A stretch of 47,567 nt of DNA, taken from IMG/VR virus record IMGVR_UViG_2913112809_000003, one strand, 5' to 3'. The DNA is from a virus (lineage: Duplodnaviria > Heunggongvirae > Uroviricota > Caudoviricetes). Both the position numbers and the translations under genes were made by a program. Shown here in pieces: positions 1-47,567 of this stretch. Positions within the stretch are counted from its first letter, which is position 1. Every line of letters begins with the position of its first letter. The notes beneath the pieces were generated by a model. That model ran no database searches. It was not told the origin of the DNA and saw nothing but the letters and a program-made list of their open reading frames with translations.

Positions 1-603
1 TCAAGCACCTGTTGCGGCTAATTTACAAGCGGGTTTGTCGGGAAATTTCACAGGTAATTCAGACGTGTCCGTCGCTTCAACTTTTTGGGCATACAACATC
101 CACTCCCTGAGTGATTTTTTATCAGCTTCGCTGATAATCCCAAGTGACAGCCACGTTTGCCACAGCTGTGTTTTTTCCATTATCTCCTGAAGTAATTTTT
201 GCTTCTCCCGTTCAGCGTCACGAATTTTCGCCGCCCTTTCGGCCTCGTCGTCTTTTATCCATTTCGCACCATCCCATTGATGGAATTCCCCCTCTGGCGG
301 TAAAGTGGTGACATCATCCGGCAAAGCCCCCGGACGGGAAATGCACAATGTCTTCCCGGTGGCTGTGTCATATACCGTTTTCCCACGGTGATCTTCAACA
401 ACTTCCCACTGTTGCTGTGCATCGTTGAAAACGGCAACCTGGCCGGGGCCAGCCTCTGGCGGTTCGATAAGCGTGCAGTTCGCCGGTAATCCTGTATTCG
501 GCGGAATATAAACATCTCCTGCGCCTATATACTCTTTTGTATCAGCCCGTAAGTTATAAATTTTCAGTGTCCGGGATTCTGGACTCATTTTGAAATGTGT
601 CAT
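1..603 (-). CDS. tail fiber assembly protein (Tfa-type chaperone)
   Basis: 200-aa ORF with stop at window positions 1-3; C-terminal region resembles the second Tfa copy at 7978-8523; lies immediately downstream of a tail fiber gene, overlapping its stop by 4 nt. Confidence 0.75.
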
Positions 604-1997
604 GCCAGCCTCACAATGAAGTTAAACGCGATATTTTTAACTGTATTTTCTGCATTACCCGTCTCATCAACTGTGACATCATGACCATGCGCGCCCAGTG
701 CCACGGTATGAATATGCGGGCCGATATAAACCACATGCACATGCTCGCCTCCGCTGCTGGTTGCTATATCCGCTATATATCCTGGCGTGTCCCACTTTGT
801 TCCTCCGTTCCTCGTTGTAGAACCTGTCCAGACTCCGTTGGTAATGTGATTATGCAATCCTCCATGCTCTGTACTTTTAGAGCCATAATCAAAGGAACTT
901 GTCTCCCTGGCCCCCAAATCCGTCGGTAATACCTTTGCCGTATGCCCGTGCCGCTTAACACCATCCTCTTCATGAGACAGTACTGCGCGCCCGTCTGGTT
1001 TGCCTTTTATTGTCCACCCCCGCATATCAGGTATTACACCTGACGGAAATACAGCTGCCAGTTGTGGATACGCAGATTTATCGAATGGCTGCCCCTGCAT
1101 TATTGCAAACCCCTCCGGGGGAATATCCGCTGGCCATGCAAAAGCTATCCCTGCCGGATAAGTACCGACAGATTTCAGTTCATCGACCGCTTTTCTGGCG
1201 CTGTCACTGTACTCTTTTGCATCCTCTGAACTTTTCCTGGATTCGTCGGCAAAGCGGCCGGCTTCGTTTCTTAACTGCGTTGTCAGCTGTGCATTCTGCT
1301 CCACAGACTGCGCTGCATCCGTTACTGTCAGGGTATTCTGATGCACCTGGCTGGCATTCTGCGCAACTTCTGATGCCAGACGCTCAACATGCTGTACGTT
1401 CTGATAAACATCGCCTGCATTCTGCCGAATATCTGTCGCCAGGATTTCCACCTGCTTTTCAGTTTGTGCAGCATCCGAAGCGTGCTGTCCGGCACTTTGC
1501 GCGCATCCCGCAGCGATTTCGGCATTCTTCCGTGATTGTTCTTTAAATTCCTCCGCCTTATTTGTATTGTCCAGAGCCGCTGATGCTGCATTTTTTGCAG
1601 CATCAGCAGCTGCTTCTGCTTTCTCCTTGTCAATACTCACCTGTTCAGAGAGACGGTTGACTGCATCTGCAATTTCCTCAAAACGCTTCACCACATCCGG
1701 CTTCAGGTCGTCTTCATCAAGGGCGGTAAGGAAGTCGTTCAGCGTGCCGGGTCTGGAGTCTTCATAAACTGAAATGTCACCGACACAATATTCTCTTTCA
1801 ATGCACGACCGAAGATATACATCATATTTTCCGGTCTGAGCCTCAAAGGCATATTCTCCTGCCGCCCCTGTCACCACTGCAGCCACCGTTCTCATGACCA
1901 CTACAGATGTATTCTGCCTGGCTTTCAGAATAATATGGTATCCGGACATGGGGAGTCCCGCGCCATCAGTCAGCACACCTGAAATTAATACAGCCAT
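600..1997 (-). CDS. side tail fiber protein (Stf-like)
   Basis: 465-aa ORF with an Ala/Gln/Glu-rich central segment and a Gly/His-rich C-terminal region typical of lambdoid side tail fibers; followed by a Tfa chaperone gene. Confidence 0.75.
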
Positions 1998-2021
1998 TTT
2001 TATTACCTGATACAGAAAACA

Positions 2022-3122
2022 CTAACCAAAATAATTCACGCCCTTTTTATCCGCTTTCTTCTTCCCTGAGGCCTTCCCTTTCGCGGAAATATCGGTCGCC
2101 AGCGACAGATTCAGCGCAAACCCATGCCCTGGTGCCAGTGAAAACTCCACTGACTCTGCCTGCCAGTTATGATCTTCCCGTACTCCAAACCCCTGCGTGA
2201 TAAAACGCATCTCTGCTCCCGCTTTCAGCAGTGCCGGTCTGCACGGTAGCGTTATCGTCATCTGGCGTCCGGCTTTCTGCACGCGTTTAACTTTCGAGTC
2301 TGCACAGTGTTTTGCGGTGCCCTGGTCAGGCTGGGTAAACGGATGCCGCTTGTCTGTAGACTCCACATCCACTTTAACTTCTCGTGTGCGTCCGTCACGG
2401 GTATCAAAATATCGGACACCCACTTTCCCATTCTTTTTGTCTCCCTTCCCACTACCCGCAGCACCCTGTCGTTCGCCCTCCCGGTAATCCCAGTCTGACA
2501 CCATATCCGGTGTGATGGTCATCACTGGGGTATCTCTTCCGCCTGTACTCTGCGATGCACCATACTCCAGAAATAACCAGTAACCGTTCGTCGGTTTACT
2601 GGTGGCACCATACACGCCTGCAAGCCGGGACAGGAGGGCTGCGTCTGATTCTGATGACTGCATCACCCAGGAGATACGAATATCAGCAAGCGATGGTGAA
2701 ACCCGCGCCACCAGATTATTTTCAGTGGCGATGGTTTTTACCAGGTCGCCCAGCGTGATATCGCTGAAGGCGCGGGTTTTCAGTGCGGTCACATCCGCGC
2801 CATGTCTGGACGCATTCATGGGGGCTGCGGTGGCATAAATGGTGATCCGGCGGGGAGGGCCACCGCTTGCCACCTGACAGACGGTAAAGCTGCCTTTATT
2901 TACCAGATTTCCATTAAATCCCAGCCCCAGCGTTAATACCGCACCTTTCGGAGGCAGCGCCATCGTCTCGCTGAACAGCGTTACCATCAGTTCATCGGAT
3001 CGCTTTGTGGCCGCACCATTATCGGTATAACGCAGTTCTGCCAGCCCCCGCTTTATGGCCTTTGTGATATCATTACCTTCCGCTGTCAGACTGAAATCAG
3101 GCTGATATTCATTCAGTCCCAT
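2022..3122 (-). CDS. tail protein D (P2 gpD-like late control D)
   Basis: 366-aa ORF at the end of the U-X-D block in P2 gene order; sequence resembles gpD-family tail proteins. Confidence 0.8.
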   Translation of the reverse strand: MGLNEYQPDFSLTAEGNDITKAIKRGLAELRYTDNGAATKRSDELMVTLFSETMALPPKGAVLTLGLGFNGNLVNKGSFTVCQVASGGPPRRITIYATAAPMNASRHGADVTALKTRAFSDITLGDLVKTIATENNLVARVSPSLADIRISWVMQSSESDAALLSRLAGVYGATSKPTNGYWLFLEYGASQSTGGRDTPVMTITPDMVSDWDYREGERQGAAGSGKGDKKNGKVGVRYFDTRDGRTREVKVDVESTDKRHPFTQPDQGTAKHCADSKVKRVQKAGRQMTITLPCRPALLKAGAEMRFITQGFGVREDHNWQAESVEFSLAPGHGFALNLSLATDISAKGKASGKKKADKKGVNYFG

Positions 3123-3331
3123 AACTGAAACGCCTCCTCCTCTTCCGGCTCATATGTCCAGTCCGGCAACACGATTTCCACCCCTGCGGGATACACCGGA
3201 CCAAAGTCAGCAATCCCCGGATTAGCCTCCAGTACCGCTGCCAGTGACTGGTTAAGTCCGGCACTGCCATAGTGTCTCTGACAGATATCATCCAGCATAT
3301 CGCCGTCAGTGGTCCGCCAGTTTTTCGCCAT
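3113..3331 (-). CDS. tail protein X
   Basis: 72-aa ORF between the gpU-like and gpD-like genes, the usual position of tail protein X in P2-like tails. Confidence 0.7.
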   Translation of the reverse strand: MAKNWRTTDGDMLDDICQRHYGSAGLNQSLAAVLEANPGIADFGPVYPAGVEIVLPDWTYEPEEEEAFQLWD

Positions 3332-3782
3332 AGTATTTCAGCTCCAGTGTGAACGTTTTGTTCTTCGGCGCACCGCCGGGAAGAAAGGACGTGGTGTTAT
3401 CTGAATAGGCAGTTGCCACAAAATACCCCATCACATCACCTGTGCTCGAAACCAGAAGATGCGGAGCCGGATTGTCATCCACCATCTGAACCAGTGTATC
3501 AAGGGCATCCATTCCCACACCGTCACGAAATCCCGCATGCACCATACCTTCAAGGGTTATTGTTCTGGCCCCCTTACCGGTATACTGCAGCAGGTCGTTT
3601 TTTCCGATAAGTTGCTGTTCATCCCATCGCCATTCCATAGTGCGCTTCATGGCGTTATAGGCTGCCGTATCAATACTGAATTCAAACTCACCAAACGACA
3701 GCATGACGCGGGAGGCGACATCCGTTAATGAGCCCACCGCGTCCCATGCTTCACGCTCAAGCCGGTTTACGCCCCAGCCCAC
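3306..3782 (-). CDS. tail protein U (P2 gpU-like)
   Basis: 158-aa ORF directly downstream of the tape measure gene, matching the T-U-(X)-D order. Confidence 0.7.
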   Translation of the reverse strand: MGWGVNRLEREAWDAVGSLTDVASRVMLSFGEFEFSIDTAAYNAMKRTMEWRWDEQQLIGKNDLLQYTGKGARTITLEGMVHAGFRDGVGMDALDTLVQMVDDNPAPHLLVSSTGDVMGYFVATAYSDNTTSFLPGGAPKNKTFTLELKYYGEKLADH

Positions 3783-3797
3783 GTAAATCCACCATGT

Positions 3798-5450
3798 TCA
3801 CCCCCAGAATGCATCACCATCGGTCATGCGGGAACGCTGACCAAAATTAATATCTCCCAGATTTCTCATTACCCTGTCTGCCAGTTGTCCGGCATCCTCG
3901 CCGGGCTTCTGGGTGATGTTAAATTCCGCTCGTATCTGATACGTGGGTTTTACTTCCACCTGGCTGATATTGCCGGGGGTATACTGAAGAGCCGAGAGAG
4001 GGTCCGAATTACCCTGCCCATGGTCTGCTGCAGGAAGTCCGTCAATGTAGGTGCGGGATTTCTCTTTTATCGCCTTAAAATCAGGTTCTTCTTTCGGCCC
4101 CAACAAAGGGTCGAGAAAAGCATCAAACTTTTTATCATCATGATTCCAGGGGAGATAACCGCGAGTGTCTTTATAGGCCTGTACAACCTGTTTCGTCAGC
4201 TCCGGATTTTGCCTGAGCAGTTCATCAAACCACTCCCCCTGACCGTTTTTCTGCGCTACCGCTCTCGCCAGCTCCGGCGACCCCATTTTTGCCAGATATT
4301 CCAGCACTTCTCGTCGGTCCTCTCGCGGATCATCCGCCAGCCCCCACTCAATGGCTTTCTGCGTTATTCCGGCAAGAACTTTTCCAAATTTCCACATCCA
4401 CGCAGCCATGTCGATCAGCGCCGGCAGGGCATCATCACGGATAAATGCCCGGATTTTTTCCAGCCCACCATTCTTAAACCAGGCCGCAAGGTCATCCGTC
4501 ACCTGTTGAATATGTGGAGCAAGTTCATTACCCAGCTGTCCGCTGATTTCATCAATTGAAGAACTCAGAACATAACGGAAATTTGACAACGCCACATGCC
4601 CCTGAACTGCGCCATCAGCCCCTTCCTTTGTCACCAGGTTATAGCGTTTCTGCTCACTGATAAGTTCCTGGAAGGTCTTTCCTGACAGACGCATCCAGGT
4701 CAGGATTTTATTGGCTTCACCACCAAATAACGCATCTGCCATCCCCGCAGCCTGCTGCTCATTCGCCACCTGCAGTAAGCGTTCAAACAAAAACTCGACC
4801 TGCTCCTGGTTGTTTTTTCCGGCCATTACGCCCGCTTTCAGCCCAAGTTTACCGAATACGTCCTGAATGGCTCCTTTGTCCTTGGCACCATTATCATCGT
4901 CAAAAACCTTGTTCCGGTATTCCTCAAACAGATCACCGATGTTTTCGCCGTTTAACCCCATCTGCCGGCCCAGTGAATCCCACGCCGCATAGGTTTCATA
5001 ATCCACCCCGTAACTCCGGGCTATCCCTGACCGCTCTGCCGTTTCCGCATTCCGGTTCAGTACCGCGCCGGCACCGGCTGCCAGCGTAAGCCCGGAACCA
5101 ACCGAAAGCCCCAGCCCGGTTTTAAGAACAGTCCCGGCCCGTCCTTTCCAGCGTTCCAGACGTTCTGCCCGCGCCAGCTTACGGTTAAATTTATCCTGTT
5201 CCCCGGTGGCATCATGAATTTTTCTGCCCAGCTTTTCATACTGCTTTCGCAGTTCGGTAATATCCTGTCCTGCCAGTACACCAGCCTGAATTTTTCGTTT
5301 CAGTACGTCCTGCTGGCGTGTCAGGCGAGCCACTTCCTGTGTTGCCCCTGATAATCCGTGCTTCAGTCCATCAACCGATTTTTTCCACGACGGATCTATC
5401 GAACCTCCGATCCGGATATTCGCTTTAAGGTTATCGCCCACCGTTGCCAT
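3798..5450 (-). CDS. tail tape measure protein
   Basis: 550-aa ORF, Ala/Gly/Leu-rich and predicted helical, directly downstream of the E/E' chaperone gene. Confidence 0.8.
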   Translation of the reverse strand: MATVGDNLKANIRIGGSIDPSWKKSVDGLKHGLSGATQEVARLTRQQDVLKRKIQAGVLAGQDITELRKQYEKLGRKIHDATGEQDKFNRKLARAERLERWKGRAGTVLKTGLGLSVGSGLTLAAGAGAVLNRNAETAERSGIARSYGVDYETYAAWDSLGRQMGLNGENIGDLFEEYRNKVFDDDNGAKDKGAIQDVFGKLGLKAGVMAGKNNQEQVEFLFERLLQVANEQQAAGMADALFGGEANKILTWMRLSGKTFQELISEQKRYNLVTKEGADGAVQGHVALSNFRYVLSSSIDEISGQLGNELAPHIQQVTDDLAAWFKNGGLEKIRAFIRDDALPALIDMAAWMWKFGKVLAGITQKAIEWGLADDPREDRREVLEYLAKMGSPELARAVAQKNGQGEWFDELLRQNPELTKQVVQAYKDTRGYLPWNHDDKKFDAFLDPLLGPKEEPDFKAIKEKSRTYIDGLPAADHGQGNSDPLSALQYTPGNISQVEVKPTYQIRAEFNITQKPGEDAGQLADRVMRNLGDINFGQRSRMTDGDAFWG

Positions 5451-5870
5451 AACATCGCTTCCTCTCTTCCGACTCCGCCAGCATCATTGCCACAAAATCC
5501 GTATACGGCAGCGCCATCACATCTCCCGGAGACCACCCGAACCAGGCACCGGCGCGCCGTATCGCCGTCAGGATGCTTTCTTCTTCCGCCGGACCGGCGG
5601 CAGCAAAAAAACATTGAACTGCCGCTCCAGGGTCAGGTAATCACACGCTTCCATGTTCATCATGTCCGCCGCGTCCATCCCGCACAGACCGGCAATCATA
5701 TCCAGATCAGCCTCTGCTTCCGGTTTGGTACTCCGGCGATGCAACAGACGATCGCGGACGGTAGGCGCACGCATGGTGACATGCGTGATCGTCTGTCCTG
5801 ATGCGGTGACATACGGCACGGATAACACAATTTCCACACTGCTGGCGGGAACACTGTTTTTTTCCAACAT
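5431..5870 (-). CDS. tail assembly chaperone E+E' (predicted -1 frameshift fusion product)
   Basis: The -1 frame stays open from the slippery heptamer (minus strand, plus coordinates 5604-5610) to a TAA at 5431-5433, adding about 56 acidic residues and overlapping the tape measure start, as in P2 E/E' and lambda G/GT. Confidence 0.5.
5568..5870 (-). CDS. tail assembly chaperone E (zero-frame product)
   Basis: 100-aa ORF between tail tube and tape measure genes; contains the slippery tract T TTT TTG near its 3' end. Confidence 0.75.
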   Translation of the reverse strand: MLEKNSVPASSVEIVLSVPYVTASGQTITHVTMRAPTVRDRLLHRRSTKPEAEADLDMIAGLCGMDAADMMNMEACDYLTLERQFNVFLLPPVRRKKKAS

Positions 5871-5931
5871 AATCGTCTCCTTTTAAAAAAGAAAAGGCGG
5901 CCTGAGCCGCCTGAATGACAGGATGCCGGGA

Positions 5932-6450
5932 TTAAACCCGGATAATTTTTTTCAGATCCGACAGAACATTAACGCCGTTAATACGACGCACAAATTCCTC
6001 CGGAATAATGCAGATGGTTTCCAGACCGTCGACAGCCTGACGGTAATAACTCAGTGACATTTCCACCGTCACCGAAGCCTCAGCCTGTGATGTTGCCGGG
6101 CGCGCATCCGGGGTGATACTGGTGATCATCCCCTGCAGGGTTTCCACCTGTCCGCTGGTCGCATTCCCCACCCGGTAAGCCTGACGAACAACGATCTCCG
6201 GTGAATAAAGTCCGGCCTGCAACCCCAGCAGAGTCAGCATGGCAACATCGTAGCCATAAATTTTAAATGAGCAGGTCAGTGCTTCCATGCCATCATCCAC
6301 TGCTACCGGTGCATCCATTGCGCCGGTTTTGATATCCACTGTCGTGATATTAATGGCAGGCGGCGTGTATTCATGTGCCCCCTGAAGACGGATCCCGCCA
6401 GGAAGAAATAACGCCCACGCGCGCAACAGTTTTTTTTCACCCGTAATCAT
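5932..6450 (-). CDS. tail tube protein (P2 FII-like)
   Basis: 172-aa ORF immediately downstream of the sheath gene with a 4-nt overlap. Confidence 0.85.
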   Translation of the reverse strand: MITGEKKLLRAWALFLPGGIRLQGAHEYTPPAINITTVDIKTGAMDAPVAVDDGMEALTCSFKIYGYDVAMLTLLGLQAGLYSPEIVVRQAYRVGNATSGQVETLQGMITSITPDARPATSQAEASVTVEMSLSYYRQAVDGLETICIIPEEFVRRINGVNVLSDLKKIIRV

Positions 6451-7922
6451 ACTGTCAGCTCCTCCAGCGCCAGTTTATTGTTAATCATCGCCCGCAGTGT
6501 CAGGCGCTCCAGTGGTGACTTCGGCCCAAAGTCATAATCAATATACAACCGCCCTGCCGCCAGGGTTTCTGCTGTATTCAGTTCATCATTCAGCCAGGCA
6601 CTGCCCCCGTGGATCGCGCCCAGATTTTTAAGCTGGCGCATATAGGCATTAATACTGCCAAGAATGTCTTCTGCCACATCCCGATCAAGCGGTCGGTCGA
6701 CATAAGGCAGCATGGCCTCCTGAATGCTGTCTTCAATCACATCTGCTGTACGGCGTACCGGCTCAAAACGCCACTGGCTGTGGGATGAGCACAGACGGTT
6801 CCCCCAGTGTTTAAAACCGTCGTGGCGAATAATGGTGGAGATATTTTCCATGTTCAGCAGGTTTGCTGTGCAGTTCTGCTCTCCGAGAATAAATGTGTCA
6901 ACCTGCTCCAGTCCGGTGATATTCATCACGTCCTGGTTTGACTTGGACCACCACCATCCTTTTTCGTAATCAATACGGGCACGTAGCCCTGCAGCTCGTG
7001 CTGAATACGGACGAAATACCGTCTGCCCGCTGTCATCCATCACTGACACGCGCGGACGCAGCAGCTCCACACGCCCGCCAAAGGACGCACGTCGCTGAAC
7101 CACATCCTGCGGCGTTGCCATTGAGGGAGAGTCTATATAGGCCACGGCCCGTAACTTCGCTGCGTACGTTTCCAGCGCCTTTGCCACGCCATCATCCTCA
7201 CTGTAACCAGTAGCGATAAGAATGCGCGGCTGGTAGCCCGTTTTTCCTTTGCTTTCCATCAGGGCTTCCATTGCCCGAATGACTGCCGCGCGCTGTTCTG
7301 CTTCCTTTGCCTTCGTTTTGCTTTCCGCACGCACCACAATCACCAGCGCACCTGTCTGGTCAAAAATATCACGCAGGGCCGGATATAATGTCCCGGCTGC
7401 GCCCAGTTTCCCGGCCTGAGTTAACGCCCCCGCCACCACCACCGGTGTATTAACCGGAAACGCCTCATCCTCTCCGCCGGATAAGGTCAGACTGAACGGC
7501 GACACCACATTATTTTCTGCACCCTCTGCATTCAGTGGACTGACCGCCACTGTCACTGGCGAATCACCCAGTGCATTCACCACCTCAATCACACGAGCCA
7601 CCGTGGTGTTAACCTGGCTGCGTTCATCCGTACCCAGCGTTATCATCAGGGTCGAACCTTCCAGCGAAGCCGCTGTCTGCGCGCTTTGCTTTGTGGCAGC
7701 GACAGCAACAACCGAAATATTATTGCCAGCCCTACCTTCCTGTTTCGCCGTAAAATCCAGCGCCGTTCCCAGCAGCCACGAACCGGCTGTACCGGAAGCA
7801 CACACACCACCGGAGGCGTCCGGCGCGGTCCCCACCAGGCCAATTACAGCTGTGGAGATGGTCTGCACGGCAACCGTGCCTGTCGTCAGTTCAATGGTTT
7901 CAACACCATGTAGTCCGGACAT
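6447..7922 (-). CDS. tail sheath protein (P2 FI-like)
   Basis: Start set at the in-frame ATG at 7922 preceded by GGGAGA; N-terminus MSGLHGVETIE aligns with the P2 FI N-terminus as recalled. Confidence 0.9.
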   Translation of the reverse strand: MSGLHGVETIELTTGTVAVQTISTAVIGLVGTAPDASGGVCASGTAGSWLLGTALDFTAKQEGRAGNNISVVAVAATKQSAQTAASLEGSTLMITLGTDERSQVNTTVARVIEVVNALGDSPVTVAVSPLNAEGAENNVVSPFSLTLSGGEDEAFPVNTPVVVAGALTQAGKLGAAGTLYPALRDIFDQTGALVIVVRAESKTKAKEAEQRAAVIRAMEALMESKGKTGYQPRILIATGYSEDDGVAKALETYAAKLRAVAYIDSPSMATPQDVVQRRASFGGRVELLRPRVSVMDDSGQTVFRPYSARAAGLRARIDYEKGWWWSKSNQDVMNITGLEQVDTFILGEQNCTANLLNMENISTIIRHDGFKHWGNRLCSSHSQWRFEPVRRTADVIEDSIQEAMLPYVDRPLDRDVAEDILGSINAYMRQLKNLGAIHGGSAWLNDELNTAETLAAGRLYIDYDFGPKSPLERLTLRAMINNKLALEELTV

Positions 7923-7933
7923 ACATTTCTCCC

Positions 7934-7958
7934 ATAAAAAAACCGCCCTTAAGGCGGT
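7934..7958 (-). terminator. intrinsic terminator between the fiber operon and the sheath operon
   Basis: Hairpin ACCGCC-cttaa-GGCGGT followed on the minus strand by a T7 run, lying between the Tfa stop (7978) and the sheath start (7922). Confidence 0.5.
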
Positions 7959-7977
7959 CAGATAATTCATTTCTTTT

Positions 7978-8523
7978 TCAGATATTTTGTGGTGGCTCAG
8001 GCCAGACGATATTGTTGTAAGTGGCCTTATCCGAAATATTGCTGAAATCCATCATCTGCAATTTCTTTGCGTAAATACGGTACGCCTTCAGCTTTTCTTT
8101 ATCTTCGTCGCTGATTAACCCAAGTTGCAGGTCTTTTTCCCACTCGCTGGTCACGATACTGACCTGCTTTAACAGAGCATCGCGTTCGTCTTCTGCTTTT
8201 AATTTGTAGTCGAAAACAAATTCATCATTCCGGTAAAACCAGTAGCCTGACGCTGCAATACGACGATTCGCGGTAATGTCCGGCAGTTCAATTACGCTTT
8301 TATTTTCCGGGCAAACCGATGTGATATTTTTCCCGACCCAGACGACTTCTCCCGTTTTGACATAAATCACTTTGAGAGTGTCTGGCTGAAATTTTTCCTG
8401 AGCTTCATGCCATTCCTGACCATCCTCTGAGAACAGCCACAATAAAAATTTATGCTGTCGTGCCAGTTGGTATTGCTCAATCGTTTTAGGGTTCTGAACA
8501 GAAATATTTTTTAAATGCATCAT
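7978..8523 (-). CDS. tail fiber assembly protein (second Tfa copy)
   Basis: 181-aa ORF immediately downstream of the gpH-like fiber gene; C-terminal region is similar to the Tfa at 1-603. Confidence 0.75.
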   Translation of the reverse strand: MMHLKNISVQNPKTIEQYQLARQHKFLLWLFSEDGQEWHEAQEKFQPDTLKVIYVKTGEVVWVGKNITSVCPENKSVIELPDITANRRIAASGYWFYRNDEFVFDYKLKAEDERDALLKQVSIVTSEWEKDLQLGLISDEDKEKLKAYRIYAKKLQMMDFSNISDKATYNNIVWPEPPQNI

Positions 8524-8525
8524 AA

Positions 8526-9914
8526 TTACAAACTCGCTACATTCCGCCAGACGCCATTAATCAGAACCTGCACCGGGCGGGCATTCGCCCAGTCCACGCT
8601 TTCGCCACCATCAACACCGCTCAGCAAATGGCCTGATGGTGCATTCCCTCCACGCCCAATCCCAACCGCACTCCCCAGTCGCACATCCTGTACGATCCCT
8701 GTTTTCATCTGGTAACGGGCATCAAAGTTTCCATAATTTGATGGCACTACCTGTCCGTTTACAGCGAACGTGATGCTGTTATCTGTATTCCTCTGGCTGT
8801 AAAAATGCCAGCCTGAATCATCACCAAGTTCAACAACTACGGGTCTGGATGAATGCCCCCATAAATTAAACGTTGCATTTTTCGCAGATTCGTTAGTGCT
8901 GGATAGCGTAAATTTCCTGGCATTTCCGGCCTGAATATTTTTTAACGCTATTGCCACCCCATTCTGAAAACGAAATACATGCTGTCCATTCGCATAAACA
9001 TCCAGAATGCCGTCGCCGTTTTGTTTTATACCTGTATCGTTATCTCCGAGAGCAATTGAGTTACCGCCCAGTGCGTTCTGAACGCCGATACCCAATGCAC
9101 CATTCACCTGAGAACCACCGCCAACAGACACTTTGTGGGACATGGATATCTCACCCGTCCGCAAATTTATGGTGAACGGACGCAGGGGGCCAATATCGCC
9201 ATTTTCACCCTGACCTTCACTGGTAGGGATAAGGTGCAGGCACTCTTCCGAACGACGAAAAATCAGGCCAAAAGCTTCGTTGAAAATCCTCAGCGCATTC
9301 ACACCATGGATTTTCAGTTCCCCGCTCATGGTGTCACCATCACGCTGAACGGCATTTTTTGCCTTGTCTACCGTGGGTTTTAATCCGAGGTTATCAATTG
9401 CTTCGTCATTGTCTTCCACATCTGAAAGATTGTTTTTTCGTTGCAGATAACGCCTGTCACCTGTTTCCTGGGTAATAATGGCCCTTTCAGGATCAATCTC
9501 CAGCGTCACATTCTGGGTGTGGGTAAGCGCCAGAACCATTGTCAGTATAACTTCTTTGATAACAGAATCAGTCTGCGCCGGTAAATACGTGTCGGGATAA
9601 CGACCATAAGCAATCAGCGTACCGCTGCTGCTAACCATTCCCAGCTCACGCAAGGTTCTTCCGGGATATTTTTTACAGTCAATGACAATGTCACCACTGA
9701 TAAATCCCTGCTCAACCTTACCTTCAGAAAACACTTCCTGACCAAATTGCCCCAACAATGCCGACATTGAAGCCATCTCATCCGGTGTTGATGGTAACGT
9801 TTTACCGCCGCCATCCCCCGTCAGTACATGAGTGATCGTAACCACCTGACCAGTCTGATAAGCCGATTCAATTTCGGCTGCTCCTTGTATTGTTAACGTC
9901 AGTCCTGATGGCAT
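8526..9914 (-). CDS. tail fiber protein (P2 gpH-like)
   Basis: 462-aa ORF in the H position of the V-W-J-I-H-G block; Gly-rich C-terminal receptor-binding region. Confidence 0.8.
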   Translation of the reverse strand: MPSGLTLTIQGAAEIESAYQTGQVVTITHVLTGDGGGKTLPSTPDEMASMSALLGQFGQEVFSEGKVEQGFISGDIVIDCKKYPGRTLRELGMVSSSGTLIAYGRYPDTYLPAQTDSVIKEVILTMVLALTHTQNVTLEIDPERAIITQETGDRRYLQRKNNLSDVEDNDEAIDNLGLKPTVDKAKNAVQRDGDTMSGELKIHGVNALRIFNEAFGLIFRRSEECLHLIPTSEGQGENGDIGPLRPFTINLRTGEISMSHKVSVGGGSQVNGALGIGVQNALGGNSIALGDNDTGIKQNGDGILDVYANGQHVFRFQNGVAIALKNIQAGNARKFTLSSTNESAKNATFNLWGHSSRPVVVELGDDSGWHFYSQRNTDNSITFAVNGQVVPSNYGNFDARYQMKTGIVQDVRLGSAVGIGRGGNAPSGHLLSGVDGGESVDWANARPVQVLINGVWRNVASL

Positions 9915-9926
9915 ACATTCTCCTTA

Positions 9927-10496
9927 TCAGTCTGTAAGTAACGAACAATAATTAAACGCATTAGCAACAGATACCGGATCCGGAAACTTTGCCATAAATT
10001 CTGACTTACTGCCTGTTACATTGCTGCACTGGAAAAACAAATATGACAGATTGCATTTTTCAGCAAACACATCCGGGAATATATCATTAATGTCCATTGC
10101 CAATAATGTGCACTCACGAAACATTTCGGTCATGTCGACACTACTTTCCCGATGATTAATCACCCCACAAGGAACCTTAATCAATGACGAACACCATCTG
10201 AACATGCCTCTGCTCACGGTAAGTGGGCAGTCTGCAAATAGTTCACTCTGAATCTTCGTTAATGCATTGCAATTCGAAAAAATATAAGACACATCTTTCA
10301 GCGAAATACATCCTCTGAATGTGTCAGCCGGTAACATAATAAGTTTTCTGCAATTTGCAAAAACGGAATTCATTGATATCAGAGATGTACAACCAGAAAA
10401 AATCCCTTCACCGATCTCAGTCGAAATATTACAGTTAGCAAACGTTTCTGATGCCGATTTAACTGACACACACCCCGAAAAAAAGTCTGTCACCAA
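9927..10496 (-). CDS. C-terminal leucine-rich-repeat segment, out of frame with the upstream gpI-like gene
   Basis: 189-aa ORF with a TTG start only; continues the roughly 23-residue F-x-x-C-x-x-L-x-x-I repeat of the upstream ORF; the two frames meet at a T7 tract (plus 10478-10484). Confidence 0.5.
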   Translation of the reverse strand: MVTDFFSGCVSVKSASETFANCNISTEIGEGIFSGCTSLISMNSVFANCRKLIMLPADTFRGCISLKDVSYIFSNCNALTKIQSELFADCPLTVSRGMFRWCSSLIKVPCGVINHRESSVDMTEMFRECTLLAMDINDIFPDVFAEKCNLSYLFFQCSNVTGSKSEFMAKFPDPVSVANAFNYCSLLTD

Positions 10497-12339
10497 TGCT
10501 TTCCAGTGATTTGCAGTTATAAAACACCCCGTTTATTCCTGTCAGCTTCTGACATCCCTCGAATAAGCCATCGCCAACATGGGTAATACTGTGGCAGTTG
10601 TAAAACGCATTATTAGCAGAACGAAGATTATCTGCCCCAGAAAACAATCGCGCAGGTATACTGCGTATACTGTCACACTCATTAAATATGCCATCAATAT
10701 GCGCAATTCTGCTTCTGATAACATCCGCCCAGCCACCGGGAATGGTTGTCAGTGTTCGGCAACCATAAAACGCACAGGACAAATCAATTGATGATGCGTC
10801 GTTTTCGTTCTGCTCCCCAAATATCGCCGGGAGTTCCGCAAGATTACAACACCCAGAAAACGCCCTGTAAAAATTCTGAAGTCTGTGAGCTGGAATAGCG
10901 GGGGCATTAACCATCTTCTCACACCCGGAAAAAGCATTTTCAAAAGTCAATGCATTCTCCATACCAGCGAATAATGTCTCCGGAACCCGGACGATCTCCG
11001 AACAGCCACAAAACAGTTTTGAAAGTATGTTCGCGCTTGATTTTGTCGCAAATAAAAGTGGGATGTCTGTCAGGGCAGAGCACCCATAGAATACACCAGA
11101 CCAATTCACCACAGCTTCGCACCTGGCAAAAAGATTTTCAGGTAATTCATGAAGAGACGAACACCCCCTAAAGGCATTCTCAAATGAAAGTACGTGAGGC
11201 AGATTATCAAAAGAACCTGCGTGAATTTTTCGCAATGCCCACTGCAGATTCGCAAACCACGACATGTCTTTTCTGGAACCACTGACGCGGATGATCTCCA
11301 GGAGTGGATTGGTGTTGTTTACTGCCTTCGGGGTGTAGAATGTCAGACTTTCCGCGCCCTTAATCGTCAGTGTAATTTCTTCTCCGACCGGCAATGTGCG
11401 GGTAGCTTTGACCACATCCTCCTTAATCACATAATCTCTGCTGTCCAGTCCATCACCATAATCAATAGTGAAGTCGTTATCCTGGGGATCGATAAAAAAC
11501 AGTGGCATGCTGGCGTTATCTGCCCGGATAATAACCTGAACAACCGACACAACACTTACCGGCAGTCTGGCAACCACTCCATTTACCGTTGATACGACGA
11601 CTGTAGTTCGACCAGACTGTTTCCCTGTCAGAGTAACCACATCACCAGAAACACTTATCGCGGCCACACTGTCATTTTCGATTTGTACAGAAAATACGCG
11701 GGAATCAGCAATCAGTGGTAGCACCGTCACCTGCACAGAAACAACGTCTCCAGGGGCCAGTCGTAAGTTGTCTGATGACAACTGTATTTCTGACGGCAGT
11801 ATCCTGTTTTTCATCTTTTCCGTCGCTGTCACATACCCATAGCTGTATCCGTTCCCCTGGCAGCCCCCATAAACATGAATACTGAACCAGCTGCGCAGAT
11901 TTTTGGCACGTAATACGGCATGTTTCAGATCCTGGTGGTCACTCATCAGGACAGGCAAGTCCTTCTGCTCCACATTCAACCGGAAGGTATAGGGATCACC
12001 AGGCGGCGTCTGCTCATACCATTCCACAATCTGCGACCGGAACGGACTGTCAGCCAGCGACGCCATCAGCGCCGCTTTAGTCCCTCTGTGGCGATGGATA
12101 TAGGCGGCACGCTTTATAGCAGAACGTTTTTCCACCTCCGTCCAGTGTTCATTCCAGGTATCTACTGCCATTTCCCAGGCCAGCCATGGCAGCAATTCAG
12201 CAGGACATAAATCGGGATTTTTCACATAGCGGATCAGACAGACCGCTATGTCTGCCAACATATCTCCGGCGACACAGTCCACCACCCGCTCTGCCCGGCT
12301 GGCATTGACCGGCAGTATGCTCCTGATATCGTCATTCAT
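10459..12339 (-). CDS. baseplate protein with gpI-like N-terminus, Ig-like middle region and C-terminal leucine-rich repeats
   Basis: 626-aa ORF in the P2 gpI position, overlapping the gpJ-like gene; the first ~170 residues resemble gpI, followed by a Val/Ser/Thr-rich beta region and then Cys-containing leucine-rich repeats. Confidence 0.8.
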   Translation of the reverse strand: MNDDIRSILPVNASRAERVVDCVAGDMLADIAVCLIRYVKNPDLCPAELLPWLAWEMAVDTWNEHWTEVEKRSAIKRAAYIHRHRGTKAALMASLADSPFRSQIVEWYEQTPPGDPYTFRLNVEQKDLPVLMSDHQDLKHAVLRAKNLRSWFSIHVYGGCQGNGYSYGYVTATEKMKNRILPSEIQLSSDNLRLAPGDVVSVQVTVLPLIADSRVFSVQIENDSVAAISVSGDVVTLTGKQSGRTTVVVSTVNGVVARLPVSVVSVVQVIIRADNASMPLFFIDPQDNDFTIDYGDGLDSRDYVIKEDVVKATRTLPVGEEITLTIKGAESLTFYTPKAVNNTNPLLEIIRVSGSRKDMSWFANLQWALRKIHAGSFDNLPHVLSFENAFRGCSSLHELPENLFARCEAVVNWSGVFYGCSALTDIPLLFATKSSANILSKLFCGCSEIVRVPETLFAGMENALTFENAFSGCEKMVNAPAIPAHRLQNFYRAFSGCCNLAELPAIFGEQNENDASSIDLSCAFYGCRTLTTIPGGWADVIRSRIAHIDGIFNECDSIRSIPARLFSGADNLRSANNAFYNCHSITHVGDGLFEGCQKLTGINGVFYNCKSLESIGDRLFFGVCVS

Positions 12340-13246
12340 CGGTTGTCTCCACCTTGTTCAGTGTTACCTTACGGCACCACGGTGCCTGCCCCATCGCAGG
12401 AACGATATCGCTGGCAGGAGAGGTCAGATTCACCGTAATCACCCCGGTCTGGTGCAGTGCACCATCCATGCCGGAACGGGATGCCACTGAACCAATCCTG
12501 TGGACACTGTCAGTGTAAGACTGCAGCGCCTTACGGGCATTTGCCATTACCAGTTCACCATCCAGTCCGTAGGGAATATGAATATTCGCCACCACGTCGT
12601 AGGGAATAATTTCTGCCGCCCGGACACTGACAAAATCCGTCAGGGGACGGGTTTCATCATCACTGACTGATGCTGCCACCTTATCCAGCAGGGGTTGTGA
12701 TGCGGTGCCATTTCCTGACCGGGATAACACATAAAGAAAAACCCGCCCTTCCTGCGAATGCGTTTCCGGCCCGTAGGCTTTCACATCCAGCACATCAGGA
12801 TCAGCACTTTGTGCAAAATAGTGGTACGCATTTTTCGCGCCAGCGGTGCTGAGCCGTGCCCATGACAACTGAATGCGTTCGCGAAAGGCGTCATCATCTT
12901 CATACACCGCCGGCGTGGGCGGAATGGTGCTGTCGTCTGCAGGGGTAATTACCAGCCGCTGTACCTGATAATTCGCGCCAACCTGATCCAGATCGTTCCC
13001 TCCGGCACTGGCAAGCAGTACTGCACGAACTGCATCATTTATTTGCTGGCGCATCAGCGCCACCCGAAAAGCCAGTGCCTCCGCCCATTTATAAGCAGGA
13101 TCAGATTCCACCAGTGCTGAAAACAACGTATCCAGCTCCTGATACTTCGCCACTATCTGAGAGACGAGCATTGCGGTATCCGGCACTTCCACAGCATCCG
13201 GTACCGGTATCGCGGACAGATCAATGATTGCCTGAGACATTGCCAA
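12332..13246 (-). CDS. baseplate assembly protein J (P2 gpJ-like)
   Basis: 304-aa ORF in the J position between the W-like and I-like genes. Confidence 0.85.
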   Translation of the reverse strand: MAMSQAIIDLSAIPVPDAVEVPDTAMLVSQIVAKYQELDTLFSALVESDPAYKWAEALAFRVALMRQQINDAVRAVLLASAGGNDLDQVGANYQVQRLVITPADDSTIPPTPAVYEDDDAFRERIQLSWARLSTAGAKNAYHYFAQSADPDVLDVKAYGPETHSQEGRVFLYVLSRSGNGTASQPLLDKVAASVSDDETRPLTDFVSVRAAEIIPYDVVANIHIPYGLDGELVMANARKALQSYTDSVHRIGSVASRSGMDGALHQTGVITVNLTSPASDIVPAMGQAPWCRKVTLNKVETTDE

Positions 13247-13577
13247 TTTTTATCTCCTCGAGTCGAATCGTGTCCTGAGTTTCGTTGTTCACCCCGACAA
13301 GCGTCAGCCAGGCGCTCCCTTCTCCTGTCCACGTCACCTCCACCCGCCGGAGGGTCAGGCGGGGTTCCCAGCGTTCAAGGGCGGTTGCCGTTTCACGGAC
13401 AATTCTCACCCGCGTGAAATCATCCTGTGGGTTATCAAGCAGACTGAACAGTCTGCTGCCGTATTCCCTGAGCAGTACCCGGCTGCCGACCGGCGTTGAC
13501 AAAATATCGGTGACGGACTGGCGCAGATGTTCGTTACCGTGCAGATATCTGCCGGTGGCTGAATCAATACCAATCAT
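13221..13577 (-). CDS. baseplate protein W (gpW/gp25-like)
   Basis: 118-aa ORF between the V-like and J-like genes. Confidence 0.8.
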   Translation of the reverse strand: MIGIDSATGRYLHGNEHLRQSVTDILSTPVGSRVLLREYGSRLFSLLDNPQDDFTRVRIVRETATALERWEPRLTLRRVEVTWTGEGSAWLTLVGVNNETQDTIRLEEIKIGNVSGNH

Positions 13578-13610
13578 GTTGTTTATTCCGGAAAAAAACT
13601 GAAAAGGAGA

Positions 13611-14234
13611 TTACATTTGCTGACCAGGCTGTCCGGTGCTGCCACCACTGTCGCCCCGGTGATTGTGACCGTTATAGACAAGCCGGATTTGACTCATCGT
13701 TCCGTAATAATCAGAAACCTCACCACCGACCGTCAGATCCGCCTTAACTACCGCTTCAGTATTCATGGTTGCTTTACCATGTACGGTCAGGGTGTCTGTG
13801 ATTTCTACCGGACCGTCCAGGGTTCCCTTGCCGGTAATTTTATAGCTACCGCCTTCAGCCAGCGTGATGGACAGGGCATTAGCCTTACGGTCGTAACGGA
13901 TTTCCGTTCCGGTATCAAACAAAATAACATGTTCGTATTTACTGCCCTCAGGGACAGGGATAGCGTCAATATTGGCCCCCGGATACACCCGACCGTTACG
14001 CAGATCGCCCGCCTCCGATATCACCGTAACGGCATCGCCGGGGGCCGGATAATTACTGACCTGCATGTAGCGCCCGGACTGCACCTGAATCCAGGGTAAC
14101 GGCGGCGAAAGCACATCCCCGATATCCACCCGAACCATCACCGGACTACCCGGTATCACTTCCTCCACCACCCCACGCCGCACCATATCCGCCACCCTGC
14201 GGCGTAACTCTGCCACTTCATCTGCCAGACTCAT
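13611..14234 (-). CDS. baseplate spike protein V (gpV-like)
   Basis: Start assigned to an internal ATG at 14234 (MSLADEVAELRRR); the ORF's 5' extension overlaps the upstream gene; an alternative ATG lies upstream. Confidence 0.75.
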   Translation of the reverse strand: MSLADEVAELRRRVADMVRRGVVEEVIPGSPVMVRVDIGDVLSPPLPWIQVQSGRYMQVSNYPAPGDAVTVISEAGDLRNGRVYPGANIDAIPVPEGSKYEHVILFDTGTEIRYDRKANALSITLAEGGSYKITGKGTLDGPVEITDTLTVHGKATMNTEAVVKADLTVGGEVSDYYGTMSQIRLVYNGHNHRGDSGGSTGQPGQQM

Positions 14235-14784
14235 TGCCGGTGCCCTCGGTTTTCCAGATAAGACGATAATCCCGCTCATGTCTCTTGCCAGTTTCCGGTA
14301 CTTTCCCCAGCCAGACTTCCTGTAATGGCGCACCTGCCGTAACCGCGAACGGATCTTCCCCGACAGGAATATCCTGTTCGAAAGAAACACGGAAAACGAT
14401 GTAGTCATCCAGAAGCCGGTCGAAGGTATCCACCTCTGCATCAATAAAAACAGCCGGATCAACGTTATCCAGCCCGAACGTGGCCCCCTCAATCCAGTCA
14501 GACAAATCCATCGCCAGGCAACGGGCAAAAATCTGCGGTTTTGGCACGTTTTCCGTCTTTCCGGCCCGGTCTGTCACCACAAACAGATCACATTTCAGCG
14601 TGACCCGCGTCTGCCCGTCGGCAAACTGAGTCTTGTCCCAGCCAGGTACATCCACAAACACGACAGGCGTCACCAGTTGCGTCACTTTTTCCGGGTATTC
14701 ATCAGCATCTTCCACCCAGGGAATTTGTTTCAGACTGTCAATCACCGCCTGATGCCAGGCTCCCATCATCAATGGCTCCATCAC
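14218..14784 (-). CDS. hypothetical virion protein (tail completion region)
   Basis: 188-aa acidic ORF between the head genes and baseplate V, in the position of P2 R/S-type tail completion genes. Confidence 0.5.
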   Translation of the reverse strand: MMEPLMMGAWHQAVIDSLKQIPWVEDADEYPEKVTQLVTPVVFVDVPGWDKTQFADGQTRVTLKCDLFVVTDRAGKTENVPKPQIFARCLAMDLSDWIEGATFGLDNVDPAVFIDAEVDTFDRLLDDYIVFRVSFEQDIPVGEDPFAVTAGAPLQEVWLGKVPETGKRHERDYRLIWKTEGTGNESGR

Positions 14785-15503
14785 TCCAGCCCCTTAAATA
14801 CCCGGAATTTCAGTTCATGCTCAAAATTTTTCAGGATCAGTGCTTCCGCATCCGGAAAAACAAAATCCTCTATACGGTTCAGCATGGCTTCATAAATATC
14901 AATTTCCGCTTCACGCACCCTCCGTCGTCCGGATGCCTGTCGGACCAGTATCGTTTTCCTTTTTGATATACGTCCGTTACGATTTTCCGTTTCGAACTGG
15001 TTGATGAAGGCATCATCCGTTGACCAGGTGGTGACAGGCAGGGATTCCCCGGAAGGTTTAAAACGGATCTCCCGCGCCTTCCTGCGGTGGGAAGCTGGTG
15101 CAAAACGTCCCCGCTCATCGCGCAACTGATGACGTTCGCCGCGTCGTCCCCCACTGATGCGTCCGCGCAGATCACGTACTTTGATGGCATTCAGACCAAA
15201 CCACACCTTCGCCTCATCAAACTCATCACCGTTACGACGAATGACAAAATTATGCAGAACACGCTTTTTGATCATTTTCTGACTGCGTGGGGCAACCTGT
15301 TTTTTAAACTCTGCCATAGCCTTCATCCGCAGTGCAGACGAAGCTCTTTTCAGTGCCACGCCCCAGGCTTTACGGATCTGGCTTTTTGAACCGCCCAGTT
15401 TAACGATAATTTTCAGCACCTCATCTTCATCAATATCGACGACGAGGTTTCGTGCCAGCCGTCGCTGCCGGGCACTGCTTCGTTCATGCTCTCTGACTGC
15501 CAT
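14781..15503 (-). CDS. putative virion morphogenesis / tail completion protein
   Basis: 240-aa basic ORF overlapping its neighbours by 4 and 20 nt within the head-tail joining region. Confidence 0.5.
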   Translation of the reverse strand: MAVREHERSSARQRRLARNLVVDIDEDEVLKIIVKLGGSKSQIRKAWGVALKRASSALRMKAMAEFKKQVAPRSQKMIKKRVLHNFVIRRNGDEFDEAKVWFGLNAIKVRDLRGRISGGRRGERHQLRDERGRFAPASHRRKAREIRFKPSGESLPVTTWSTDDAFINQFETENRNGRISKRKTILVRQASGRRRVREAEIDIYEAMLNRIEDFVFPDAEALILKNFEHELKFRVFKGLE

Positions 15504-15891
15504 AACGTTTACTCGGTCGTTCCGGCGCGGAAGGTGTATTTCTCCCCGGCTCTCCCCGCGCGAGGGTGATGGTAATCACACCCTGACCCGCAGTGCCTGA
15601 CTCATCCCAGCCGGGATCGAGTACCTGGTAGGGTTCGCCGTGGATCATGACCCTGTCATATTTTTTCAGACCGGCGGCCCATGCACTCCGGGTAAATAAC
15701 ACGGGCGCAGTATCACGAATTTCGCCGCTGCCAGTGTTCATCCCGGTGTTATCTGCCGGGGCATCGAAAACGGCACGGATTTTTCTTTCCGTGCCGCCAG
15801 GATATATGCTGATTTCCGTCCCCATCGTATCCAGGATGATGTCATCCGCATCACTCATGGCCTGATCGAACAGATTATCGAACATCATCAC
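15484..15891 (-). CDS. putative head-tail joining protein
   Basis: 135-aa ORF two genes downstream of the major capsid gene. Confidence 0.5.
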   Translation of the reverse strand: MMMFDNLFDQAMSDADDIILDTMGTEISIYPGGTERKIRAVFDAPADNTGMNTGSGEIRDTAPVLFTRSAWAAGLKKYDRVMIHGEPYQVLDPGWDESGTAGQGVITITLARGEPGRNTPSAPERPSKRYGSQRA

Positions 15892-16256
15892 TCCCGGATT
15901 TTTTCTGCCAGACCGTCCGCCAGTAATGCAGGAACGGCAGCTTCATTAACCAGCACAACACTGGAGGCCCGGGCGAACATCAACATCTTTCCTGTCGCTG
16001 CATCACAGGCTGGCATATGTGCCGTTTTCAGCATGCGCACCCGAACGAGTCCCCGCTCAGAATGCATCCCGTCGCCGGATACGTTGTTGTCCACCTCTTC
16101 CGCCCCTGTATCCCCCACATCAAATCCAGCGGCCTCCTCTTCCCATTCCGCCAGGCGCTGTTCAAGATCGGCTTTTGAACCTGAAATATCTGCTTCACGC
16201 CCCAGAATCACTGCCAGCTCCTGAAGGCGTTCCGTCATCTGCTCTTTTGTCATCAC
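15888..16256 (-). CDS. putative DNA packaging / head stabilisation protein (FI position)
   Basis: 122-aa acidic ORF immediately downstream of the major capsid gene, as lambda FI is. Confidence 0.5.
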   Translation of the reverse strand: MMTKEQMTERLQELAVILGREADISGSKADLEQRLAEWEEEAAGFDVGDTGAEEVDNNVSGDGMHSERGLVRVRMLKTAHMPACDAATGKMLMFARASSVVLVNEAAVPALLADGLAEKIRE

Positions 16257-16303
16257 ATCTCTCCCGTGCGCTAAAGAAAAAGGCGGGAATATCCCGCCCA
16301 GTC

Positions 16304-17332
16304 TTATTTCACCTGAACCACCACAAACGCATCCGGATCCGGCAGCACCATCAAAGGTGCAGACTGCGTCATGGTATATTCACAACCAGGATCACCCACT
16401 TCCTCCCAGTGTTTCGGATAACGAATTGCAGAGGTGATCCCTTCACTCAGCGCCTGATTATCCTGAATAGCACCATAGCAACGGACGCCTTCCGCCTGGG
16501 TATTTCCCAGAATCAGTGTACCTTCAGGCAGATAACGCTGTTCATCCCCGTTTTCGTCAACATACGTTGTCTTCGCCACCACGACAGCCAGATCGCCGTA
16601 CCAGCCCTTAAAGGAAACCACGGAACCCAGATCTTTCAGTGCCGTTTCCAGCTCAGATTTGGAGCCACGGCGTGTATCCAGTTTTTCACGGAACAGTTTA
16701 AAACCGTTCAGCATACGCCAGACCGTGCCGTCCATAATCGCGATATTGATGGTGCCGGAAGCAAAATCGCAGTACGCATCCAGATCATGCGTCGGATCGA
16801 AGGTGTCATTATTCTGCTGTGACCATTCGCGTCCGCCAGCCTGTGTAATGTTATTGGCGGCAGAGCGCCCAAAATCCACTTCCACCGTCTCAAACTGCTC
16901 GCCGCTCATGGTGTATTTACCCTGCAGAACGGCGCTGACTGCCTGCATTTCTTCCACCTGCACAATTGCCTGCTCCTCCTGTTTCAGGTTGTCCGTCAGA
17001 ATACGCAGACGGCGGTAGGCCGGGTCATTAAGGCGGGCCGGATCTTCCCCCGGAAGACGTTCTACCGCCTGCTGATAATCAAAGCGGTGTTTTGGTTTTA
17101 CGTAGCCGGGACGTAACACGCGGGTTTCACCACCACGGCTGCGCAGCACTTTGCCTGACACCACCGGAGACACATACGCCGCAACCGGCGTTTTGCCGGT
17201 AATTTTATCCAGCATGACTTCCTGAGTATGAAAAGTGATCGTGCGGCGAAAGAACAGCTCCAGAAACAGCGCACGAAATTTCACTTTCTGCTCGGTGTAC
17301 CCGAGTAACTGACGCGTGGTAAATAACCCCAT
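16304..17332 (-). CDS. major capsid protein (lambda gpE-like)
   Basis: 342-aa ORF sharing long motifs with lambda gpE as recalled, for example AIVQVEEMQAVSAVLQGKYTM, KLDTRRGSKSELETA and MTQSAPLM. Confidence 0.95.
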   Translation of the reverse strand: MGLFTTRQLLGYTEQKVKFRALFLELFFRRTITFHTQEVMLDKITGKTPVAAYVSPVVSGKVLRSRGGETRVLRPGYVKPKHRFDYQQAVERLPGEDPARLNDPAYRRLRILTDNLKQEEQAIVQVEEMQAVSAVLQGKYTMSGEQFETVEVDFGRSAANNITQAGGREWSQQNNDTFDPTHDLDAYCDFASGTINIAIMDGTVWRMLNGFKLFREKLDTRRGSKSELETALKDLGSVVSFKGWYGDLAVVVAKTTYVDENGDEQRYLPEGTLILGNTQAEGVRCYGAIQDNQALSEGITSAIRYPKHWEEVGDPGCEYTMTQSAPLMVLPDPDAFVVVQVK

Positions 17333-17401
17333 AATTTATTTTCCTTCATAAATACAAACGGGCCGCATCGCGACCCGTTTTTTCAGTTAATCACTTCACC
17401 A

Positions 17402-17737
17402 TCAGGCGTGGCTGATGGCACTTCCCACAAAAGCGTTGGCTTTTTTCACCGCATCCACCGAACCAGGCCAGACCAGCGATTCAGTGGCAAACGTACCGCT
17501 TTTGTAATACGTCAGCGTGGGCTCGGTCCCGGCAAGCGCCAGAGCCAGCACCCCCACAGCCGTTCCGGCTTTCTGACCATCCCAGACCACCAGTTTTCCG
17601 GTGGCGTCATCCACCATCAATGGCGTCAGTGCAGGCGTGGCAGCACTGATACCACTGGTGGCTGTTGCGGTATGCGCCGGATCGCTTCCGGCAAAAATGC
17701 GCACATCTGCACGCTTTTCCGTGGTGGTTTTAATCAT
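17402..17737 (-). CDS. head decoration protein (lambda gpD-like)
   Basis: 111-aa ORF with the motifs SDPAHTATA and TYYKSGTF, between the protease and capsid genes. Confidence 0.85.
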   Translation of the reverse strand: MIKTTTEKRADVRIFAGSDPAHTATATSGISAATPALTPLMVDDATGKLVVWDGQKAGTAVGVLALALAGTEPTLTYYKSGTFATESLVWPGSVDAVKKANAFVGSAISHA

Positions 17738-17776
17738 TTTCTCAGTCTCCTGATTTATCTGAATTCCGGATACCGC

Positions 17777-19396
17777 TTACGGCATACTCATCAGCAGATC
17801 TTCTTCCCCACGCCCGGCAGTTCCGCCACCGGAAACCGCGCTGGCGGCATGCTGTGCCATAAAGCGATCAAAAAGTGTTTCCTGTGACGGTTGCGATGCC
17901 GCCGGTGCGGCTGCCAGCAACGTTTTCGCCTGCTCCACCGTCATTCCCGGTTGTTCTGCCAGCGCCTGTGCGAGTTGCTCGCGCCCTTTCGCCTCGGGCA
18001 GTGCCATAATTTGATTGCCAATACTTGCTGAACCAGCAACCGGTGCCGCCGCCAGTAACGTTTTCGCCTGGTCAACAGTCATTCCCGGCTGTTCAACCAG
18101 CGCCTGTGCGAGTTGTTCGCGCCCTTTTGCTTCCGGCAACGCCATAATCTGATCGCCTGTACCTGCAGCACTGGCAGCAGGGGCTGCCGCCAGAAACGCT
18201 TTCGCCTGCTTCACCGTCATCCCCGGTTGGCCTGCCAGCATCTGTGCCAGCTGTTCACGCCCTTCTGCTTCCGGCAGCGCCATAATCTGATCACCCGTGC
18301 TGCCAGTACCGGCAACCGGCGCTGCTGCAAGCAACGTTTTCGCCTGCTCCACCGTCATACCTGGCTGGCCTGCCAGCATCTGTGCCAGTTGCTCGCGCCC
18401 TTTCGCCTCCTGACAATTCAGGATCCCCATCACACGCTGATTTTCCTGGGCCACCGCTTCAGCAACGGTGAGATTTTTAACAGTCATTGCATTCTCCTTC
18501 GTAACAGAGTCATTCAGTGCAGAAACCATCACTTCAACGGCATCTGCAGCATTAATCAGTTGATCAGCCAGGCCTGCATCAATGCCTGCCTGACCGTCAT
18601 AAACGGCAGCCTCGGTATTCATCACCGTCTCTGAACTCAGCCCCGTGTAAATTGCCACCTTGTCGACAAACATCCGGCGGGCCTCATCAATACGGCGCTG
18701 AAAATCCGCACGCACACCTGCCGGCAACGCCTGAATACTATTGCCGTCAACCTTGTGCTGCCCGGAGTAAATCAGCGTGATATCCACCCCTTCCTGTGCC
18801 AGTTGTTTCTCGTAACTGGTGTGCGCCATCATCACGCCAATCGAACCAATTTTTGCCGTCTGCGTGACCAGCCGACGAGTACAGGCTGCTGCCAGCAACA
18901 TGGCGGCTGAACAGGCCATGTCATTACACAGCGCCCACACAGGTTTCTGTTCCCGCAGACGGTAAATCATGTCAGCGCAGTCAAACGCCCCGGCAGCCTG
19001 GCCGCCCGGACTGTCGATATCCAGCAAAATGCCGCGCACATCCGGATCATTCACCGCCATCTGAAGGCGGGCCGTCAGGCCGTCATAGCCGGTCATGCCG
19101 GAATAAGGCCGCAGAGTGCCCAGTTTATGCACCAGTGTGCCGCTCACCGGCAGAATGGCGATACCATTCTTCACCTGGTAGCTCTTTGCCGGACGCTGAC
19201 CGCCCGCCATATAGTCAGTCACCGCCAGTTGCATGCCGTCCGCATCAAGCTGAACGTCCAGTTGCGGAACAACAAGGCTGCCTGCCCCCATCTCCTTACC
19301 CAGCGCGCAAAAGAAAACCCGCGCATAGGCGGGTTCCAGTAAAAGCGGTTCATTAAATGCCATGGCAGCAATATGCGATAAATTACGACGCATCAC
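17777..19396 (-). CDS. head maturation protease / scaffold (lambda gpC/Nu3-like, S49 peptidase)
   Basis: 539-aa ORF; N-terminus MAFNEPLLLEPAYARVFFCAL matches lambda gpC as recalled; C-terminal part carries tandem repeats of the Nu3-like GREQLAQ..PGMTV motif. Confidence 0.9.
   Translation of the reverse strand: MMRRNLSHIAAMAFNEPLLLEPAYARVFFCALGKEMGAGSLVVPQLDVQLDADGMQLAVTDYMAGGQRPAKSYQVKNGIAILPVSGTLVHKLGTLRPYSGMTGYDGLTARLQMAVNDPDVRGILLDIDSPGGQAAGAFDCADMIYRLREQKPVWALCNDMACSAAMLLAAACTRRLVTQTAKIGSIGVMMAHTSYEKQLAQEGVDITLIYSGQHKVDGNSIQALPAGVRADFQRRIDEARRMFVDKVAIYTGLSSETVMNTEAAVYDGQAGIDAGLADQLINAADAVEVMVSALNDSVTKENAMTVKNLTVAEAVAQENQRVMGILNCQEAKGREQLAQMLAGQPGMTVEQAKTLLAAAPVAGTGSTGDQIMALPEAEGREQLAQMLAGQPGMTVKQAKAFLAAAPAASAAGTGDQIMALPEAKGREQLAQALVEQPGMTVDQAKTLLAAAPVAGSASIGNQIMALPEAKGREQLAQALAEQPGMTVEQAKTLLAAAPAASQPSQETLFDRFMAQHAASAVSGGGTAGRGEEDLLMSMP
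17900..18400 (-). repeat. in-frame tandem repeats (about 3.6 copies of ~138 bp) inside the protease/scaffold gene
   Basis: The protein segment GREQLAQ(M/A)LA(G/E)QPGMTV.QAK..LAAAP...G..IMALPEA(E/K) recurs at residues 333, 379, 424 and 471. Confidence 0.8.
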
Positions 19397-20954
19397 CTTT
19401 TTCTCCCGTTGTCTGTCGGATCTGCTGCTGAAACGTATCCTTTATCCAGATGGGGCGGGGAAGACCAGCCGACTGTCGCTCCTGGCTTTCACGCAGTTGC
19501 TGGCGGAATATTTCCTGATAGTCATCGCCCATCAGGGCCAGCTCCTTCTCGTATGTGCTTAAACCACCTTCAATACGCATCACCGCTTCCTGCACTTCCT
19601 TAAGGCCATCAATCGCCATGCGACCGGCACCAATCCACTCGGCACGACACCATCCGGAACGGGCCTCCCAGAATGAAAAACGGGATTTCGGCGGGCGGAT
19701 CACACCGCGAATAAGGGCTTCCTCCAGCCAGCAGGCAAACATCTGTGATGCCAGTCGGCTGGCCACAAATTTTCGTTTCCCCATAAAATACCGCCATGAT
19801 TCATTGGCGGATGCCCTGGCGCTGGAATAACTGACCTGTGAATAATCACGGGAAAGCTGTTCATAGGACACGCCAAGTCCGGCAGCGATGTAACGTAACA
19901 GCGCCTTTTCCAGTTCAGAGAAACCATTATCTGCATTTTGCGCTGTCTGCAGATTCAGTGAATCCCCCGGATAAAGGTGCGGAATACGTACCCCGCCCAG
20001 TTTTACCGTATTGGTAGCGTAATAACGTGCATAGCCTTTCATGATGGTGTTCAGGGGGTTTTTACCGCCATCTCCCACCCCGGCGATATATTCAAATGCT
20101 TTTTCCGAATCCAGTGTGGATTCAATCGTCGCGGCATACATCGCCCGCACCACCGCCGACTGCAGTTGCGTAGCCTGCAGTGTGTCGAGCATCTTGAGAC
20201 GCTCCATGACAGAATAAAACTGGTTGGCCCCGCGCGTCTGCCCGTCCTCCTGCGGCTGAAACACATGGATCATTCCTGGTCGCCCGGAGGGCAGCGTCGC
20301 CGCAATCCGCGTCCAGTTGCTGACACCGTAACCGGGCCAGTCATCTTCCTGAACATGGTAGGCCAGTGCTTTTCCGTACCGGTTGATTTCCACCCCGGCA
20401 CGCATAAAACGATCGCCGGTACCATAACCGGGTGTACTGACACGTTTCGGGCTGATGGTCTTGAATTTCGTCCGGAATAATGACGTGGATTCCGTATCCC
20501 ATACGGGCTGGACAAAAATTTCACCGTTAAACGTATGAACGCCCACCCCTTCACGAATAAATTCGGTAAACGAGCGACGCCCCTCCACATCCATCGAACC
20601 AAACACAGGATCGCAATATTCCATCCACGCCGCCTCCACATCTTCAATAAAGGCATGCGAATCTGCTTCCGACATCCCCAGCCAGCGCCAGTTGGGCCGG
20701 TAACTCAGGCGAAACATGTGCCCGACGATATGGTCTTTATGAATTTCAACGGCGTTTGCGGCAATACCGTTATTGCGGACCAGATCATCCGCACGGGCGT
20801 TACCCAGCTGAATGGAAGGCAGCAGCGCCACATCCGCACTTTCCGGTGCAGGCAGCCATTCCGCAAGCTGCCCGCCAAATCCGGTACCACCTCCGGAATA
20901 CCCCATACTCTGCCGCAGAGGCTGCCCGTGAAGATCCACCAGTTCCCCGTTCAC
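19383..20954 (-). CDS. portal protein (lambda gpB-like)
   Basis: 523-aa ORF with long matches to lambda gpB as recalled, for example GQTRGAN.FYSVME, LRYIAAGLGVSYEQLSR and SGRMAIDGLKEVQEAVM. Confidence 0.9.
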   Translation of the reverse strand: MNGELVDLHGQPLRQSMGYSGGGTGFGGQLAEWLPAPESADVALLPSIQLGNARADDLVRNNGIAANAVEIHKDHIVGHMFRLSYRPNWRWLGMSEADSHAFIEDVEAAWMEYCDPVFGSMDVEGRRSFTEFIREGVGVHTFNGEIFVQPVWDTESTSLFRTKFKTISPKRVSTPGYGTGDRFMRAGVEINRYGKALAYHVQEDDWPGYGVSNWTRIAATLPSGRPGMIHVFQPQEDGQTRGANQFYSVMERLKMLDTLQATQLQSAVVRAMYAATIESTLDSEKAFEYIAGVGDGGKNPLNTIMKGYARYYATNTVKLGGVRIPHLYPGDSLNLQTAQNADNGFSELEKALLRYIAAGLGVSYEQLSRDYSQVSYSSARASANESWRYFMGKRKFVASRLASQMFACWLEEALIRGVIRPPKSRFSFWEARSGWCRAEWIGAGRMAIDGLKEVQEAVMRIEGGLSTYEKELALMGDDYQEIFRQQLRESQERQSAGLPRPIWIKDTFQQQIRQTTGEKGDAS

Positions 20955-21160
20955 AGCCCCACTCCTGCCGGGCCGCGACGCCGTCCGGATACGCCCAGCG
21001 CACTCTCCAGCTCTTCAATATACTGGCGTAATTCACCAAGCGTCGCCCGTGAATACTGAACCTGACGCCCGTTCTTGCTGACAGAAACCACTGCACGTCC
21101 AATCATCAGTTCATGTAATGCCCGGCGGGCATCACAGAGCATTTCATGTGTATAAACCAT
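20951..21160 (-). CDS. head-tail joining protein (lambda gpW-like)
   Basis: 69-aa ORF between the terminase large subunit and portal genes. Confidence 0.8.
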   Translation of the reverse strand: MVYTHEMLCDARRALHELMIGRAVVSVSKNGRQVQYSRATLGELRQYIEELESALGVSGRRRGPAGVGL

Positions 21161-21163
21161 CTT

Positions 21164-23080
21164 TTATCCTCCACTCAGCGCAGCCGCGATTTCTTCCAAG
21201 CTCATCTCATCATCGTCCTGCTCATCTCTTCTGGCACGGGCCAGTGCTTCAAGATCCAGTTGCCACCGCTGAACTGAAATACGCAGGGCAGCATAGGCAT
21301 ATACCAGGCAGTCGAGGGCTTCATTGCGTCGCCCTTTTTTATCCCACAGCAGTTTCACCCTGCCGTTAACCACCTTCTCCACCAGCTCTTCTGCCACAAT
21401 CTGGCGCGCCTCTTCTTCCGAAAAGATGTCCGGATTATCCGGAAAACGGAAGACATACGGAGCGGCTTCACTGGCAGATACCACCGGCAGGGCAAAACGG
21501 GCATACAACATTTCCTTGACAGTATCGGAGCCCACCTCACACAAAAACACACCACGCTGGTTGCGCTGTTTGGGCATGGTGATCACCGGCTTGCCGTACA
21601 CCGACGCCCCTTTAATAGGAAGCACAAAAAAAGTGCCATGTTTTCTGGAACGTTGATACACAATATCCTGGTCGATACCACCGGTATCCCAGCAGACACG
21701 GGAAATGGAAATTTCAGTGCCGTCAGCATGGCGATATTTTTTTCGGATCACTGCATCAACACGTTTAAGGGTGTCCTCGTCTTCCGGTCGCCCCATAATA
21801 ATTTGTTTATCAATCAGAAAGGCTTCTTCGCCGGGAGCCCAGCCCCAGACATAAATTTCATAGCGATCTTTCTGGGAGTCGATCCCGGCGGTCAGGTAAA
21901 CCACCCGCAGGGGAACCTGCGCGCCATAGTGACAGACTTTTTCCAGCAATAACTCGAAACTCAGCTTTTCTGCCACAGCCTCTTCATAGGGTTCTCCGAG
22001 CGTGGTGTTAATAAACGTCTTGACGCCGTTCGGATCCTTCAGCGCATCCAGCCAGTCATAAACAATCTGTACCCAGGTGGTGAACGGACTATAGGCCGTC
22101 CAGATGTGGAAAGTGACGGAGCGCGGTGGCGGCATCTCCTCACCACCGACGCTGAAAAATGCCAAACCGTCACGCGTCCACATCCCTGTGTTGTCACAAA
22201 TCCACCGCCCGTCGGTCTGGTCAAGATCAGACTGACGGACCACACAACCATTATGTTCACACAGGTAATACACCGTTTCTGGTTTACCCTTCTCCCATTT
22301 CAGGCCAAACGGCGTCGCATCATCGCCAAACTTCAGATACTGGGCCTCCCCGCAATGTGGGCAATGGACATAAAACCGCATGAAATGCGCAGATTCATTC
22401 GCGGCTTTTTCAATCTGACAGGAACCTTTAATTTTTGGCGTTGAGCCGCGTATGGATTTAGGCCATACCGAACCTTCGATACGTTTATCGCCAAGCAGTG
22501 TTGGCGAACCTTCTTTTTCCACATCCGGTTCAAACGAGGAGAGTTCGTCATAGCAGACCACATCCACAGATTTTTCACGGTAGTTTTTAGCTGCGGCACC
22601 ACCCAGGCACCAGAAACCCACGCCGGAGGAAAAACGCTTCAGGGTGAGTGTATTATCGCGATGCTTTCTTCCGAACCATGGAGCCAGCTCCAGCAATGCA
22701 GGGACATCCCTGATTGTTGGCTCAACATGAGATTTCATGAAATCTTCTGCCGCAGAATCTGTTGGCTGAAAAAGCAGACTGTTACGGGATTTATGCTCAA
22801 TAAAATAGGCCTCCACCCCCAACAGCATTTTGGTGTAACCAACGCGCGCCGATTTAATCAGATTAACGGTGCGGATCCGGTCATTTCCCATGCTGTTCAT
22901 AATGGCAACCTGAAACGGCAGTGTTTCCCATTGCCCGGGGGTATATGAAGATTCTTTCGGCAGATAATAATGTTGATCAGCCCACTGAACTGTCGTCAGT
23001 GGAACCGGAATATTGAGAGATAAAAGCCCTGTAGCTATCGCACCGGCTGCATTAGCTGCCTTCTGTGCGTTTGAAATCAT
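21164..23080 (-). CDS. terminase large subunit (lambda gpA-like)
   Basis: Start assigned to the ATG at 23080 preceded by AGGTGG; extensive similarity to lambda gpA as recalled ([50 protein letters not shown]). Confidence 0.95.
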
Positions 23081-23600
23081 CAATCCACCTGCCTGTGTTC
23101 TCACCGGCTTTAGCTGCAACGTTGGAGGCTTTTGCGATTTCAGTTTTCACCACATCAAGGTGTGAAGGTGAAATATCCGGATATTTACGCTGTAATGTCA
23201 GCGGCACACGTACAAGTATCCCCGAAATCTCCTGTGCCACACGTTGCAGAATGAAGGTAAACAATTCCGTTTCCAGCACCAGTCCTTCTTCGCGGGCATT
23301 TTTCAGCTCCTGTGCGTCAGCCTGTGCTTTGGTGAGCCGATAGCGTTCATAGTCAATGGTGCCGGGTTGTAAATCTGATTCTGCAGCCGCACGCAAATCT
23401 TCCAGTTCTTTGCGGAGCTTTTCGTTTTCGATATCTTTTTCCCGCTGCGCATACCACTCAATGGCTTCTGCAGTATTGAACATGGCCTCGATACCTTTGC
23501 CTCCCCCCGACAAAATTCTCAGCCCCTGACTTTGCCAGCCAGTGATTGTTCTGACATCGCACTCAAAAATCTCTGCCAGTTTCTTTTTGTTAACCTTCAC
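23052..23600 (-). CDS. terminase small subunit (lambda Nu1-like)
   Basis: 182-aa ORF with an N-terminus ([12 protein letters not shown]) and motifs ([34 protein letters not shown]) closely matching lambda Nu1 as recalled; overlaps the large subunit start. Confidence 0.9.
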
Positions 23601-23900
23601 GGCACATATTCCTCACAAAAAGAAGAAAGGATCTCAAAACGCTTTTTCCAGCGAAAAATCACCGCTGCCAGATCCTTTCTTTTTTTCAAGAAAACTATAT
23701 TAAACAACAGATTAGCCAGAAGAAGAACGGATCTGCTTTTTCCCTGAAAATTTTCATAAATAGCGCGTTTTTGCGCGTCCCATGACCCCCGGTGTTTCAG
23801 ATTCTGGAAAGGACCCGGGGAAATGGGAGTAATTATCATTTACACACACTCCAACACCTGCATTATCGCAGCCCCTCGCTGAAGGGCTGCTGTAATGCCT
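23601..23900. other. putative cos packaging region
   Basis: ORF-poor, AT-rich 300 bp directly upstream of the Nu1-like gene; contains the repeated element AGAAGAA(A/C)GGATC and an inverted repeat GAAAGGATC/GATCCTTTC. Confidence 0.35.
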
Positions 23901-23901
23901 G

Positions 23902-24202
23902 TTACTCAGTAACGACTGCGCCTTCCGGCAATTTCATGCAGGCAAATACCGGACAACCTGGATGGCGATCATCTTCTGTTGCTTCCAGCATTGACTCGCC
24001 AAACCACTCCGTCGTGGCGCGACCATCAGCAGCTTTGTAGTGGAGTAAGTACTGGTTTTCACCATCCGCATACTGAGCGCGAGCTTTAACCTCCCCCCCA
24101 TTCATCACTGATGCGTACTTCCACCAGTTGTGACAGTTCAAACTTAAACGGAGCAGCATCAGCACCAATTACAATCGGTTTGTTTTCTGTTGTTTCCATC
24201 AT
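23902..24202 (-). CDS. hypothetical protein encoded in two frames that meet at a C7 tract (possible frameshift or pseudogene)
   Basis: ATG at 24202 with an AGGAGA ribosome-binding site opens a 39-codon frame that stops just after the C7 run (24093-24099); the 23902-24168 ORF continues in another frame with no ribosome-binding site of its own. Confidence 0.35.
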
Positions 24203-24373
24203 CGTCTCCTGATATCGAAGCCCGTCGCCGCACCGGGCGCTGATCAACATTTGAATATTCGTGGCGACAGAAAGAATTTATTTTATTGAGTAGCCACAAA
24301 CACAAAATTTCATGCTTTACGGGCACGGGCACACTCTTCATTTTTTAGCAAAATATTCTGCTCTTACAGGTGA

Positions 24374-24556
24374 TCAGTTCTGCATACACTGCCGGACACC
24401 GTCGACAATTTCACAGACCTGAGAAGTTGTATCGAAAAGCTGGCGCGCCTTATCCAGGCTGACGCATCCCACCAATAAAAAAGGCACCAGTATCGCTACC
24501 AGTGCCCATTTCGCCGCCGTTCGCGGCATTCTGTGTGTCCAGTGTCTTCGACTCAT
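24374..24556 (-). CDS. putative lipoprotein
   Basis: 60-aa ORF with GGTGGTGA upstream; signal peptide ending in the lipobox LLVGC. Confidence 0.6.
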   Translation of the reverse strand: MSRRHWTHRMPRTAAKWALVAILVPFLLVGCVSLDKARQLFDTTSQVCEIVDGVRQCMQN

Positions 24557-24557
24557 G

Positions 24558-24671
24558 TCACCACCAACGCACAGCCCAAATCAGAACAGCGATCGCCACA
24601 AGGCGAATTGCAAAGGCTGCAGCCCTTGTCAGATCAAGGCTCGCGGGAGTTTCAACTTCTATGCCTCTCAT
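24558..24671 (-). CDS. small membrane peptide (37 aa)
   Basis: ORF MRGIEVETPASLDLTRAAAFAIRLVAIAVLIWAVRWW with one predicted transmembrane helix; its stop lies 2 nt before the lipoprotein start. Confidence 0.3.
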   Translation of the reverse strand: MRGIEVETPASLDLTRAAAFAIRLVAIAVLIWAVRWW

Positions 24672-24794
24672 AATGGACAACCTCAAAAAGAATCTTTTAT
24701 ACTTTCCCACGAGGATTTTCTCCGTACTCACTGTTCACAATTTCCTCACCTCATGCTGTTTTGCAACTTGTTGTTCCTTTTCATGGCGTGAAAA

Positions 24795-24835
24795 CTAAAA
24801 ACCCCGGACTGTTCCAGCAGCCGGGGTTTTGTTTT
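24795..24835. terminator. bidirectional intrinsic terminator after the endolysin gene
   Basis: Perfect 6-bp GC stem CCCCGG/CCGGGG flanked by AAAA on one side and TTTTGTTTTG on the other. Confidence 0.55.
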
Positions 24836-24837
24836 GC

Positions 24838-25221
24838 TTATCGTTTCAACTGAAAGTGAGGTCCGTCTTTCAGTGTTTTCCAGTCCCCGCCCCATTCGAT
24901 GGCAGTTCCCAGCTCTGCGGCAGCCTGCTTAAATGCCTGCGCGATTTTCTCGTACAGAGGCCAGTCCCATGACACCTGGCTACCAACGTAGGCCACAACA
25001 TCCACCGCATCACCGGTCAGGTGGCGGCTGTTCATGGTCTGACTTTTTCCTTCCGCGACAAGCTGTTTCTGGCGATACTTACTGCGCAGGCCTTCCGTAA
25101 TACCAAAATCAACCTCCGTCAGCTCCAGCGCACGGCGAACGACAGCAACCAGCTGTGGTTTGATGCCCTCCAGATTTTTTTCACTGCGACGGCTGAATCT
25201 GAATTTACCCGACATACTCAC
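24838..25221 (-). CDS. endolysin, M15-type peptidoglycan peptidase
   Basis: 127-aa ORF resembling L-alanyl-D-glutamate peptidase endolysins (SRHLTGDAVDV, IEWGGDW); directly downstream of two membrane-protein genes. Confidence 0.85.
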   Translation of the reverse strand: MSMSGKFRFSRRSEKNLEGIKPQLVAVVRRALELTEVDFGITEGLRSKYRQKQLVAEGKSQTMNSRHLTGDAVDVVAYVGSQVSWDWPLYEKIAQAFKQAAAELGTAIEWGGDWKTLKDGPHFQLKR

Positions 25222-25493
25222 CTCAACAATGGAAAGATTCTTGTGACGTTCCCGCGTGCACGTATTACCAGTACGCAGAACAACAGATTAAAAAATACGT
25301 CCAACCAGCCCGTTGCTAACGGGCGACCACACAGATAGCTGAGTGGCGCAATGGCGTAAAGCAGCATCAGCAGCCAGGCCAGCCATGACATCAGCGGTTT
25401 ATGCGTGGAATCTTTACGTCGATAAAAAAAGAGCGTCAGCACGATAACCATGCATAACGCCACGTTCAGCAATCCGGGAAGGTTACTTAACAT
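25218..25493 (-). CDS. lysis-associated membrane protein (holin or antiholin candidate)
   Basis: ATG at 25493 with a GGAGG site; 91 aa with two to three hydrophobic helices; overlaps both the holin-like gene stop and the endolysin start. Confidence 0.55.
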   Translation of the reverse strand: MLSNLPGLLNVALCMVIVLTLFFYRRKDSTHKPLMSWLAWLLMLLYAIAPLSYLCGRPLATGWLDVFFNLLFCVLVIRARGNVTRIFPLLR

Positions 25494-25876
25494 TTGCCGC
25501 CTCCTCCGCCCCGCAGGCGGGAGAACAGACCGGACACCAGTGATGCAATATCCTGCTGGTGGATGAACGACAGAATCTTCACCGACACCACTGACACCAG
25601 CACTGCACACAGTGCATCCGCAGATGTACCGTCATAACCTGTTTTTGATGCAATCCAGGCTGACAGCACACGTGCTCCCAGCACGCCGACGATAAACGAC
25701 ACCAGAAAATGCGCCGCCACACGCCAGGCTGAAAGCGCCTGCGGCATCGTTGCCACAAATAACGCCCCGGCGAACGCACCAAACACAATCCCGAAATCCG
25801 TTCCGGTAAACAGCCCGAATACCGTCGCCCCACCGAGCGCCGCAGCCGTACCGGAACCGGACAAGGGTTCAGACAT
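25487..25876 (-). CDS. putative holin
   Basis: ATG at 25876 with an AGGAGA site; 129 aa, Gly/Ala-rich with several hydrophobic helices and a C-terminal Arg/Gly tail; first gene of the lysis cassette. Confidence 0.5.
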   Translation of the reverse strand: MSEPLSGSGTAAALGGATVFGLFTGTDFGIVFGAFAGALFVATMPQALSAWRVAAHFLVSFIVGVLGARVLSAWIASKTGYDGTSADALCAVLVSVVSVKILSFIHQQDIASLVSGLFSRLRGGGGGKC

Positions 25877-25888
25877 ACTTTTTCTCCT

Positions 25889-25916
25889 GTAAATAAAAAA
25901 GGGCCACCAGCGGCCC
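25889..25916 (-). terminator. intrinsic terminator about 13 nt upstream of the holin start
   Basis: Hairpin GGGCC-accagc-GGCCC followed on the minus strand by TTTTTTATTT; a second hairpin AAAGGCG/CGCCTTT lies at 25940-25963. Confidence 0.5.
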
Positions 25917-25968
25917 GTAAAAAAACAGCACCCAATCAAAGGCGCCCGCAGACGCCTTTTGTGTGGTG

Positions 25969-26121
25969 TTATTCAGATTTACGCAGTAAAGGCCGGAGCA
26001 CGACCAGCGCCATTGCCACCAGCACACCATCTGCCAGTACCGACATCAGCCGTCCGGTGAAATCCACCACCACTACCAGAAACAGCAGGATGGTAGCCAG
26101 CACAAGGCGCGCACATTTCAC
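25969..26121 (-). CDS. small hydrophobic peptide (50 aa) translationally coupled to the TerB-like gene
   Basis: GTG at 26121-26119 overlaps the TerB-like stop (TGA 26120-26118) with GGAG 8 nt upstream; encodes VKCARLVLATILLFLVVVVDFTGRLMSVLADGVLVAMALVVLRPLLRKSE. Confidence 0.35.
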   Translation of the reverse strand: MKCARLVLATILLFLVVVVDFTGRLMSVLADGVLVAMALVVLRPLLRKSE

Positions 26122-26543
26122 AGGTACTGCTCCAGCGGCAACTGCAGCGCCTGAGCAATTTTCTTGAGCTGTGTCTCCTCCTCCGGACCAATGCCATCCT
26201 GGTCAGCAATATCCAGACACAGGCACAGCACATTAACTGCGTCATCAGTACCGGCAACATCAGCCAGTTGACGAAGGGCTTCGGCATTGGCAGAACGAGG
26301 TGACGCCTCATAACGGGCGCGGATATTGGCACTCATCTGGGCAATCTCACCGGAGAACGGCGCAAAGGCAGGAAGTGCTGCAATGGTTTTCTCCAGTACC
26401 GCGATTTCTTTCGCATCACAAGTACCGTCGGCGAATGCAATGGAATACGCACCCCAGACAGTCGCCTCCACTGCATCGCGGTTCTCCATTTTCTTTACTT
26501 CAGTAATGGCTTTGCGGGTTTTCTTTTTGAAAATACCAAACAT
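26118..26543 (-). CDS. TerB-domain protein
   Basis: 141-aa ORF aligning with the TerB signature regions as recalled: AFADGTCDAKEIAVLEK and LDIADQDGIGPEEETQLKKIAQALQL. Confidence 0.75.
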   Translation of the reverse strand: MFGIFKKKTRKAITEVKKMENRDAVEATVWGAYSIAFADGTCDAKEIAVLEKTIAALPAFAPFSGEIAQMSANIRARYEASPRSANAEALRQLADVAGTDDAVNVLCLCLDIADQDGIGPEEETQLKKIAQALQLPLEQYL

Positions 26544-26723
26544 CGTGACTTTTCCTTTTAGTGGGTGAGCCTGCGCCCGGGGGTGACCAGCCCACAGAGA
26601 AAGTCACACTGACCATCCCGTAAGCTCACCCCTGAAAGGCTCTGTGGTTTTTGATGTGCGCCGGGCGTGGCGCGGAAATAAAAAAGGCCCGCCGTAGCAA
26701 GCCATGAAGAAACTGAATTCAGA

Positions 26724-26750
26724 ATAAAAAAAAACCGCCAGATATGGCGG
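26724..26750 (-). terminator. intrinsic terminator downstream of the tRNA genes
   Basis: Hairpin CCGCCA-tatc-TGGCGG followed on the minus strand by a T9 run. Confidence 0.55.
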
Positions 26751-27112
26751 TTGGTCAATGCATGAAATAAATCATTTTATTGTAATAAGAATCGAGGTGT
26801 CGGGTGCCTCCCGAAATATCCATCCCTACAACAGATATTGTGATTCCCCGCTAAACCACTATATAAACCACCCTCGCACTGAGGAACACCTCTTTAGTGT
26901 TATTTACAACACCGGGATAGTGCATCATCGGCCCTGCCAGGAAATAAAAAAATCTCCACCAATAATGCACCATTCCGTTGTTGTAAAAAAACAGCACTGT
27001 GACTACAACCGAACTCAAATCATAGCCAGAGAACAGAATGTCTTTTAAAAACAACCTGCCCCCACGTAACAAAAAATACGCCAGTGCCACGATACAATAA
27101 GGCTTGTTTCTC

Positions 27113-27192
27113 TGGAGCGGGTCGCGGGAATCGAACCCGCATCATCAGCCTAGAAGGTTGAGCTGAGGTAATAGCCATTATACGATACCCGC
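27113..27192 (-). tRNA. tRNA-like gene, 80 nt, anticodon ambiguous (best fit UCU, Arg)
   Basis: Canonical T-arm GCGGG-TTCGATT-CCCGC, acceptor stem of 6/7 pairs, encoded CCA; an anticodon loop CTTCTAG is only obtained with a mismatched stem and about 5 extra nucleotides 5' of it. Confidence 0.5.
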
Positions 27193-27195
27193 ATA

Positions 27196-27271
<76 letters not shown>

Positions 27272-27439
27272 ATTGGTTCCTCGGGGGAGCGATACCACCT
27301 TGAAGAGGAGTTCCCCTCAGAACCGCAGCGTATAATAACGAATAAAAAAAACACCTCAACTGAAATAATCCGAAAATATTCTCAGGATTAGTAATTATAT
27401 CTTTTATTTTTGCTCTGTTTAAATTTCAGAAATAAAAAA

Positions 27440-28486
27440 TTAAACACTCAAATCAATTTCATTAACAGTCTGTTTAAATCTGTTTTCCTCAAGCTCCACC
27501 CCAACCGCTTTCCTCCCCAACGACAATGCCGCTTTTATTGTTGAGCCTGAACCCATGAAAAAATCCGCAACCAAATCACCGGGGCGACTGCTGGCAGTAA
27601 TTATCTGACGCAACATATCCGCCGGTTTTTCACAGGGATGTTTGCCGGAGTAATACTGCACTGGCTTGTGCGTCCAGACATCCGTATAAGGAACGGCAGC
27701 CGATACGGAAAAATAACGCCTCAGGGATTTGTACTCCTCCAGCAGACTGACATATTGCCGGTTCAGTTCACTGTATGTGCTGACCAGCTGGTGGTGTGGC
27801 TTTTCCAGTTCACCGCGTTGATGTTTTTCTGCTGCAACACGCGCAAACAACGCCTGCAGTTTTCTGTAATCATCCTCGTTCGGTAACTGCCACTGACTGG
27901 CACCAAACCAGTGCGAAGCCATATTTTTCTTTCCGGTAACTTCCGCTATCTGTTTCGACGTTATCCCCAGTGAATCACGTGCATCACGAAAGTAAGAAAT
28001 CAGCGGGGCCATGACGTGCTGTTTAAGCTCGCGACCCTTTGTCGCGTAGCCGTCATTTTTGGGTTGATATGGTCCCTGATAATGTTCAGCAAACAGAATG
28101 CGCTCTGTTGCCGGGAAATACGCCCGCAGGCTTTCCTTATTGCACCCGTTCCAGCGTCCGGACGGTTTCGCCCAGATAATGTGGTTCAACACATTAAAAC
28201 GTTCACGCATCATGATTTCGATATCAGATGCCAGGCGATGCCCACAGAACAGGTAAAGACTTCCGGCAGGTTTCAGTACCCGCCAGAACTGCGCCAGACA
28301 CTGGTCCAGCCATTTCAGGTAATCATCGTCGCCCTTCCACTGGTTATCCCAGCCTTCGGGCTTCACTTTAAAGTATGGCGGGTCTGTGACTATCAGATCG
28401 ACAGAGTTTTCCGGTAAAGTCTGGATAAATTCCAGGCAATCAGCGTTGATTAATTCACAACTGGATATTTTTACAGTATCAACCAT
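27440..28486 (-). CDS. DNA methyltransferase (beta-class, N6-adenine or N4-cytosine), apparently orphan
   Basis: 348-aa ORF with catalytic motif DPPY near the N-terminus and the S-adenosylmethionine-binding motif FFMGSGST near the C-terminus; no adjacent restriction endonuclease gene. Confidence 0.9.
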   Translation of the reverse strand: MVDTVKISSCELINADCLEFIQTLPENSVDLIVTDPPYFKVKPEGWDNQWKGDDDYLKWLDQCLAQFWRVLKPAGSLYLFCGHRLASDIEIMMRERFNVLNHIIWAKPSGRWNGCNKESLRAYFPATERILFAEHYQGPYQPKNDGYATKGRELKQHVMAPLISYFRDARDSLGITSKQIAEVTGKKNMASHWFGASQWQLPNEDDYRKLQALFARVAAEKHQRGELEKPHHQLVSTYSELNRQYVSLLEEYKSLRRYFSVSAAVPYTDVWTHKPVQYYSGKHPCEKPADMLRQIITASSRPGDLVADFFMGSGSTIKAALSLGRKAVGVELEENRFKQTVNEIDLSV

Positions 28487-28625
28487 AGATCAATAAGCAC
28501 TTCTCTGATAGGCTCATACCGCTTTTGCGCAAAGCAGATGGGCCTGAGGTTTGCTTGTGACCCCAACGCATGAGCAGATGGCTGGCAGGTGCCGCTAACA
28601 CCCACCAGCCGCCCATTACCACAAA

Positions 28626-28649
28626 TTAAAAAACCTTCACTGCGGAAGG
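28626..28649 (-). terminator. intrinsic terminator
   Basis: Hairpin CCTTC-actgcg-GAAGG overlapping the upstream stop codon, followed on the minus strand by TTTTTTAATTT. Confidence 0.45.
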
Positions 28650-28837
28650 CGTCTGTAACAACCGAACTGATAATCTGCCAGACCCGCCATAACAAGCTGG
28701 GTCAGTATTAACTGGCAGCGTTCGCGTGAAAGGTAAGTATTCTGCGAAATTTCCCCGACGGTCGCCGGTTCGGTGACGCTTAATTCATTAAACACCACTC
28801 TGGCGGTTTCGGTCATATCCTGCTGTTTTAGCATGTC
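28637..28837 (-). CDS. small hypothetical protein, possibly winged-helix DNA-binding
   Basis: Start assigned to an internal ATG (MLKQQDMTE), about 66 aa; the annotated ORF extends further upstream; no recognisable family. Confidence 0.4.
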   Translation of the reverse strand, partial: DMLKQQDMTETARVVFNELSVTEPATVGEISQNTYLSRERCQLILTQLVMAGLADYQFGCYRRLPQ

Positions 28838-28955
28838 TTTTTCCCTTTTCTGGTTAACGTGACATACCAATAACTCTTGTCTAAAAAGCCAGCAAGCAAT
28901 AGATGTAAATGAGGTAAAAAATCAGCCCTGGCAGGATGGCTGGAATGTAACCTTG

Positions 28956-29672
28956 TTAATTGTTACCGATTTTACTTAACATATCCGCATAAGGTTCAAG
29001 CATGGAGTCAAGTAATGCGCCATTATCCGTAAACCTCCTGGCGGCCAGGTTGCATGCTTCAATAGATTCTTCGCAGTCCTTTTCAATTTTATCCTTCAGA
29101 AGAGAATAAAGTATAAATGTTATTTTTGTAGTCTTATAGGCGTTTTGCGACTTATAAGCATTATCAAAAAATTTTATATGGTTTCCATGAATATTTTGAG
29201 ACTCAAGGTTTAAAGCGATAGAAAAACACTCTGCTCTTGGCATAATAATATTTTCAATATTGGAGCAAATAAACTCCACATTATCGCCTTCGTTAAGGAA
29301 CTCTAGCTCACCTTCTGATTTCTTATCATAGTAAGCATAAAACGATTCAAATCCCCTATCACTATCCCTTAGCAGAACAAAAAATCTATCACCAAGACTT
29401 TGCTTAATTGCCCGGGCTGTTGAGTTTATGATGAATATATCTTTATACTTTTTCTTCGCTCTCAATTCATTATTATTGAAGTCGTCTATAATCTCACTCG
29501 CTGAATATCTTTTAAGTCCATCAAGATACTGGATAGCCATTGCTTGCCCTGTAGGCAAAAAAAATGAAAATGCCCTACTGTTACTGGCGCTTATGTATTC
29601 ATTACTAGTGGCATAACACTGAGATATCGATAGTGCAATAAAAAATGAAAACAGCTTAATTAGTTTATGCAT
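28956..29672 (-). CDS. AT-rich secreted protein of unknown function (moron)
   Basis: ATG at 29672 with an AGGTGA site; N-terminal signal peptide MHKLIKLFSFFIALSISQCYA; GC content far below its neighbours. Confidence 0.7.
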   Translation of the reverse strand: MHKLIKLFSFFIALSISQCYATSNEYISASNSRAFSFFLPTGQAMAIQYLDGLKRYSASEIIDDFNNNELRAKKKYKDIFIINSTARAIKQSLGDRFFVLLRDSDRGFESFYAYYDKKSEGELEFLNEGDNVEFICSNIENIIMPRAECFSIALNLESQNIHGNHIKFFDNAYKSQNAYKTTKITFILYSLLKDKIEKDCEESIEACNLAARRFTDNGALLDSMLEPYADMLSKIGNN

Positions 29673-29824
29673 AAATATCACCTATTGAAACAACGGATTT
29701 TCAATAGTAATGATATTCATCATTCCATAATTTGATATCAGTCAATAACGAATTGACATCTTTTAACGCATAGCAGCACACATTAACCAAGATTCACTGA
29801 TGAATGCCACCTGAAATCTATCAC

Positions 29825-29850
29825 AACAAAAAAACCCGCTCGGCGGCGGG
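29825..29850 (-). terminator. tR'-like intrinsic terminator downstream of the Q-like gene
   Basis: Hairpin CCCGC-cgccga-GCGGG followed on the minus strand by a T7 run, about 85 nt after the Q stop codon. Confidence 0.5.
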
Positions 29851-29892
29851 TTGTAGAAATCCTTCTAACGTCAGGCATAAAACGCCCATCGT

Positions 29893-29927
29893 TAGGGCAA
29901 ATTTACCACAGATTCGGGAAAAATCAA
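29893..29927 (-). promoter_or_regulatory. putative late promoter (pR'-like)
   Basis: Minus-strand TTGATT, 16-nt spacer, TAAATT, beginning 6 nt after the Q stop and about 50-65 nt upstream of the terminator. Confidence 0.4.
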
Positions 29928-29932
29928 CAACA

Positions 29933-30754
29933 CTATCGCGTTACCCTCTTTAACTGCTGCTCTGCCCATGCCTCTTCAATGTCAAACAGAACCACCAATG
30001 TATCGTAAAAGCGTTTCACTGATTTTTTCCACGTATCAAGCGTGATAGCACTCGTCACTTTGCATATGGCATTAAATGCCTCCGTTGATGGCAGCCTTTC
30101 ATAGCCACGACCACCACAACGCTGACAGTTTCTGAAAACTGGTACGCCCTGCTTTTCCGACTCTTCACGATGAATGGCAACACCGCGTCCACGGCAATCT
30201 TTACAGGCAGTGGAAATCTCCCCCTTCCCTTTACATTCAGGACAGGAGACTTTCACCACCTCCCGGATTTTTTTCCATTCTTCCCAGTAAGACGGATACA
30301 CACCTTTAGTACACTTTGCCCATACTGGCGGCTTGCCATCCGGATACTGAACCTTGTTTGTAAAGACTTCGCTTTCAATAAATTTTTCCCCTCGGCAACA
30401 AGGGCATTGCTTTTTACTCGCTGCACTGCGGGCATAATCCTCAAAAGCATACGAAGCCATAATGTGCATCACTGCCGGTTTTATTTCTGCCGGGAGTTTC
30501 CTTAACGCCGCGACGCGATCGCACCGACTTAATGCATAATCTGCCAGTAATTCTGTTGCCCGCATCCTGTCATTCATACTAATACCCATTTTCCCCAGGA
30601 ACGCAGAAAATCCCATCTCAGCCCGGTTCTGTGTCATACCCTGCGCAGCCATCACATCAGTGATACTCAGCGCATCTTTTGACGTCGAGGCAGACGCATC
30701 AGTCAGGCCTGGCGATTTTGGGGAATAGTATTTCGGTAAATCTTCCAGTTTCAT
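29933..30754 (-). CDS. putative late-gene antiterminator (Q-like) with CxxC zinc-finger repeats
   Basis: 273-aa ORF directly downstream of rusA and upstream of the promoter/terminator pair; four CxxC motifs, three in a CxxCxGxG context; assignment rests largely on position. Confidence 0.55.
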   Translation of the reverse strand: MKLEDLPKYYSPKSPGLTDASASTSKDALSITDVMAAQGMTQNRAEMGFSAFLGKMGISMNDRMRATELLADYALSRCDRVAALRKLPAEIKPAVMHIMASYAFEDYARSAASKKQCPCCRGEKFIESEVFTNKVQYPDGKPPVWAKCTKGVYPSYWEEWKKIREVVKVSCPECKGKGEISTACKDCRGRGVAIHREESEKQGVPVFRNCQRCGGRGYERLPSTEAFNAICKVTSAITLDTWKKSVKRFYDTLVVLFDIEEAWAEQQLKRVTR

Positions 30755-31125
30755 TTTTTGACCTGCCCGTCATGCATTATTTTGCAAATCTTCACACCCA
30801 GCCGCCCACCAGGAATGGGCTGACCGCGCACAATATTGATTTCATCAAACTGCTCGTCATCGATAAGCAGTCCCGCATGCATCAGTGCATCCAGTGGTGC
30901 TTTCAGGATATTGTCCAGGTCGCGGCGGCGCTTATCCGGTGGCTCTGCAACAATCTTTATTGCCAGCCTTCCGGACAGGTTTAACTTCAGCCGCTGCTGA
31001 CGAACAATAAGCGCCACATCACGGCGATAACGCTCACCGGCTTTTGATACAAAATATATGCTGCCACGACGTCGCCAGTAGGTGTTCACCGTCGGCGGGT
31101 AAGGCAAAACAAACTCTATACGCAT
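30751..31125 (-). CDS. rusA: Holliday junction resolvase RusA
   Basis: 124-aa ORF with the RusA motifs PYPPTVNTYW and PDKRRRDLDN. Confidence 0.9.
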   Translation of the reverse strand: MRIEFVLPYPPTVNTYWRRRGSIYFVSKAGERYRRDVALIVRQQRLKLNLSGRLAIKIVAEPPDKRRRDLDNILKAPLDALMHAGLLIDDEQFDEINIVRGQPIPGGRLGVKICKIMHDGQVKK

Positions 31126-31137
31126 CAGTAACCTCTT

Positions 31138-32187
31138 TTACCCGAGCACGCCGGTTGCAAAGGCGCGATCAAGAAAACGAAAAATTAAATCAATCTGGGA
31201 ACCATGCTTTTCTTCAAATGCCAGCGGATCAGCATGAAGTTCGTTGTGATGCTCCCGGCACAGCGGTAGCGTGAAAATATCGTGGGCTTTTGTCCCTATT
31301 CCGCCCTGACCGTGGCCTATCAGGTGGTGGGGATCGTCGGCTGGCTTACCACAGCACGCACACGGCTGCGCCTTAACCCAGCGCGTGTACTTTTCATTAA
31401 CCCAGCGGCGACGTTTTGGTCGCTTCATGAAAGATTCCGGAGACTCCGGATCAACAGCGATGCTTACCACCGTCTTTTCCTGTGGCAGGCTCTGTTGCTG
31501 GTGGACGTGAGGCGGTAACGCAATATTTTTTGTGCGCTGCTTCAGTATGCTGGTGGCTGTCTGCTCTCCAGGTACGATGTCGCTGTCGCGGTACACTGAG
31601 AGGATTTTATCCGCACGCAATCCCAGCGAACGACGTAATACTGCCTCCGGTAATGCGTCCGCTACCTGATTGCAGACCGCCCACCAGGATAATTCAGCCA
31701 GCGATAATTCCCGCGCCCGCGGGCCGTTCATTGCGTGACGTATGGCGTCGATCATCCATGCTGCCAGGTTTTGTTGAGCAAGTTGCCCGAGTGATTCGGA
31801 GGTCTGGTCGCGCAACTGGTTGTCGCAGTGCCAGCACAACACCATCGCGCCGGCACCGTAACGGTGAATGACGGTTTCACTGTGATGATAATCGCCGTGT
31901 GGCCACTGGCAGGATTTAACATGGCGCAGTAACCAGTCAGACAGTGCACCAGCACCGCCGGCAGCACGAATCACCCGCTCATCGCTGAAAAATGGCAGTA
32001 ATGATTTATCTTCTGCCAGCGGCTGGCGAACGGCAGGAACGACTCCGGACGGCAGACTGCGCATGCTTTTCGGTTCAGGCTCCACCAGTACGCGGGCATG
32101 ACGGAATATCGGCATGGTTTCATGGTCCAGCTTAATAACAGCCAGCCCGAGTTCCGGCACCAGAACAGGTCGATGTAATGCCCTCAC
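31138..32187 (-). CDS. DUF968-like protein with C-terminal HNH-type zinc-finger motif
   Basis: 349-aa ORF with C-terminal CACCGK...HHLIGHG...CREHHNELH; position between rusA and the hok module. Confidence 0.6.
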   Translation of the reverse strand: MRALHRPVLVPELGLAVIKLDHETMPIFRHARVLVEPEPKSMRSLPSGVVPAVRQPLAEDKSLLPFFSDERVIRAAGGAGALSDWLLRHVKSCQWPHGDYHHSETVIHRYGAGAMVLCWHCDNQLRDQTSESLGQLAQQNLAAWMIDAIRHAMNGPRARELSLAELSWWAVCNQVADALPEAVLRRSLGLRADKILSVYRDSDIVPGEQTATSILKQRTKNIALPPHVHQQQSLPQEKTVVSIAVDPESPESFMKRPKRRRWVNEKYTRWVKAQPCACCGKPADDPHHLIGHGQGGIGTKAHDIFTLPLCREHHNELHADPLAFEEKHGSQIDLIFRFLDRAFATGVLG

Positions 32188-32188
32188 G

Positions 32189-32467
32189 TTACCTCCAGAT
32201 CCGTTGCTGGAATGTGCGGGACGGACGCGGTGGGCGTTCAGAGTAAGGCAGTCTGACTGAGATTATCCAGTGACGATAATCGAGGCTGAGATCTTTCTGA
32301 ACCTCGTACCCACGTCTGCGGTAGTTCTGAATCAGCCATTCGGCCTGTTCTTCAGTGCAGGGGTCATGCTGGAACCAGTCAGATTTGAATGCGTGAGAAC
32401 GCCGCCCGTGCCTGCTGGCAAAGACGGCGAGATTATCAGAATTGTGTGGTCTGGAATTTTGCGCCAT
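32189..32467 (-). CDS. hypothetical protein
   Basis: 92-aa ORF adjacent to the DUF968-like gene; no family recognised. Confidence 0.5.
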   Translation of the reverse strand: MAQNSRPHNSDNLAVFASRHGRRSHAFKSDWFQHDPCTEEQAEWLIQNYRRRGYEVQKDLSLDYRHWIISVRLPYSERPPRPSRTFQQRIWR

Positions 32468-32533
32468 CGGCTTTCTCCGGTGGCACAGTGTTACTCAACA
32501 GGGGTTCAGCCCTGCGCTGAATTGTAGTTGAAT

Positions 32534-32794
32534 TCACTCATCTTCAAAAGTAGAAAAACCAGCCTTAAGCACGGTTTCTTTCAGAGACTGCAATGATGTG
32601 ACAAATTCATTTTCGCGCAAAATAAAACCGTCCGTCAGAAGCTCATCCACAAAATAAATTAACGCAGCCCCACTCTTCCTTGGTTGGGATTGTAAACATT
32701 TAATACGGCAGTGACTGACAATAGTTCTATTCTCAACGCGCACAGCATAGAGGCCATTTTCACTAAAAAATTCACGTAATTCTTCGATTTTCAT
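32534..32794 (-). CDS. hypothetical protein
   Basis: Start assigned to the ATG at 32794 with a GGAAGGA site (MKIEELREFF), 86 aa. Confidence 0.5.
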   Translation of the reverse strand: MKIEELREFFSENGLYAVRVENRTIVSHCRIKCLQSQPRKSGAALIYFVDELLTDGFILRENEFVTSLQSLKETVLKAGFSTFEDE

Positions 32795-33034
32795 CTTCAG
32801 AATCCTTCCAGATAAATAGCACTCCCCTGTTCGGGGTCCATCCATCTTCTCCCTGCGCGCTACTCAAAACGGGTGAATTCTAATTAATCTTTATTTCGAA
32901 GCAATCGCAAAAAACAAAATAGAAAATAAAAACAAACACACCAAAAACAACAAATACAACCATATCGAAAATTAATTAACTATTCGGACAGCAGAGCAAT
33001 ATAACTTCAGTTAAAATCATTAATCTCCCTTATT

Positions 33035-33064
33035 CATGAAAAACAAAACCCGCCGAAGCGGGTT
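33035..33064 (-). terminator. intrinsic terminator of the hok transcript
   Basis: Hairpin AACCCGC-ttcg-GCGGGTT followed on the minus strand by TTTTGTTTTT, about 70 nt after the hok stop. Confidence 0.5.
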
Positions 33065-33131
33065 AAGTGCGGGTGCGTTGAGGATGCCTGACACATCAGA
33101 GATGGCGGGGGATTTCTCCCCGCCGAGTCTC

Positions 33132-33287
33132 TTACTCCTCAGATTCGTAAGCTGTGAAGACAGCGACCTCCGTCTGGCCGGTTCGGATTCGTACCTCGCA
33201 AAGGTCTTTCCTCGTTACCAGTGCCGTCACTATGACGGTTAAACAGATGACGATCAGGGCGATTAACATCGCCTTTTGCTGCTTCAT
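33132..33287 (-). CDS. hokD: Hok-family type I toxin (HokD/RelF-like)
   Basis: Encodes MKQQKAMLIALIVICLTVIVTALVTRKDLCEVRIRTGQTEVAVFTAYESEE (51 aa), near-identical to HokD as recalled. Confidence 0.9.
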   Translation of the reverse strand: MKQQKAMLIALIVICLTVIVTALVTRKDLCEVRIRTGQTEVAVFTAYESEE

Positions 33288-33345
33288 AGCCTGCTTCTCC
33301 TTGACCTTTCGGTCCGTAAGAGGCTAACCTACATGTGTCTAGCAT
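33139..33345 (-). CDS. mok-like overlapping reading frame
   Basis: 68-aa ORF in another frame that starts upstream of hok and overlaps it throughout, as mok does in hok/sok loci. Confidence 0.4.
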   Translation of the reverse strand: MLDTCRLASYGPKGQGEAGYEAAKGDVNRPDRHLFNRHSDGTGNEERPLRGTNPNRPDGGRCLHSLRI

Positions 33346-33578
33346 GAAATTGGCCTCAGATTAATGTTAAGCGTCTTGCAGGACGCGTAATGTTAACTGG
33401 GGCTTTTCTCTGTCTGCCTTACAGTGGCATGCCCGAGGCAGACAGCCTCAAGCACCCGCAGCAATTCTACTTAACTATCTTTCTCCCGCAAATCGTTTTT
33501 ATCCCCAGCGGCAAATCGAATACACCACCAGCGCCACCGCCAGTGCAATTCCTACTGTTGTGAATGCCTCAGGCCAGG

Positions 33579-34067
33579 TCATCGCAAAACATCCTCCACG
33601 CCTTTCAACCCGTTCCGCTCCAGATAGCCCATCGCCTTATCTGGCAATTTGCAGTCCGGTTTCGATTTCTTCAGTTGGCTGACTAATTGCTTCACCAGCA
33701 TTGTCAATTCGATAACCTGTTTGCCAGATGTTCGCTCACTACAGCTTATCCAACCATCCGTAGTTACCGAAATTGGCGGCGCGGCATATAGCTTACGGGT
33801 CTGAACACCTGCCCCCTGACATTTCTCTTCCTCAACAAATCCTTCGTAAACGCATTCTCCGCAATCTTCCCATTCTCCCCATTCATCATATTCTGCATCC
33901 CACTGGCGATACTGATATGCCACTGGCTCTGCTTCCAACGATGCCAGCGCAATACGAAACACATTGGCAAGCAGGCTGTTTGAAGATTGGTTATCGTGCG
34001 CCGCATCGCTCAGAAAGCCGGTGATGAATGATTTAATCTCTGCGCTTTCTCTGGTAATAGTTGCCAT
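33579..34067 (-). CDS. hypothetical acidic protein
   Basis: Start assigned to the ATG at 34067 with an AAGGA site (MATITRESAEIK), 162 aa; Trp/Glu-rich. Confidence 0.5.
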   Translation of the reverse strand: MATITRESAEIKSFITGFLSDAAHDNQSSNSLLANVFRIALASLEAEPVAYQYRQWDAEYDEWGEWEDCGECVYEGFVEEEKCQGAGVQTRKLYAAPPISVTTDGWISCSERTSGKQVIELTMLVKQLVSQLKKSKPDCKLPDKAMGYLERNGLKGVEDVLR

Positions 34068-34068
34068 A

Positions 34069-34287
34069 TCAGTTTTCCTTATACGGATTAATTTTATTGT
34101 GCAGTGTGTTGAACGAGGCCCATACCACGTCGTTATACAATTCAATAACTGGCTCAATTATTTTCCCGATTCCCCATACCAGAATTAACGGGGATATCGG
34201 TATCATCAACACGATAAACAGAATGAGAAACAGGAATTCTGTTGTTCGACTTCTTCGCGGATAATTTTTCCTGAATAGTGTAGGCAT
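34069..34287 (-). CDS. small membrane protein
   Basis: 72-aa ORF with an AAGGAG site 7 nt upstream and one strongly hydrophobic helix (FLFLILFIVLMIPISPLILVWGIG). Confidence 0.55.
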   Translation of the reverse strand: MPTLFRKNYPRRSRTTEFLFLILFIVLMIPISPLILVWGIGKIIEPVIELYNDVVWASFNTLHNKINPYKEN

Positions 34288-34755
34288 ATCACGCTCCTTT
34301 AGTGCGGAAGTGATTTTTCCGGCGGTTTTGCTCTGCGCTGGGCTTTTTGCAACAGCTGTGACCCATCACCCCGCAACACCCCGTCAATCTCACTCGTCTG
34401 TTACTAATCCTCAACCATCGCCAGCCCCCAACACCGTTTCTGCGAGCTAACAGAATTTTTGCTTTACGGTTTTTCATCGTTTTGCTCTCCTGCGTTTCTT
34501 TGCTGCACGGCGTGCCGCTGCAATACCGGTACGACGTTTCGGTGCCGGGATAATATTGTCAGCCATCATGACATGTGGAATAACTGTTAACGACGACGCC
34601 CCGAACCGCACCAGATACGGCACTAAACAATTTTCCATCCGCATTTCTCACCTCAATTAACCTGAATATCAGTAATTGTTTGTTGCGACCATTCTTTAGT
34701 TAATTTAGTTAATTCAGCCATTTTTATTACCGCCCTTTCGGGCGGCCTCCCGACA

Positions 34756-34968
34756 TTAAGCGTTGTGGTAACTCATGGCTTCATTTGCAGCATCAACCGG
34801 ATCAACCTCCCACCAGCAATAATTTTGGTCGATTCCTTCAGGCGTCCACGGCTCTAATTCATTTTTTGCCACATTCTCGTCGCCAGTAATTTTAAAAATC
34901 TGTTCAGAGAATTTTTTCACCCACTCGTTATATTTTTCCGCATTAATGGTTTTCTGTGTATTTAACAT
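34756..34968 (-). CDS. hypothetical protein
   Basis: 70-aa ORF with a GGAGG site. Confidence 0.5.
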   Translation of the reverse strand: MLNTQKTINAEKYNEWVKKFSEQIFKITGDENVAKNELEPWTPEGIDQNYCWWEVDPVDAANEAMSYHNA

Positions 34969-35018
34969 AGATATACCTCCAGTTAAGGATTTGATTTTAT
35001 TTACAGTGCTAAATTTAA

Positions 35019-35375
35019 TTATTCAGTTCTGGATTTTGTCGCCCTGCGTATCCGCGCTTTCGCGTTACGCTCAATCTGAATTAGCTTTTCTATATTTTTT
35101 CGCCTTTCCTGTTCCTCCTGGCGCAATAGTTTTACATCATCTGCCAGTCTGGTTTCTCTTTTCGCCACAGAGAGCATCCAGTCAAACGGCTCCACAACTG
35201 CACCGCAGATTTTACAGCGGACCTGACGCTCTTTTTCGTCAACCTGGACAGAAGCGTGATGACAATATGGTCTTCGCGATGGCTCATAAAGAAAATTAAC
35301 CTGATTACGCGGGTCATCCTCTTTTACCGGAAATAAAACAATATTACTTAACTCATCTTCTGGTTTTATTTCCAT
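35019..35375 (-). CDS. hypothetical protein with zinc-ribbon-like motif
   Basis: Start assigned to the ATG at 35375 with a GGAGAGGAG site; contains CHH...CKICG and a basic helical C-terminus. Confidence 0.5.
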   Translation of the reverse strand: MEIKPEDELSNIVLFPVKEDDPRNQVNFLYEPSRRPYCHHASVQVDEKERQVRCKICGAVVEPFDWMLSVAKRETRLADDVKLLRQEEQERRKNIEKLIQIERNAKARIRRATKSRTE

Positions 35376-35817
35376 ACTCCTCTCCTTTGATATGAATGCC
35401 AGCAACACGTAGTGCATGTTCTAAGTCAGCCAGATAAAGCCAGCAGCCATTTTCTTTAGGTATCATGACGTGGCGCTCATCATCATTTATCGGGTGTCCA
35501 TATCGAAGGCCATAGCGAGTCGGCAAATGAACTTCCCGCGCTTCCAGCTCTTTAACGCGTTCCTCGAGTTGGTAAATTCTGTATTGTTCTCTATGATCAA
35601 TCAGATATAACCCAGGGCATTCGCTATCTACCCAGCCACCGAAATCATGATCGTAACGCTCACATGAAAACTCACCGTCGCTGTCCTTTGTTGGAATGGT
35701 GTAACTGTCTAATGGGCCACCATACGTCGGCACATTTCCCAACTTCGGGTGCTCAATCCACATGAAAAATGCACGTCCGGTTATTGGGCAAATATCTGGT
35801 CGCCATTGGTCACTCAC
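35353..35817 (-). CDS. hypothetical protein
   Basis: 154-aa ORF in the nin-like region, overlapping its neighbours by a few codons. Confidence 0.55.
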   Translation of the reverse strand: MSDQWRPDICPITGRAFFMWIEHPKLGNVPTYGGPLDSYTIPTKDSDGEFSCERYDHDFGGWVDSECPGLYLIDHREQYRIYQLEERVKELEAREVHLPTRYGLRYGHPINDDERHVMIPKENGCWLYLADLEHALRVAGIHIKGEEYGNKTRR

Positions 35818-36073
35818 TGGTTACCTCCGCTTCCCACGTTTTCAAGCTTTCACCACAGAACGGGCAAAAACACATTGCAACGCCACGACCGACATATTGA
35901 CCAGAGTGAATTTGAGCAATGTCTAAGCCTGGCTCGCCAGTGTTTATGTTCACACGCCCCGGGATAAATATACCTTTGCTCTTAAATGTTGGATTTCCAT
36001 ATTCGAGTGCTTTTGCCAATGCCGCACACGGTTCTATCTGATTGCCATTAACCCTGCATTTTGATTCACTCAC
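35810..36073 (-). CDS. hypothetical Cys-containing protein
   Basis: 87-aa ORF with the motif CFCPFCG. Confidence 0.5.
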   Translation of the reverse strand: MSESKCRVNGNQIEPCAALAKALEYGNPTFKSKGIFIPGRVNINTGEPGLDIAQIHSGQYVGRGVAMCFCPFCGESLKTWEAEVTSE

Positions 36074-36492
36074 CGCACCACCTCCTGAAATTTCCCCTGA
36101 TAAAACGCCAGCACACGCTGCATAGCTTCACTTTTCCTGCACTCGCGACAGATTATGTTCATACGCCTGTCGTAGCGGCGTATTTCTCCGTCTGGTAATG
36201 ACCAGATAAGGTCAGGATCAACCACAACCGGTTTCTTCACCTTTGCTCTTGATAGTTTTTTACGGGCGTTTTGCCAGTCCTTACGAGCCTGTTCAGACGG
36301 AAATAACCCGTAGCCAGAATTGTATACATCGCCACTGGCAACCAGCTCTCTGGCGAGAACGCTCATTAAATATCTTGTCGCACCCGTCTTAGCTTCCAGT
36401 TGTCGTAGCGTCTCGCGCCCACTCTGGCGCACAAGTTCAACAACCTGCCCCTTAATTTTTTCCCGCTCTTCTTGTGTAAAAACTTTTGCCAT
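36070..36492 (-). CDS. hypothetical protein
   Basis: Start assigned to the ATG at 36492 with a GGAGG site (MAKVFTQEERE), 140 aa. Confidence 0.5.
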   Translation of the reverse strand: MAKVFTQEEREKIKGQVVELVRQSGRETLRQLEAKTGATRYLMSVLARELVASGDVYNSGYGLFPSEQARKDWQNARKKLSRAKVKKPVVVDPDLIWSLPDGEIRRYDRRMNIICRECRKSEAMQRVLAFYQGKFQEVVR

Positions 36493-36507
36493 AAGCGCCT
36501 CCGGCAA

Positions 36508-37269
36508 TCACTTTTCCGACACAATACGACTGGAGGAATCGACAATCTGTCGGACAATATCCCGGTGCTTGTTCAACTCTCGCAGCGCGGCGCAGATACG
36601 CTCCCACTTCTGGACATGGCCTTTCGCCCGACGCAGTTCGCGGTTTGCCATATGCAGTGATGGTAAAATCAGGTCATCCGCGCGCGTTTCAGTAAACGAT
36701 GGCAACGATTGCACAATGTCCGCCACAGTTTCTGTTTTAATATCTTCCTGCGTCGCCGCTTCCAGGGCTGGTAAAATGGCCTCTGCAGGCTGAAGCTGGG
36801 ACTTACCGCTAGTTTCGACCTCGGAAGTGTTTTCTGGCTGCACCAGCAAATTATCGCCCGGTATGCAGTAACGAAATTTACCGTTCTGGTTTACGCGAAT
36901 CAGACGACCTTTGCTGATTGCCATTGCCAGCGTTGAAGCCACTTTGCGGGATGTGGTACCGAACAGCGTAGCCAGTTCATCCGCCGTTTGTGGTCCACGT
37001 TGCTCAATCGTCGCTTTTAAATCGCTCTCCGAAATTTTCACGACTGTTGCCGTGGTGGTTTCTTCCGGCAGTACTGCCTGTGCTGGCTGTTCCTGCTGAA
37101 CGTTGTTATCAGCCACACGCCAGGTGTATACGCTTTTATCAACGAAGCCAGCCTTTTTCAGTTCCCACAGCTCGTTCAGCACTTCTTCTCGACTGATATC
37201 AAGTCGCGTAGCCAGTTCTACCGACGTGGCTTTTCCCATTGCTTTCAGTGCGTCAAAAACAGTCTCCAT
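36508..37269 (-). CDS. hypothetical protein with two winged-helix-like segments
   Basis: Start assigned to the ATG at 37269 with a GGGAGGA site; two similar segments ([17 protein letters not shown] and [16 protein letters not shown]). Confidence 0.55.
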
Positions 37270-37300
37270 AAATTTCCTCCCGGTAAAATTACTTCTCAAC

Positions 37301-37966
37301 TCAAACAAACCCAGCCGCTTTCCGGCGTTCATATTCCTGTTTCAGCAACTCAATTGGAGTTGGCCCCGACGGGCGTTTTGGTGCTACCAGTTGCCGCCGG
37401 ACGGGCGGAACACTGAGGCCATCACCAACAAGCTTTGCCCATTTCGCTAGTTGCCGTTCTGCAAGTCGTTTTAACTCCCCTTCGGTCATCTGACGCTCAA
37501 TCCCTTTTGCCCGCATCTCGAGGCAAATGTGATACAGCACGGGCTGAGACCACGGGTATTTATCACTCCCGTCGTATCGCCAGGACTCGTTGCGCCAGCG
37601 GCGGTACTCCTCCATCACGTTATCCACCGTCAGACCAAATGGATTTGCCCCACTCTCCGAAATCAGCGCCACAAACTCAGCCAGGTCCGGAGGCCATGTT
37701 TCACCCGCCCGGCAGCGGTCCATGCACTGGCGGCAGACCTGCCGGATTTGCTGCTCAGTCATCGCACCAATCTGTGCAATCCAGAGCTTCGAAGGTGCGG
37801 TTCCGTTCTTCTGGGTCCAGCGGTTCGAATAAACCTCCCCCATGAGTTCCCACAGCTTCCACGCCGTTTCCGTCGCTGATAAATCCGTTTTCACGTTCCC
37901 ACTGTTCACGTGCTGCCCGAATTTCCCGAACTGCCCGTGATGCGGTGCCACCTGGTGCTGCTGCAT
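37301..37966 (-). CDS. replication protein P-like (helicase loader)
   Basis: 221-aa ORF with an AGGGGGTGA site; C-terminal half resembles lambda P as recalled ([31 protein letters not shown]); overlaps the upstream gene by 212 nt. Confidence 0.75.
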
Positions 37967-38819
37967 GGCTCACCCCCTTGCTGACTGGTTTAACCTGCGC
38001 CCTGACGTGATTTACGTGACGGGCGAATTTCTGCTCCCACTGAACCTGCGTGAAAACTTTCCCCTCCGCCGTCCAGTAGTCCCGGAAGGCAGCAAGTTCG
38101 GCAGGTGTAAATTCCGGCTCTGGCAGGGCAACGCCCCACAGTGCAGCCCGTCGTCGAAAATCCAGCGACGGATGCCAGCCATCGGTCATCGGAAATTTCC
38201 CGATGGGTTCAATCAGGCCGTCAAGATATTCGGGTTCCGTTGTCTGCGATGGCGTACCGTTCGATTCACTTGTCGGAGTACTCTCGCGTACGCGCGCGTT
38301 ATGTGTGGGGTTTAATTCTTTTAGATCTGTATCTTTATTAGTTGCTTTTGTGTTGGCATCATGTTCAAACACCACTCCAACATATGTTTGAACACCTGTT
38401 AAATTTCTCTCTTGTTTTGTTTGAACATCTGCTTCCTTTCTGCTTCTTCTGGCCTGAACAGATGCTTTTCCTGCGGCTGATTTTTTGGTTAACTTTTCCC
38501 TGACTGATGCCAGATCTTCCTCAATCCGAAGATGCACCCATTCGTCGCCGTTATCGCAAAAAAACTCCCGCAAGGATGGTTCAACATCAGCCCATCGCTC
38601 GTTAGTCAGACGGGCAATTTTTGCCAGCCTGTTTTTGGGTATTGGCTTTCCTGTTTGCCAGTAATTGAACATCAGCAACAAATACGCACCGTGTTCCTCT
38701 GCTGACAAATGCATGGTGTCAGCCAGGTAATCAGCTATGTACAGTTGCATGTATGGTAATGCGGCCATAATTGCCCCGTATGATGCTGCCCGGTGGCTTA
38801 GAATAAGCACAACCAGCAT
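37755..38819 (-). CDS. replication initiation protein (YdaU-like DUF1376 N-terminus, DnaT-like C-terminal region)
   Basis: 354-aa ORF; N-terminus [36 protein letters not shown] typical of DUF1376; lies between the CII-like and P-like genes. Confidence 0.7.
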
Positions 38820-38831
38820 GGAAACTTTTGC

Positions 38832-39254
38832 TTAATGAACAATGACAGAATCGTCGGAAGACCCACCGCCGCTGAAATGCGCTTTCCGGTAAACGGCCTG
38901 AACTGCATCATCATGCGCATCAATTGCCGTACTCAACGCTTCCTGCGCCGCCAGTAATGCACGGCGTTCCAGGGTATCGAAGATGCAGAGTCGATGACGC
39001 AGCTCGCGCGGAAGAATTGCCAGAATTGCTGGGATCAGCTTCTGAATTTTTTCCCTTTGCGCTTTCGTTTCACCTTTTATCCAACGGTGATAGATGTTCT
39101 GCTGATTATTCCAGTCCTTGCCTGGTACCAGGGGCAATTCGCCGCCCCCCTGCCGCAGATATTCTTCAGTAATTGCGTTAGCGACCCACGCCTGCCCTTT
39201 TTCGGCTGCCAGGGCTAACAGCACTGATTCGATGTGCTCATGCCTGATTTTCAT
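38832..39254 (-). CDS. YdaT-like protein (CII-analogue position)
   Basis: 140-aa ORF immediately downstream of the Cro-like gene, with the size and position of Rac ydaT. Confidence 0.55.
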   Translation of the reverse strand: MKIRHEHIESVLLALAAEKGQAWVANAITEEYLRQGGGELPLVPGKDWNNQQNIYHRWIKGETKAQREKIQKLIPAILAILPRELRHRLCIFDTLERRALLAAQEALSTAIDAHDDAVQAVYRKAHFSGGGSSDDSVIVH

Positions 39255-39465
39255 GAATCACCTTCCCAGGTCGTTTTGCCTTACGATATTCGTCATAAAC
39301 TTTGGGGTCGTACTGAAGCTCCCCGCCAGATGCTTTTTGTAGGCGCATCGCGCGACCTTCGGGAACCAGTTCTCCCCATTGAGAAACAGCAGATGGATCA
39401 ACGCCAGCAGCTTTCGCCACTTTGGCCTTCGTGCCATAAAAATTAATTACGTCTGATTTAAACAT
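39238..39465 (-). CDS. Cro-like regulator (YdaS-like)
   Basis: Start assigned to the ATG at 39465 with a GGGGGA site (the annotated ORF begins at a TTG); motif AKAAGVDPSAVSQW; divergent from the repressor gene. Confidence 0.65.
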   Translation of the reverse strand: MFKSDVINFYGTKAKVAKAAGVDPSAVSQWGELVPEGRAMRLQKASGGELQYDPKVYDEYRKAKRPGKVIHENQA

Positions 39466-39542
39466 CACTCCCCCACACTTGAGTTTTCTCAATATTAATC
39501 ACTCAAGGAATCTCAAGTCAAGGATTATTAAGATATCTAAAT
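39466..39542. promoter_or_regulatory. divergent operator/promoter region between the cro-like and repressor genes
   Basis: 77-bp intergenic region with inverted half-sites CTTGAG/CTCAAG (the latter twice) and the motif TTGAGTTTTCTCA. Confidence 0.5.
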
Positions 39543-39950
39543 ATGAACGAGAAAACTTTAGGTCAACGAATTAGAGAAAGACGCAAACAGGTTGGCTTAA
39601 GTCAAAACGATTTAAGCAAGGCTGCTGGCGTATCTGGCTCATCAATTTCATTGTGGGAAAGTGACCATACAGCCCCGCGCGGGCAAAATTTGCATCGCCT
39701 AGCCGAGGTATTGCAATGCTCACCGACTTGGATACTGTTTGGCGACGAGGATAAAACACCGGATCCCCCAGTTGCACTCAACAACGCCTTAGACTTATCG
39801 GAAGATGAGTTTGAGATGTTGCGATTATATCGCGCACTACCAAAATCAGAGCAACAAGCACAAATCAGCGAACTTCGTGCCCGCGTTGAGAATTTTAATC
39901 GCCTATTCACCGAGCTACTAGAAGCTCGCAAACGTAATAAGCATCAATAA
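39543..39950 (+). CDS. phage repressor, HTH XRE family (RacR-like)
   Basis: 135-aa ORF with an N-terminal HTH (LGQRIRERRKQVGLSQNDLSKAAGVSGSSISLWE) and no peptidase domain; divergently arranged against the cro-like gene. Confidence 0.85.
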   Translation: MNEKTLGQRIRERRKQVGLSQNDLSKAAGVSGSSISLWESDHTAPRGQNLHRLAEVLQCSPTWILFGDEDKTPDPPVALNNALDLSEDEFEMLRLYRALPKSEQQAQISELRARVENFNRLFTELLEARKRNKHQ

Positions 39951-40009
39951 TCATCCCTTCATAAAAATTTAAAGCCTTACATTTCAATGTGTTGGCTTTA
40001 TTTCACATT

Positions 40010-40065
40010 TGATATTGAGTTTTCTCATCAAAAACACTTGACCTGTTAACATGAGAAAACTAAAT
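40010..40065 (+). promoter_or_regulatory. second operator-like site with candidate leftward-arm promoter
   Basis: The 13-mer TTGAGTTTTCTCA recurs here; 12-bp inverted repeat GAGTTTTCTCAT/ATGAGAAAACT with TTGACC between the arms. Confidence 0.4.
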
Positions 40066-40138
40066 TACATTCCATCAAGACACCGCACGGTGTTCTCAGC
40101 AAACAGTTCCGCCACCCGGCGTTAAGGGGAGAGATAAG

Positions 40139-40273
40139 ATGGAGCATTACGAAGTAGTTCAGTATTTGATGGATTGTTGCGGTATCACTTACAACCAAGC
40201 TGTACAGGCTCTACGCAGGAACGACTGGGATCTCTGGCAAGCAGAAGCCTCTATCCGCAACAACAAGATGTGA
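40139..40273 (+). CDS. small protein (44 aa), YdaG-like by position
   Basis: ATG with an AAGGGGAGAG site; first gene of the arm downstream of the repressor. Confidence 0.45.
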   Translation: MEHYEVVQYLMDCCGITYNQAVQALRRNDWDLWQAEASIRNNKM

Positions 40274-40283
40274 GGTGCGAAAA

Positions 40284-40436
40284 ATGCAAAAAATCGACCT
40301 CGGCAATAACGAATCCCTTGTGTGCGGCGTGTTCCCCAACCAGGATGGAACGTTCACTGCTATGACGTATACCAAAAGCAAAACATTTAAAACTGAAACA
40401 GGCGCACGTCGCTGGCTTGCCAAAAATACCAGCTAA
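40284..40436 (+). CDS. small protein (50 aa), YdaF-like by position
   Basis: ATG at 40284 with a GAGGTG site, 10 nt after the preceding stop. Confidence 0.45.
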   Translation: MQKIDLGNNESLVCGVFPNQDGTFTAMTYTKSKTFKTETGARRWLAKNTS

Positions 40437-40859
40437 TCCATTTATTGGATTAATTCAATATTCTCGCTGTAGGGGTATAGCCGAGGCCACCAAAGCCCGG
40501 AGGTGGTGAAATAAAACCGGGCGCAACACGAAGGCGCATTTCCGATATCCATAAAGAGTCGGTCTTGTCTGTTAAATTTAAATGGTTGGAGTGCGCCTCC
40601 GGTTGTGAATAACAACACTGCTGTGTGTAGTCTTGGCGGCATCAGTTTTTTCTTGAAGTTCGACTGATGTCCGCCCTTTTTAAAGTGAATTTTGTGATGC
40701 GGTGAATGCGGCTCAGCGCACGCGGAACAGTTAAAAGTCATGTTAGTCCTTATTGGTTTGGGTGGGAAAGCCGACTGTAATTGTTAACTGGTTGCAGTCA
40801 CCTGGAGGCACCAGGCACCGCATCAACAAAGTTCATTTAGTAACCAGGAAGGGAATTAT

Positions 40860-41132
40860 ATGCAAGAGATAAGTTTTGAAGTAACAGCAAAAGATGTACA
40901 GGTTAAGCCCGATTACAATCAAAAATTATGTATTGAAGTCAATGGCGTGAAGTTATCAGACCTGATTGATTCAGTTGAAGATAACGACGCTATTATTGAA
41001 ATGGTTGGAGCCGAAGAAATAGCAGAATACTTTTCAACAGAGGGGCGTCTTCATGAGCTTCTGGAAAAATTTTCATATCAGGATATCGCTACATTTCTGG
41101 AAATTAATGGTTATAAAGTTACCGAGGAATAA
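40860..41132 (+). CDS. hypothetical acidic protein
   Basis: 90-aa ORF with an AGGAAGGGA site. Confidence 0.45.
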   Translation: MQEISFEVTAKDVQVKPDYNQKLCIEVNGVKLSDLIDSVEDNDAIIEMVGAEEIAEYFSTEGRLHELLEKFSYQDIATFLEINGYKVTEE

Positions 41133-41150
41133 AGTAGCTCAGGTGGCGTT

Positions 41151-41360
41151 ATGGAACGTAATCATCTAACAGCTATCAGTGCCGCACAGAGTAAATTCGC
41201 CATCGCTGTATTTTTACAGGATGAAGAAATGTTTGAGCAGGCCATTATTCAGTTTGCAATTGCGACCGGGAGTAAAATAAATGAACACTTTGTTCGCTCT
41301 TGTCATGACCGTTTTTCTGACATCAGGCGAAACTCAGGATGTTGTTACCGGAATTTATAA
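41151..41360 (+). CDS. hypothetical protein
   Basis: 69-aa ORF with an AGGTGG site; its 3' end overlaps the next ORF by 80 nt, so one of the two may be spurious. Confidence 0.3.
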   Translation: MERNHLTAISAAQSKFAIAVFLQDEEMFEQAIIQFAIATGSKINEHFVRSCHDRFSDIRRNSGCCYRNL

Positions 41361-41517
41361 CTCCGAACCTGAATGCAAGGCCGCAGCTATTGAGCAAAAA
41401 GTAGCTGGCGAATGTTTCCCTGTTGAGAAATTTATCCGGCCTGTAAATGAAGAAATTCCCGCAGGCCTCACAGGAGAAAATCATGAAAATAAAATGTGCT
41501 TATCACCTTTGCGATAA
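41281..41517 (+). CDS. hypothetical protein with hydrophobic N-terminus (kil-like position)
   Basis: 78-aa ORF starting MNTLFALVMTVFLTSG; occupies the position of kilR in the Rac gene order. Confidence 0.35.
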   Translation: MNTLFALVMTVFLTSGETQDVVTGIYNSEPECKAAAIEQKVAGECFPVEKFIRPVNEEIPAGLTGENHENKMCLSPLR

Positions 41518-41647
41518 AGAAGTTAAAGAAAGCAAAAGCATTAAAAGACCACTTCATTTCATGCGTGGAGTTATCCCAACGACGGAAATGAAAAAATATT
41601 GTAGTGAAATATGTGCCGAAAAAGACCAGATGGCACACGAACTTTAA
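41483..41647 (+). CDS. small Cys-rich protein (YdaE-like by position)
   Basis: ATG at 41483 with an AGGAGA site; 54 aa with four Cys residues. Confidence 0.45.
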   Translation: MKIKCAYHLCDKEVKESKSIKRPLHFMRGVIPTTEMKKYCSEICAEKDQMAHEL

Positions 41648-41721
41648 TTAACTGACTATTCGAAACTGAATTTATGCCAGCAATGGCAGGGATTCGCTCA
41701 ACCTTAATTAAGGAGAAAAAC

Positions 41722-41991
41722 ATGATTACCAATTATGAAGCCACTGTTGTAACTACCGATGACATTGTTCACGAGGTTAATCTGGAAGGAAAGCGTATTG
41801 GCTACGTGATTAAAACAGAAAATAAAGAAACCCCATTCACTGTGGTTGATATCGACGCTCCATCAGGCAACGTTAAAACACTTCACGAAGGTGTCAAAAA
41901 AATGTGCCTGGTGCATACCGGAAAGAATCTGCCCGCAGAAAAAAAAAGCCGAATTTCTGGCAACTCTGATTGCAATGAAATTAAAAGGTGA
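41722..41991 (+). CDS. hypothetical protein (RacC-like by position)
   Basis: ATG at 41722 with an AGGAGA site; 89 aa, immediately upstream of recE. Confidence 0.45.
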   Translation: MITNYEATVVTTDDIVHEVNLEGKRIGYVIKTENKETPFTVVDIDAPSGNVKTLHEGVKKMCLVHTGKNLPAEKKSRISGNSDCNEIKR

Positions 41992-42099
41992 AATCTGAAA
42001 GAAATAGCCTGCATATGGCGCAGGCTATGAACAGTGTGTATCCGGCAAGATCATTCACTGAACAAAACGAATTTTAATCTGAGTTGAGGTTAAAAAACA

Positions 42100-44781
42100 A
42101 TGAGCACAAAACCACTCTTCCTGTTACGGAAAGCGAAAAAATCATCCGGTGAACCTGACGTCGTCCTGTGGGCAAGCGACGATTTTGAATCGACCTGTGC
42201 CACTCTGGACTACCTGCTCGTTAAGTCAGGTAAAAAACTGAGCAGCTATTTTAAACCTGTTGCCACGAATTTTCCTGTCGTTAATGACCTTCCCCCTGAA
42301 GGTGAGATCGATTTTACCTGGAGTGAACGCTATCAACTCAGCAAAGACTCCATGACCTGGGAACTAAAACCGGGAGCCGCTCCAGACGACGTTCACCATC
42401 AGGAGAATACCCGGGAAACCGAAGAACTGGCTGGAAACCAGGAAGAAAACGCGCAGGCAGACGCCCACGGGGATTGCCAGGATTGCGAAATCCCTGTAGC
42501 CACACTCAGTCTTACTCATCGTTTCCTTCATCTCTTCTTTTTCGGTCGGATGGAAGATGGAAAATACAGCAATCACGCCACGCCGGAACAGCGTAATAAC
42601 GTCATCCGGATGGAGATGGATACGGAGAATAGCTACCTCCAGAGCCTGCTTACAGCAGTACGTTCTCATCCTGAACTGGATAAGCTGGCAAACCATCATC
42701 TTGGCAGGTTGGCGGAGTCGGTATCCAGAGTGTTTACCCGCACAGAAACCCGTCGCATCAGCCCTGCTGAATTCGACAAATTCATTTCCACCTGGATGAA
42801 AACTGATTATCTGGATCAGGGATTACTGACAAAAGAGTTGGCGAAGGGAAATTGCGTATCTGAAATCAATCGCACCCCGTCGGGCGCAAATGCCGGTGGC
42901 GGTATTCTTACCGACCGTGGCGAAGGTTTTGTCCACGATGATGCATCACTGGCGCGCGATGTAGCCACTGGTGTACTGGCCCGTTCAATGGACGTGGACA
43001 TCTATAACCTTCATCCGGCACACGCTAAACGCATTGAGGAAATTATCGCTGAAAATAAACCGCCCTTTTCTGTTTTCCGCGACAAATTCATCACCATGCC
43101 TGGCGGGCTGGATTATTCCCGCGCCATCGTGGTTGCGTCCGTAAAAGAAGCACCAATCGGTATAGAGGCTATCTCGCACCATGTCACCGAATATCTGAAC
43201 AGGGTACTGACTGAAACAGATCATGCCAACCCTGATCCGGAAATCGTGGATATTGCCTGCGGTCGCTCCTCTGCCCCGATGCCACAGCGTGTAACAGAAG
43301 AAGGAAAACAGGATGATGATGAAAAACCGCAACCATCTGGAACAACGGCAGATGAACAGGGAGAGGCTGAAACAATGGAACCGGACGCAACTGAACATCA
43401 TCAGGACACGCAGCCGCTGGATGCTCAGTCACAGGTAAATTCTGTTGATGCGAAATATCAGGAACTGCGGGCAGAACTCCATGAAGCCCGGAAAAACATT
43501 CCATCAAAAAATCCTGTCGATGCCGACAAATTGCTTGCTGCATCACGTGGTGAATTTGTTGACGGAATTAGCGACCCGAACGATCCGAAATGGGTTAAGG
43601 GGATCCAGACTCGCGATTCTGTGTACCAGAACCAGCCAGAAACGAAACAAAACACGCCAGAAACTGAAAAAACCAGCCCGGATGTGAAACAACCTGAGCC
43701 AGTAGTGCAACAGGAACCGGAGAAAGTCTGCAATGCCTGTGGCAAGACTGGCGGGGATAACTGCCCTGACTGTGGTGTGGTAATGGGCGACGCAACATAC
43801 CAGGAAACATTCGATGAAGCGAATCAGGTTGAAGCTAAGGAAAATGATCCGGAGGAAATGGAAGGCGCAGAACATACGCACAATGAGAATGCTGGCAGCG
43901 ATCCGCATCGCGATTGCAGTGATGAAACTGGCGAAGTCGCAGATCCCGTAATCGCAGGAGACATAGAGCCTGGTATTTATTACGGAATTTCGAATGAGAA
44001 TTACCACGCGGGTCCCGGTGTCAGTAAGTCTCAGCTCGACGACATTGCTGATACTCCGGCACTGTATTTGTGGCGTAAAAATGCCCCCGTGGACACCACA
44101 AAGACAAAAACGCTCGATTTAGGAACCGCTTTCCACTGCCGGGTACTTGAACCGGAAGAATTCAGTAACCGCTTTATCGTAGCACCTGAATTTAACCGCC
44201 GTACAAACGCCGGAAAAGAAGAAGAGAAAGCGTTTCTGATGGAATGCGCAAGCACAGGAAAAACGGTTATCAATGCGGAAGAAGGCCGGAAAATTGAACT
44301 CATGTATCAAAGCGTTATGGCTTTGCCGCTGGGGCAATGGCTTGTTGAAAGCGCCGGACACGCTGAATCATCAATTTACTGGGAAGATCCTGAAACAGGA
44401 ATTTTGTGTCGGTGCCGTCCGGACAAAATTATCCCTGAATTTCACTGGATCATGGACGTGAAAACTACGGCGGATATTCAACGATTCAAAACCGCTTATT
44501 ACGACTACCGCTATCACGTTCAGGATGCATTCTACAGTGACGGTTATGAAGTACAGTTTGGAGTGCAGCCAACTTTCGTTTTTCTGGTTGCCAGCACAAC
44601 TATTGAATGCGGACGTTATCCGGTTGAAATTTTCATGATGGGCGAAGAAGCAAAACTGGCAGGTCAGCTGGAATATCACCGCAATCTGCGAACCCTGGCT
44701 GACTGCCTCAATACCGATGAATGGCCAGCTATTAAGACGTTATCACTGCCCCGCTGGGCTAAGGAATATGCAAATGACTAA
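42100..44781 (+). CDS. recE: exodeoxyribonuclease VIII (RecE)
   Basis: 893-aa ORF whose N-terminus ([39 protein letters not shown]) and C-terminal nuclease region match E. coli RecE as recalled. Confidence 0.95.
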
Positions 44782-45583
44782 GCAACCACCAATCGCAAAA
44801 GCCGATCTGCAAAAAACTCAGGGAAACCGTGCACCAGCAGCAGTTAAAAATAACGACGTGATTAGTTTTATTAACCAGCCATCAATGAAAGAGCAACTGG
44901 CAGCAGCTCTTCCACGCCATATGACGGCTGAACGTATGATCCGTATCGCCACCACAGAAATTCGTAAAGTTCCGGCGTTAGGAAACTGTGACACTATGAG
45001 TTTTGTCAGTGCAATCGTACAGTGTTCACAGCTCGGACTTGAGCCCGGTAGCGCCCTCGGTCATGCATATTTACTGCCTTTTGGTAATAAAAACGAAAAG
45101 AGCGGTAAAAAAAACGTTCAGCTAATCATTGGCTATCGCGGCATGATTGATCTGGCTCGCCGTTCAGGTCAAATCGCCAGCCTGTCAGCCCGTGTTGTCC
45201 GTGAAGGTGACGAGTTTAATTTCGAATTTGGCCTTGATGAAAAGTTAATACACCGCCCAGGAGAAAACGAAGATGCCCCGGTTACCCACGTCTATGCTGT
45301 CGCAAGACTGAAAGACGGAGGTACTCAGTTTGAAGTTATGACGCGCAAACAGATTGAGCTGGTGCGCAGCCAGAGTAAAGCTGGTAATAACGGGCCGTGG
45401 GTAACTCACTGGGAAGAAATGGCAAAGAAAACGGCTATTCGTCGCCTGTTCAAATACCTGCCCGTATCAATTGAGATCCAGCGTGCAGTATCAATGGATG
45501 AAAAGGAACCACTGACAATCGATCCTGCAGATTCCTCTGTATTAACCGGGGAATACAGTGTAATCGATAATTCAGAGGAATAA
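44774..45583 (+). CDS. recT: recombinase RecT (single-strand annealing protein)
   Basis: Start at the internal [27 protein letters not shown], overlapping the recE stop; near-identical to RecT as recalled. Confidence 0.95.
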
Positions 45584-45639
45584 TTCAGCCTGGCGGTGTA
45601 ATGCACCGCCAACTTGAAATATTTTTTATGAGAAAAATT

Positions 45640-45834
45640 ATGAGATATGACAATGTTAAACCATGTCCATTTTGTGGTTGTCCATCAGTAACGGTGAAAG
45701 CCATTTCAGGATATTACCGAGCGAAGTGTAACGGATGCGAATCCCGAACCGGTTATGGTGGAAGTGAAAAAGAAGCACTCGAAAGATGGAATAAACGAAC
45801 CACTGGGAATAATAATGGAGGTGTTCATGTATAA
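45640..45834 (+). CDS. ralR: restriction alleviation protein RalR (Lar)
   Basis: 64-aa product MRYDNVKPCPFCGCPSVTVKAISGYYRAKCNGCESRTGYGG... matches RalR as recalled. Confidence 0.9.
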   Translation: MRYDNVKPCPFCGCPSVTVKAISGYYRAKCNGCESRTGYGGSEKEALERWNKRTTGNNNGGVHV

Positions 45835-46015
45835 AATTACCGCCACTATTGAAAAGGAAGGAGGCACTCCTACTAACTGGACAAGATATTCAAAATCTAA
45901 ACTAACGAAATCAGAATGCGAAAAAATGCTCTCAGGTAAAAAAGAAGCAGGCGTTTCCAGAGAGCAGAAAGTAAAACTGATAAATTTTAATTGCGAGAAA
46001 CTTCAGTCCTCGTGA
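45827..46015 (+). CDS. YdaC-like small protein
   Basis: ATG at 45827 with a GGAGGT site, overlapping the ralR stop; 62 aa (MYKITATIEKEGG...). Confidence 0.6.
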   Translation: MYKITATIEKEGGTPTNWTRYSKSKLTKSECEKMLSGKKEAGVSREQKVKLINFNCEKLQSS

Positions 46016-46114
46016 ATTGCATTGTATTCAAATTAAAACTTCATAGCTGATTATTAATAATCAACATCGGGCGTCAATTTCAGTCTAACATTGGCGCCTG
46101 CCAGAGGTGATGCG

Positions 46115-46330
46115 ATGGCACAAGTAATCTTTAATGAAGAGTGGATGGTTGAATACGGCCTGATGCTTCGCACTGGTCTGGGGGCCAGACAAATTGAAGC
46201 ATACCGCCAGAACTGTTGGGTGGAAGGCTTCCACTTCAAACGAGTATCTCCTTTAGGGAAGCCAGACAGTAAGCGAGGGATTATCTGGTACAACTATCCA
46301 AAGATAAATCAGTTTATCAAAGACTCATGA
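46115..46330 (+). CDS. excisionase-like protein
   Basis: ATG at 46115 with an AGAGGTGA site; 71 aa; ends 1 nt before the integrase start. Confidence 0.7.
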
Positions 46331-46331
46331 T

Positions 46332-47567
46332 ATGTCTAAATTACCAACAGGTGTCGAGATTCGAGGTAAATACATTCGCATCTGGTTCATGTTTCGAGGA
46401 AAACGATGTCGGGAAACATTGAAAGGCTGGGAGGTTACTAACAGTAACATTAAAAAGGCCGGAAATTTAAGAGCGTTGATAGTTCATGAAATCAACTCCG
46501 GTGAATTTGAGTATTTAAGACGTTTTCCCCAGTCCAGTACTGGGGCAAAAATGGTGACAACGAGGTTCATAAAAACGTTCGGCGAGCTTTGTGATATCTG
46601 GACAAAAATTAAAGAAACAGAGTTAACAACAAACACAATGAAGAAAACGAAATCACAATTAAAAACACTCAGGATAATAATTTGTGAGAGTACCCCGATA
46701 TCACATATTCGTTATAGCGATATCTTAAACTACCGGAATGAACTGCTGCATGGAGAAACGCTTTACCTGGATAATCCAAGATCCAACAAAAAAGGAAGAA
46801 CCGTGCGCACAGTTGATAACTATATTGCCCTGCTCTGTTCGTTGTTACGTTTTGCGTATCAGTCGGGATTTATATCAACCAAACCATTTGAAGGAGTAAA
46901 AAAATTACAGCGAAACAGAATAAAGCCTGATCCGTTATCTAAAACAGAATTCAATGCATTAATGGAAAGTGAAAAAGGACAGAGCCAGAACTTGTGGAAA
47001 TTTGCCGTTTACTCCGGGCTTCGTCACGGGGAACTGGCTGCTCTGGCGTGGGAGGATGTGGATTTCGAGAAGGGAATTGTGAATGTCAGAAGAAACCTGA
47101 CGATACTTGATATGTTCGGTCCCCCAAAAACAAATGCGGGGATCCGGACGGTAACACTACTACAGCCTGCTCTTGAAGCACTGAAGAAGCAATACAAACT
47201 GACCGGGCATCATCGCAAAAGCGAAATCACCTTTTATCATCGGGAGTACGGCAGAACCGAAAAGCAAAAACTGCATTTTGTTTTCATGCCCAGAGTGTGT
47301 AACGGAAAACAGAAACCTTATTACTCGGTAAGCAGTTTGGGTGCGAGATGGAATGCAGCAGTAAAACGTGCTGGTATTCGCCGCCGTAATCCGTACCATA
47401 CGCGACATACTTTTGCCTGCTGGCTGTTGACGGCAGGAGCGAACCCGGCATTTATAGCCAGCCAGATGGGGCATGAAACTGCGCAGATGGTGTATGAAAT
47501 TTACGGCATGTGGATTGAGGACATGAACGACGAACAGGTAGCCATGTTGAATGCGCGGTTATCGTAG
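46332..47567 (+). CDS. intR: tyrosine integrase (Rac IntR-like)
   Basis: 411-aa ORF ending at the window edge; C-terminal catalytic region HTRHTFACWLL...Y typical of lambda-family integrases. Confidence 0.95.
   Translation: MSKLPTGVEIRGKYIRIWFMFRGKRCRETLKGWEVTNSNIKKAGNLRALIVHEINSGEFEYLRRFPQSSTGAKMVTTRFIKTFGELCDIWTKIKETELTTNTMKKTKSQLKTLRIIICESTPISHIRYSDILNYRNELLHGETLYLDNPRSNKKGRTVRTVDNYIALLCSLLRFAYQSGFISTKPFEGVKKLQRNRIKPDPLSKTEFNALMESEKGQSQNLWKFAVYSGLRHGELAALAWEDVDFEKGIVNVRRNLTILDMFGPPKTNAGIRTVTLLQPALEALKKQYKLTGHHRKSEITFYHREYGRTEKQKLHFVFMPRVCNGKQKPYYSVSSLGARWNAAVKRAGIRRRNPYHTRHTFACWLLTAGANPAFIASQMGHETAQMVYEIYGMWIEDMNDEQVAMLNARLS

Follow-up and report, generated by a model that had tools for sequence, protein, structure and literature searches.

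The tail module and its prophage

The window, by which we mean the whole stretch of 47,567 nucleotides that we analysed, carries a run of phage tail genes in the order sheath (507 aa), tube, chaperone, tape measure, gpU (PF06995), tail protein X (PF05489) and a gpD-like hub. Further along, the baseplate genes J and I are of the P2 type. The tail tube gene (5932..6450, minus strand) belongs to the P2 FII family (PF04985, Phage_tube, E 3e-22) and lies directly upstream of a gene for a tail assembly chaperone (5568..5870, minus strand), the analogue of P2 E and lambda G, with a zero-frame product of 100 aa. The chaperone ORF matches the Pfam family PF10109 (Phage_TAC_7, tail assembly chaperone E/41/14) at 45.7 bits over profile positions 2–78 of 79, the gathering cut-off being 25 bits, and also PHROG 166, 'tail protein' (E 4e-23). 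On the other side of the chaperone is a gene of 550 codons (3798..5450, minus strand). This ORF, the tape measure protein gene, has no Pfam match and is situated between the chaperone and the homologues of gpU, gpX and gpD. The location of the chaperone between the tube (PF04985) and tape measure genes is that of the E/E+E' and G/GT class.

The head genes are of the lambda type and include gpA terminase, a lambda-family portal, an S49 protease and an E-type capsid. Since these are combined with P2-type tail and baseplate genes, the element is a myovirus prophage of mosaic make-up. Escherichia coli M8 carries the region at 99.9% identity, and 74 of 5,426 complete E. coli genomes (about 1.4%) have versions of it with 90–99% identity, while no match to it turned up in the phage collection by blastn. 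In the RefSeq record of E. coli M8, 'phage tail assembly protein' alone is annotated at the chaperone locus, without ribosomal slippage. Some RefSeq genomes label the tape measure gene 'phage tail tape measure protein', while others often have it as 'hypothetical protein'.

A candidate frameshift site near the end of the chaperone gene

Direct reading of the minus strand places the chaperone ORF from ATG at 5870 to TGA at 5570..5568, a total of 100 codons. Codons 87–89 read GTT TTT TTG and contain the slippery heptamer T TTT TTG (5604..5610, minus strand) in the X_XXY_YYZ register. The first T of the heptamer (5610..5604 in the direction of reading) is the third base of codon 87, and codons 88 (TTT) and 89 (TTG) follow. 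The earlier note had pointed to this heptamer in the E-like ORF, and its register is the canonical one. Beyond the heptamer, the zero frame continues for 11 sense codons (LPPVRRKKKAS) before the stop, in agreement with the distance of about 12 codons proposed there.

In the −1 frame, the sequence is open from GCT (5604..5602) for 57 sense codons (AAAGPAEEES…CYGNGGR) and ends with TAA at 5433..5431. This extension (5431..5604, minus strand), the analogue of E', translates into the 57 residues AAAGPAEEESILTAIRRAGAWFGWSPGDVMALPYTDFVAMMLAESEERKRCYGNGGR. The stop had been located correctly in the earlier note, with an extension of 56 codons instead of 57, a trivial difference. The end of the extension overlaps the beginning of the tape measure gene, as had also been noticed: with the tape measure ATG at 5450, the overlap amounts to 20 nt. 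A composite frameshift CDS (5431..5870, minus strand), written as join(5870..5604, 5604..5431), would encode an E+E'-like fusion of a predicted 146 aa, of which the N-terminal 89 residues are common to the short chaperone. Across the junction, the predicted fusion reads …QFNVFL|AAAGPAEEESILTAIR, with Leu followed by Ala at the junction, and the predicted junction peptide of the 146-aa protein is …QFNVFLAAAGPAEE….

Two other features of the gene were considered. A 72-aa ORF at 5614..5396 lies in the +1 frame and is not the E' frame, as the earlier note had cautioned. Because some closely related E. coli variants retain just 27–34 codons of it, it is regarded as spurious. A second in-register heptamer, A AAA AAC at codons 3–5 of the chaperone gene, was rejected as a site. 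It is 95 codons away from the stop and absent from relatives outside E. coli, and its −1 read-out of 49 codons has no homologue.

The −1 extension is conserved as protein from the heptamer onwards

The short protein has few homologues (12 clusters), and the DNA of their loci was recovered for comparison. Together with eight relatives, the window forms a family of nine loci; the relatives are a Salmonella-type prophage, Citrobacter, Trabulsiella, Cedecea, Dryocola and three metagenomic contigs, and their identity to the window is 47–75% when the whole predicted fusion protein is compared. The −1 extensions of the family are 54–64 aa long and align as protein, sharing the motif RRAGAWFGWxP…MALP. 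Invariant residues of the extension are R105, R106, W110, G112, W113, P115, P122, F126, E133, E136 and R137. In the part that belongs to the extension only, pairwise differences across genera are concentrated at the third position of the −1 codons (0.31/0.215/0.571 for the three positions), whereas they are flat in the dual-coding stretch (0.43/0.33/0.49). Within E. coli, the variable sites of the extension in seven variants are distributed over the codon positions as 6/6/16. The −1 frame is under purifying selection.

Alternatively, the −1 region might be a separate small gene with its own start, possibly translated by termination-reinitiation at the E stop. In some relatives, gene callers and PGAP do predict ORFs of 41–61 aa in the −1 frame. 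An ATG overlaps (ATGA) or abuts the chaperone stop in the Salmonella-type prophage (L018) and in L019, and the ORF called in one E. coli variant (L027) starts on the last base of the chaperone stop. However, the corresponding codon in the window is CTG. No ATG, GTG or TTG is found in the −1 frame of the window 5' of the conserved RRAGAWFGWxP motif, so that the motif could be expressed only from the chaperone start; the first such codon after the motif would leave about 28 aa. There is no conserved start codon, but all family members have the heptamer, and the protein conservation of the −1 frame starts at the heptamer, inside the chaperone ORF. Furthermore, the homologous arrangement in P2 is an established fusion (PMC3091744). 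With a start that is restricted to two or three relatives and missing from the window, an independent E' gene is very unlikely.

A probable divergent relative of P2 E'

The relationship of the extension to known E' proteins is visible only in profile-profile comparison. Searches of the extension against Pfam (including PF06528, the P2 E' family Phage_P2_GpE), NCBIfam and PHROGs gave no match even at E ≤ 10, and pairwise BLASTP of the window fusion against P2 E+E' was not significant. The extension is therefore not a formal member of PF06528. Run exhaustively with the 57-aa extension as query, phmmer retrieved only a few separately called small ORFs (41–87 aa) and low-complexity matches in long proteins, and a naturally fused E–E' protein (a 'Rosetta stone') was not among them. 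A sequence search of the PDB with the family profile yielded nothing meaningful.

By contrast, when the nine fused proteins of the family were compared as a profile with twelve P2-type fused proteins using hhalign, the two aligned over 113 columns (87%, E 4e-6), collinearly through the junction. In this alignment, FGWxPxE of the extension pairs with FHWPPSE of P2 E' (FHWPPSEL). For the extension alone, comparison with P2 E' gave P = 1.9e-4 over 21 columns, versus 0.22 and 0.0075 in the cross-controls. In addition, tblastn links the window extension to an E'-like peptide (WFRFQPGEIDAL…) in the Mu-like phages PhiKM and KP12. Based on the collinear fused profiles, the extension-only comparison and the tblastn link, the extension is best read as a divergent homologue of E'. 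The earlier note had named a lack of similarity to E'/GT extensions among the grounds for rejecting its proposal, and similarity to E' is seen at the profile level, with the fused profile collinear into the FxWxPxE motif.

Conservation of the slippery site

T TTT TTG or T TTT TTA is found at homologous codons in all nine family members, 10–11 codons before the stop. Likewise, the heptamer T TTT TT(G/A) and the 57-codon extension are kept in 7/7 sampled E. coli variants. The residue preceding Phe varies across the family (V/D/N/A), with the third base of its codon always T. The Leu of the heptamer is always encoded by TTR, versus 18% TTR among the other Leu codons of these genes. Neighbouring Gln, Phe and Asn codons vary synonymously across the family while the heptamer is invariant.

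Outside the family, the picture differs. Hafnia phage yong2, which is more distant (46% identity), has a homologous −1 extension, but reads GTT TTT ATG at the site, a broken heptamer; the canonical site is thus not universal. The Pseudomonas PF10109 loci (L008–L017, about 30% identity) lack an in-register heptamer close to the 3' end, and their −1 frames look non-coding.

The length of the T-run is also variable. It comprises seven T in the window (5611..5605) and only six in 6/9 family members. There is a genomic length variant with six T (L024/L025), and the run differs between seven T and six T in E. coli CP122895.

These lengths bear on the possibility that the shift occurs during transcription, with RNA polymerase adding one U in the seven-T run such that standard translation enters the E' frame. 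Seven consecutive T in the window and a six-T genomic variant, which shows that the run is prone to length change, speak for this idea. Bacterial RNA polymerase slips appreciably at runs of about 8–9, and a long conserved homopolymer (about 8–9 or more A/T) is not what we find: the run consists of seven T in the window and of six in 6/9 family members and in P2. A run of only six fits the requirement for a heptamer and not polymerase slippage. Moreover, the conserved features, namely the X_XXY_YYZ register and the TTR codon for Leu, are relevant to tRNA re-pairing and not to the polymerase. Given the six-T runs in most of the family and in P2, we consider transcriptional slippage highly improbable.

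Taken by itself, the heptamer is no more frequent than expected by chance: the window contains 20 copies of TTTTTTG where 19 are expected, and in-register XXXYYYZ heptamers number 43 in about 9,900 codons of likely genes (~1 per 230 codons). Long open −1 frames are much less frequent: the −1 frame is open for at least 57 codons at 2.4% of gene positions (median 9), and at none of the other 43 heptamers. Register, position, the long open −1 frame and conservation are significant together, and the comparative evidence, the strongest argument against chance, is decisive. That a heptamer and an open −1 frame coincide by accident and serve no function is hardly credible despite the chance frequency of the motif and is effectively refuted by the comparative data, since site and extension are maintained in at least six genera, with substitutions that follow a coding pattern, at a position that fits the tube/chaperone/tape-measure order, a universal rule in dsDNA phages (PMC2628397, PMC5009743).

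Proposed mechanism and possible stimulators

We propose that a programmed −1 ribosomal frameshift operates in the tail assembly chaperone gene of this contractile-tailed E. coli prophage, and, judging from the sequence data, assign this reading a probability of nearly nine in ten. Most ribosomes would read the 100-codon ORF to TGA and produce the short chaperone, which corresponds to gpE of P2 and gpG of lambda. A smaller share would slip back by one base on U_UUU_UUG, with tRNA-Phe (UUU) in the P site and tRNA-Leu (UUG) in the A site. The slipped tRNAs would re-pair with UUU_UUU, and translation would continue for 57 codons in the −1 frame. The predicted product of 146 aa would join the first 89 residues of the short form to a different C-terminal domain and would be the counterpart of gpE+E' in P2 and gpGT in lambda. 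If lambda is taken as the model, the shared domain may coat the tape measure protein and the extension may recruit the tube protein, with a high ratio of the short to the long form fixed from one mRNA. We infer the ribosomal nature of the slippage, its efficiency and the roles of both proteins, as well as the production of the 146-aa protein.

Frameshift sites can be accompanied by stimulatory elements, and both sides of the heptamer were inspected. RNAalifold of the family alignment gave a consensus of −4.7 kcal/mol with weak covariation and no conserved downstream stem-loop 5–9 nt 3' of the heptamer. Folding of the single sequence gave z = −1.7, and there was no Rfam match. A local CCGCCGG/CCGGCGG hairpin in the window is absent in Cedecea and Dryocola, and a conserved downstream hairpin of the dnaX type was not found. 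Upstream, GGAG (5625..5628, minus strand) is located 14 nt 5' of the heptamer, within the hexamer CTGGAG, which is nucleotide-identical in 9/9 family members. A Shine-Dalgarno-like element about 10–14 nt upstream of the heptamer is known to stimulate frameshifting of the dnaX type. A similar role of CTGGAG as a Shine-Dalgarno-like stimulator is speculative, and its conservation is confounded because CTG GAG also encodes the invariant residues L81 and E82.

Comparison with P2, lambda and Mu-like phages

The closest parallel in arrangement is offered by P2, where E/E+E' in the FETUD tail operon is an established fusion by −1 frameshift, according to the accounts in PMC3091744 and PMC5009743 that cite Christie et al. 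2002. The P2 site TTTTTTG, in the same register, yields E (91 aa) and E+E' (142 aa), as stated in PMC3091744 with reference to Christie 2002 and Xu 2004; the products predicted for the window are of 100 and 146 aa. Heptamer and register are thus identical, and in both cases the site is near the 3' end of a PF10109 ORF flanked by the tube (FII) and tape measure (T) genes. Both extensions end inside the start of the tape measure gene, with overlaps of 8 nt (E' and T) in P2 and 20 nt in the window, and both contain the F-x-W-x-P-x-E motif, the profiles being collinear across the junction. P2 and its Burkholderia relatives are reported to have no downstream hairpin (PMC3091744), and the window resembles P2 in having no conserved downstream RNA structure.

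The differences are nevertheless considerable. Sequence similarity between P2 and the window is very low. P2 E+E' consists of PF10109 and PF06528 domains, whereas the window extension has no PF06528 match. The annotated P2 site is six codons before the E stop, compared to 11 in the window. A P2-type head contrasts with the lambda-type terminase, portal, protease and capsid genes of the window element, and the 507-aa sheath and the tape measure of only 550 aa are also unlike P2.

In the model for lambda G/GT, the short form covers the tape measure, and the extension brings in the tube protein (PMC5009743). Similarities to the arrangement predicted for the window include a pair of proteins that share their start and N-terminus by way of a low-level −1 shift, a gene flanked by those for the major tail protein and the tape measure, and, presumably, the logic of a fixed ratio, the roles in the window element being assigned by analogy. 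Lambda differs in its site, G GGA AAG, and in its non-contractile tail, and similarity of the window to G or T is not detectable at the sequence level. For the lambda frameshift and the general rule in dsDNA phages, the sources are Levin 1993 and Xu, Hendrix and Duda 2004, 2013 and 2014, as summarised in PMC5009743.

Mu-like chaperones share with the window an upstream ORF of the same Pfam family, PF10109. In Mu itself, the gp41 class uses a −2 frameshift, as PMC2628397 reports from Xu 2004. In contrast to the canonical −1 site of the window, the E'-like peptide of PhiKM and KP12 is in the +1 (= −2) frame, and these phages have no T TTT TTG. Taken as a whole, the resemblance to E/E' and G/GT asserted in the earlier note is borne out, with the PF10109 ORF, its position, the heptamer, the −1 frame and the conservation all in agreement.

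Significance

A more far-reaching interpretation would combine three elements: an extension that represents a distinct E'-type family, shifting tuned by CTGGAG, and a T-run that acts as an on/off switch. We regard this joint reading as improbable. If it were true, an E'-type domain family with the invariant motif RR-x3-W-x-G-W-x-P…P would have been missed by Pfam PF06528, NCBIfam and PHROGs, and frameshifting would be tuned by an upstream Shine-Dalgarno-like CTGGAG instead of a downstream structure. The difference between 7T and 6T (E. coli CP122895) would then be a heritable on/off switch for tail assembly in the prophage lineage.

The programmed −1 frameshift in the chaperone gene itself appears to be a genuine but ordinary representative of the P2 E/E+E' (lambda G/GT) class, a textbook phage feature that is unannotated in this lineage. 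It leaves the understanding of frameshifting and of tail assembly unchanged. The value of the finding is mainly in annotation, for a lineage carried by about 1.4% of complete E. coli genomes and also found in several further genera of enterobacteria. In RefSeq/PGAP, the extension is either unannotated or a separate 'hypothetical protein' (45 aa in some strains), and the CDS join(5870..5604, 5604..5431) completes the annotation of the tail module. The divergent set of sequences assembled here could also widen the E' profile.

Variation at the probable frameshift site among related phages

In the chaperone homologue of Hafnia phage yong2 (L004, 1516..1937), the GTT TTT TTG of the family, comprising the window and its cross-genus relatives, is replaced by GTT TTT ATG, a single T-to-A change that breaks the slippery heptamer. 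Despite this, the homologous extension is encoded in the −1 frame and is annotated in the yong2 record as a separate hypothetical protein of 40 aa with a TTG start codon. The Mu-like Escherichia phage PhiKM (L002, 1750..1910) and Klebsiella phage KP12 (L003) also encode a peptide (WFRFQPGEIDALDTDDLEMW…) homologous to the extension, which is left without annotation in both records. Whereas the extension of the window lies in the −1 frame, this peptide is found in frame +1 (= −2) with respect to the PF10109 ORF, and no canonical −1 heptamer is present in either PhiKM or KP12. The frame of the peptide is consistent with a −2 frameshift of the kind reported for Mu (PMC2628397).

The region homologous to window positions 5605..5611 is also altered in E. 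coli CP122895.1, which carries two copies (L024 and L025) located ~35 kb apart. Both have a run of six T residues versus seven in the window (GTTTTTTGC), through which the heptamer register is lost and the chaperone is joined to the otherwise spurious +1-frame ORF. The resulting 122-aa fused protein belongs to a cluster (P0002) of 25 member sequences. The shorter run is explained either by a genuine, inactivating deletion in the homopolymer or by a homopolymer error of long-read sequencing.

The chaperone gene has another slippery-type heptamer in register, A AAA AAC, at its codons 3–5 (5856..5862, minus strand), with the −1 frame remaining open for 49 codons. This heptamer is probably fortuitous, since it is confined to the E. 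coli versions of the gene and its 49-codon read-out has no homologue.

Prophage organization and the tube–chaperone intergenic region

Gene content of regions 1..23119 and 42100..44781 of the window shows that the prophage is a mosaic, in which packaging and head genes of the lambda type (gpA terminase, lambda-family portal, S49 protease and E-type capsid) are joined to a P2-type contractile tail. It also carries a gene for a RecE-like exonuclease VIII. Two pairs of tail-fibre and fibre-assembly genes are present, at 9914..7978 and at 1997..1. E. coli M8 has an IS66 element, which the window lacks, in the interval separating the first pair from the sheath gene. At 626 aa, the P2 gpI-like baseplate protein (10459..12339, minus strand) is unusually long. 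Its C-terminus contains a BspA-type leucine-rich-repeat region, scoring slightly below the Pfam cut-off, and the next ORF, of 189 aa, has a similar repeat flavour. The repeat part may be an additional receptor-binding module.

Between the tube stop codon (5932) and the chaperone ATG (5870) lies a GC-rich hairpin, AGGCGGCTCAGGCCGCCT, followed by TTTCTTTTTT (5885..5912, minus strand), which looks like an intrinsic terminator. Most relatives, as well as Hafnia phage yong2, have a hairpin plus T-tract at the corresponding intergenic position, with different stem sequences. The hairpin may act as a partial terminator or attenuator, lowering expression of the chaperone and tape-measure genes relative to those of the sheath and tube.

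Follow-up and report, generated by a model that had tools for sequence, protein, structure and literature searches.

The apparent division of a phage tail gene of Escherichia sp. E4742 into two open reading frames is very probably an assembly artefact, in which a run of six T was called as seven in the Ion Torrent draft of this strain. The DNA under analysis, referred to below as the window, is the whole stretch of 47,567 nucleotides and represents contig PDHY01000022.1 of assembly GCA_004745255.1 (Escherichia sp. E4742). On its minus strand the order is GGTGACAGAC, then TTTTTTT, then CGGGGTGTGTGTCAGTTAA, with the T7 run at window positions 10484-10478. The features concerned, as they read in the window and after repair, are the following.

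10478..10484, minus strand: T7 homopolymer (A7 on the plus strand), one T of which is very probably spurious
10459..12339, minus strand: ORF1, 626 aa, ATG start, stop TAA, identical to WP_135522648.1
9927..10496, minus strand: ORF2, 189 aa, TTG start with GTG as second codon, very probably an artefactual ORF
9927..12339, minus strand: the real gene, 2412 nt after removal of one T, 803 aa, identical to WP_138159174.1 / QCT89430.1
12332-13246: baseplate J gene (Pfam Baseplate_J), upstream neighbour of the real gene
8526-9914: tail-collar fibre gene (Pfam Phage_tail_fib), downstream neighbour of the real gene

Re-reading of the sequence bore out the observation, made in a first-pass annotation, that a T7 tract at 10478-10484 on the minus strand splits two ORFs. 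The stop that had been placed 9 codons after the tract was about right as well, eight codons and a stop (L F F G V C V S *) being counted in ORF1 past the codon in which the tract starts. The T run lies inside an ORF, where one additional base changes the reading frame, and since the frame of ORF2 is +1 to that of ORF1, a one-base deletion joins both. Deletion of one T gives an 803-aa product with zero internal stops, in which the site of the extra T is coded as CTT TTT TCG (Leu-Phe-Ser). Compared with this product, ORF1 consists of the first 620 residues of the true protein followed by six out-of-frame residues and a false stop, and ORF2 holds the true C-terminal 183 residues, that is, LRR repeats and the C-terminal cap. 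The TTG start that had been noted as the only one available to the 189-aa ORF was confirmed and sits just upstream of the T tract; the ORF is not an independent gene. Its status as a separate gene with a ribosome-binding site of its own was considered and rejected, since no strong Shine-Dalgarno sequence was found 5' of the TTG/GTG, the region upstream offering a weak GGAAAG only. The exact 189-aa protein had no match in a collection of 15 billion proteins. A 7-base run is unremarkable in itself in this window, where 26 runs of at least seven bases and 62 runs of six were counted, and the repaired gene contains four T6 runs in all, which are by-products of the Phe-rich codons of its repeat motif.

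Public records already include the intact 803-aa gene and its annotation, WP_138159174.1 / QCT89430.1 being described as 'phage tail protein I [Escherichia sp. E4742]'. In the repaired protein the F-x-x-C motif recurs at a spacing of 14-13-14-13 residues from aa 579 to 701, and the T tract itself codes for the FSGC copy at aa 620, the periodicity being unbroken there. Pfam LRR_5 (PF13306) passes its gathering score of 27.7 with 38.8 bits on the 803-aa protein, while the split halves, with 26.0 and 19.4 bits, both remain under it. The earlier claim that the repeats continue seamlessly when one T is removed thus held good, both the F-x-x-C periodicity and the LRR_5 threshold being restored. Tail_P2_I (PF09684) was matched over its full profile at aa 9-149 with 117 bits against a cut-off of 20.6 (E = 8e-34), a Big_2-like Ig domain at aa 185-249 is weak and under the Pfam threshold, and a long BspA-type LRR region reaches the C-terminus of the 803-aa protein. 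By its domains, the real gene codes for a baseplate protein of the P2 gpI type that is extended at its C-terminus by an Ig-like and a BspA-type LRR part. It shares with P2 gpI a full-length Tail_P2_I domain and a place between the baseplate J and tail-fibre genes. The gpI proteins in the same 90% cluster are mostly of 196 aa and without the extension, which makes this gpI unusual and the Ig/LRR part (~600 aa) an add-on; the latter may be a candidate accessory host-recognition module on the baseplate, and the first-pass description of a receptor-binding protein is plausible. The PHROGs match is phrog_9915, a family of unknown function. Among deposited phages, the closest match to the C-terminal 533 aa is YP_009882546.1 (32% identity over 91% of length), the 1008-aa 'tail protein I' of Klebsiella phage ST16-OXA48phi5.4 (Peduoviridae), whose gene occupies the same position (L028 2185-5211).

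In Ion Torrent sequencing, a homopolymer is recorded as a single flow signal and its length is taken from the amplitude of that signal, with the consequence that runs are miscounted, as is well known of this platform. The intact E4742-specific 803-aa protein also has Logan listed as a source, while the 626-aa WP_135522648.1 is found on one contig only, PDHY01000022.1, and has no Logan source. From the Logan source of the intact protein, it would appear that the Ion Torrent reads, once re-assembled, give T6. Either the reads themselves or their consensus presumably miscounted the run in the draft. The ends of a short Logan contig, SRR6148341_397, were also considered as an Ion Torrent fingerprint and set aside as too weak, only one end abutting a homopolymer (A8, 29557).

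For the draft itself (PDHY00000000), Ion Torrent single-end reads of 35-400 bp at 50x were put together by MIRA and SPAdes; the contigs were ordered on references and the gaps then closed by hand, and E4742 was alone among the 16 strains reported in having more than 100 contigs (PMC6639607). The strain was resequenced with PacBio RSII (P6C4, 172x), and Canu gave one contig of 5,120,753 bp, no polishing of this assembly being described (PMC7716201). In the PacBio assembly (VATS01000001.1, L011) the tract reads T6-C-GGGG within one 803-aa gene. The window protein with one T deleted exactly matches QCT89430.1 / TLJ08661.1 / WP_138159174.1 of Escherichia sp. E4742, encoded on the 5,120,753-bp contig, and the version with one G deleted is absent from the protein collection. 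Since only the T-deleted protein is recorded and the PacBio DNA reads T6-C-GGGG, the extra base is a T. The PacBio sequence could not, for all that, be taken as a gold standard, as RSII-era PacBio assemblies systematically under-call homopolymers of at least five bases, and homopolymer miscalls with PacBio RSII lead to genes annotated as two CDSs or frameshifted (PMC4687164). Because of this bias, each discrepancy between the two assemblies was arbitrated by relatives sequenced by other means.

For the tract, 15 independent records were available, the PacBio assembly and 14 others. They comprise three complete mouse E. coli genomes, ten further genome/Logan contigs, a sister clade II strain among them, and one contig each from IMG/VR and a metagenome. 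The tract is T6 in 15/15, with T5 or T7 in none of these records, and this comparison of tract length among relatives, which the first-pass annotation had proposed, favours a sequencing error. An intact 803-aa single ORF is present in 14 of the 15, the other (L012) being a 5'-deleted derivative that still has T6. The two-ORF layout was found in none of the homologues, all of which show a single in-frame ORF; homologues with two separate genes, which had been named among the findings that would speak for a genuine division, were thus not encountered. By megablast against complete E. coli genomes, the mouse-derived strains M8, RSHH22 and SK6988 were recovered with a match over 2500 of the 2501 query bases and 99.2% identity over the gene, which in all three is one 2412-nt CDS for 'phage tail protein I' (WP_129541818.1, 803 aa). 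The mouse allele reads T6-CC-GGG against T7-C-GGGG in the window, a difference of one substitution and one inserted base; a plain T6-to-T7 call from this allele alone was accordingly not retained, since the added base could then be either T or G. Megablast against deposited phages gave no match, and a pattern scan of genome contigs found neither tract allele.

Comparison of the draft with the PacBio assembly over window positions 1-19915 gave 0 substitutions and two differences, both +1 in the draft. Over the whole window outside the repeat junction there are 0 substitutions and five single-base length differences, the draft being longer at 5/5 of the sites, with 4/5 in runs of at least six bases.

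10478-10484: T7 in the draft, T6 in PacBio; T6 in 15/15 independent records
3782, minus strand: extra G in the draft, TTTAC[G]TGGGC; G absent in 11/11 covering loci and in the PacBio assembly
26946-52: seven bases in the draft, six in PacBio; 2/2 relatives with the PacBio length
41939-47: nine bases in the draft, eight in PacBio; relatives show both lengths
26726-34: nine bases in the draft, eight in PacBio; relatives show both lengths

Arbitration favoured PacBio at three sites (the tract, 3782 and 26952) and was uninformative at the other two, and at none of the five do relatives uniformly contradict PacBio. As both lengths occur in relatives at 41939-47 and 26726-34, neither platform is assignable as wrong there, and in view of RSII under-calling the constant +1 of the draft could partly reflect PacBio deletions. 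The G at 3782 is not in a homopolymer; it lies five codons into a gpU-like tail gene (PF06995) of 162 aa in all relatives and puts its ATG out of frame, so that the gene would need a downstream GTG start. This G is most likely another Ion Torrent error, and draft-only bases break genes at two places in all (10478-10484 and 3782). In a 24-kb comparison with SK6988, 481 substitutions and six indel events were counted in the window. Both E4742 assemblies have four of these indels, all of them between genes: in a hairpin loop, in the region of a ribosome-binding site and in two short runs. The other two, inside genes, are exactly those that the Ion Torrent draft alone shows. Real indels are thus filtered by selection and the two draft-only ones are not, as expected of errors. 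Two DNA preparations of E4742 could also be truly different.

These features are those of the homopolymer miscalls of flow-based platforms (Ion Torrent, 454), where likewise a single-base error in a run of at least six splits a gene into two ORFs, is absent on resequencing with another platform and in relatives, and is accompanied by further length discrepancies in the contig; nothing of substance distinguishes the present case from them. The change here is of a single base in a homopolymer (T7 versus T6), the source platform is error-prone (Ion Torrent, 50x; PMC6639607), resequencing of the same strain by PacBio, which has a homopolymer bias of its own, gives T6, the relatives are without the change in 15/15 records, and four more +1 differences occur in the same 47.5 kb, two of them unassignable to a platform. 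The course of events would then be that Ion Torrent miscounted T6 as T7 in the E4742 draft, that the extra T shifted the frame within one FSGC repeat motif, and that the shifted frame met a false stop six codons on, so that the final 183 codons were left over as an ORF of their own, in which a TTG is present by chance. The organism itself would carry one 803-aa gene.

Among the three explanations put forward by the first-pass annotation, the homopolymer sequencing error stood, while the recent pseudogene and the on/off switch gave way before the T6 of 15/15 records. A real and recent pseudogenising mutation would mean that E4742 truly has T7 and that PacBio under-called the run, coincidentally restoring the ancestral frame. 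The known RSII-era under-calling of homopolymers of at least five bases (PMC4687164), the direction of the 5/5 draft/PacBio differences, which is that of the PacBio bias, and the genuine indels that separate the prophage from its relatives, for instance the four intergenic ones versus SK6988, are all in keeping with such a mutation. It is nonetheless highly improbable, as it needs a real +1 plus a PacBio error at the same base that recreates the sequence of the relatives, and the same coincidence once more at 3782, a non-homopolymer site. Moreover, the intact E4742 protein has a Logan source and the 626-aa form has none, and the informative relatives (at the tract, 3782 and 26952) side with PacBio. 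Slipped-strand phase variation, with T6 (ON) and T7 (OFF) within E4742 switching the LRR extension and the two projects having sampled different states, is very unlikely too. Homopolymer switching is well known for surface and receptor genes of other bacteria, and the slipped-strand contingency loci of Neisseria, Haemophilus and Campylobacter resemble the present one in having an in-ORF homopolymer in a probable recognition protein, where a change of +/-1 switches the frame. The E4742 tract lies within the coding region of a probable host-recognition module and the two assemblies of the strain differ by tract length alone; if the switch were true, it would be a prophage-borne control of host range or adsorption through a short intragenic T tract. 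However, tract-length polymorphism is zero in the 15 independent records, the true length is six, three other T6 runs in the gene come from the same Phe-rich motif codons, and the sole 'OFF' copy is from an error-prone platform. In an enterobacterium with working mismatch repair, a hypermutable A/T tract would be expected to be longer than T6. An in-ORF tract was therefore found as in contingency loci, but neither length polymorphism nor an unusual length or conservation; CC-GGG in the mouse allele versus C-GGGG after the tract implies that its context is not specially conserved. The additional bases of the draft at intergenic runs and at a non-homopolymer site also fit error and not a switch.

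Recoding, in which the full-length protein would come from the two overlapping ORFs by transcriptional slippage on T7 or by a programmed +1 shift of the ribosome, is to all intents refuted, no other record having the split, and its probability is close to nil. The sequence T TTT TTC does resemble a slippery heptamer, and programmed frameshifts occur in phage tail clusters, as in lambda G/GT and P2 E/E+E', where overlapping tail-cluster ORFs are likewise joined at a run of identical bases. In contrast, these are conserved -1 shifts in a tail-assembly chaperone gene, whereas the E4742 gene codes for a baseplate protein, needs +1 and is split in no homologue. The heptamer is, besides, one for -1 shifts, whereas ORF2 occupies the +1 frame, and the two-ORF layout is unconserved, homologues and the PacBio assembly of the same strain having a single in-frame ORF.

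With a miscounted T6 as the preferred reading, the gene is intact in the organism and the split consequently matters little as biology. It matters for the records: the entry WP_135522648.1 (626 aa) and its neighbour of 188/189 aa should be treated as artefactual and read as the one 803-aa protein WP_138159174.1, and any frameshift, pseudogene or phase-variable tract read from this contig, or from the 15 sister drafts PDHW-PDIL made with Ion Torrent, should be checked likewise before it is interpreted.

The prophage that carries the gene (window ~1-24000, minus strand) is a mosaic. Its packaging and head genes are lambda-like (Nu1/A terminase, gpW, portal, S49 protease, head decoration protein, gpE-like capsid, FI), and the contractile tail to which they are joined is P2-like (V, W, J, I, sheath, tube, gpU, X, D). 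The prophage has two separate modules of tail fibre and assembly chaperone, one with a 462-aa fibre after gpI and the other with a 465-aa fibre after gpD, at ~600-2000. In M8, an IS66-family element (tnpA/tnpB/tnpC; L001 10522-13110) lies between the tail-fibre assembly and tail sheath genes; this insertion is absent from RSHH22 and SK6988, and the M8 prophage is otherwise identical. The 5'-deleted record L012 (GCA_965256735.1 CBDGLT010000013.1, ~7500-8100) has a deletion of ~2.37 kb (L011 coordinates 5674-8044) that removes the baseplate V, W and J genes together with the N-terminal domain of gpI and leaves a 628-aa LRR-only ORF. It looks like a decaying prophage copy.

Aligned with the PacBio genome, the window is a chimera of two prophages ~220 kb apart. 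Positions 1-36502 correspond to ~4.250-4.287 Mb, with the late and tail genes, adjoining potB, and positions 35832-47567 to ~4.484-4.496 Mb, with a Rac-like integrase, recT, exoVIII, cI/cro and a DnaT-like region. The two prophages share an identical stretch of 283 bp (35847-36129) in the region of a DUF977 gene, and the change from one to the other takes place within it. As reads of at most 400 bp cannot reliably span such a stretch, the draft contig is probably mis-joined between the two prophages at window ~35832-36502, and gene-neighbourhood inferences across ~35.8-36.5 kb are therefore unsafe. In the second of these portions, a small Rac-prophage gene (WP_001314664.1, 91 aa; L029-L032) has the run at 41939-41947 at its end. 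Among complete E. coli genomes, eight bases in this run give an intact CDS, and nine bases are annotated as 'frameshifted' in WP4-S18-ESBL-07 and ST70, suggesting that the tract either varies genuinely or has repeatedly been misassembled.

Follow-up and report, generated by a model that had tools for sequence, protein, structure and literature searches.

Why does a lambda-type head protease gene carry a conserved scaffold motif several times in tandem? The question is raised by the window (the whole stretch of viral DNA that was analysed, 47,567 nucleotides), in which a minus-strand head gene contains a long in-frame repeat array. Here, we ask whether the array is real, to which product of the gene it belongs, how its copy number has changed, and what the copies may do.

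The gpC-like gene and its array

The gene, its parts, and its neighbours in the head operon were placed as follows.

19383-20954, minus strand: lambda-family portal gene (Pfam Phage_portal_2, E = 1.9e-95), a possible scaffold partner
17777-19396, minus strand: gpC-like head protease/scaffold gene, 539 aa from GTG 19396 or 538 aa from the adjacent ATG 19393
18524-18958, minus strand: S49 (SppA/ClpP-like) peptidase domain, aa 147-291 (Pfam Peptidase_S49, PF01343, E = 2.4e-33)
18485-18499, minus strand: internal Shine-Dalgarno sequence AAGGAG (18499-18494), 6-nt spacer, and in-frame ATG (18487-18485, Met304), the predicted Nu3-like start
17777-18487, minus strand: nested Nu3-like scaffolding reading frame, 236 aa (18 aa, four cores, three linkers, and a 41-aa tail)
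18317-18433, minus strand: repeat core R1, VMGILNCQEAKGREQLAQMLAGQPGMTVEQAKTLLAAAP, aa 322-360 (79% aa identity to phage 21 Tri1; 64% identical to the lambda motif)
18179-18295, minus strand: repeat core R2, aa 368-406 (orthologue of R2, and of its duplicate R3, in the five-copy allele L003; 93-94% nt identity)
18041-18157, minus strand: repeat core R3, aa 414-452 (orthologue of L003 R4; 93% nt identity)
17903-18019, minus strand: repeat core R4, aa 460-498 (orthologue of L003 R5; 91% nt identity)
17780-17902, minus strand: unique, unrepeated C-terminal tail, AASQPSQETLFDRFMAQH...EEDLLMSMP, aa 499-539
17402-17737, minus strand: gpD-like head decoration gene (Pfam HDPD, E = 2.1e-22)
16304-17332, minus strand: gpE-like major capsid protein gene (Pfam Phage_cap_E, E = 4.6e-66), a likely scaffold partner

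By protease identity and head-operon position, the gene is a homologue of lambda gpC, which bears out the gpC-like label given in an earlier, sequence-only reading of this DNA: the protein is 55% identical to lambda gpC over the protease part, and the gene has a lambda-family portal gene on one side and genes for gpD- and gpE-like proteins on the other. The window also encodes Nu1, gpA, FI, and FII (order portal, C/Nu3, D, E, FI, FII), the gpE-like capsid protein is 58.5% identical to lambda gpE (342 aa versus 341 aa), and the prophage in the window, at least 47.5 kb long, is lambda-sized. RefSeq homologues start with MRRNL, corresponding to the ATG 19393 start. In a PDB sequence search with the gpC-like protein, structures were matched for the protease part only (SppA and ClpP), with SppA matches at 2e-16 and an alignment to Bacillus subtilis SppA structures 3rst and 4kwb.

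Tandem Repeats Finder placed the array at 17902-18410 (period, 138 bp; 3.7 copies; 80% matches; 0% indels; score, 589), and every other array that it found in the window scored 49 or less. A direct-repeat search likewise returned a single family with 138-nt spacing (17898-18134, 18036-18272, and 18174-18410; 78-80% identical). The array is in frame with the minus-strand gpC-like S49 protease open reading frame (17777-19396) and reads, at the protein level, as four 39-residue cores joined by 7-residue Gly/Ala/Ser/Thr linkers and then the 41-aa nonrepeated tail; the core pattern is (V/G)xxI(L/M)x(C/L)xEAxGREQLAQxLxxQPGMTVxQAKxxLAAAP. The sequence-only reading had described about 3.6 copies of a 45-46 residue unit in the C-terminal region of the gpC-like protein, and its consensus and unit size were right. 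It had also held that the copies diverge slightly; diverge they do, but not slightly, with core nucleotide identity of 70-85% between copies and third-codon-position identity of 46-64%. In amino acids, the window copies are 72-92% identical (R2-R4, 82-92% among themselves). Since core identity is this low and the longest exact run common to two copies is 29 nt, the individual copies can be told apart.

Lying in the 3' third of the gene, the motif array belongs to the full-length protease and also to the predicted nested 236-aa scaffold. The internal ATG at Met304 is the predicted initiation site of the nested product; the corresponding site carries a Shine-Dalgarno sequence and ATG in lambda (Met309, for the 131-aa Nu3), in phage 21 (as the annotated ribosome-binding site and start of gene 6), and in four relatives. 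PHROG 8399 ("head scaffolding protein," 131 positions) and PHROG 8940 ("capsid assembly protein") each matched the frame in four stretches, and the array properly belongs to this nested Nu3-like scaffolding frame. Further nested starts within each unit were considered and rejected, since the Shine-Dalgarno-like sequence (GGTGA, which precedes the ATG of R2 only) is not kept in R3 or R4.

In an AlphaFold2 model of aa 306-539, all four units had the same pattern of a short helix plus two helices (pLDDT, about 64-85). The linkers had a pLDDT of about 50-60 and the model a pTM of 0.27, so the units are not predicted to hold any set position relative to one another. Model confidence was moderate (69.6) for aa 306-539 and poor (mean pLDDT, 58.6) for the last unit plus tail, with two short helices placed in the tail at low to moderate confidence; these values agree with lambda Nu3, which is reportedly partly disordered. 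A Foldseek search of the PDB with the 234-aa Nu3-like AlphaFold model gave nothing at an E value of ≤0.001, and the top matches (CAMP factor, DNA polymerase beta, and albumin), with TM-scores of 0.1-0.16, were meaningless. No Pfam or NCBIfam model matched the repeat. Sub-threshold matches to the helical N terminus of HU (Bac_DNA_binding, 19.5 bits against a cut-off of 22.4), DUF732, NicBOxredNboR, and PucB were treated as generic helix-turn-helix resemblance rather than homology.

Age, selection, and copy number

The window copies are old, with pairwise dS of about 0.6-1.2 (range, 0.63-1.22) and dN/dS of 0.05-0.32 between them. Every copy is under purifying selection nearly as strong as that on the catalytic domain, and the short linkers are relaxed: orthologous dN/dS is 0.07-0.11 in the cores and 0.04-0.07 in the protease domain, versus 0.25-0.46 in the linkers.

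The array is genuine and widespread. Its region was covered to at least 80% in 105 of 5,426 complete Escherichia coli genomes (identity, about 85.7-95.3%). All but one of the 60 matches listed were full length (775-784 bases, against a 784-base query), the remaining one being a partial match on a plasmid, and no gap as large as a whole unit occurred among the E. coli matches listed. Homologues number roughly 1,565 in all, and hundreds of database proteins, 538 aa long, likewise have four copies. The four-copy state is stable in the lineage of the window rather than hypervariable.

Copy number differs among relatives, which carry one, two, three, four, or five units. In the five-copy allele, the DNA of R2 and that of R3 are 99% identical, and the copies are orthologous by position to those of the window; in a Citrobacter relative, R2 and R3 are 100% identical, and in a Cronobacter relative, an 87-nt exact run is common to two of the three copies. 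A two-copy allele (P0113) is an R1/R2 hybrid of the allele P0102, and a four-copy allele (P0088) includes an R3/R2 hybrid unit. Such hybrids and the 99-100% identical neighbours are hallmarks of unequal recombination or conversion. Over evolutionary time, the number of units has varied from one to five, with units exchanged by unequal homologous recombination and gene conversion. The earlier suggestion that copy number could vary by recombination was supported, and the comparison with homologous protease genes that came with it found one to five copies across relatives and four copies kept in the E. coli lineage.

A search with a motif profile found 327 representative proteins, and in 137 of the best 150, the motif was present once. 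Among full-length S49 fusions, the motif lies 37-55 aa from the C terminus, except in a small number of read-through or fusion proteins that extend further at this end; the distance is at least 37 aa (median, 49 aa) in full-length relatives with a single copy. In distant single-copy relatives, the tail is lineage specific, and the motif is far more conserved than the tail. A scan of genome contigs gave 33 loci, 28 with a single copy versus 5 with three, a ratio that is a sample and not a census because only two exact peptide patterns were used.

Candidate roles of the module

We hold with moderate confidence that the four-copy helical module array, in both the protease and the nested scaffold, acts as a multivalent interaction module. 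Each unit would fold, possibly only upon binding, into a small helix or helix-turn-helix module, and because the modules sit on flexible linkers, each scaffold or protease polypeptide would be multivalent for the partner of the module. The likeliest candidates for this partner are the inner surface of the gpE-type shell, other scaffold molecules, or both. With several modules on each chain, avidity would rise and adjacent subunits would be cross-linked during procapsid assembly, after which the protease would degrade the scaffold. In lambda, yeast two-hybrid and earlier work gave Nu3-E, Nu3-Nu3, Nu3-C, and Nu3-B relations (PMC3224144); the Nu3-E two-hybrid result is not mapped to the motif (PMC3224144). 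The unique 41-aa tail that comes after the modules could instead be the capsid-binding element.

A lesser possibility, which we consider rather unlikely, is that the module serves proteolysis or the portal: it would be a docking or cleavage determinant for the S49 protease, or a portal-binding element, with capsid binding left to the unique tail, and its units would be repeated so that even a longer scaffold ends up in fragments small enough to exit the shell. The strong conservation of the motif relative to the tail across distant S49-scaffold fusions would fit binding to a conserved protein like the protease or the portal; a unit with its linker is about 5 kDa, and the C-Nu3 and Nu3-B relations reported in lambda fit as well (PMC3224144). 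Against it, the S49 head-protease family is without known cleavage sites. This account partly overlaps multivalent binding and is compatible with it.

Should the extra units instead be a tolerated, neutral spacer, added by slippage or recombination in a disordered part of the scaffold and without a role of their own, the predicted flexibility of the array region would be expected, and so would the breadth of alleles that function. Across relatives with three, four, or five motif copies, capsid proteins are 95.6-98.2% identical, and the gpE-like protein of the window is 95.9-98.2% identical to those of such relatives; near-identical capsid proteins thus work with three, four, or five copies, and lambda works with one, so no particular copy number is essential. 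Selection on the units speaks against such filler and makes it improbable: the cores have orthologous dN/dS near that of the protease domain and well below that of the linkers, paralogous copies are near-saturated in synonymous divergence yet remain 72-92% identical in amino acids, and the four-copy state has been kept in a lineage diverged by up to 14% in DNA.

Scaffolding proteins set capsid size in other systems (e.g., P2/P4 Sid and 80alpha/SaPI CpmB), and the length of Nu3 rises from 131 aa in lambda to 200 aa in phage 21 and 236 aa in the window, so that the number of units might in principle set scaffold length and hence capsid size or T number. The same capsid comparison makes this very improbable. 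The coexistence of 342-aa capsid proteins that are 96-98% identical (and 58% identical to the 341-aa lambda gpE) with three, four, or five units argues against a large effect of copy number on capsid geometry; moreover, the prophage is lambda-sized at 47.5 kb or more, and flexible linkers speak against a rigid ruler.

Finally, although tandem repeats of about 0.5 kb are a type of feature that short-read assemblers can mishandle, expansion of a single or triple motif by the assembler is effectively refuted already and retains next to no probability, given the distinguishable copies (70-85% core nucleotide identity, no exact common run above 29 nt), the 105 complete E. coli genomes with the array region (full-length matches listed span 775-784 of 784 bases), and the four copies in hundreds of 538-aa database proteins; the sequence-only reading had been correct that this is not a simple assembly duplication.

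Two wider possibilities can be put forward, tentatively and as unlikely on present evidence: lambda-type scaffolds may have, in the number of their modules, a "valency dial" that can evolve, or array changes may alter how the scaffold or protease is recognised by host defences. Under the former, natural alleles with one to five functional modules, acting on capsid proteins that are nearly identical, would adjust avidity, stoichiometry, or kinetics when procapsids nucleate. As to the latter, type I CBASS, studied with T1-like phages, is a host defence reported to respond to prohead protease-scaffold proteins. The natural alleles of one to five units are, in any case, a ready-made system for studying the effects of scaffold valency on capsid assembly. 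They also call for caution in annotation, as the label "S49 family peptidase" alone hides both the nested scaffold and the repeat in gpC-like proteins. Among the elements of lambda-type scaffolding proteins, the module is the most conserved.

Comparison with known scaffolds

The scaffolds of P22 and phi29 bind the capsid protein through a helix-turn-helix. Like P22 gp8 and phi29 gp7, the window product would be a transient internal scaffold for an HK97-fold capsid protein with a short, conserved, helix-turn-helix-like module (predicted in the window). It differs in that its module has no sequence or fold similarity to gp8, gp7, or any other solved scaffold domain detectable by PDB sequence search or Foldseek, and in layout: the P22 element lies at the extreme C terminus, whereas the window module occurs several times, precedes a 41-aa tail, and shares one reading frame with the maturation protease.

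Lambda gpC/Nu3 shares with the window the gene order B, C/Nu3, D, E, a protease domain that is 55% identical, and a nested in-frame scaffold start (predicted in the window). As the earlier reading had it, lambda gpC has the unit once, a single motif at aa 361-399, against four copies in the window. In the scaffold frame, 52 aa precede the motif in lambda Nu3 (131 aa in total), compared with 18 aa in the window (236 aa in total). By BLASTP, R4 and the tail align with the last 73 aa of lambda gpC/Nu3 (45% identity), and R1 falls within the main alignment.

Phage 21 is another close counterpart, alike in its S49 protease gene, its nested scaffolding frame from a homologous Shine-Dalgarno sequence and ATG (a predicted start in the window), and its tandem motif of about 38 aa. 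Its GenBank record (M81255.1) annotates three motif copies in genes 5/6 as the Tri1, Tri, and Tri3 boxes, "function unknown; putative"; the record dates from the early 1990s and still reads "function unknown" for them. The Tri boxes of gp5 (aa 324-358, 371-407, and 418-455) coincide with our motif matches at aa 318, 368, and 415, and the phage 21 tail is similar to that of the window (F..FM...LMxMP). Literature searches on Nu3, phage 21, and scaffold repeats turned up no paper that describes the repeat. The three phage 21 copies are 49-54% identical in amino acids, versus 72-92% for the four of the window. R1 is 79% identical to Tri1, whereas none of R2-R4 can be paired one to one with Tri2 or Tri3 (54-59% aa identity), which points to separate amplification or to homogenisation after the lineages split. 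The window array is the four-copy counterpart of the phage 21 Tri boxes and of the single lambda motif, an extra-copy version of a known system rather than a new type of system.

The repeat array, its gene and the surrounding prophage

The window's one strong tandem array (17902-18410; period, 138 bp; 3.7 copies; 80% matches; no indels; score, 589) was identified with Tandem Repeats Finder, which scored all others across the whole window at ≤49, and an independent repeat search returned a single direct-repeat family (138-nt spacing, 17898-18410). The array is in frame within a minus-strand ORF (17777-19396) with a Peptidase_S49 domain (aa 147-291; E = 2.4e-33), flanked by a lambda-family portal gene on one side and gpD-like and gpE-like genes on the other, with gpA/Nu1 terminase upstream of this region and FI/FII downstream. 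The protease part was 55% identical to lambda gpC, and the fourth repeat plus tail was 45% identical to the C-terminal 73 residues of gpC; related solved structures (PDB search) were only distant SppA relatives, matching the protease domain only. Translation gave four 39-residue cores (consensus, GDQIMALPEAKGREQLAQxLAxQPGMTVEQAKTLLAAAP), with 7-residue linkers rich in Gly/Ala/Ser/Thr between them and a unique tail of 41 residues after the last:

aa 322-360, minus strand, core R1
aa 368-406, minus strand, core R2
aa 414-452, minus strand, core R3
aa 460-498, minus strand, core R4

A sequence-only reading had described slightly diverged, in-frame tandem units; the description of the repeat was right, and the copies do diverge, but not slightly, with DNA identity of 70-85% in cores, falling to 46-64% for third codon positions. 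An antisense 173-aa ORF (18113-18634, plus strand) overlaps the array and is repetitive only as a mirror of the coding-strand repeat; no evidence was found for it as a gene.

In lambda, gene C contains an internal in-frame start from which the scaffolding protein Nu3 is made (database annotation). In the window, an in-frame ATG (18487-18485, Met304) follows a strong Shine-Dalgarno sequence (AAGGAG) after a 6-nt spacer, exactly at the position of the annotated phage 21 gene 6 ribosome-binding site/start and of lambda Met309, and both elements are kept in four relatives. A start at Met304 would yield a nested Nu3-like scaffolding protein with a predicted 236 residues (versus 131 in lambda and 200 in phage 21); because these signals precede the array in frame, the repeat would form most of this scaffold, and it is also the C-terminal part of the protease.

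That the array is no assembly duplication, as the same reading held, was confirmed in complete E. coli genomes, 105 of 5,426 of which carry the gene. Among 60 matches listed for the array region (784-nt query), 59 were full-length (775-784 bases, 85.7-95.3% identity) and the last was a partial plasmid match; only a few of the full-length matches differed in length (3-9 nt), and none had gained or lost a 138-nt unit; within this lineage, four copies are stably maintained. Four-copy database proteins of 538 aa are numerous (826 member sequences in a single cluster), and the longest exact run common to two copies in the window is only 29 nt, so assemblers can distinguish them.

The head/packaging module is lambda-type (15484-23600; Nu1, A, W, B, C/Nu3, D, E, FI, FII), and the contractile tail is P2-type (1-15503; gp25/W-like, Baseplate_J, Tail_P2_I, fibre, sheath, tube, gpU, gpD). 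Close head-module relatives in Citrobacter portucalensis (locus L004) and Cronobacter (L005) have lambda-type Z/U siphovirus tail genes instead, so one head and scaffold type serves both tail types. The P2 gpI-like baseplate protein (10459-12339, minus strand; 626 aa) has its Tail_P2_I domain only at aa 9-149, and a sub-threshold BspA-type leucine-rich-repeat match at its C terminus suggests an unusually long extension. A 240-aa ORF without a Pfam match directly follows the FII-like gene, as it also does the head genes of a five-copy E. coli locus (L003). A full-length RecE-like exonuclease VIII (893 aa) and RecT adjoin the integrase at the right end (42100-45583 and 46332-47567, plus strand); with the P-like and DnaT-domain replication genes, Q antiterminator and N6/N4 DNA methylase, these mark the window as a nearly complete lambdoid prophage.

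Neck/tail ORFs without a Pfam match (E ≤ 0.001) and tail-fibre cassettes
14781-15503, minus strand, no match
14218-14784, minus strand, no match
13611-14528, minus strand, no match
9927-10496, minus strand, no match
3798-5450, minus strand, no match
8526-9914 / 7978-8523, minus strand, tail fibre / tail-fibre assembly (Caudo_TAP)
600-1997 / 1-603, minus strand, second, separate tail fibre / Caudo_TAP, left end

Copy number among relatives

The suggestion that copy number could vary holds among relatives: the best 120 homologues had two (n = 2), three (n = 74), four (n = 42) or five (n = 2) copies, and one aberrant protein had a larger internal duplication. Unit DNA of selected relatives revealed recent events; R2 and R3 were 99% identical in L003 and 100% identical in L004, and R1 and R2 of the three-copy L005 had an 87-nt exact run in common. 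By positional orthology, L003 is the window's arrangement with a duplicated R2. At the protein level, a two-copy homologue (P0113) equals a three-copy one (P0102) with R1 and R2 fused inside the common EAKGREQLA segment, and a four-copy protein of the phage 21 lineage (P0088) holds an R3/R2 hybrid unit. Judged from these sequences, near-identical neighbours and hybrid units bear the marks of unequal homologous recombination and gene conversion.

A motif profile searched against 1.84 billion representative proteins gave 327 matches, the best 150 of which had mostly one copy (137, with two in 8 and three in 4), the multi-copy forms being mostly Enterobacterales sequences; a small sample of species-representative genomes held 28 single-copy and 5 triple-copy loci. 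The motif is generally single-copy, arrays being a particular feature of one enterobacterial group.

Three homologues were aberrantly long: P0044 (657 aa) carries a repeated 156-aa block stretching from the protease-domain end across two and a half units, P0043 (610 aa; named "baseplate assembly protein V") seems a fusion or misannotation, and P0046 has 743 aa. Loci L013 and L015-L022, each with a lambda-type C gene of one copy (best-segment identity, 60-62%), came from assemblies of unrelated organisms (Akkermansia MAG, Chromatium, Neobacillus, Kitasatospora, Shewanella, Pseudomonas, Oceanobacillus, Leeuwenhoekiella), where contigs with coverage in their names were often ~48.4-48.5 kb at coverage near 1; these are most likely phage-lambda control-DNA contamination.

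Predicted structure, proposed function and constraint

In the AlphaFold2 model (aa 306-539; 33-sequence alignment; mean pLDDT, 69.6; pTM, 0.27), all four units had the same pattern (pLDDT about 64-85): short helix QIMAL, turn PEA, helix REQLAQML, loop GQPGMT and helix VEQAKTLLAA. Linker pLDDT was about 50-60, and inter-unit packing was not predicted with confidence; the modelled picture is one of beads on a string. R4 plus tail modelled alone was of low confidence (mean pLDDT, 58.6), and a fold search of the PDB with the scaffold-region model returned no match at E ≤ 0.001.

Lambda Nu3 is reported to interact with gpE, with gpC and with itself, and to be required for portal incorporation (PMC3224144), and the P22 and phi29 scaffolds are described in the literature as binding capsid protein through a helix-turn-helix. 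The best reading is that the unit is a conserved interaction module of the scaffold. Four units would make each scaffold or protease chain tetravalent, raising its avidity for the growing gpE-type shell and/or other scaffold chains (the candidate partners) and cross-linking shell subunits and/or scaffold chains. A serious alternative is that the unit is directed at the protease or portal and the tail binds the capsid. Distant S49-scaffold fusions with one copy show strong conservation of the motif, which lies 37-55 residues from the C terminus (barring a few read-through/fusion proteins), and a lineage-specific tail after it.

Unit number is unlikely to act as a size ruler, because the capsid proteins that go with three-unit (L005), four-unit (window, L004) and five-unit (L003) scaffolds share 95.6-98.2% identity and are all 342 aa long (lambda gpE, 341 aa; 58% identical), and the window prophage (at least 47.5 kb) is lambda-sized; the assembly system clearly tolerates differing unit numbers.

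Between copies within the window, dS was 0.63-1.22 and dN/dS 0.05-0.32; the duplications are therefore old, with amino-acid sequence preserved in each copy.

Orthologous dN/dS (window's copies versus those of four other four-copy alleles)
Four cores: 0.07-0.11
Protease domain: 0.04-0.07
Three linkers: 0.25-0.46

Selection thus constrains every unit on its own (cores versus linkers), evidence against the view that the additional copies are neutral filler.

Comparison with lambda and phage 21

The motif occurs once in lambda gpC, as the sequence-only reading had stated and alignment and motif matching bore out, versus four times in the window. A tblastn search of phage records surfaced the 1990s phage 21 head-operon record (M81255.1), which annotates three repeat_regions in genes 5/6 ("Tri1 box," "Tri box" and "Tri3 box"), each labelled "function unknown; putative" and coinciding with one of three motif-profile matches in gp5. 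The array is an extra-copy member of this already annotated repeat class, which is common in E. coli, Salmonella, Citrobacter and Cronobacter prophages, and this makes the window a four-copy relative of a triplication known but never explained; no paper discussing the repeat was found in the searchable literature. Only R1 has a clear phage 21 counterpart (Tri1, 79% aa), whereas R2-R4 are far closer to one another (82-92%) than to Tri2/Tri3 (54-59%), so the window's copies are not simply those of phage 21 plus one. To the phage 21 annotation, we add evidence that each unit evolves under purifying selection, a record of units being gained, lost and homogenised by recombination, and a natural series of one to five units found with near-identical capsid proteins.

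Follow-up and report, generated by a model that had tools for sequence, protein, structure and literature searches.

The DNA analyzed here (47,567 nucleotides; IMG/VR virus record IMGVR_UViG_2913112809_000003), hereafter called the window, contains a lambdoid prophage in which two short open reading frames occupy the minus strand immediately ahead of the holin gene. What these two frames are, and what they might do for the phage, is the question raised by this locus. A first-pass annotation, made from the letters alone, read them as a gene for a TerB-domain protein coupled to a small hydrophobic peptide and did not recognize the pair as a known module. It suggested that the pair might serve as a lysis-timing accessory, or as a superinfection-exclusion or abortive-infection type of membrane effector. 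We report herein that the cassette is almost certainly tciA-tciB, an accessory module of two genes that was originally annotated in the P1 genome. What retains interest is the function of the pair and, more so, a conserved leader that precedes it.

Layout and coding status of the two frames

All coordinates were read from the sequence and its list of open reading frames. The first gene, tciA (26118..26543, minus strand), encodes a cytoplasmic TerB-domain protein of 141 amino acids (Pfam TerB, PHROG 632). Its start codon, an ATG at 26543, has AAGGA 8 nt ahead of it, and its stop codon is a TGA at 26120-26118. The second gene, tciB (25969..26121, minus strand), encodes a hydrophobic peptide of 50 amino acids (Pfam DUF3927, PHROG 1470). 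Its GTG initiator (26121-26119) is preceded by GGAG at a distance of 8 nt, and its stop codon is a TAA (25971-25969). As initially annotated, the stop codon of tciA and the initiator of tciB overlap, sharing the tetranucleotide GTGA at 26121-26118; judged by this junction, the two genes are arranged for translational coupling.

Upstream of the pair lie tRNA-Arg and tRNA-Thr genes, a DNA methylase gene, a 241-aa open reading frame, and genes for antiterminator Q, RusA and a DUF968 protein. Downstream, in agreement with the claim that a holin gene follows the pair, are a Phage_holin_8 gene (start 25879), a Phage_holin_3_7 gene and an M15 endolysin gene, in that order (Pfam). The 89-nt gap between tciB and the ATG of the holin gene contains hairpins only and no tciC (the third gene of the P1 module). 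The first of these hairpins, AAAGGCGTC-TGC-GGGCGCCTTT (25938..25959, minus strand), lies just past the tciB stop codon and was read from the sequence and from a comparison of loci, across which it is kept; its stem bases vary from locus to locus, while the pairing stays. It is followed by a terminator-like hairpin, GGGCCGCTGGTGGCCC, with a T-run (25892..25916, minus strand; hairpin 25916-25901), which ends ~12-22 nt ahead of the ribosome-binding site (RBS) and ATG of the holin gene. In other loci, a terminator of this kind again precedes Phage_holin_8 genes. A 6-kb Rfam scan found no AsxR- or AgvB-type anti-sRNA 3' of the cassette.

The scan that recovered the latter hairpin found nine terminator-like sites, versus 2.5 expected in shuffled sequences, and two of them lie upstream of tciA on the minus strand. 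One, AACCGCCATATCTGGCGGTT followed by a T-run (26733..26752), probably ends an upstream tRNA or short-RNA transcription unit. The other, GGCTTGCTACGGCGGGCC followed by TTTTTT (26686..26703), is directly 5' of the leader of tciA; its position is occupied in nearly all lambdoid loci compared, and its sequence varies. The pair is thus flanked by terminators on both sides, as the first-pass annotation had it, but the upstream ones are not adjacent to the gene: they lie ~143 nt from the tciA ATG, and the gap between is a conserved, structured leader (26544..26675, minus strand), defined by comparative RNA structure.

A frame that is only 50 codons long, hydrophobic and opened by a GTG might be a chance open reading frame downstream of a TerB gene and no real gene, and the ratio of nonsynonymous to synonymous changes (dN/dS) in tciB is high between close copies (0.4-1.3). 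This possibility was weighed against 15 loci, which were extracted from the window, P1, the phage record pPE4, E. coli chromosomes, and six other enterobacterial genomes or metagenome bins. At every one of these loci, the stop codon of tciA overlaps the initiator of tciB, by 4 nt (GTGA) or by 1 nt (TGATG or TAATG), and the tciB frame is 49-54 amino acids long. The overlap is intact even in the four loci whose TciA is only 39-43% identical. It was also found in a plasmid prophage (TciA identity, 34%) and in a Klebsiella phage-plasmid, bringing the count to 17 of 17 loci, each checked base by base or via the locus annotation. Among viral contigs, an overlapping tciB follows the leader-adjacent open reading frame at 97 of 109 loci.

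The substitution pattern points the same way. For tciA, dN/dS is 0.02-0.09 (dS among close copies, 0.3-0.7), indicating very strong purifying selection. For tciB, the ratio falls to 0.3-0.57 between distant copies, and its core (residues 9-35) has a pN/pS of 0.30, versus 0.76 and 3.0 for the two alternative readings of this DNA. The DF..LS..ADG core of TciB is invariant in the presence of synonymous changes. Moreover, both Pfam and PHROG recognize the peptide as a family member, and a profile search of 1.84 billion representative proteins returned 127 TciB clusters, essentially all of them stand-alone peptides of ~45-65 amino acids. The few "long" DUF3927 proteins proved to be frameshift or chimeric calls and were rejected as true fusions. 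A fused TciA-TciB frame, designated P0169, comes from one assembly only and is a frameshift fusion of the P1 type. These conservation data refute the chance-frame explanation, which we regard as having practically no prospect of being correct. By the comparative evidence both frames are genuine genes, and the recurrence of the pair, whose junction is unchanged at each of the homologous loci examined, is far beyond chance. The two refuting conditions named in the first-pass annotation, a peptide frame lacking conservation or coding-type substitutions and a TerB-like frame failing a profile search, were both checked, and each outcome favored the annotation.

Identity of the pair and its genomic settings

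The assignment to tciA-tciB rests on several kinds of matches. TciA and TciB are 86% and 48% identical, respectively, to the P1 proteins, and the P1 record annotates three genes, tciA, tciB and tciC (P1_gp074 to P1_gp076). A megablast search against phage records matched P1 tciA at 80% nucleotide identity, and retrieved a nearly identical cassette from a record labelled Actinobacillus phage pPE4. TciA matches PHROG 632 ("tellurite resistance") over its full length (E=1.4e-64), and TciB matches PHROG 1470 ("TciB-like"; E=6.5e-23); the PHROG category is "moron, auxiliary metabolic gene and host takeover". In E. coli, RefSeq names the two products "tellurite resistance TerB family protein" and "DUF3927 family protein". 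The pair is therefore already catalogued (PHROGs, Pfam, RefSeq and the P1 annotation), it bears RefSeq names in hundreds of E. coli genomes, and the claim of an unrecognized module fails.

In its distribution, too, the pair is ordinary. At least 80% of the 901-nt region is present in 150 of 5426 complete E. coli genomes, and 526 of them give some match. At the protein level, TciA was found in 789 plasmid records, almost all of them non-mobilizable and many of phage-plasmid size. The pair also occurs in hundreds of phage-plasmids and in Klebsiella, Cronobacter, Enterobacter and relatives, and scanning genome contigs with a TciB alignment gave nine loci. The literature searched on tciA/tciB and DUF3927 contained annotation-level mentions, and a functional study was not found. 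In a CRISPRi screen of P1, tciA, tciB and tciC were scored as non-essential (PMC10695390), and the operon has been lost from about half of one P1 subgroup (PMC9603915). The label "tellurite/colicin resistance" in the P1 annotation is some twenty years old and rests on homology only; our search found no experiment behind it. Testing the pair would bring a practical gain, in that a misleading annotation could be replaced.

The cassette of the window and that of P1 have the same gene order, an overlapping stop and start, and tRNA genes and a DNA methyltransferase gene upstream, and in both the function is assigned by homology only. They differ in the form of the overlap (GTGA, 4 nt, here; TGATG, 1 nt, in P1) and in what follows tciB. 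P1 has tciC, which encodes a 35-aa peptide, whereas the window has terminators and a holin gene, and no tciC-like frame was seen in the lambdoid loci. P1 tciA also lacks the structured leader found here. Moreover, P1 carries the pair between tRNA genes in the C1-controlled ban operon, whereas here it occupies the late slot that follows the Q antiterminator/methylase/tRNA block and precedes the lysis genes.

This slot is a known place for cargo. The region downstream of PR' is a documented insertion site of morons (PMC4104026), and lambdoid morons located there, such as stx, share with the present pair both the Q/tRNA-to-lysis position and the flanking terminators. In phage phiP27, stxA2e/stxB2e lie exactly at the tciAB site, while the methylase gene, the tRNA genes, both holin genes and the endolysin gene are common to the two phages; ~100 nt of the 3' end of tciB, frameshifted, remain downstream of stxB. 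The pair fills a position that is taken up by Shiga toxin genes in related phages. Like a moron, it is located between backbone genes, is replaced by alternative cargo in relatives, and has terminators on its flanks. Classical morons, however, have a promoter of their own, and here a consensus scan found none; an RBS-masking leader is present instead.

The search for synteny found the combination of a TerB gene and a small-peptide gene elsewhere, in prophages, P1 and phage-plasmids. Lambdoid prophages of E. coli, Klebsiella, Cronobacter, Leclercia and Franconibacter carry, in sequence, Q, optional cargo, TerB, DUF3927 and a lysis cassette, the last being most often Phage_holin_8 and Phage_holin_3_7 accompanied by an M15 or GH19 enzyme. 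The 186-like prophages have the pair in their early operon, with cII/fil on one side and replication gene A on the other. In phage-plasmids, including SSU5-like ones, it is near dnaB or rnhA. Where the regulator is known (lambdoid phages, P1 and 186-like prophages), the operons that house the pair are operons of the lytic cycle. These contexts fit a portable accessory function that is made during lytic growth.

They bear directly on the suggestion that the pair modulates the Phage_holin_8 and Phage_holin_3_7 proteins, for instance by keeping the membrane potential stable up to holin triggering, or in the manner of an antiholin. In E. coli, Klebsiella, Cronobacter and Leclercia, the lambdoid pairs are directly upstream of holin genes and on the same late transcript, the adjoining holins are most often of these two families, and TciB is a small membrane peptide, all of which accords with such a role. 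The linkage is nonetheless not obligate. At least three different lysis cassettes follow the pair, among them a class II holin/lysozyme cassette, from which iraM separates the pair, and other holin/lysozyme sets; a DUF4145 gene is another of the unrelated genes that intervene between the pair and the lysis cassette in some loci. In addition, phiP27 has the same holins without tciAB, and in the window a terminator separates tciB from the holin gene. Outside lambdoid phages, no site of the pair in the loci examined adjoins lysis genes, and because the pair is far from them in P1, 186-like prophages and phage-plasmids, a dedicated role in lysis timing is quite unlikely.

The two proteins and their possible role

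The TerB assignment of TciA passed a profile search: Pfam TerB (PF05099) matches it with E=6.2e-7 and 30.2 bits, above the cut-off of 24.4, albeit weakly. An AlphaFold2 model (pLDDT 88.4, pTM 0.84) is all-helical, with six helices; residues 1-21 (N-terminus MFGIFKKKTRKAITEVKKMENRD) are basic and modelled with low confidence. A PDB sequence search with TciA gave nothing significant. The best fold match of the model in the PDB is 2h5n (PG1108; probability 1.0, TM 0.53-0.56, E=9.6e-3), which we take to be a member of the TerB-like superfamily. TciA has two acidic DG...E motifs typical of TerB, ADGTCDAKE (residues 38-46) and ADQDGIGPEEE (residues 113-123), and D39, G40, E46, D114 and G117 are invariant among 28 homologues; the DG-x-E motifs are the proposed metal site. 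NCBIfam gave a faint match to DjlA (E=0.02) and otherwise nothing useful, and one relative gave a faint match to DUF533.

TciB is, as first annotated, a small hydrophobic peptide, and it matches Pfam DUF3927 with E=1.6e-14. Residues D20, F21, T22, S27, D31, G32 and P44 are invariant, and the C-terminal half is variable. The description of it as a two-helix peptide holds in part. Hydropathy gives two hydrophobic segments (approximately residues 6-19 and 25-43), split by DFTGR, and positive charges are found at both ends; the positive-inside rule would place these ends in the cytoplasm, in keeping with a hairpin. As AlphaFold2 gives one continuous helix (residues 2-49, pLDDT 89), we infer the two-helix topology from the hydropathy and charge pattern and do not regard it as established.

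We propose that the cassette would be transcribed by read-through of the Q-modified late transcript, within the lytic programme. Such read-through is probable since a crude consensus scan of the stretch from the upstream terminators to tciA (26686-26543) turned up no promoter of the sigma-70 type. The conserved leader, paired with the RBS, would gate translation of tciA, and the overlap of stop and start codons would couple translation of tciB to that of tciA, such that the two proteins are made together. TciB, with its two hydrophobic segments, two invariant aspartates and both ends probably cytoplasmic, would insert into the inner membrane and there dock the soluble, TerB-fold TciA. The complex would then influence the membrane of the infected cell, or its ion state, so as to protect or condition the cell; it would be dispensable and no part of the lysis machinery.

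The model likens the pair to a split version of a DjlA-type protein or of TerB-TerC. TerB has been reported to be attached to the membrane and to be a partner of the membrane protein TerC (PMC11003894), and DjlA has a TerB-like domain beside a membrane helix (PMC11709261). In proteins of the DjlA and DUF533/YebE type, the TerB-like domain is at the cytoplasmic face of the inner membrane, and the helix and the domain form one chain; DjlA has a J domain in addition. In the present pair, the anchor would be a peptide of its own, made by coupled translation, and its docking of TciA is put forward as a parallel to these proteins. With the TerB of terZABCDEF, TciA shares the Pfam family (PF05099), the all-helical TerB-like fold and the two acidic motifs, but the partner in the ter system is the multi-pass TerC, and here it would be a 50-aa DUF3927 peptide.

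Several observations do not favor the docked complex. TciB evolves much faster than TciA, and in viral contigs its variants reassort between loci with both classes of TciA; together these argue against a tight, co-evolving interface. The AlphaFold2 model of TciB, a long helix, does not have the predicted hairpin. The lack of a phenotype upon knock-down in P1 (PMC10695390) is a further point against the model. Lastly, a terminator placed after tciB and ahead of the holin gene is most readily understood if the cassette receives some transcription in lysogens. We thus hold the membrane-docked complex and its role, which were arrived at largely by analogy, as a tentative proposal, possible without being probable. 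The explanation as a whole, from the identity of the pair to its use in lytic growth, is one to which we incline slightly.

A different function that has to be weighed is superinfection exclusion or protection from phages or colicins, in which the peptide together with TciA would keep incoming phages from delivering their DNA, or colicins from forming pores. It may be likened to the phage-inhibition and colicin-resistance phenotypes of ter operons, or to the small membrane exclusion proteins encoded by morons. The name of the pair derives from homology to TerB, and ter operons have been linked to phage inhibition (PMC9603915). The occurrence of the cassette in accessory slots, from which it is often lost or replaced, would suit such a function, as would its flanking terminators, which fit an insulated cargo gene, and the variability of TciB, whose C-terminal half differs between loci and whose dN/dS reaches 1.27 between close copies. 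However, PADLOC-DB 2.0 models match neither protein at E up to 1, the consensus scan found no promoter from which a lysogen might express the genes, the pairs of P1 and 186-like prophages sit in repressor-controlled lytic operons, and the literature search found no experimental report. We consider exclusion, or an abortive-infection type of effector, unlikely.

That the consensus scan found no promoter also tells against a stress gene of lysogenic conversion, one that would confer tolerance to tellurite, oxidative or metal stress on the lysogen. The TerB domain, the PHROG category that includes morons and auxiliary metabolic genes, and the terminator-insulated cargo architecture are in line with this idea. 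Tellurite resistance in ter systems, however, needs TerC and TerD/E-type proteins. No TerC, TerD, TerE or TerZ gene occurs within ~5 kb of the pair, where the neighbors are genes for the methylase, tRNAs, two holins, M15 endolysin, Q, RusA, DUF968 and terminase. Given also that the name comes from homology only, a stress-tolerance gene is highly improbable. The pair lends itself to direct testing, in that the two genes are always coupled, are under very unequal selection, and have no tie to the lysis genes.

The leader upstream of tciA

The leader, which covers ~135 nt ahead of the tciA ATG, is conserved in all of the lambdoid loci, even where TciA is only ~40% identical. In a model obtained with RNAalifold and manual adjustment, it comprises a 5' hairpin and an outer helix that encloses an inner helix. 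The outer helix pairs CCUUU with the AAAGG of the Shine-Dalgarno sequence and continues as GGUGAGC:GCUCACC. A fold predicted from the single sequence, in which GGGGUGA pairs with a window-specific UCACCCC, was rejected, as the comparative data favor the conserved GCUCACC.

Among 16 sequences, 92.8% of the cells in the alignment are paired, versus 39-49% when the partners are slid; nine pairs show compensatory changes, and none of 500 shuffles reached this level. With 64 distinct sequences, the values are 96.1% versus 32-52%, with 14 compensatory pairs, in an alignment that was fitted to a covariance model and is hence biased towards the structure. That covariance model gives one strong match per locus, nearly always ending at the tciA ATG, and the leader is present as a single copy in the window. 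A candidate pseudoknot, CCACAGAG:CUCUGUGG, is 94% paired, but is weakly supported because the paired bases are nearly invariant. Rfam had no match to 26541-26690 at E up to 1 in the 6-kb scan, and a 221-nt scan of the leader region gave only noise at E up to 10.

When viral contigs were scanned for an exact pattern, the leader was located at no fewer than 120 loci. At the 109 with a readable open reading frame, what follows is a TciA of class 1, a TciA of class 2 (the two classes being ~40% identical), or a truncated TciA; by eye, each complete frame after the leader is TciA. There are a few exceptions. At one locus, the leader precedes a different protein with a signal peptide, three leader loci are remnants of a deletion or replacement, and in E. 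albertii, tciA has been deleted while the leader and tciB are kept.

The unit of the cassette thus appears to consist of a terminator, an RBS-masking leader, the cargo and a hairpin. A bolder reading takes the leader unit for an undescribed, portable translational switch of lambdoid cargo genes, which might respond to temperature, an ion or a factor, and tciAB for a leader-gated ion sensor or effector built as a split, membrane-tethered TerB. This reading is speculative and somewhat unlikely. If the leader were a true switch, it would provide a general insight into how cargo genes of phages are controlled.

A diverged leader, here called type 2, shares the outer helix, differs in its inner hairpin, and always comes after a terminator. 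In several loci, it lies before unrelated cargo genes, 3-5 kb downstream. Unrelated cargo genes also follow it in HK639 (where it is flanked by the major tail gene and HK639_13), phi80, mEp phages and many prophages.

A conserved leader and its diverged form

The tciA gene (26118-26543) is preceded by a structured conserved leader of 135 nt (window 26544-26675, minus strand), in the 5' part of which a CCUUU element pairs with AAAGG, the ribosome-binding site of tciA. The leader is more strongly conserved than the TciA protein itself, and no Rfam family matches it. A diverged form, here called the type 2 leader, retains the same outer helix and has a different inner hairpin. It is always preceded by a terminator, and its 3' end lies at, or a few bases from, the ATG that opens unrelated cargo genes, both in prophages and in HK639, phi80 and mEp043/213/237/390. 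Copies were located in HK639 (NC_016158, 10028-10135), in phi80 (NC_021190, 45241-45354) and, among the compared loci, at L029:7879-7993, L031:7000-7111, L046:3700-3815 and L111:7834-7948, as well as on the minus strand at L072:157-272 and L109:5097-5212. This recurrent placement, behind a terminator and at the start codon of unrelated cargo, suggests that terminator plus leader is a general unit of phage cargo genes.

Recombination within the tciA-tciB cassette

TciA occurs as two types, class 1 and class 2, which share only about 40% identity (compared in viral contigs L038, L043, L051, L081 and others, and in loci L008, L010-L012 and L024-L026). The leader is common to both classes, as are the first 12 or so codons (MFG..KK..RKA). 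Variants of TciB, the 50-aa peptide encoded by the overlapping gene (25969-26121), reassort with both TciA classes, which shows that recombination within the cassette is frequent. Among close E. coli copies, dS of tciA is 0.3-0.44, well above that of tciB (about 0.1-0.2). Directly 3' of the tciB stop codon lies a hairpin, AAAGGCGTC...GGCGCCTTT (window 25938-25959, minus strand), that recurs in many loci, including those in which the downstream genes differ; substitutions in its stem preserve pairing across loci. It could serve to stabilise the 3' end or mark a site of processing.

Replacement and decay in the cargo slot

In the Stx2e phage phiP27 (L003, NC_003356), stxAB occupies the slot held by tciAB in the window. 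A frameshifted remnant of tciB, covering roughly its final 100 nt, is kept downstream of stxB (about 4120-4220, matching window 25969-26063), which indicates that in an ancestor the toxin operon took the place of the leader, of tciA and of the 5' portion of tciB. Other remnants are decay products: the leader is fused by deletion to the last tciB codons at a GCTGGTC microhomology in L110 (4643-4800), tciA is deleted and the leader joins tciB in an E. albertii locus (L009:3868-4162), and a truncated tciB lies directly 3' of the methylase gene in L005 (about 3980-4135).

Upstream neighbours and a related record

On the minus strand 3' of the methylase gene lie tRNA-Arg(tct) and tRNA-Thr(tgt), just upstream of which is the top promoter-like site of the region (10/12 matches); together these features occupy window 27113-27271 and 27394-27423. 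The tciABC genes of P1 are likewise adjoined by tRNA genes and a methyltransferase. In an AT-rich stretch 3' of the tRNAs, window 26722-26920 (minus strand) weakly matches the prophage sRNA family STnc100 (20.7 bits against a cut-off of 47, E=0.26), and the match ends at a terminator (26752-26733); the segment may be distantly related to prophage short RNAs of the STnc100/PasD type. A 241-aa ORF lying between the methylase gene and Q (window 28956-29681, minus strand), probably a further cargo gene, is hydrophobic at its N-terminus and gives a weak match to an OB-fold (tRNA_anti-like); at the corresponding position in another locus, RefSeq lists an 'OB-fold protein'.

The record PP818812.1 (L002), titled 'Actinobacillus phage vB_Apl-pPE4', shares about 92% identity with this E. 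coli-type prophage region over 1.9 kb; for TciA the figure is 98.6%. The host named in the record looks doubtful.

Follow-up and report, generated by a model that had tools for sequence, protein, structure and literature searches.

An AT-rich cassette behind the late promoter of a lambdoid prophage encodes a putatively exported OB-fold protein of the PF12869 family

What does an AT-rich gene directly behind the late promoter of a lambdoid prophage encode, and is its place that of stx? The question was raised by a 238-aa open reading frame (ORF) on the minus strand of a 47,567-nucleotide DNA from a virus of the Caudoviricetes (IMG/VR record IMGVR_UViG_2913112809_000003); this whole stretch is called the window here. 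A sequence-only reading had described the product as a secreted protein of no assignable family, encoded in the slot of stx, with virulence implied. The ORF is a real gene. It begins with ATG at 29672, the N-termini of all homologues read MHKLIK or MRKIIN, and Ka/Ks against four homologues was 0.23–0.24. GTG at 29681 was rejected as the start: it is part of the Shine-Dalgarno sequence, and translation of the homologues begins at ATG. The features of the locus are listed in Table 1.

Table 1. Features of the cassette, its product and the neighbouring late-operon region (positions in the window).
Feature	Position	Strand	Basis
Q antiterminator gene, 273 aa, directly upstream	29933..30754	-	PF03589 Antiterm, E 1.2e-50; phrog_127, phrog_25523
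pR'-like late promoter	29888..29927	-	Read from sequence; similarity to lambda pR'
tR'-like intrinsic terminator, AACCCGC-CGCCGA-GCGGGTT and T-run	29828..29852	-	Terminator scan: 7 pairs, 5 GC
AT-rich moron cassette (leader, ORF, 3' trailer), ~930 bp, GC 0.348	28896..29827	-	Alignment to empty-site and other-cargo prophages
Leader, 155 nt, travels with the gene	29673..29827	-	Still alignable to Salmonella versions, scattered invariant blocks
Predicted hairpin over Shine-Dalgarno AGGUGA (29683-29678) and AU of the start codon	29667..29723	-	Predicted fold, 20 bp, 2-nt bulge
CDS, 238 aa, putatively exported OB-fold protein (PF12869 / phrog_13333)	28956..29672	-	
Putative signal peptide, aa 1-22, predicted cleavage CYA/TS	29607..29672	-	Hydropathy heuristics, -3/-1 rule
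OB-fold domain, aa 55-150, NELRAKKKYK motif, conserved C136 and C149	29223..29510	-	
Helical C-terminal domain, aa 156-233, conserved C200-x6-C207 pair	28974..29207	-	Alignment, AlphaFold
Weak hairpin and T-run, 14 nt past the stop codon	28916..28942	-	Read from sequence
Next late-operon gene, phrog_331, backbone rather than cassette	28637..28870	-	Present with or without the cassette
Backbone N6/N4 DNA methyltransferase	27440..28486	-	PF01555, E 1.8e-44
tRNA-Thr(TGT) and tRNA-Arg(TCT)	27113..27271	-	

The ORF is the first one after a pR'-like promoter and a tR'-like terminator downstream of Q, as the sequence-only reading had it. The promoter consists of a -35 element TTGATT (29927-29922), a 16-nt spacer and a -10 element TAAATT (29905-29900), followed by AACGATGGG. 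The 23-nt segment GGTAAATTTGCCCTAACGATGGG was identical to lambda pR' (GGTAAATTTGACTCAACGATGGG) at 20 of 23 positions. The promoter was not flagged in the consensus scan because it scored only 8/12 against the consensus. An AACGAT element at 29893-29888 resembles the -10-like pause element of lambda, and a pause role is presumed from established knowledge of lambda pR'. The terminator is kept across the E. coli loci, including one with an ORF6N gene upstream.

The candidate promoter that the gene had been thought to own was not recovered; the consensus scan of the coding strand from terminator to start codon gave no sigma-70-like promoter. Rfam gave nothing credible for the leader, where the best match, Trp_leader, reached 23.8 bits against a cut-off of 41 and lay over the pR' transcript and terminator. 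Beyond the stop codon, the weak hairpin with its T-run is possibly the cassette's own terminator; it was missed by the terminator scan because its loop exceeds 8 nt.

The proposed ribosome-binding site is present, with AGGTGA 5 nt before the ATG, but it is buried in a predicted stable hairpin. The hairpin had a ΔG of −19.2 kcal/mol and a z-score of −3.3, and none of 200 shuffled sequences folded equally well. The predicted probability that the Shine-Dalgarno sequence is unpaired was 0.03–0.04 from 25 to 42 °C. Poor translation is therefore predicted. Two-tier hairpins of the same shape and other sequence were found in a Salmonella homologue and in a 36%-identical homologue. RNAalifold was uninformative on the hairpin, for which only three independent lineages were available and whose indel-rich arms were misaligned by MAFFT. 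An RNA thermometer was also considered and was rejected, as predicted accessibility stayed flat at 3–4% over the same temperature range.

At 0.346, the GC content of the ORF was lower than that of the window (0.496) and of the flanking Q, 77-aa and methylase genes (0.48). This is about 3 SD under the window mean, and a value this low occurred in only 4 of the 937 segments of 717 nt sampled by sliding. The gene was carried by 9 of 5426 complete E. coli genomes; several carriers were STEC strains from goat and mutton sources, and the copy in strain PSJ-22 was frameshifted. The cassette was missing from an Stx2e prophage (STEC383) whose flanks matched at 97.7% identity in the search, where about 75 nt of other sequence stood instead, and an Stx2g prophage (MFDS1022581) had an unrelated multi-TM protein gene at the same site. 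Alignment identity ended past the T-run of the terminator and restarted at GCTTGCTGGCTTTTT, which places the boundaries at about 29827 and 28896. With sharp-edged presence or absence and deviant composition, the cassette is a phage moron. Recent horizontal acquisition, which had been suggested from the low GC content, is supported by the composition, the empty-site prophage and the rarity of the gene.

The same prophages showed where stx lies. The closest Stx2e and Stx2g prophages have the same Q and pR' as the window, and their gene order is Q, cassette site, 65-aa gene, DNA methylase, tRNAs and stxAB. The cassette site is not the stx slot, as had been assumed; stx is further downstream, just past the tRNAs. 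The window counterpart of the stx location (26544-27112) is non-coding. On these near-identical backbones, the post-pR'/tR' site was empty or held unrelated cargo. It is an accessory-gene hot-spot separate from the stx site.

The N-terminus of the protein resembled a Sec signal, with an n-region MHKLIK, an h-region LFSFFIALSIS (Kyte-Doolittle up to 2.35) and a c-region SQCYA|TS. The homologues retain SQSYA|AD, consistent with the -3/-1 rule. An N-terminal hydrophobic segment, a lipobox or a TM-like N-terminus was found in 142 of 157 relatives. The signal peptide noted from the sequence was thus borne out by heuristics and family-level evidence, and the product is probably a Sec-exported precursor of about 25 kDa.

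The tertiary structure was predicted by AlphaFold from a 26-sequence alignment; a 9-sequence alignment of close homologues gave an unusable model (pLDDT 37). Residues 5–16 formed a detached low-confidence helix, and the confident fold began at about residue 32. The architecture is a signal peptide, one N-terminal helix, a PF12869-type OB barrel and a helical C-terminal domain. The OB barrel superposed on 3F1Z, and its fold is similar to aaRS anticodon-binding and SSB/RPA domains. For the helical C-terminal domain, neither structure comparison nor Pfam gave a specific match. The four cysteines were invariant or nearly so among the aligned relatives, and they probably form two disulfides, C136–C149 and C200–C207.

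The protein belongs to PF12869 / phrog_13333, a known but uncharacterised family, so the view that no family could be assigned was superseded. PF12869 matched the protein with an E-value of 2.2e-4 (21.3 bits, just below the gathering cut-off of 23.5), and all 26 aligned relatives with E ≤ 0.001 (best 7.5e-17). Precomputed PF12869 hits also exist for homologues of 65–92% identity. Phrog_13333 matched the protein at 1.5e-8 and 26 of 26 relatives (best 2.5e-80). Phrog_8545, whose label "superinfection exclusion Sie-like" is an inherited annotation, matched the protein weakly (E 0.0098, 16.7 bits) and 23 of 26 relatives at E ≤ 0.001 (best 8.6e-23), over the OB domain only. The E. coli orthologues are labelled "OB-fold protein" by PGAP. 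The protein had no hit in NCBIfam or PADLOC, and a profile search of PDB sequences gave chance-level matches only (8HER, E 0.046; 2YTX, E 1.1). In longer relatives, TM2 was found above the Pfam cut-off and Sel1 strongly as partner domains, SH3_3 and PG_binding_1 were sub-threshold, and no nucleic-acid enzyme domains were found.

The genomic contexts of relatives were compared, including whether homologues keep the same position, a check that had been proposed for this gene. Homologues in Salmonella prophages do so, directly after Q and pR'. A 23%-identical relative from another lambdoid lineage occupies the same place, but there the Q gene is of a different family (PF06530). Other relatives, in prophages of four enterobacterial genera (Pectobacterium, Klebsiella, Yersinia and Serratia), occupy the interval from Baseplate_J to the wedge gene. 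Those of myovirus prophages are co-oriented with late structural genes, with gaps of about 50 nt that leave no room for obvious signals, and one relative is inserted on the opposite strand in the baseplate cluster of a Klebsiella phage. In Haemophilus phages HP2/S2, orf1(S) is flanked by cI and int and shares its strand with the annotated pL lysogeny promoter; it aligned to the protein with an hhalign probability of 99.75 and about 24% identity. In Burkholderia Carl1 and Bordetella IFTN4, the relative lies downstream of the repressor gene and is co-oriented with it.

All examined contexts long enough to judge were phage-borne, often beside baseplate or tail-fibre genes, and the phage hosts included Pectobacterium, Serratia, Burkholderia, Bordetella avium and Haemophilus. 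The protein itself had no tblastn match in 50,697 phage records; the HP2/S2, Carl1, IFTN and Klebsiella phage relatives were retrieved only with more distant family members as query. The alignment of close homologues yielded related loci in 2 IMG/VR contigs and none in species-representative genomes. In the plasmid collection, only two E. coli records of 306–311 kb had a variant, of 66% identity, and there is no plasmid link for the gene.

Taken together, the best explanation of the locus is a late-operon moron whose exported OB-fold product acts on the envelope, with superinfection exclusion or the blocking of phage entry as the most likely mechanism. As a whole, this explanation is tentative, with a likelihood somewhat short of even. 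In it, an accessory cassette of about 930 bp, complete in itself, has entered the late-operon leader of a lambdoid prophage. Because of its position, the gene would be transcribed from pR' once Q drives RNA polymerase through tR'. Low expression in the lysogen might arise from terminator leak or from a weak promoter in the leader, and translation would be kept low by the hairpin on the Shine-Dalgarno sequence and start codon. The mature protein would then be active in the periplasm or at the outer membrane, to the benefit of phage or lysogen.

Exclusion is, above all other parts of this explanation, conditional. The ligand of the OB face might belong to the envelope or to the incoming phage; we know of no ligand for PF12869 members, and of no experiment or characterised homologue that links the family to exclusion. 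In favour of a phage-linked role count the recurrence of relatives after Q and in baseplate clusters, the phrog_8545 matches of 23 of 26 relatives and the extracytoplasmic place of distant relatives of this OB type. The repressor-adjacent region of phages typically houses superinfection-exclusion and lysogenic-conversion genes. The HP2/S2, Carl1 and IFTN4 relatives fit this repressor module by position, whereas the present gene lies in the late operon past pR'/tR'. Expression in the lysogen, which classical exclusion requires, is unproven here because the gene belongs to the late operon instead of the lysogeny operon and the scan gave no promoter. The weakness of the protein's own phrog_8545 match, the negative PADLOC result and the poor translation predicted from the hairpin also speak against exclusion.

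A general envelope-fitness factor, which would bind porins, peptidoglycan or LPS and alter resistance to antimicrobial peptides, serum or stress instead of phage entry, was considered unlikely. The BOF proteins YdeI/OmdA and YgiW/VisP provide precedents (bioRxiv 10.1101/872283). A periplasmic OB fold with the conserved Lys-rich NELRAKKKYK motif would suit such a role, as would the weak SH3_3 and PG_binding_1 domains of distant relatives, and repressor-adjacent placement in three phage groups suits any lysogenic-conversion gene. However, the protein had no Pfam hit to the BOF family (YgiW/YdeI, PF04076) at E ≤ 0.1, and no phenotype is known. The phage-borne contexts, often with baseplate or tail-fibre neighbours, also argue against it and suggest phage-receptor biology over general stress.

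A helper of the lytic cycle, made late and Q-dependently, exported, and masking receptors on debris or tuning lysis timing from the periplasm, was judged distinctly unlikely. It would explain why the gene leads the late transcript behind Q genes of two unrelated families, why the myovirus-prophage relatives are closely packed with late structural genes, and why no promoter of its own was detected. The gene is dispensable, however, as shown by close prophages without it and by the PSJ-22 frameshift. The translational block speaks against bulk late production, and the HP2/S2, Carl1 and IFTN4 relatives adjoin, and are co-oriented with, a repressor gene that is expressed in the lysogen.

A Stx-like role in virulence or host interaction, with the protein released when the prophage is induced, appeared improbable. 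OB folds occur in the B subunits of AB5 toxins and in superantigen-like proteins, the late operon of this lambdoid prophage is presumably Q-controlled, the DNA is AT-rich and foreign, and several carriers are STEC. The protein showed no homology, in sequence or in fold, to the A or B subunits of toxins. Relatives occur in phages of several genera, which indicates phage biology and not host-specific virulence. They also recur at accessory sites of many phages, and an envelope role for the phage is therefore likelier than Stx-like virulence. The implied link to virulence was not upheld, and for STEC risk assessment there is no sign of a new toxin.

Binding of nucleic acids in the cytoplasm, which the Pfam name "tRNA_anti-like", the resemblance of the OB fold to aaRS anticodon-binding and SSB/RPA domains and the in vitro binding of G-quadruplex DNA by TcdC (PMC3575817) would suggest, is highly improbable given the conserved signal peptide and four cysteines, the export or anchor signals in 90% of relatives, the lipoprotein nature of 3F1Z and the extracellular OB domain of TcdC (bioRxiv 10.1101/872283).

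Superinfection exclusion or entry blocking by an envelope-acting moron product was kept as the leading, tentative reading, and it can be generalised. The phrog_13333/PF12869 proteins with signal peptides might form a widespread, unrecognised class of periplasmic exclusion or defence proteins in Gram-negative phages, with hot-spots in the repressor operon, the post-Q leader and the baseplate/tail-fibre region. Their OB face would bind a component of the incoming phage (possibly ejected DNA or ejection proteins) or a receptor, and in lambdoid prophages the dose would be set by the Shine-Dalgarno hairpin, which would need activation, for example by RNase III cleavage. This extension is speculative and rather doubtful.

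The protein provides a handle on PF12869, a large exported OB-fold family with a solved structure and no function assigned. The family recurs at prophage sites that are usual for superinfection-exclusion and lysogenic-conversion genes. If exclusion were true, a function for the family and a periplasmic OB-fold mechanism would be added to the entry-blocking systems of Gram-negative phages.

Among known systems, stx and other cargo between Q and the lysis genes are like this gene in being foreign, placed under pR'/Q control and upstream of the lysis genes. Unlike the gene, which directly follows tR', stx is inserted past the methylase and tRNA genes, and its subunits have no sequence or fold relation to the protein. 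PdpSau of S. aureus (PMC10127798), whose accessory gene stands in place of a toxin gene next to the lysis genes, was considered and is a conceptual analogue only, not a relative.

The C-terminal domain of Clostridioides difficile TcdC has a PF12869-related OB fold that is surface-exposed and extracytoplasmic (bioRxiv 10.1101/872283), and Lactobacillus and Leuconostoc phages carry TcdC-like genes in the interval from cI to int (PMC3575817). It is likened to the protein by family; unlike the protein, TcdC is membrane-anchored, has a coiled-coil dimerisation helix and is of Gram-positive origin. The solved PF12869 structure is 3F1Z, a putative nucleic-acid-binding lipoprotein of Klebsiella pneumoniae. 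Compared with PF12869, the present subgroup has two additions: a helical C-terminal domain (about 80 aa) that contains the CX6C pair, and a further pair of cysteines within the barrel. The protein differs from the PF12869 lipoproteins in its putative type I signal peptide and has no lipobox.

Extracytoplasmic exclusion proteins include lactococcal Sie2009, Ltp of S. thermophilus, Sim of P1, Llp of T5 and Cor. Like the protein, they are small exported or anchored prophage products encoded at moron sites, in the repressor operon or the tail/baseplate region. Ltp, Sim, Llp and Cor have no demonstrated homology to the protein, whose gene lies in the late operon. The product of HP2/S2 orf1(S) comes from a P2-like phage and from the interval between cI and int, in contrast to the position after Q in a lambdoid late operon. 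It is nevertheless a full-length homologue with a signal peptide, the OB domain and both Cys pairs, and it is likewise encoded by a phage accessory gene.

The 238-aa product of the AT-rich gene, named "OB-fold protein" by PGAP in E. coli orthologues, belongs to PF12869/phrog_13333 by profile, motif, and fold. In single-sequence searches, it matched phrog_13333 with E 1.5e-8 and PF12869 ("tRNA_anti-like") with E 2e-4 (21.3 bits, slightly below the cut-off of 23.5); the match to phrog_8545 ("Sie-like") was weak (E 0.0098). A word-indexed search returned no more than 8 close clusters, all of them from Escherichia and Salmonella, and an exhaustive profile search returned 197 relatives. The 26 aligned full-length sequences share a signal peptide, an N-terminal helix, the NE(L/V)xAxKKYKGK motif, an OB domain, and a tail of helices. 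Among the cysteines, C136 and C149 were invariant and C200 and C207 nearly invariant; N68 was invariant too. PF12869 and phrog_13333 were matched by 26/26 aligned relatives and phrog_8545 by 23/26, with a best E of 8.6e-23. The AlphaFold model, with this alignment as input, showed an OB fold with pLDDT 84.8. The remote-homology search and structure prediction suggested by the sequence-only reading thus supplied the family that it could not assign. Within this family, the protein falls in a subgroup marked by a signal peptide, an additional helical domain, and conservation of four cysteines.

The N-terminal signal peptide noticed earlier was also predicted here from the n/h/c organisation, with SQCYA/TS in the OB-fold protein and SQSYA/AD in homologues. 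The model placed one cysteine pair on adjacent strands (131–141 and 145–150) and the other across a helix-turn-helix (200/207), and disulfides at both conserved pairs are plausible. An export- or anchor-like N-terminus was found in 142 of 157 relatives (signal-peptide-like, 66; lipobox, 35; TM-like, 41), and most of the remainder were apparent fragments. Partner domains in longer relatives included TM2 (above the Pfam cut-off) and Sel1 (a strong match), with sub-threshold matches to SH3_3 and PG_binding_1. Experiments on TcdC of C. difficile placed its related OB domain outside the cell (bioRxiv 10.1101/872283). The OB-fold protein would probably be exported by Sec, form disulfides, and reside in the periplasm.

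The start codon was assigned to the ATG at 29672, with the Shine-Dalgarno sequence AGGTGA 5 nt upstream, and the ribosome-binding site claimed for the gene was thereby located. The start Met is equivalent in all homologues (MHKLIK or MRKIIN). The ORF listing extends to a GTG at 29681; this start was rejected because it lies inside the Shine-Dalgarno sequence and homologues begin at the ATG-equivalent Met. The GC content of the ORF was 0.346 (GC3 0.326) against a window average of 0.496 and 0.48 for its neighbours (the genes for Q, the 77-aa protein, and the methyltransferase), as low as the sequence-only reading had indicated. Of the 937 sliding windows of 717 nt, just 4 were as low, all at this locus. 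Ka/Ks was 0.23–0.24 against four homologues (66–93% amino-acid identity), which points to purifying selection and argues for a real coding gene, not an AT-rich artefact.

Coordinates of the features discussed
Feature	Location	Coordinates	Strand	Details
OB-fold CDS	window	28956–29672	minus	238 aa
Q antiterminator gene	window	29933–30754	minus	upstream of OB-fold ORF; PF03589, E 1e-50
Intrinsic terminator	window	29852–29828		7-bp GC-rich hairpin and T-run after pR'-like promoter; terminator scan
Hairpin over translation start	window	29723–29667	minus	57 nt before/across start codon; 20-bp stem, one 2-nt bulge
Methyltransferase gene (N6/N4 DNA)	window	27440–28486
tRNA genes	window	27113–27271
569-nt stretch	window	26544–27112		between tRNA and TerB-like genes
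TerB-like gene	window	26118–26543
Helix within predicted signal peptide	protein	5–16		detached, low-confidence helix; AlphaFold
Helix	protein	32–51		AlphaFold
OB domain	protein	55–150		strand-rich; AlphaFold
C-terminal helices	protein	156–233		AlphaFold
PSJ-22 orthologue	L001 (E. coli)	6320–6871
ORF6N-domain gene	L002 (STEC005)	7173–7739
ORF6N-domain gene	L009 (Salmonella)	7124–7687
Multi-TM protein gene	L004 (MFDS1022581)	3210–3923
Hairpin	L005 (Salmonella)	about 7944–8001
Hairpin	L011 (36%-identical homologue)	about 192–240
Baseplate-cluster relatives	L021–L025 (myovirus prophages)	about 5001–5800 each
263-aa ORF	L028 (Bordetella phage IFTN4)	3839–4630

The interval between Q and the ORF contained TTGATT-N16-TAAATT followed by TGCCCTAACGATGGG. 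On alignment, GGTAAATTTGCCCTAACGATGGG was identical at 20/23 positions to the lambda pR' -10 and initial transcribed region and included AACGAT; in lambda this element causes the sigma-70-dependent pause at which Q loads. With the hairpin and T-run also lying in this interval, the gene is the first after a pR'-like promoter and tR'-like terminator, as proposed from the sequence. The placement of the cassette means that pR'/Q read-through must transcribe the OB-fold gene. The additional candidate promoter of its own was unsupported, since a consensus scan of the coding strand of the 155-nt leader found nothing resembling a sigma-70 promoter; a weak promoter may be present, the leader being AT-rich.

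The hairpin over the translation start was predicted to pair the entire Shine-Dalgarno sequence as well as the first two nucleotides (AU) of the start codon, with dG -19.2 kcal/mol and z -3.3; 0/200 shuffles folded as well. The same two-tier shape occurred at the Salmonella locus and at that of the 36%-identical homologue (L011), with different stem sequences and GGUGA in the 3' arm in all three divergent lineages. Formal covariation analysis gave no information, with three lineages and indel-rich arms. Predicted Shine-Dalgarno accessibility between 25 and 42 °C was 3–4% (window and L011) and about 0.22–0.24 (Salmonella). An RNA thermometer was rejected because accessibility did not rise over this range at any of the three loci. 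On these predictions, the hairpin looks like a constitutive block, keeping the dose low or needing activation by some event; cleavage of the ~20-bp stem by RNase III is a speculative candidate for such an event.

The OB-fold gene sits on a horizontally mobile cassette and behaves like a moron. By alignment, this 930-bp cassette (GC 0.348) extends from about 29827, directly past the T-run of the terminator, to about 28896. Among 5426 complete E. coli genomes, only 9 carried the gene and 2852 matched its flanks. The closest complete-genome orthologue, in E. coli PSJ-22 (DNA 95.6% identical over the 1151-nt query containing the gene), was frameshifted and cut to 183 aa, losing the helical C-terminal domain. 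The OB-fold gene is thus dispensable, and it is decaying in the PSJ-22 lineage. In itself it amounts to ordinary prophage cargo.

The site directly after tR' was observed to be a polymorphic cargo hot-spot. It was empty in the Stx2e prophage of STEC383, where flanks were 97.7% identical as aligned in the search and ~75 nt of other sequence lay at the site. The Stx2g prophage of MFDS1022581 carried a gene for an unrelated 237-aa multi-TM protein there, flanked by similar short sequences (TTAAACGYG.TGG.G.TT) that suggest a recombination or duplication site. The order in both prophages was Q, the OB-fold site, a 65-aa gene, a DNA methylase gene, tRNAs, and stxAB. The stx genes thus lie well downstream, and the claim that the OB-fold gene occupies the stx slot did not hold. 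The place of stxAB corresponds in the window to the 569-nt stretch, which had no annotated feature in matching E. coli genomes (364 matched, 25 of them along 80% or more of its length) and gave only sub-threshold Rfam matches. Both the TerB-like gene (of the tellurite-resistance family) and the methyltransferase gene lie in the part of the late-operon backbone that runs from Q to the lysis genes, as in related E. coli prophages.

Homologues occupied the same position in other prophages, a check raised by the sequence-only reading. The Salmonella homologues (69% identity) lay in the order Q, optional ORF6N, OB gene, 67-aa gene, methylase, and holin. A pR'-like leader (CTAACGATGGG...) was found downstream of ORF6N at the Salmonella locus L009, so the OB-fold gene is still first after the late promoter and terminator. 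The STEC005 gene followed a different, short Q and an ORF6N gene, with the same terminator and leader kept, and in another lambdoid lineage a 23%-identical relative (P0059) directly followed a Q of the PF06530 type. Every relative context long enough to judge was phage-borne. Relatives in myovirus prophages of Pectobacterium, Klebsiella oxytoca, Yersinia pseudotuberculosis, and Serratia fonticola lay between Baseplate_J and wedge/tail-fibre genes, co-oriented with ~50-nt gaps, a position that hints at a link with receptor specificity. One relative was inserted on the opposite strand of the baseplate cluster in a Klebsiella phage, and two others adjoined head/tail or baseplate genes. A signal-peptide protein inside a virion-assembly operon is odd. 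Haemophilus HP2/S2 orf1(S) (hhalign probability 99.75; signal peptide and both Cys pairs kept) sits in the interval from cI to int, on the strand that carries the annotated pL lysogeny promoter, and Burkholderia Carl1 gp37 follows the immunity repressor. Bordetella phage vB_BaM-IFTN4 (OM293953.1) has a family member with a signal peptide downstream of its repressor gene; this ORF is unannotated, and the two opposite-strand ORFs recorded instead are probably mis-annotations.

The best guess, held tentatively, is that the OB-fold protein may be an envelope-acting factor benefiting the prophage, most specifically by superinfection exclusion or entry blocking. This guess draws on the recurrence of relatives beside repressor and receptor-binding/baseplate genes, on family-level similarity to the Sie-like PHROG, and on the TcdC-like genes that phages of Lactobacillus and Leuconostoc carry between cI and int (PMC3575817). 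Weighing against this guess, PADLOC gave no match to the protein, the gene lies in the late operon alone at the window locus, and poor translation is predicted. We know of no experimental precedent for exclusion or entry blocking in PF12869/phrog_13333. A BOF-type factor for general envelope fitness is unlikely, a lytic-cycle helper rather more so, and an Stx-like virulence factor slightly less probable again. Despite the name given by Pfam, the export signs and the extracellular OB domain of TcdC make it very unlikely that the protein binds tRNA or DNA in the cytoplasm.

The family-wide phage hot-spot pattern and the conserved hairpin offer a concrete, testable lead to PF12869 function. The OB-fold gene lies outside the lysogeny module here and was therefore not classed among superinfection-exclusion proteins; it is also unlike stx in position, sequence, and fold.

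Follow-up and report, generated by a model that had tools for sequence, protein, structure and literature searches.

Is the small Hok-family gene that lies between the replication genes and Q of a tailed-phage genome the visible part of a whole toxin-antitoxin module or the remains of one, and how should its position without the relBE genes, which accompany hokD in Escherichia coli K-12, be read? The window analyzed here is the entire stretch of 47,567 nt of Caudoviricetes virus DNA in IMG/VR record IMGVR_UViG_2913112809_000003, and it is a Rac/Qin-like lambdoid prophage. A preliminary description of this DNA had proposed a hok/mok type I toxin module, and the proposal stands up well: the Hok open reading frame, the mok frame, a leader matching the Rfam model RF01794 and a predicted Sok RNA are all present. 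Sequence comparison makes us highly confident that the locus is a complete, intact R1-type hok/mok/sok cassette, that is, a type I toxin-antitoxin system of the hokD/hokW type. By analogy it most likely works as the cassette of plasmid R1 does; we infer its transcription, processing, toxicity and biological role.

Toxin frame, leader and antisense RNA

The hok coding sequence (33132-33287, minus strand; 51 aa) follows a Shine-Dalgarno (SD) sequence, AAGGAG, at 33297-33302. Its product, MKQQKAMLIALIVICLTVIVTALVTRKDLCEVRIRTGQTEVAVFTAYESEE, matches both the Pfam family HOK_GEF (PF01848; E=1.2e-23, 82.9 bits against a cut-off of 22) and PHROG 251, "MokW-like host killing" (6.4e-33), matches that bear out the 51-aa Hok-family toxin named at the outset. 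The protein is 98% identical to HokD of K-12 and 94% identical to HokW of phage 933W, and exactly this sequence is indexed in 3434 blocks of public assemblies. A covariance-model search had been among the checks suggested beforehand, and it finds RF01794, which bears the name "sok" yet models the hok mRNA leader: a 173-nt leader (33285-33457, minus strand) aligns with the full model, positions 1-157, at 111.1 bits (E=1.6e-24; gathering threshold 59 bits). Given the Pfam and PHROG matches, the identity to HokD and HokW and the score of the leader, the hok/mok/sok identity of the locus is far beyond chance. Besides this model, a permissive Rfam scan of 32800-33700 brought up isrK (20 bits), rsmX (22 bits), two CRISPR repeat models and a snoRNA, all of which were rejected as sub-threshold chance matches.

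One feature of the toxin gene touches on recoding. The Tyr47 codon (33146-33149, minus strand) stands in a UACG context, the recognition motif of TadA. Some hok transcripts are reported to undergo A-to-I editing in such a context; the editing recodes Tyr to Cys, and K-12 hokD was reported as 6% edited (PMC12214031). Because the context of Tyr47 resembles that of the edited transcripts, the toxin encoded here may be partly recoded at this residue.

The predicted hok promoter lies at 33464-33491 on the minus strand (-35 TTGCGG, 33486-33491; 16-nt spacer; -10 TAGAAT, 33464-33469) and would start transcription at G33457; its position matches those in 933W and strain DCE7 in the alignment, and the predicted 5' end of the mRNA coincides with position 1 of RF01794. 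With the 5' end set by the Rfam model and the 3' end by the terminator, the full-length hok (mok-hok) mRNA is predicted to span 33038-33457 (minus strand), or about 420 nt. At its 5' end stands the translational activator tac, GGGTGCTTGAGG (33446-33457, minus strand), followed by a conserved long leader hairpin, CTGTCTGCC ... GGCAGACAG (33410-33445, minus strand), found by the Rfam model and by RNAalifold; the preliminary description had been right about the existence of this hairpin, and its placement at about 33403-33438 was off by some 7 nt. Further along the same strand come the ucb, or anti-SD, box AAGCCCC (33399-33405) and the dcb box GCCTC (33320-33324), the predicted partner of the mok SD GAGGC once the RNA is truncated and open.

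Downstream of hok, a GC-rich 3' stem-loop, GGCGGGGAGAAATCCCCCGCC (33104-33124, minus strand), appears in the predicted folds upstream of the fold-back inhibitory element fbi, CCTCAACGCACCC (33071-33083, minus strand), which is complementary to tac. The stem-loop presumably protects the 3' end of the processed mRNA, a role taken from R1 (PMC9841398). The fbi element is conserved in hok loci of Escherichia, Shigella, Kluyvera, Pseudocitrobacter and Citrobacter. An intrinsic terminator had been noted earlier and is present at 33038-33064 (minus strand), with a stem at 33047-33064 and a T run to about 33038; it forms the downstream edge of the cassette, homology with other prophages and with K-12 stopping at 33039-33045. 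Directly 3' of this terminator lies a spacer of 27% GC (32900-33049) that is T-rich on the minus strand, and a 27-codon, all-hydrophobic open reading frame there (32880-32963) is probably an artefact of the T-richness.

The overlapping mok-like frame of the earlier reading is found at 33139-33345 on the minus strand (68 codons; ATG 33343-33345, stop 33139-33141), with the SD sequence GAGG at 33354-33357, 8 nt upstream of the ATG. It runs over the hok SD and start, and its ATG lies 58 nt 5' of the hok ATG, so that the two genes are out of frame. The same offset occurs in several Kluyvera and E. coli copies and in R1, where mok starts at T117/G118 and hok at G176 (PMC9841398), whereas 933W, strain DCE7 and most chromosomal homologues have 57 nt, which makes their Mok an in-frame, N-terminally extended Hok. 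In the alignment, the 57-nt sequences read GAAAGG-CAAGG where the window reads GAAAGGTCAAGG, with an additional T at about 33303 in the hairpin before the hok SD, whereby the sok -35 becomes TTGACC; the small hairpin is kept either way (GACC/GGUC in the window, UGCC/GGCA in the 57-nt sequences). Each class recurs among the 47 hok loci compared, and the frame of mok is therefore not conserved; with R1 itself at 58 nt, we ruled out that an out-of-frame mok is an anomaly of the window. This agrees with the established view that translation of mok matters and the Mok product does not (PMC9841398). The 57-nt and 58-nt states might differ in toxin output or form.

On the plus strand, where a Sok-like antisense RNA had been expected at about 33300-33400, alignment to the annotated sokW of phage 933W places a predicted Sok of 71 nt at 33337-33407. 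It is predicted to fold (-28.7 kcal/mol, z = -5.1) into a long hairpin that is preceded by 15 single-stranded nucleotides at the 5' end and followed by UUUU; this 5' tail (33337-33351) covers the mok start codon (33343-33345), and the 5' arm of the hairpin (33352-33359) covers the mok SD (33354-33357). The sok promoter predicted by positional homology to 933W (33301-33330, plus strand) joins a -35 TTGACC (33301-33306) to a -10 TAACCT (33325-33330) and overlaps the hok SD on the opposite strand; its spacer is 18 nt long because of the 1-nt insertion relative to 933W. The preliminary description had called this promoter not obvious, aptly so: it fails a consensus scan, which found zero sigma-70 sites on either strand of 32900-33650. 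Since that scan missed both promoters, those of hok and sok alike were placed by homology. At the aligned position equivalent to the predicted sok -10, 933W has an identical hexamer. In the hokW-sokW study, mutation of the sokW -10 element abolished antitoxin activity (PMC8621323), and the alignment suggests that TAACCT is the element mutated there.

Predicted folding and mode of action

Folded in silico, the full-length RNA (33457 to 33038, 420 nt) has a minimum free energy (MFE) of -175.5 kcal/mol with its 5' and 3' ends paired. All 12 bases of tac pair with fbi at probabilities of 0.97-1.0, forcing fbi to remain unpaired costs 15.7 kcal/mol, and the GCC.CCAG bases (33397-33403) that overlap ucb pair with the mok SD region. 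In the first 35 nt of the nascent RNA, tac pairs with 33426-33439 to form a hairpin of -21.2 kcal/mol, which corresponds to the metastable hairpin of R1 (PMC9841398). For the truncated RNA, from which fbi has been removed, the MFE structure (-142.5 kcal/mol) keeps the metastable hairpin instead of tac-ucb; enforcing tac-ucb gives -142.1 kcal/mol, a gap of 0.4 kcal/mol, and a fold with the sok-target hairpin and the SD-dcb stem that equals the Rfam consensus structure.

Comparison across loci recovers the same pairings. An RNAalifold consensus of 16 leaders, drawn from Escherichia, Kluyvera, Pseudocitrobacter, Citrobacter, Photorhabdus, Pantoea and an R1-type plasmid, contains tac-ucb, the long hairpin and an invariant GAGGC/GCCUC (SD-dcb) stem. 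One pair of the long hairpin covaries among these leaders (AU, GC, UA; alignment columns 15-63), and complementarity of tac and fbi is kept in 21 of the 23 loci with a detected tac motif. Because tac is nearly invariant in this sample, tac-fbi and tac-ucb show little covariation, and support for the tac pairings therefore comes from conservation and energy. Opposite the Sok tail, the loop includes the sequence CUAG, a match to the YUNR U-turn motif of R1 (Gerdes laboratory).

The hok/mok/sok locus of plasmid R1 (parB) has the pairings predicted here, of tac with fbi, ucb with SD, tac with ucb and SD with dcb, and the same out-of-frame mok 58 nt upstream; its Sok, like the one predicted for the window, has a 5' tail and a hairpin, with a promoter overlapping the hok SD. 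The two differ in their carriers, a plasmid and a prophage, and in a GC-rich insert that the Sok hairpin of the window has in addition to what is found in R1. At the protein level the two are distant: HokW, a close relative of the Hok encoded here, is 44% identical to R1 Hok (PMC8621323).

Operating in the R1 manner, a weak promoter would yield a stable mRNA of about 420 nt, with tac held in the metastable 5' hairpin during synthesis. In the finished transcript, tac would pair with the 3' fbi and ucb would hide the mok ribosome-binding site, and because of these two interactions the full-length RNA would be neither translatable nor bound by Sok. Slow 3' trimming would then remove fbi and let tac move to ucb, exposing both the mok ribosome-binding site and the Sok target. 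Ribosomes on mok would traverse the hok ribosome-binding site and so make hok translation possible; Hok would enter the inner membrane and collapse the membrane potential. The unstable 71-nt Sok from the opposite strand would pair with the mok start region and block translation of mok, and hence of hok, and RNase III would cut the Sok-mRNA duplex. Hok would be made once the supply of Sok stops or is outrun, either by loss of the element or by prophage induction with read-through from pR.

Prophage setting, cassette borders and relatives

The integrase occupies the right end of the window (46332-47567); the E. coli genomes that match best have its equivalent, intR, beside ttcA. The stretch at 42.1-46.0 kb contains recET and ralR/RalA. 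From the replication genes, the order runs through the hok cassette, a Rem homologue (32537-32794), a 92-aa open reading frame, DUF968/YdfU and RusA to Q, past which stand a DNA methyltransferase and two tRNAs. This order justifies the label "nin-like region" given earlier to the site of the module, which falls between the replication genes and Q with hok, rem, ydfU and Q arranged as in K-12 Qin.

Homology to six other prophages with an identical Hok begins at 33476-33504 and ends at 33039-33045, and the upstream neighbors of the cassette vary among the six. With shared homology starting and stopping at its edges and with differing upstream neighbors, the module behaves as a moron, a self-contained cassette on the minus strand that measures about 465 bp (about 33039-33504). 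The preliminary description had located the module correctly and drawn it too small, at 33035-33440: tac lies at 33446-33457, the hok promoter reaches 33491, and the shared block extends from 33039 to 33476-33504. In many genomes an identical Hok is again found in this gene context.

The lack of relB- or relE-like genes beside hok, remarked upon earlier, is borne out by tblastn of the K-12 RelB and RelE proteins against the whole window, which gives chance matches only (best E 0.25 and 2.3). In place of the relBE-hokD operon arrangement of K-12 Qin, the window has the leader where relE would be. The K-12 gene, hokD (relF), sits in the same slot, with hok, rem, ydfU/DUF968 and Q, and its toxin is 98% identical; its nucleotide identity to the window is 97%, only over 33039-33301, a segment that begins 14 nt before the ATG and includes fbi and the terminator. 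At the point where this homology ends, 14 nt upstream of the hok ATG, relE begins. Because homology ends at 33301, K-12 hokD is without tac, ucb, the mok start, the Sok target and the sok promoter, and the literature treats it as a gene that rearrangement has inactivated (PMC12214031). The window has the complete version of the locus that is truncated in K-12.

Leader-containing copies, defined by coverage of at least 80% of the 521-bp cassette with the leader included, are present in 3817 of the 5426 complete E. coli genomes (about 70%), and the relE-hokD junction in 1164. By these counts, the arrangement without relBE is the norm and the relBE-hokD of K-12 a rearranged exception. Sequence closely like the 3' end of K-12 relE also lies upstream of hok in an E. 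coli locus (L008) and, upstream of position 701, in a locus of Kluyvera sp. CHPC 1.2972 (L029); with the latter, the relE-hokD junction is not confined to E. coli.

The nearest characterized relative is hokW-mokW-sokW of 933W and Sakai Sp5, which is 91.4% identical over the aligned 88% of the 521-bp query (94% for the toxin) and for which mokW, hokW and sokW are annotated in the 933W record. Both cassettes are carried by lambdoid phages and have in common the sequences of the leader, the predicted Sok hairpin, the putative sok -10, tac and fbi. They differ in position (near the right end of the 933W genome record as against the nin region of the window), in the frame of mok (mokW is in frame with hokW at 57 nt, and the window mok is put out of frame at 58 nt by the 1-nt insertion) and in the 3' terminator region, which in 933W is not homologous. 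The 5' tails of the two Sok RNAs also differ at several positions, and cross-repression between them is for that reason not assured. The study of the Sp5 locus presents hokW-sokW as a type I toxin-antitoxin system with an RNA antitoxin, established by experiment and partly dependent on RNase III and Hfq; mitomycin C lowered sokW and raised HokW, and deletion of hokW-sokW halved phage release (PMC8621323).

Function of the cassette and its surroundings

Could so complete a cassette nevertheless be silent, like hokA, hokC, hokD and hokE of K-12, and simply be carried along with the prophage? Most chromosomal hok loci of K-12 are reported to be inactivated by IS elements or rearrangement (PMC12214031), and decay is also visible among the homologues compared here: one (L007) is without tac, one (L045) has a frameshifted Hok, and in two (L008 and L029) relE replaces the leader. 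To these precedents can be added that the hok and sok promoters of the window are both weak by consensus. An inactive remnant seems very unlikely to us all the same. The hok locus is neither truncated nor interrupted by an IS element, a frameshift or a stop codon; all of its regulatory boxes are intact, with R1-like pairing in silico; the Hok frame is identical to a protein in thousands of assemblies; and the close homologue hokW-sokW is functional (PMC8621323). The preliminary description had held that disrupted mRNA fold elements would point to a remnant. All of them are intact in silico, and we rejected a decayed remnant with zero elements missing or disrupted. An intact sequence is no guarantee of R1-like addiction, because chromosomal hokA, hokB and hokC gave no post-segregational killing in earlier work cited in bioRxiv 10.1101/2025.08.07.668861.

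Candidate roles of a working cassette would include prophage retention, the exclusion of competing phages and, as with hokW-sokW, assistance in lysis at induction. That its main role would be that of a phage-lifecycle or defense device, and not addiction, we regard as quite possible while stopping short of favoring it; such a role leaves the molecular mechanism the same as in the R1-type explanation. As a lifecycle device, the cassette would be swept by pR read-through on induction, Sok would be outrun, and Hok would aid early lysis and release as for hokW-sokW, although hokW is placed elsewhere in 933W/Sp5, near the right end of the record and not in the nin region. As a defense device it would abort infection by other phages. 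The variable cargo directly upstream of the cassette in related prophages (AAA_15 with RloB, methyltransferases) speaks for roles of this kind, but hok genes, while reported to be enriched in prophages, showed no enrichment next to defense systems (bioRxiv 10.1101/2025.08.07.668861). Two further readings strike us as improbable. In one, the cassette would serve to time the phage lifecycle and not for addiction: placed within the delayed-early operon directly upstream of Q, it might on induction be read through by N-antiterminated transcription, flooding hok RNA past Sok and priming the membrane for lysis. In the other, the 1-base indel that toggles the mok frame would also alter how much toxin is made, or in which form.

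The intact R1-type cassette favored above belongs to a class of elements already known, and it stands where such elements are known to occur. It has little discovery value: hokD-type leader cassettes are common in E. coli and annotated in 933W, and a close homologue has been characterized. Its value is for annotation: the locus that K-12 has in truncated form is complete in the window, its mok, predicted Sok and RNA-switch elements are mapped to the base, and the notion of relBE as a regular companion of hokD is set right. A lysogen of the prophage would be a reasonable system for the function of a nin-region hok/sok during induction.

Several neighboring features deserve mention in their own right. 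Set against window positions 33580-34200, three of the prophages with an identical Hok (L059, L062 and L064, positions 1-2300) carry differing cargo directly upstream of the cassette, which in this group includes an AAA_15 ATPase with RloB, methyltransferases and a solute-binding protein. The Rem-DUF968-RusA-Q block downstream is conserved despite this variable cargo, and the upstream position looks like a variable moron or defense slot with the hok cassette as its border. In the window, a hydrophobic 27-aa open reading frame, MTWPEAFTTVGIALAVALVVYSICRWG (33499-33582, minus strand), has an ATGA overlap with the stop of an upstream 192-aa gene and ends just short of the hok promoter; it may be a small membrane protein, and a similar frame is present, unannotated, in 933W.

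Toward the late region, a 348-aa DNA methyltransferase gene (27440-28486, minus strand) and genes for tRNA-Arg(TCT) and tRNA-Thr(TGT) (27113-27271, minus strand) follow Q and precede the lysis genes. This Q/methyltransferase/tRNA layout resembles that of Stx-phage late regions, and no toxin genes were seen in it. At 40622-40676 (plus strand), in a region homologous to the dicF-dicB interval of K-12 Qin, lies a DicF-like small RNA (Rfam RF00039; 42.8 bits, E=2.7e-7, just under the gathering score of 48), with a sub-threshold STnc100 match beside it (40688-40830). A second type I toxin-antitoxin element is found at 45833-46011 (minus strand), next to the recET-like genes: a full-length Rfam match to RalA, the antitoxin RNA of the RalR DNase toxin of Rac, at 219 bits against a gathering score of 170.
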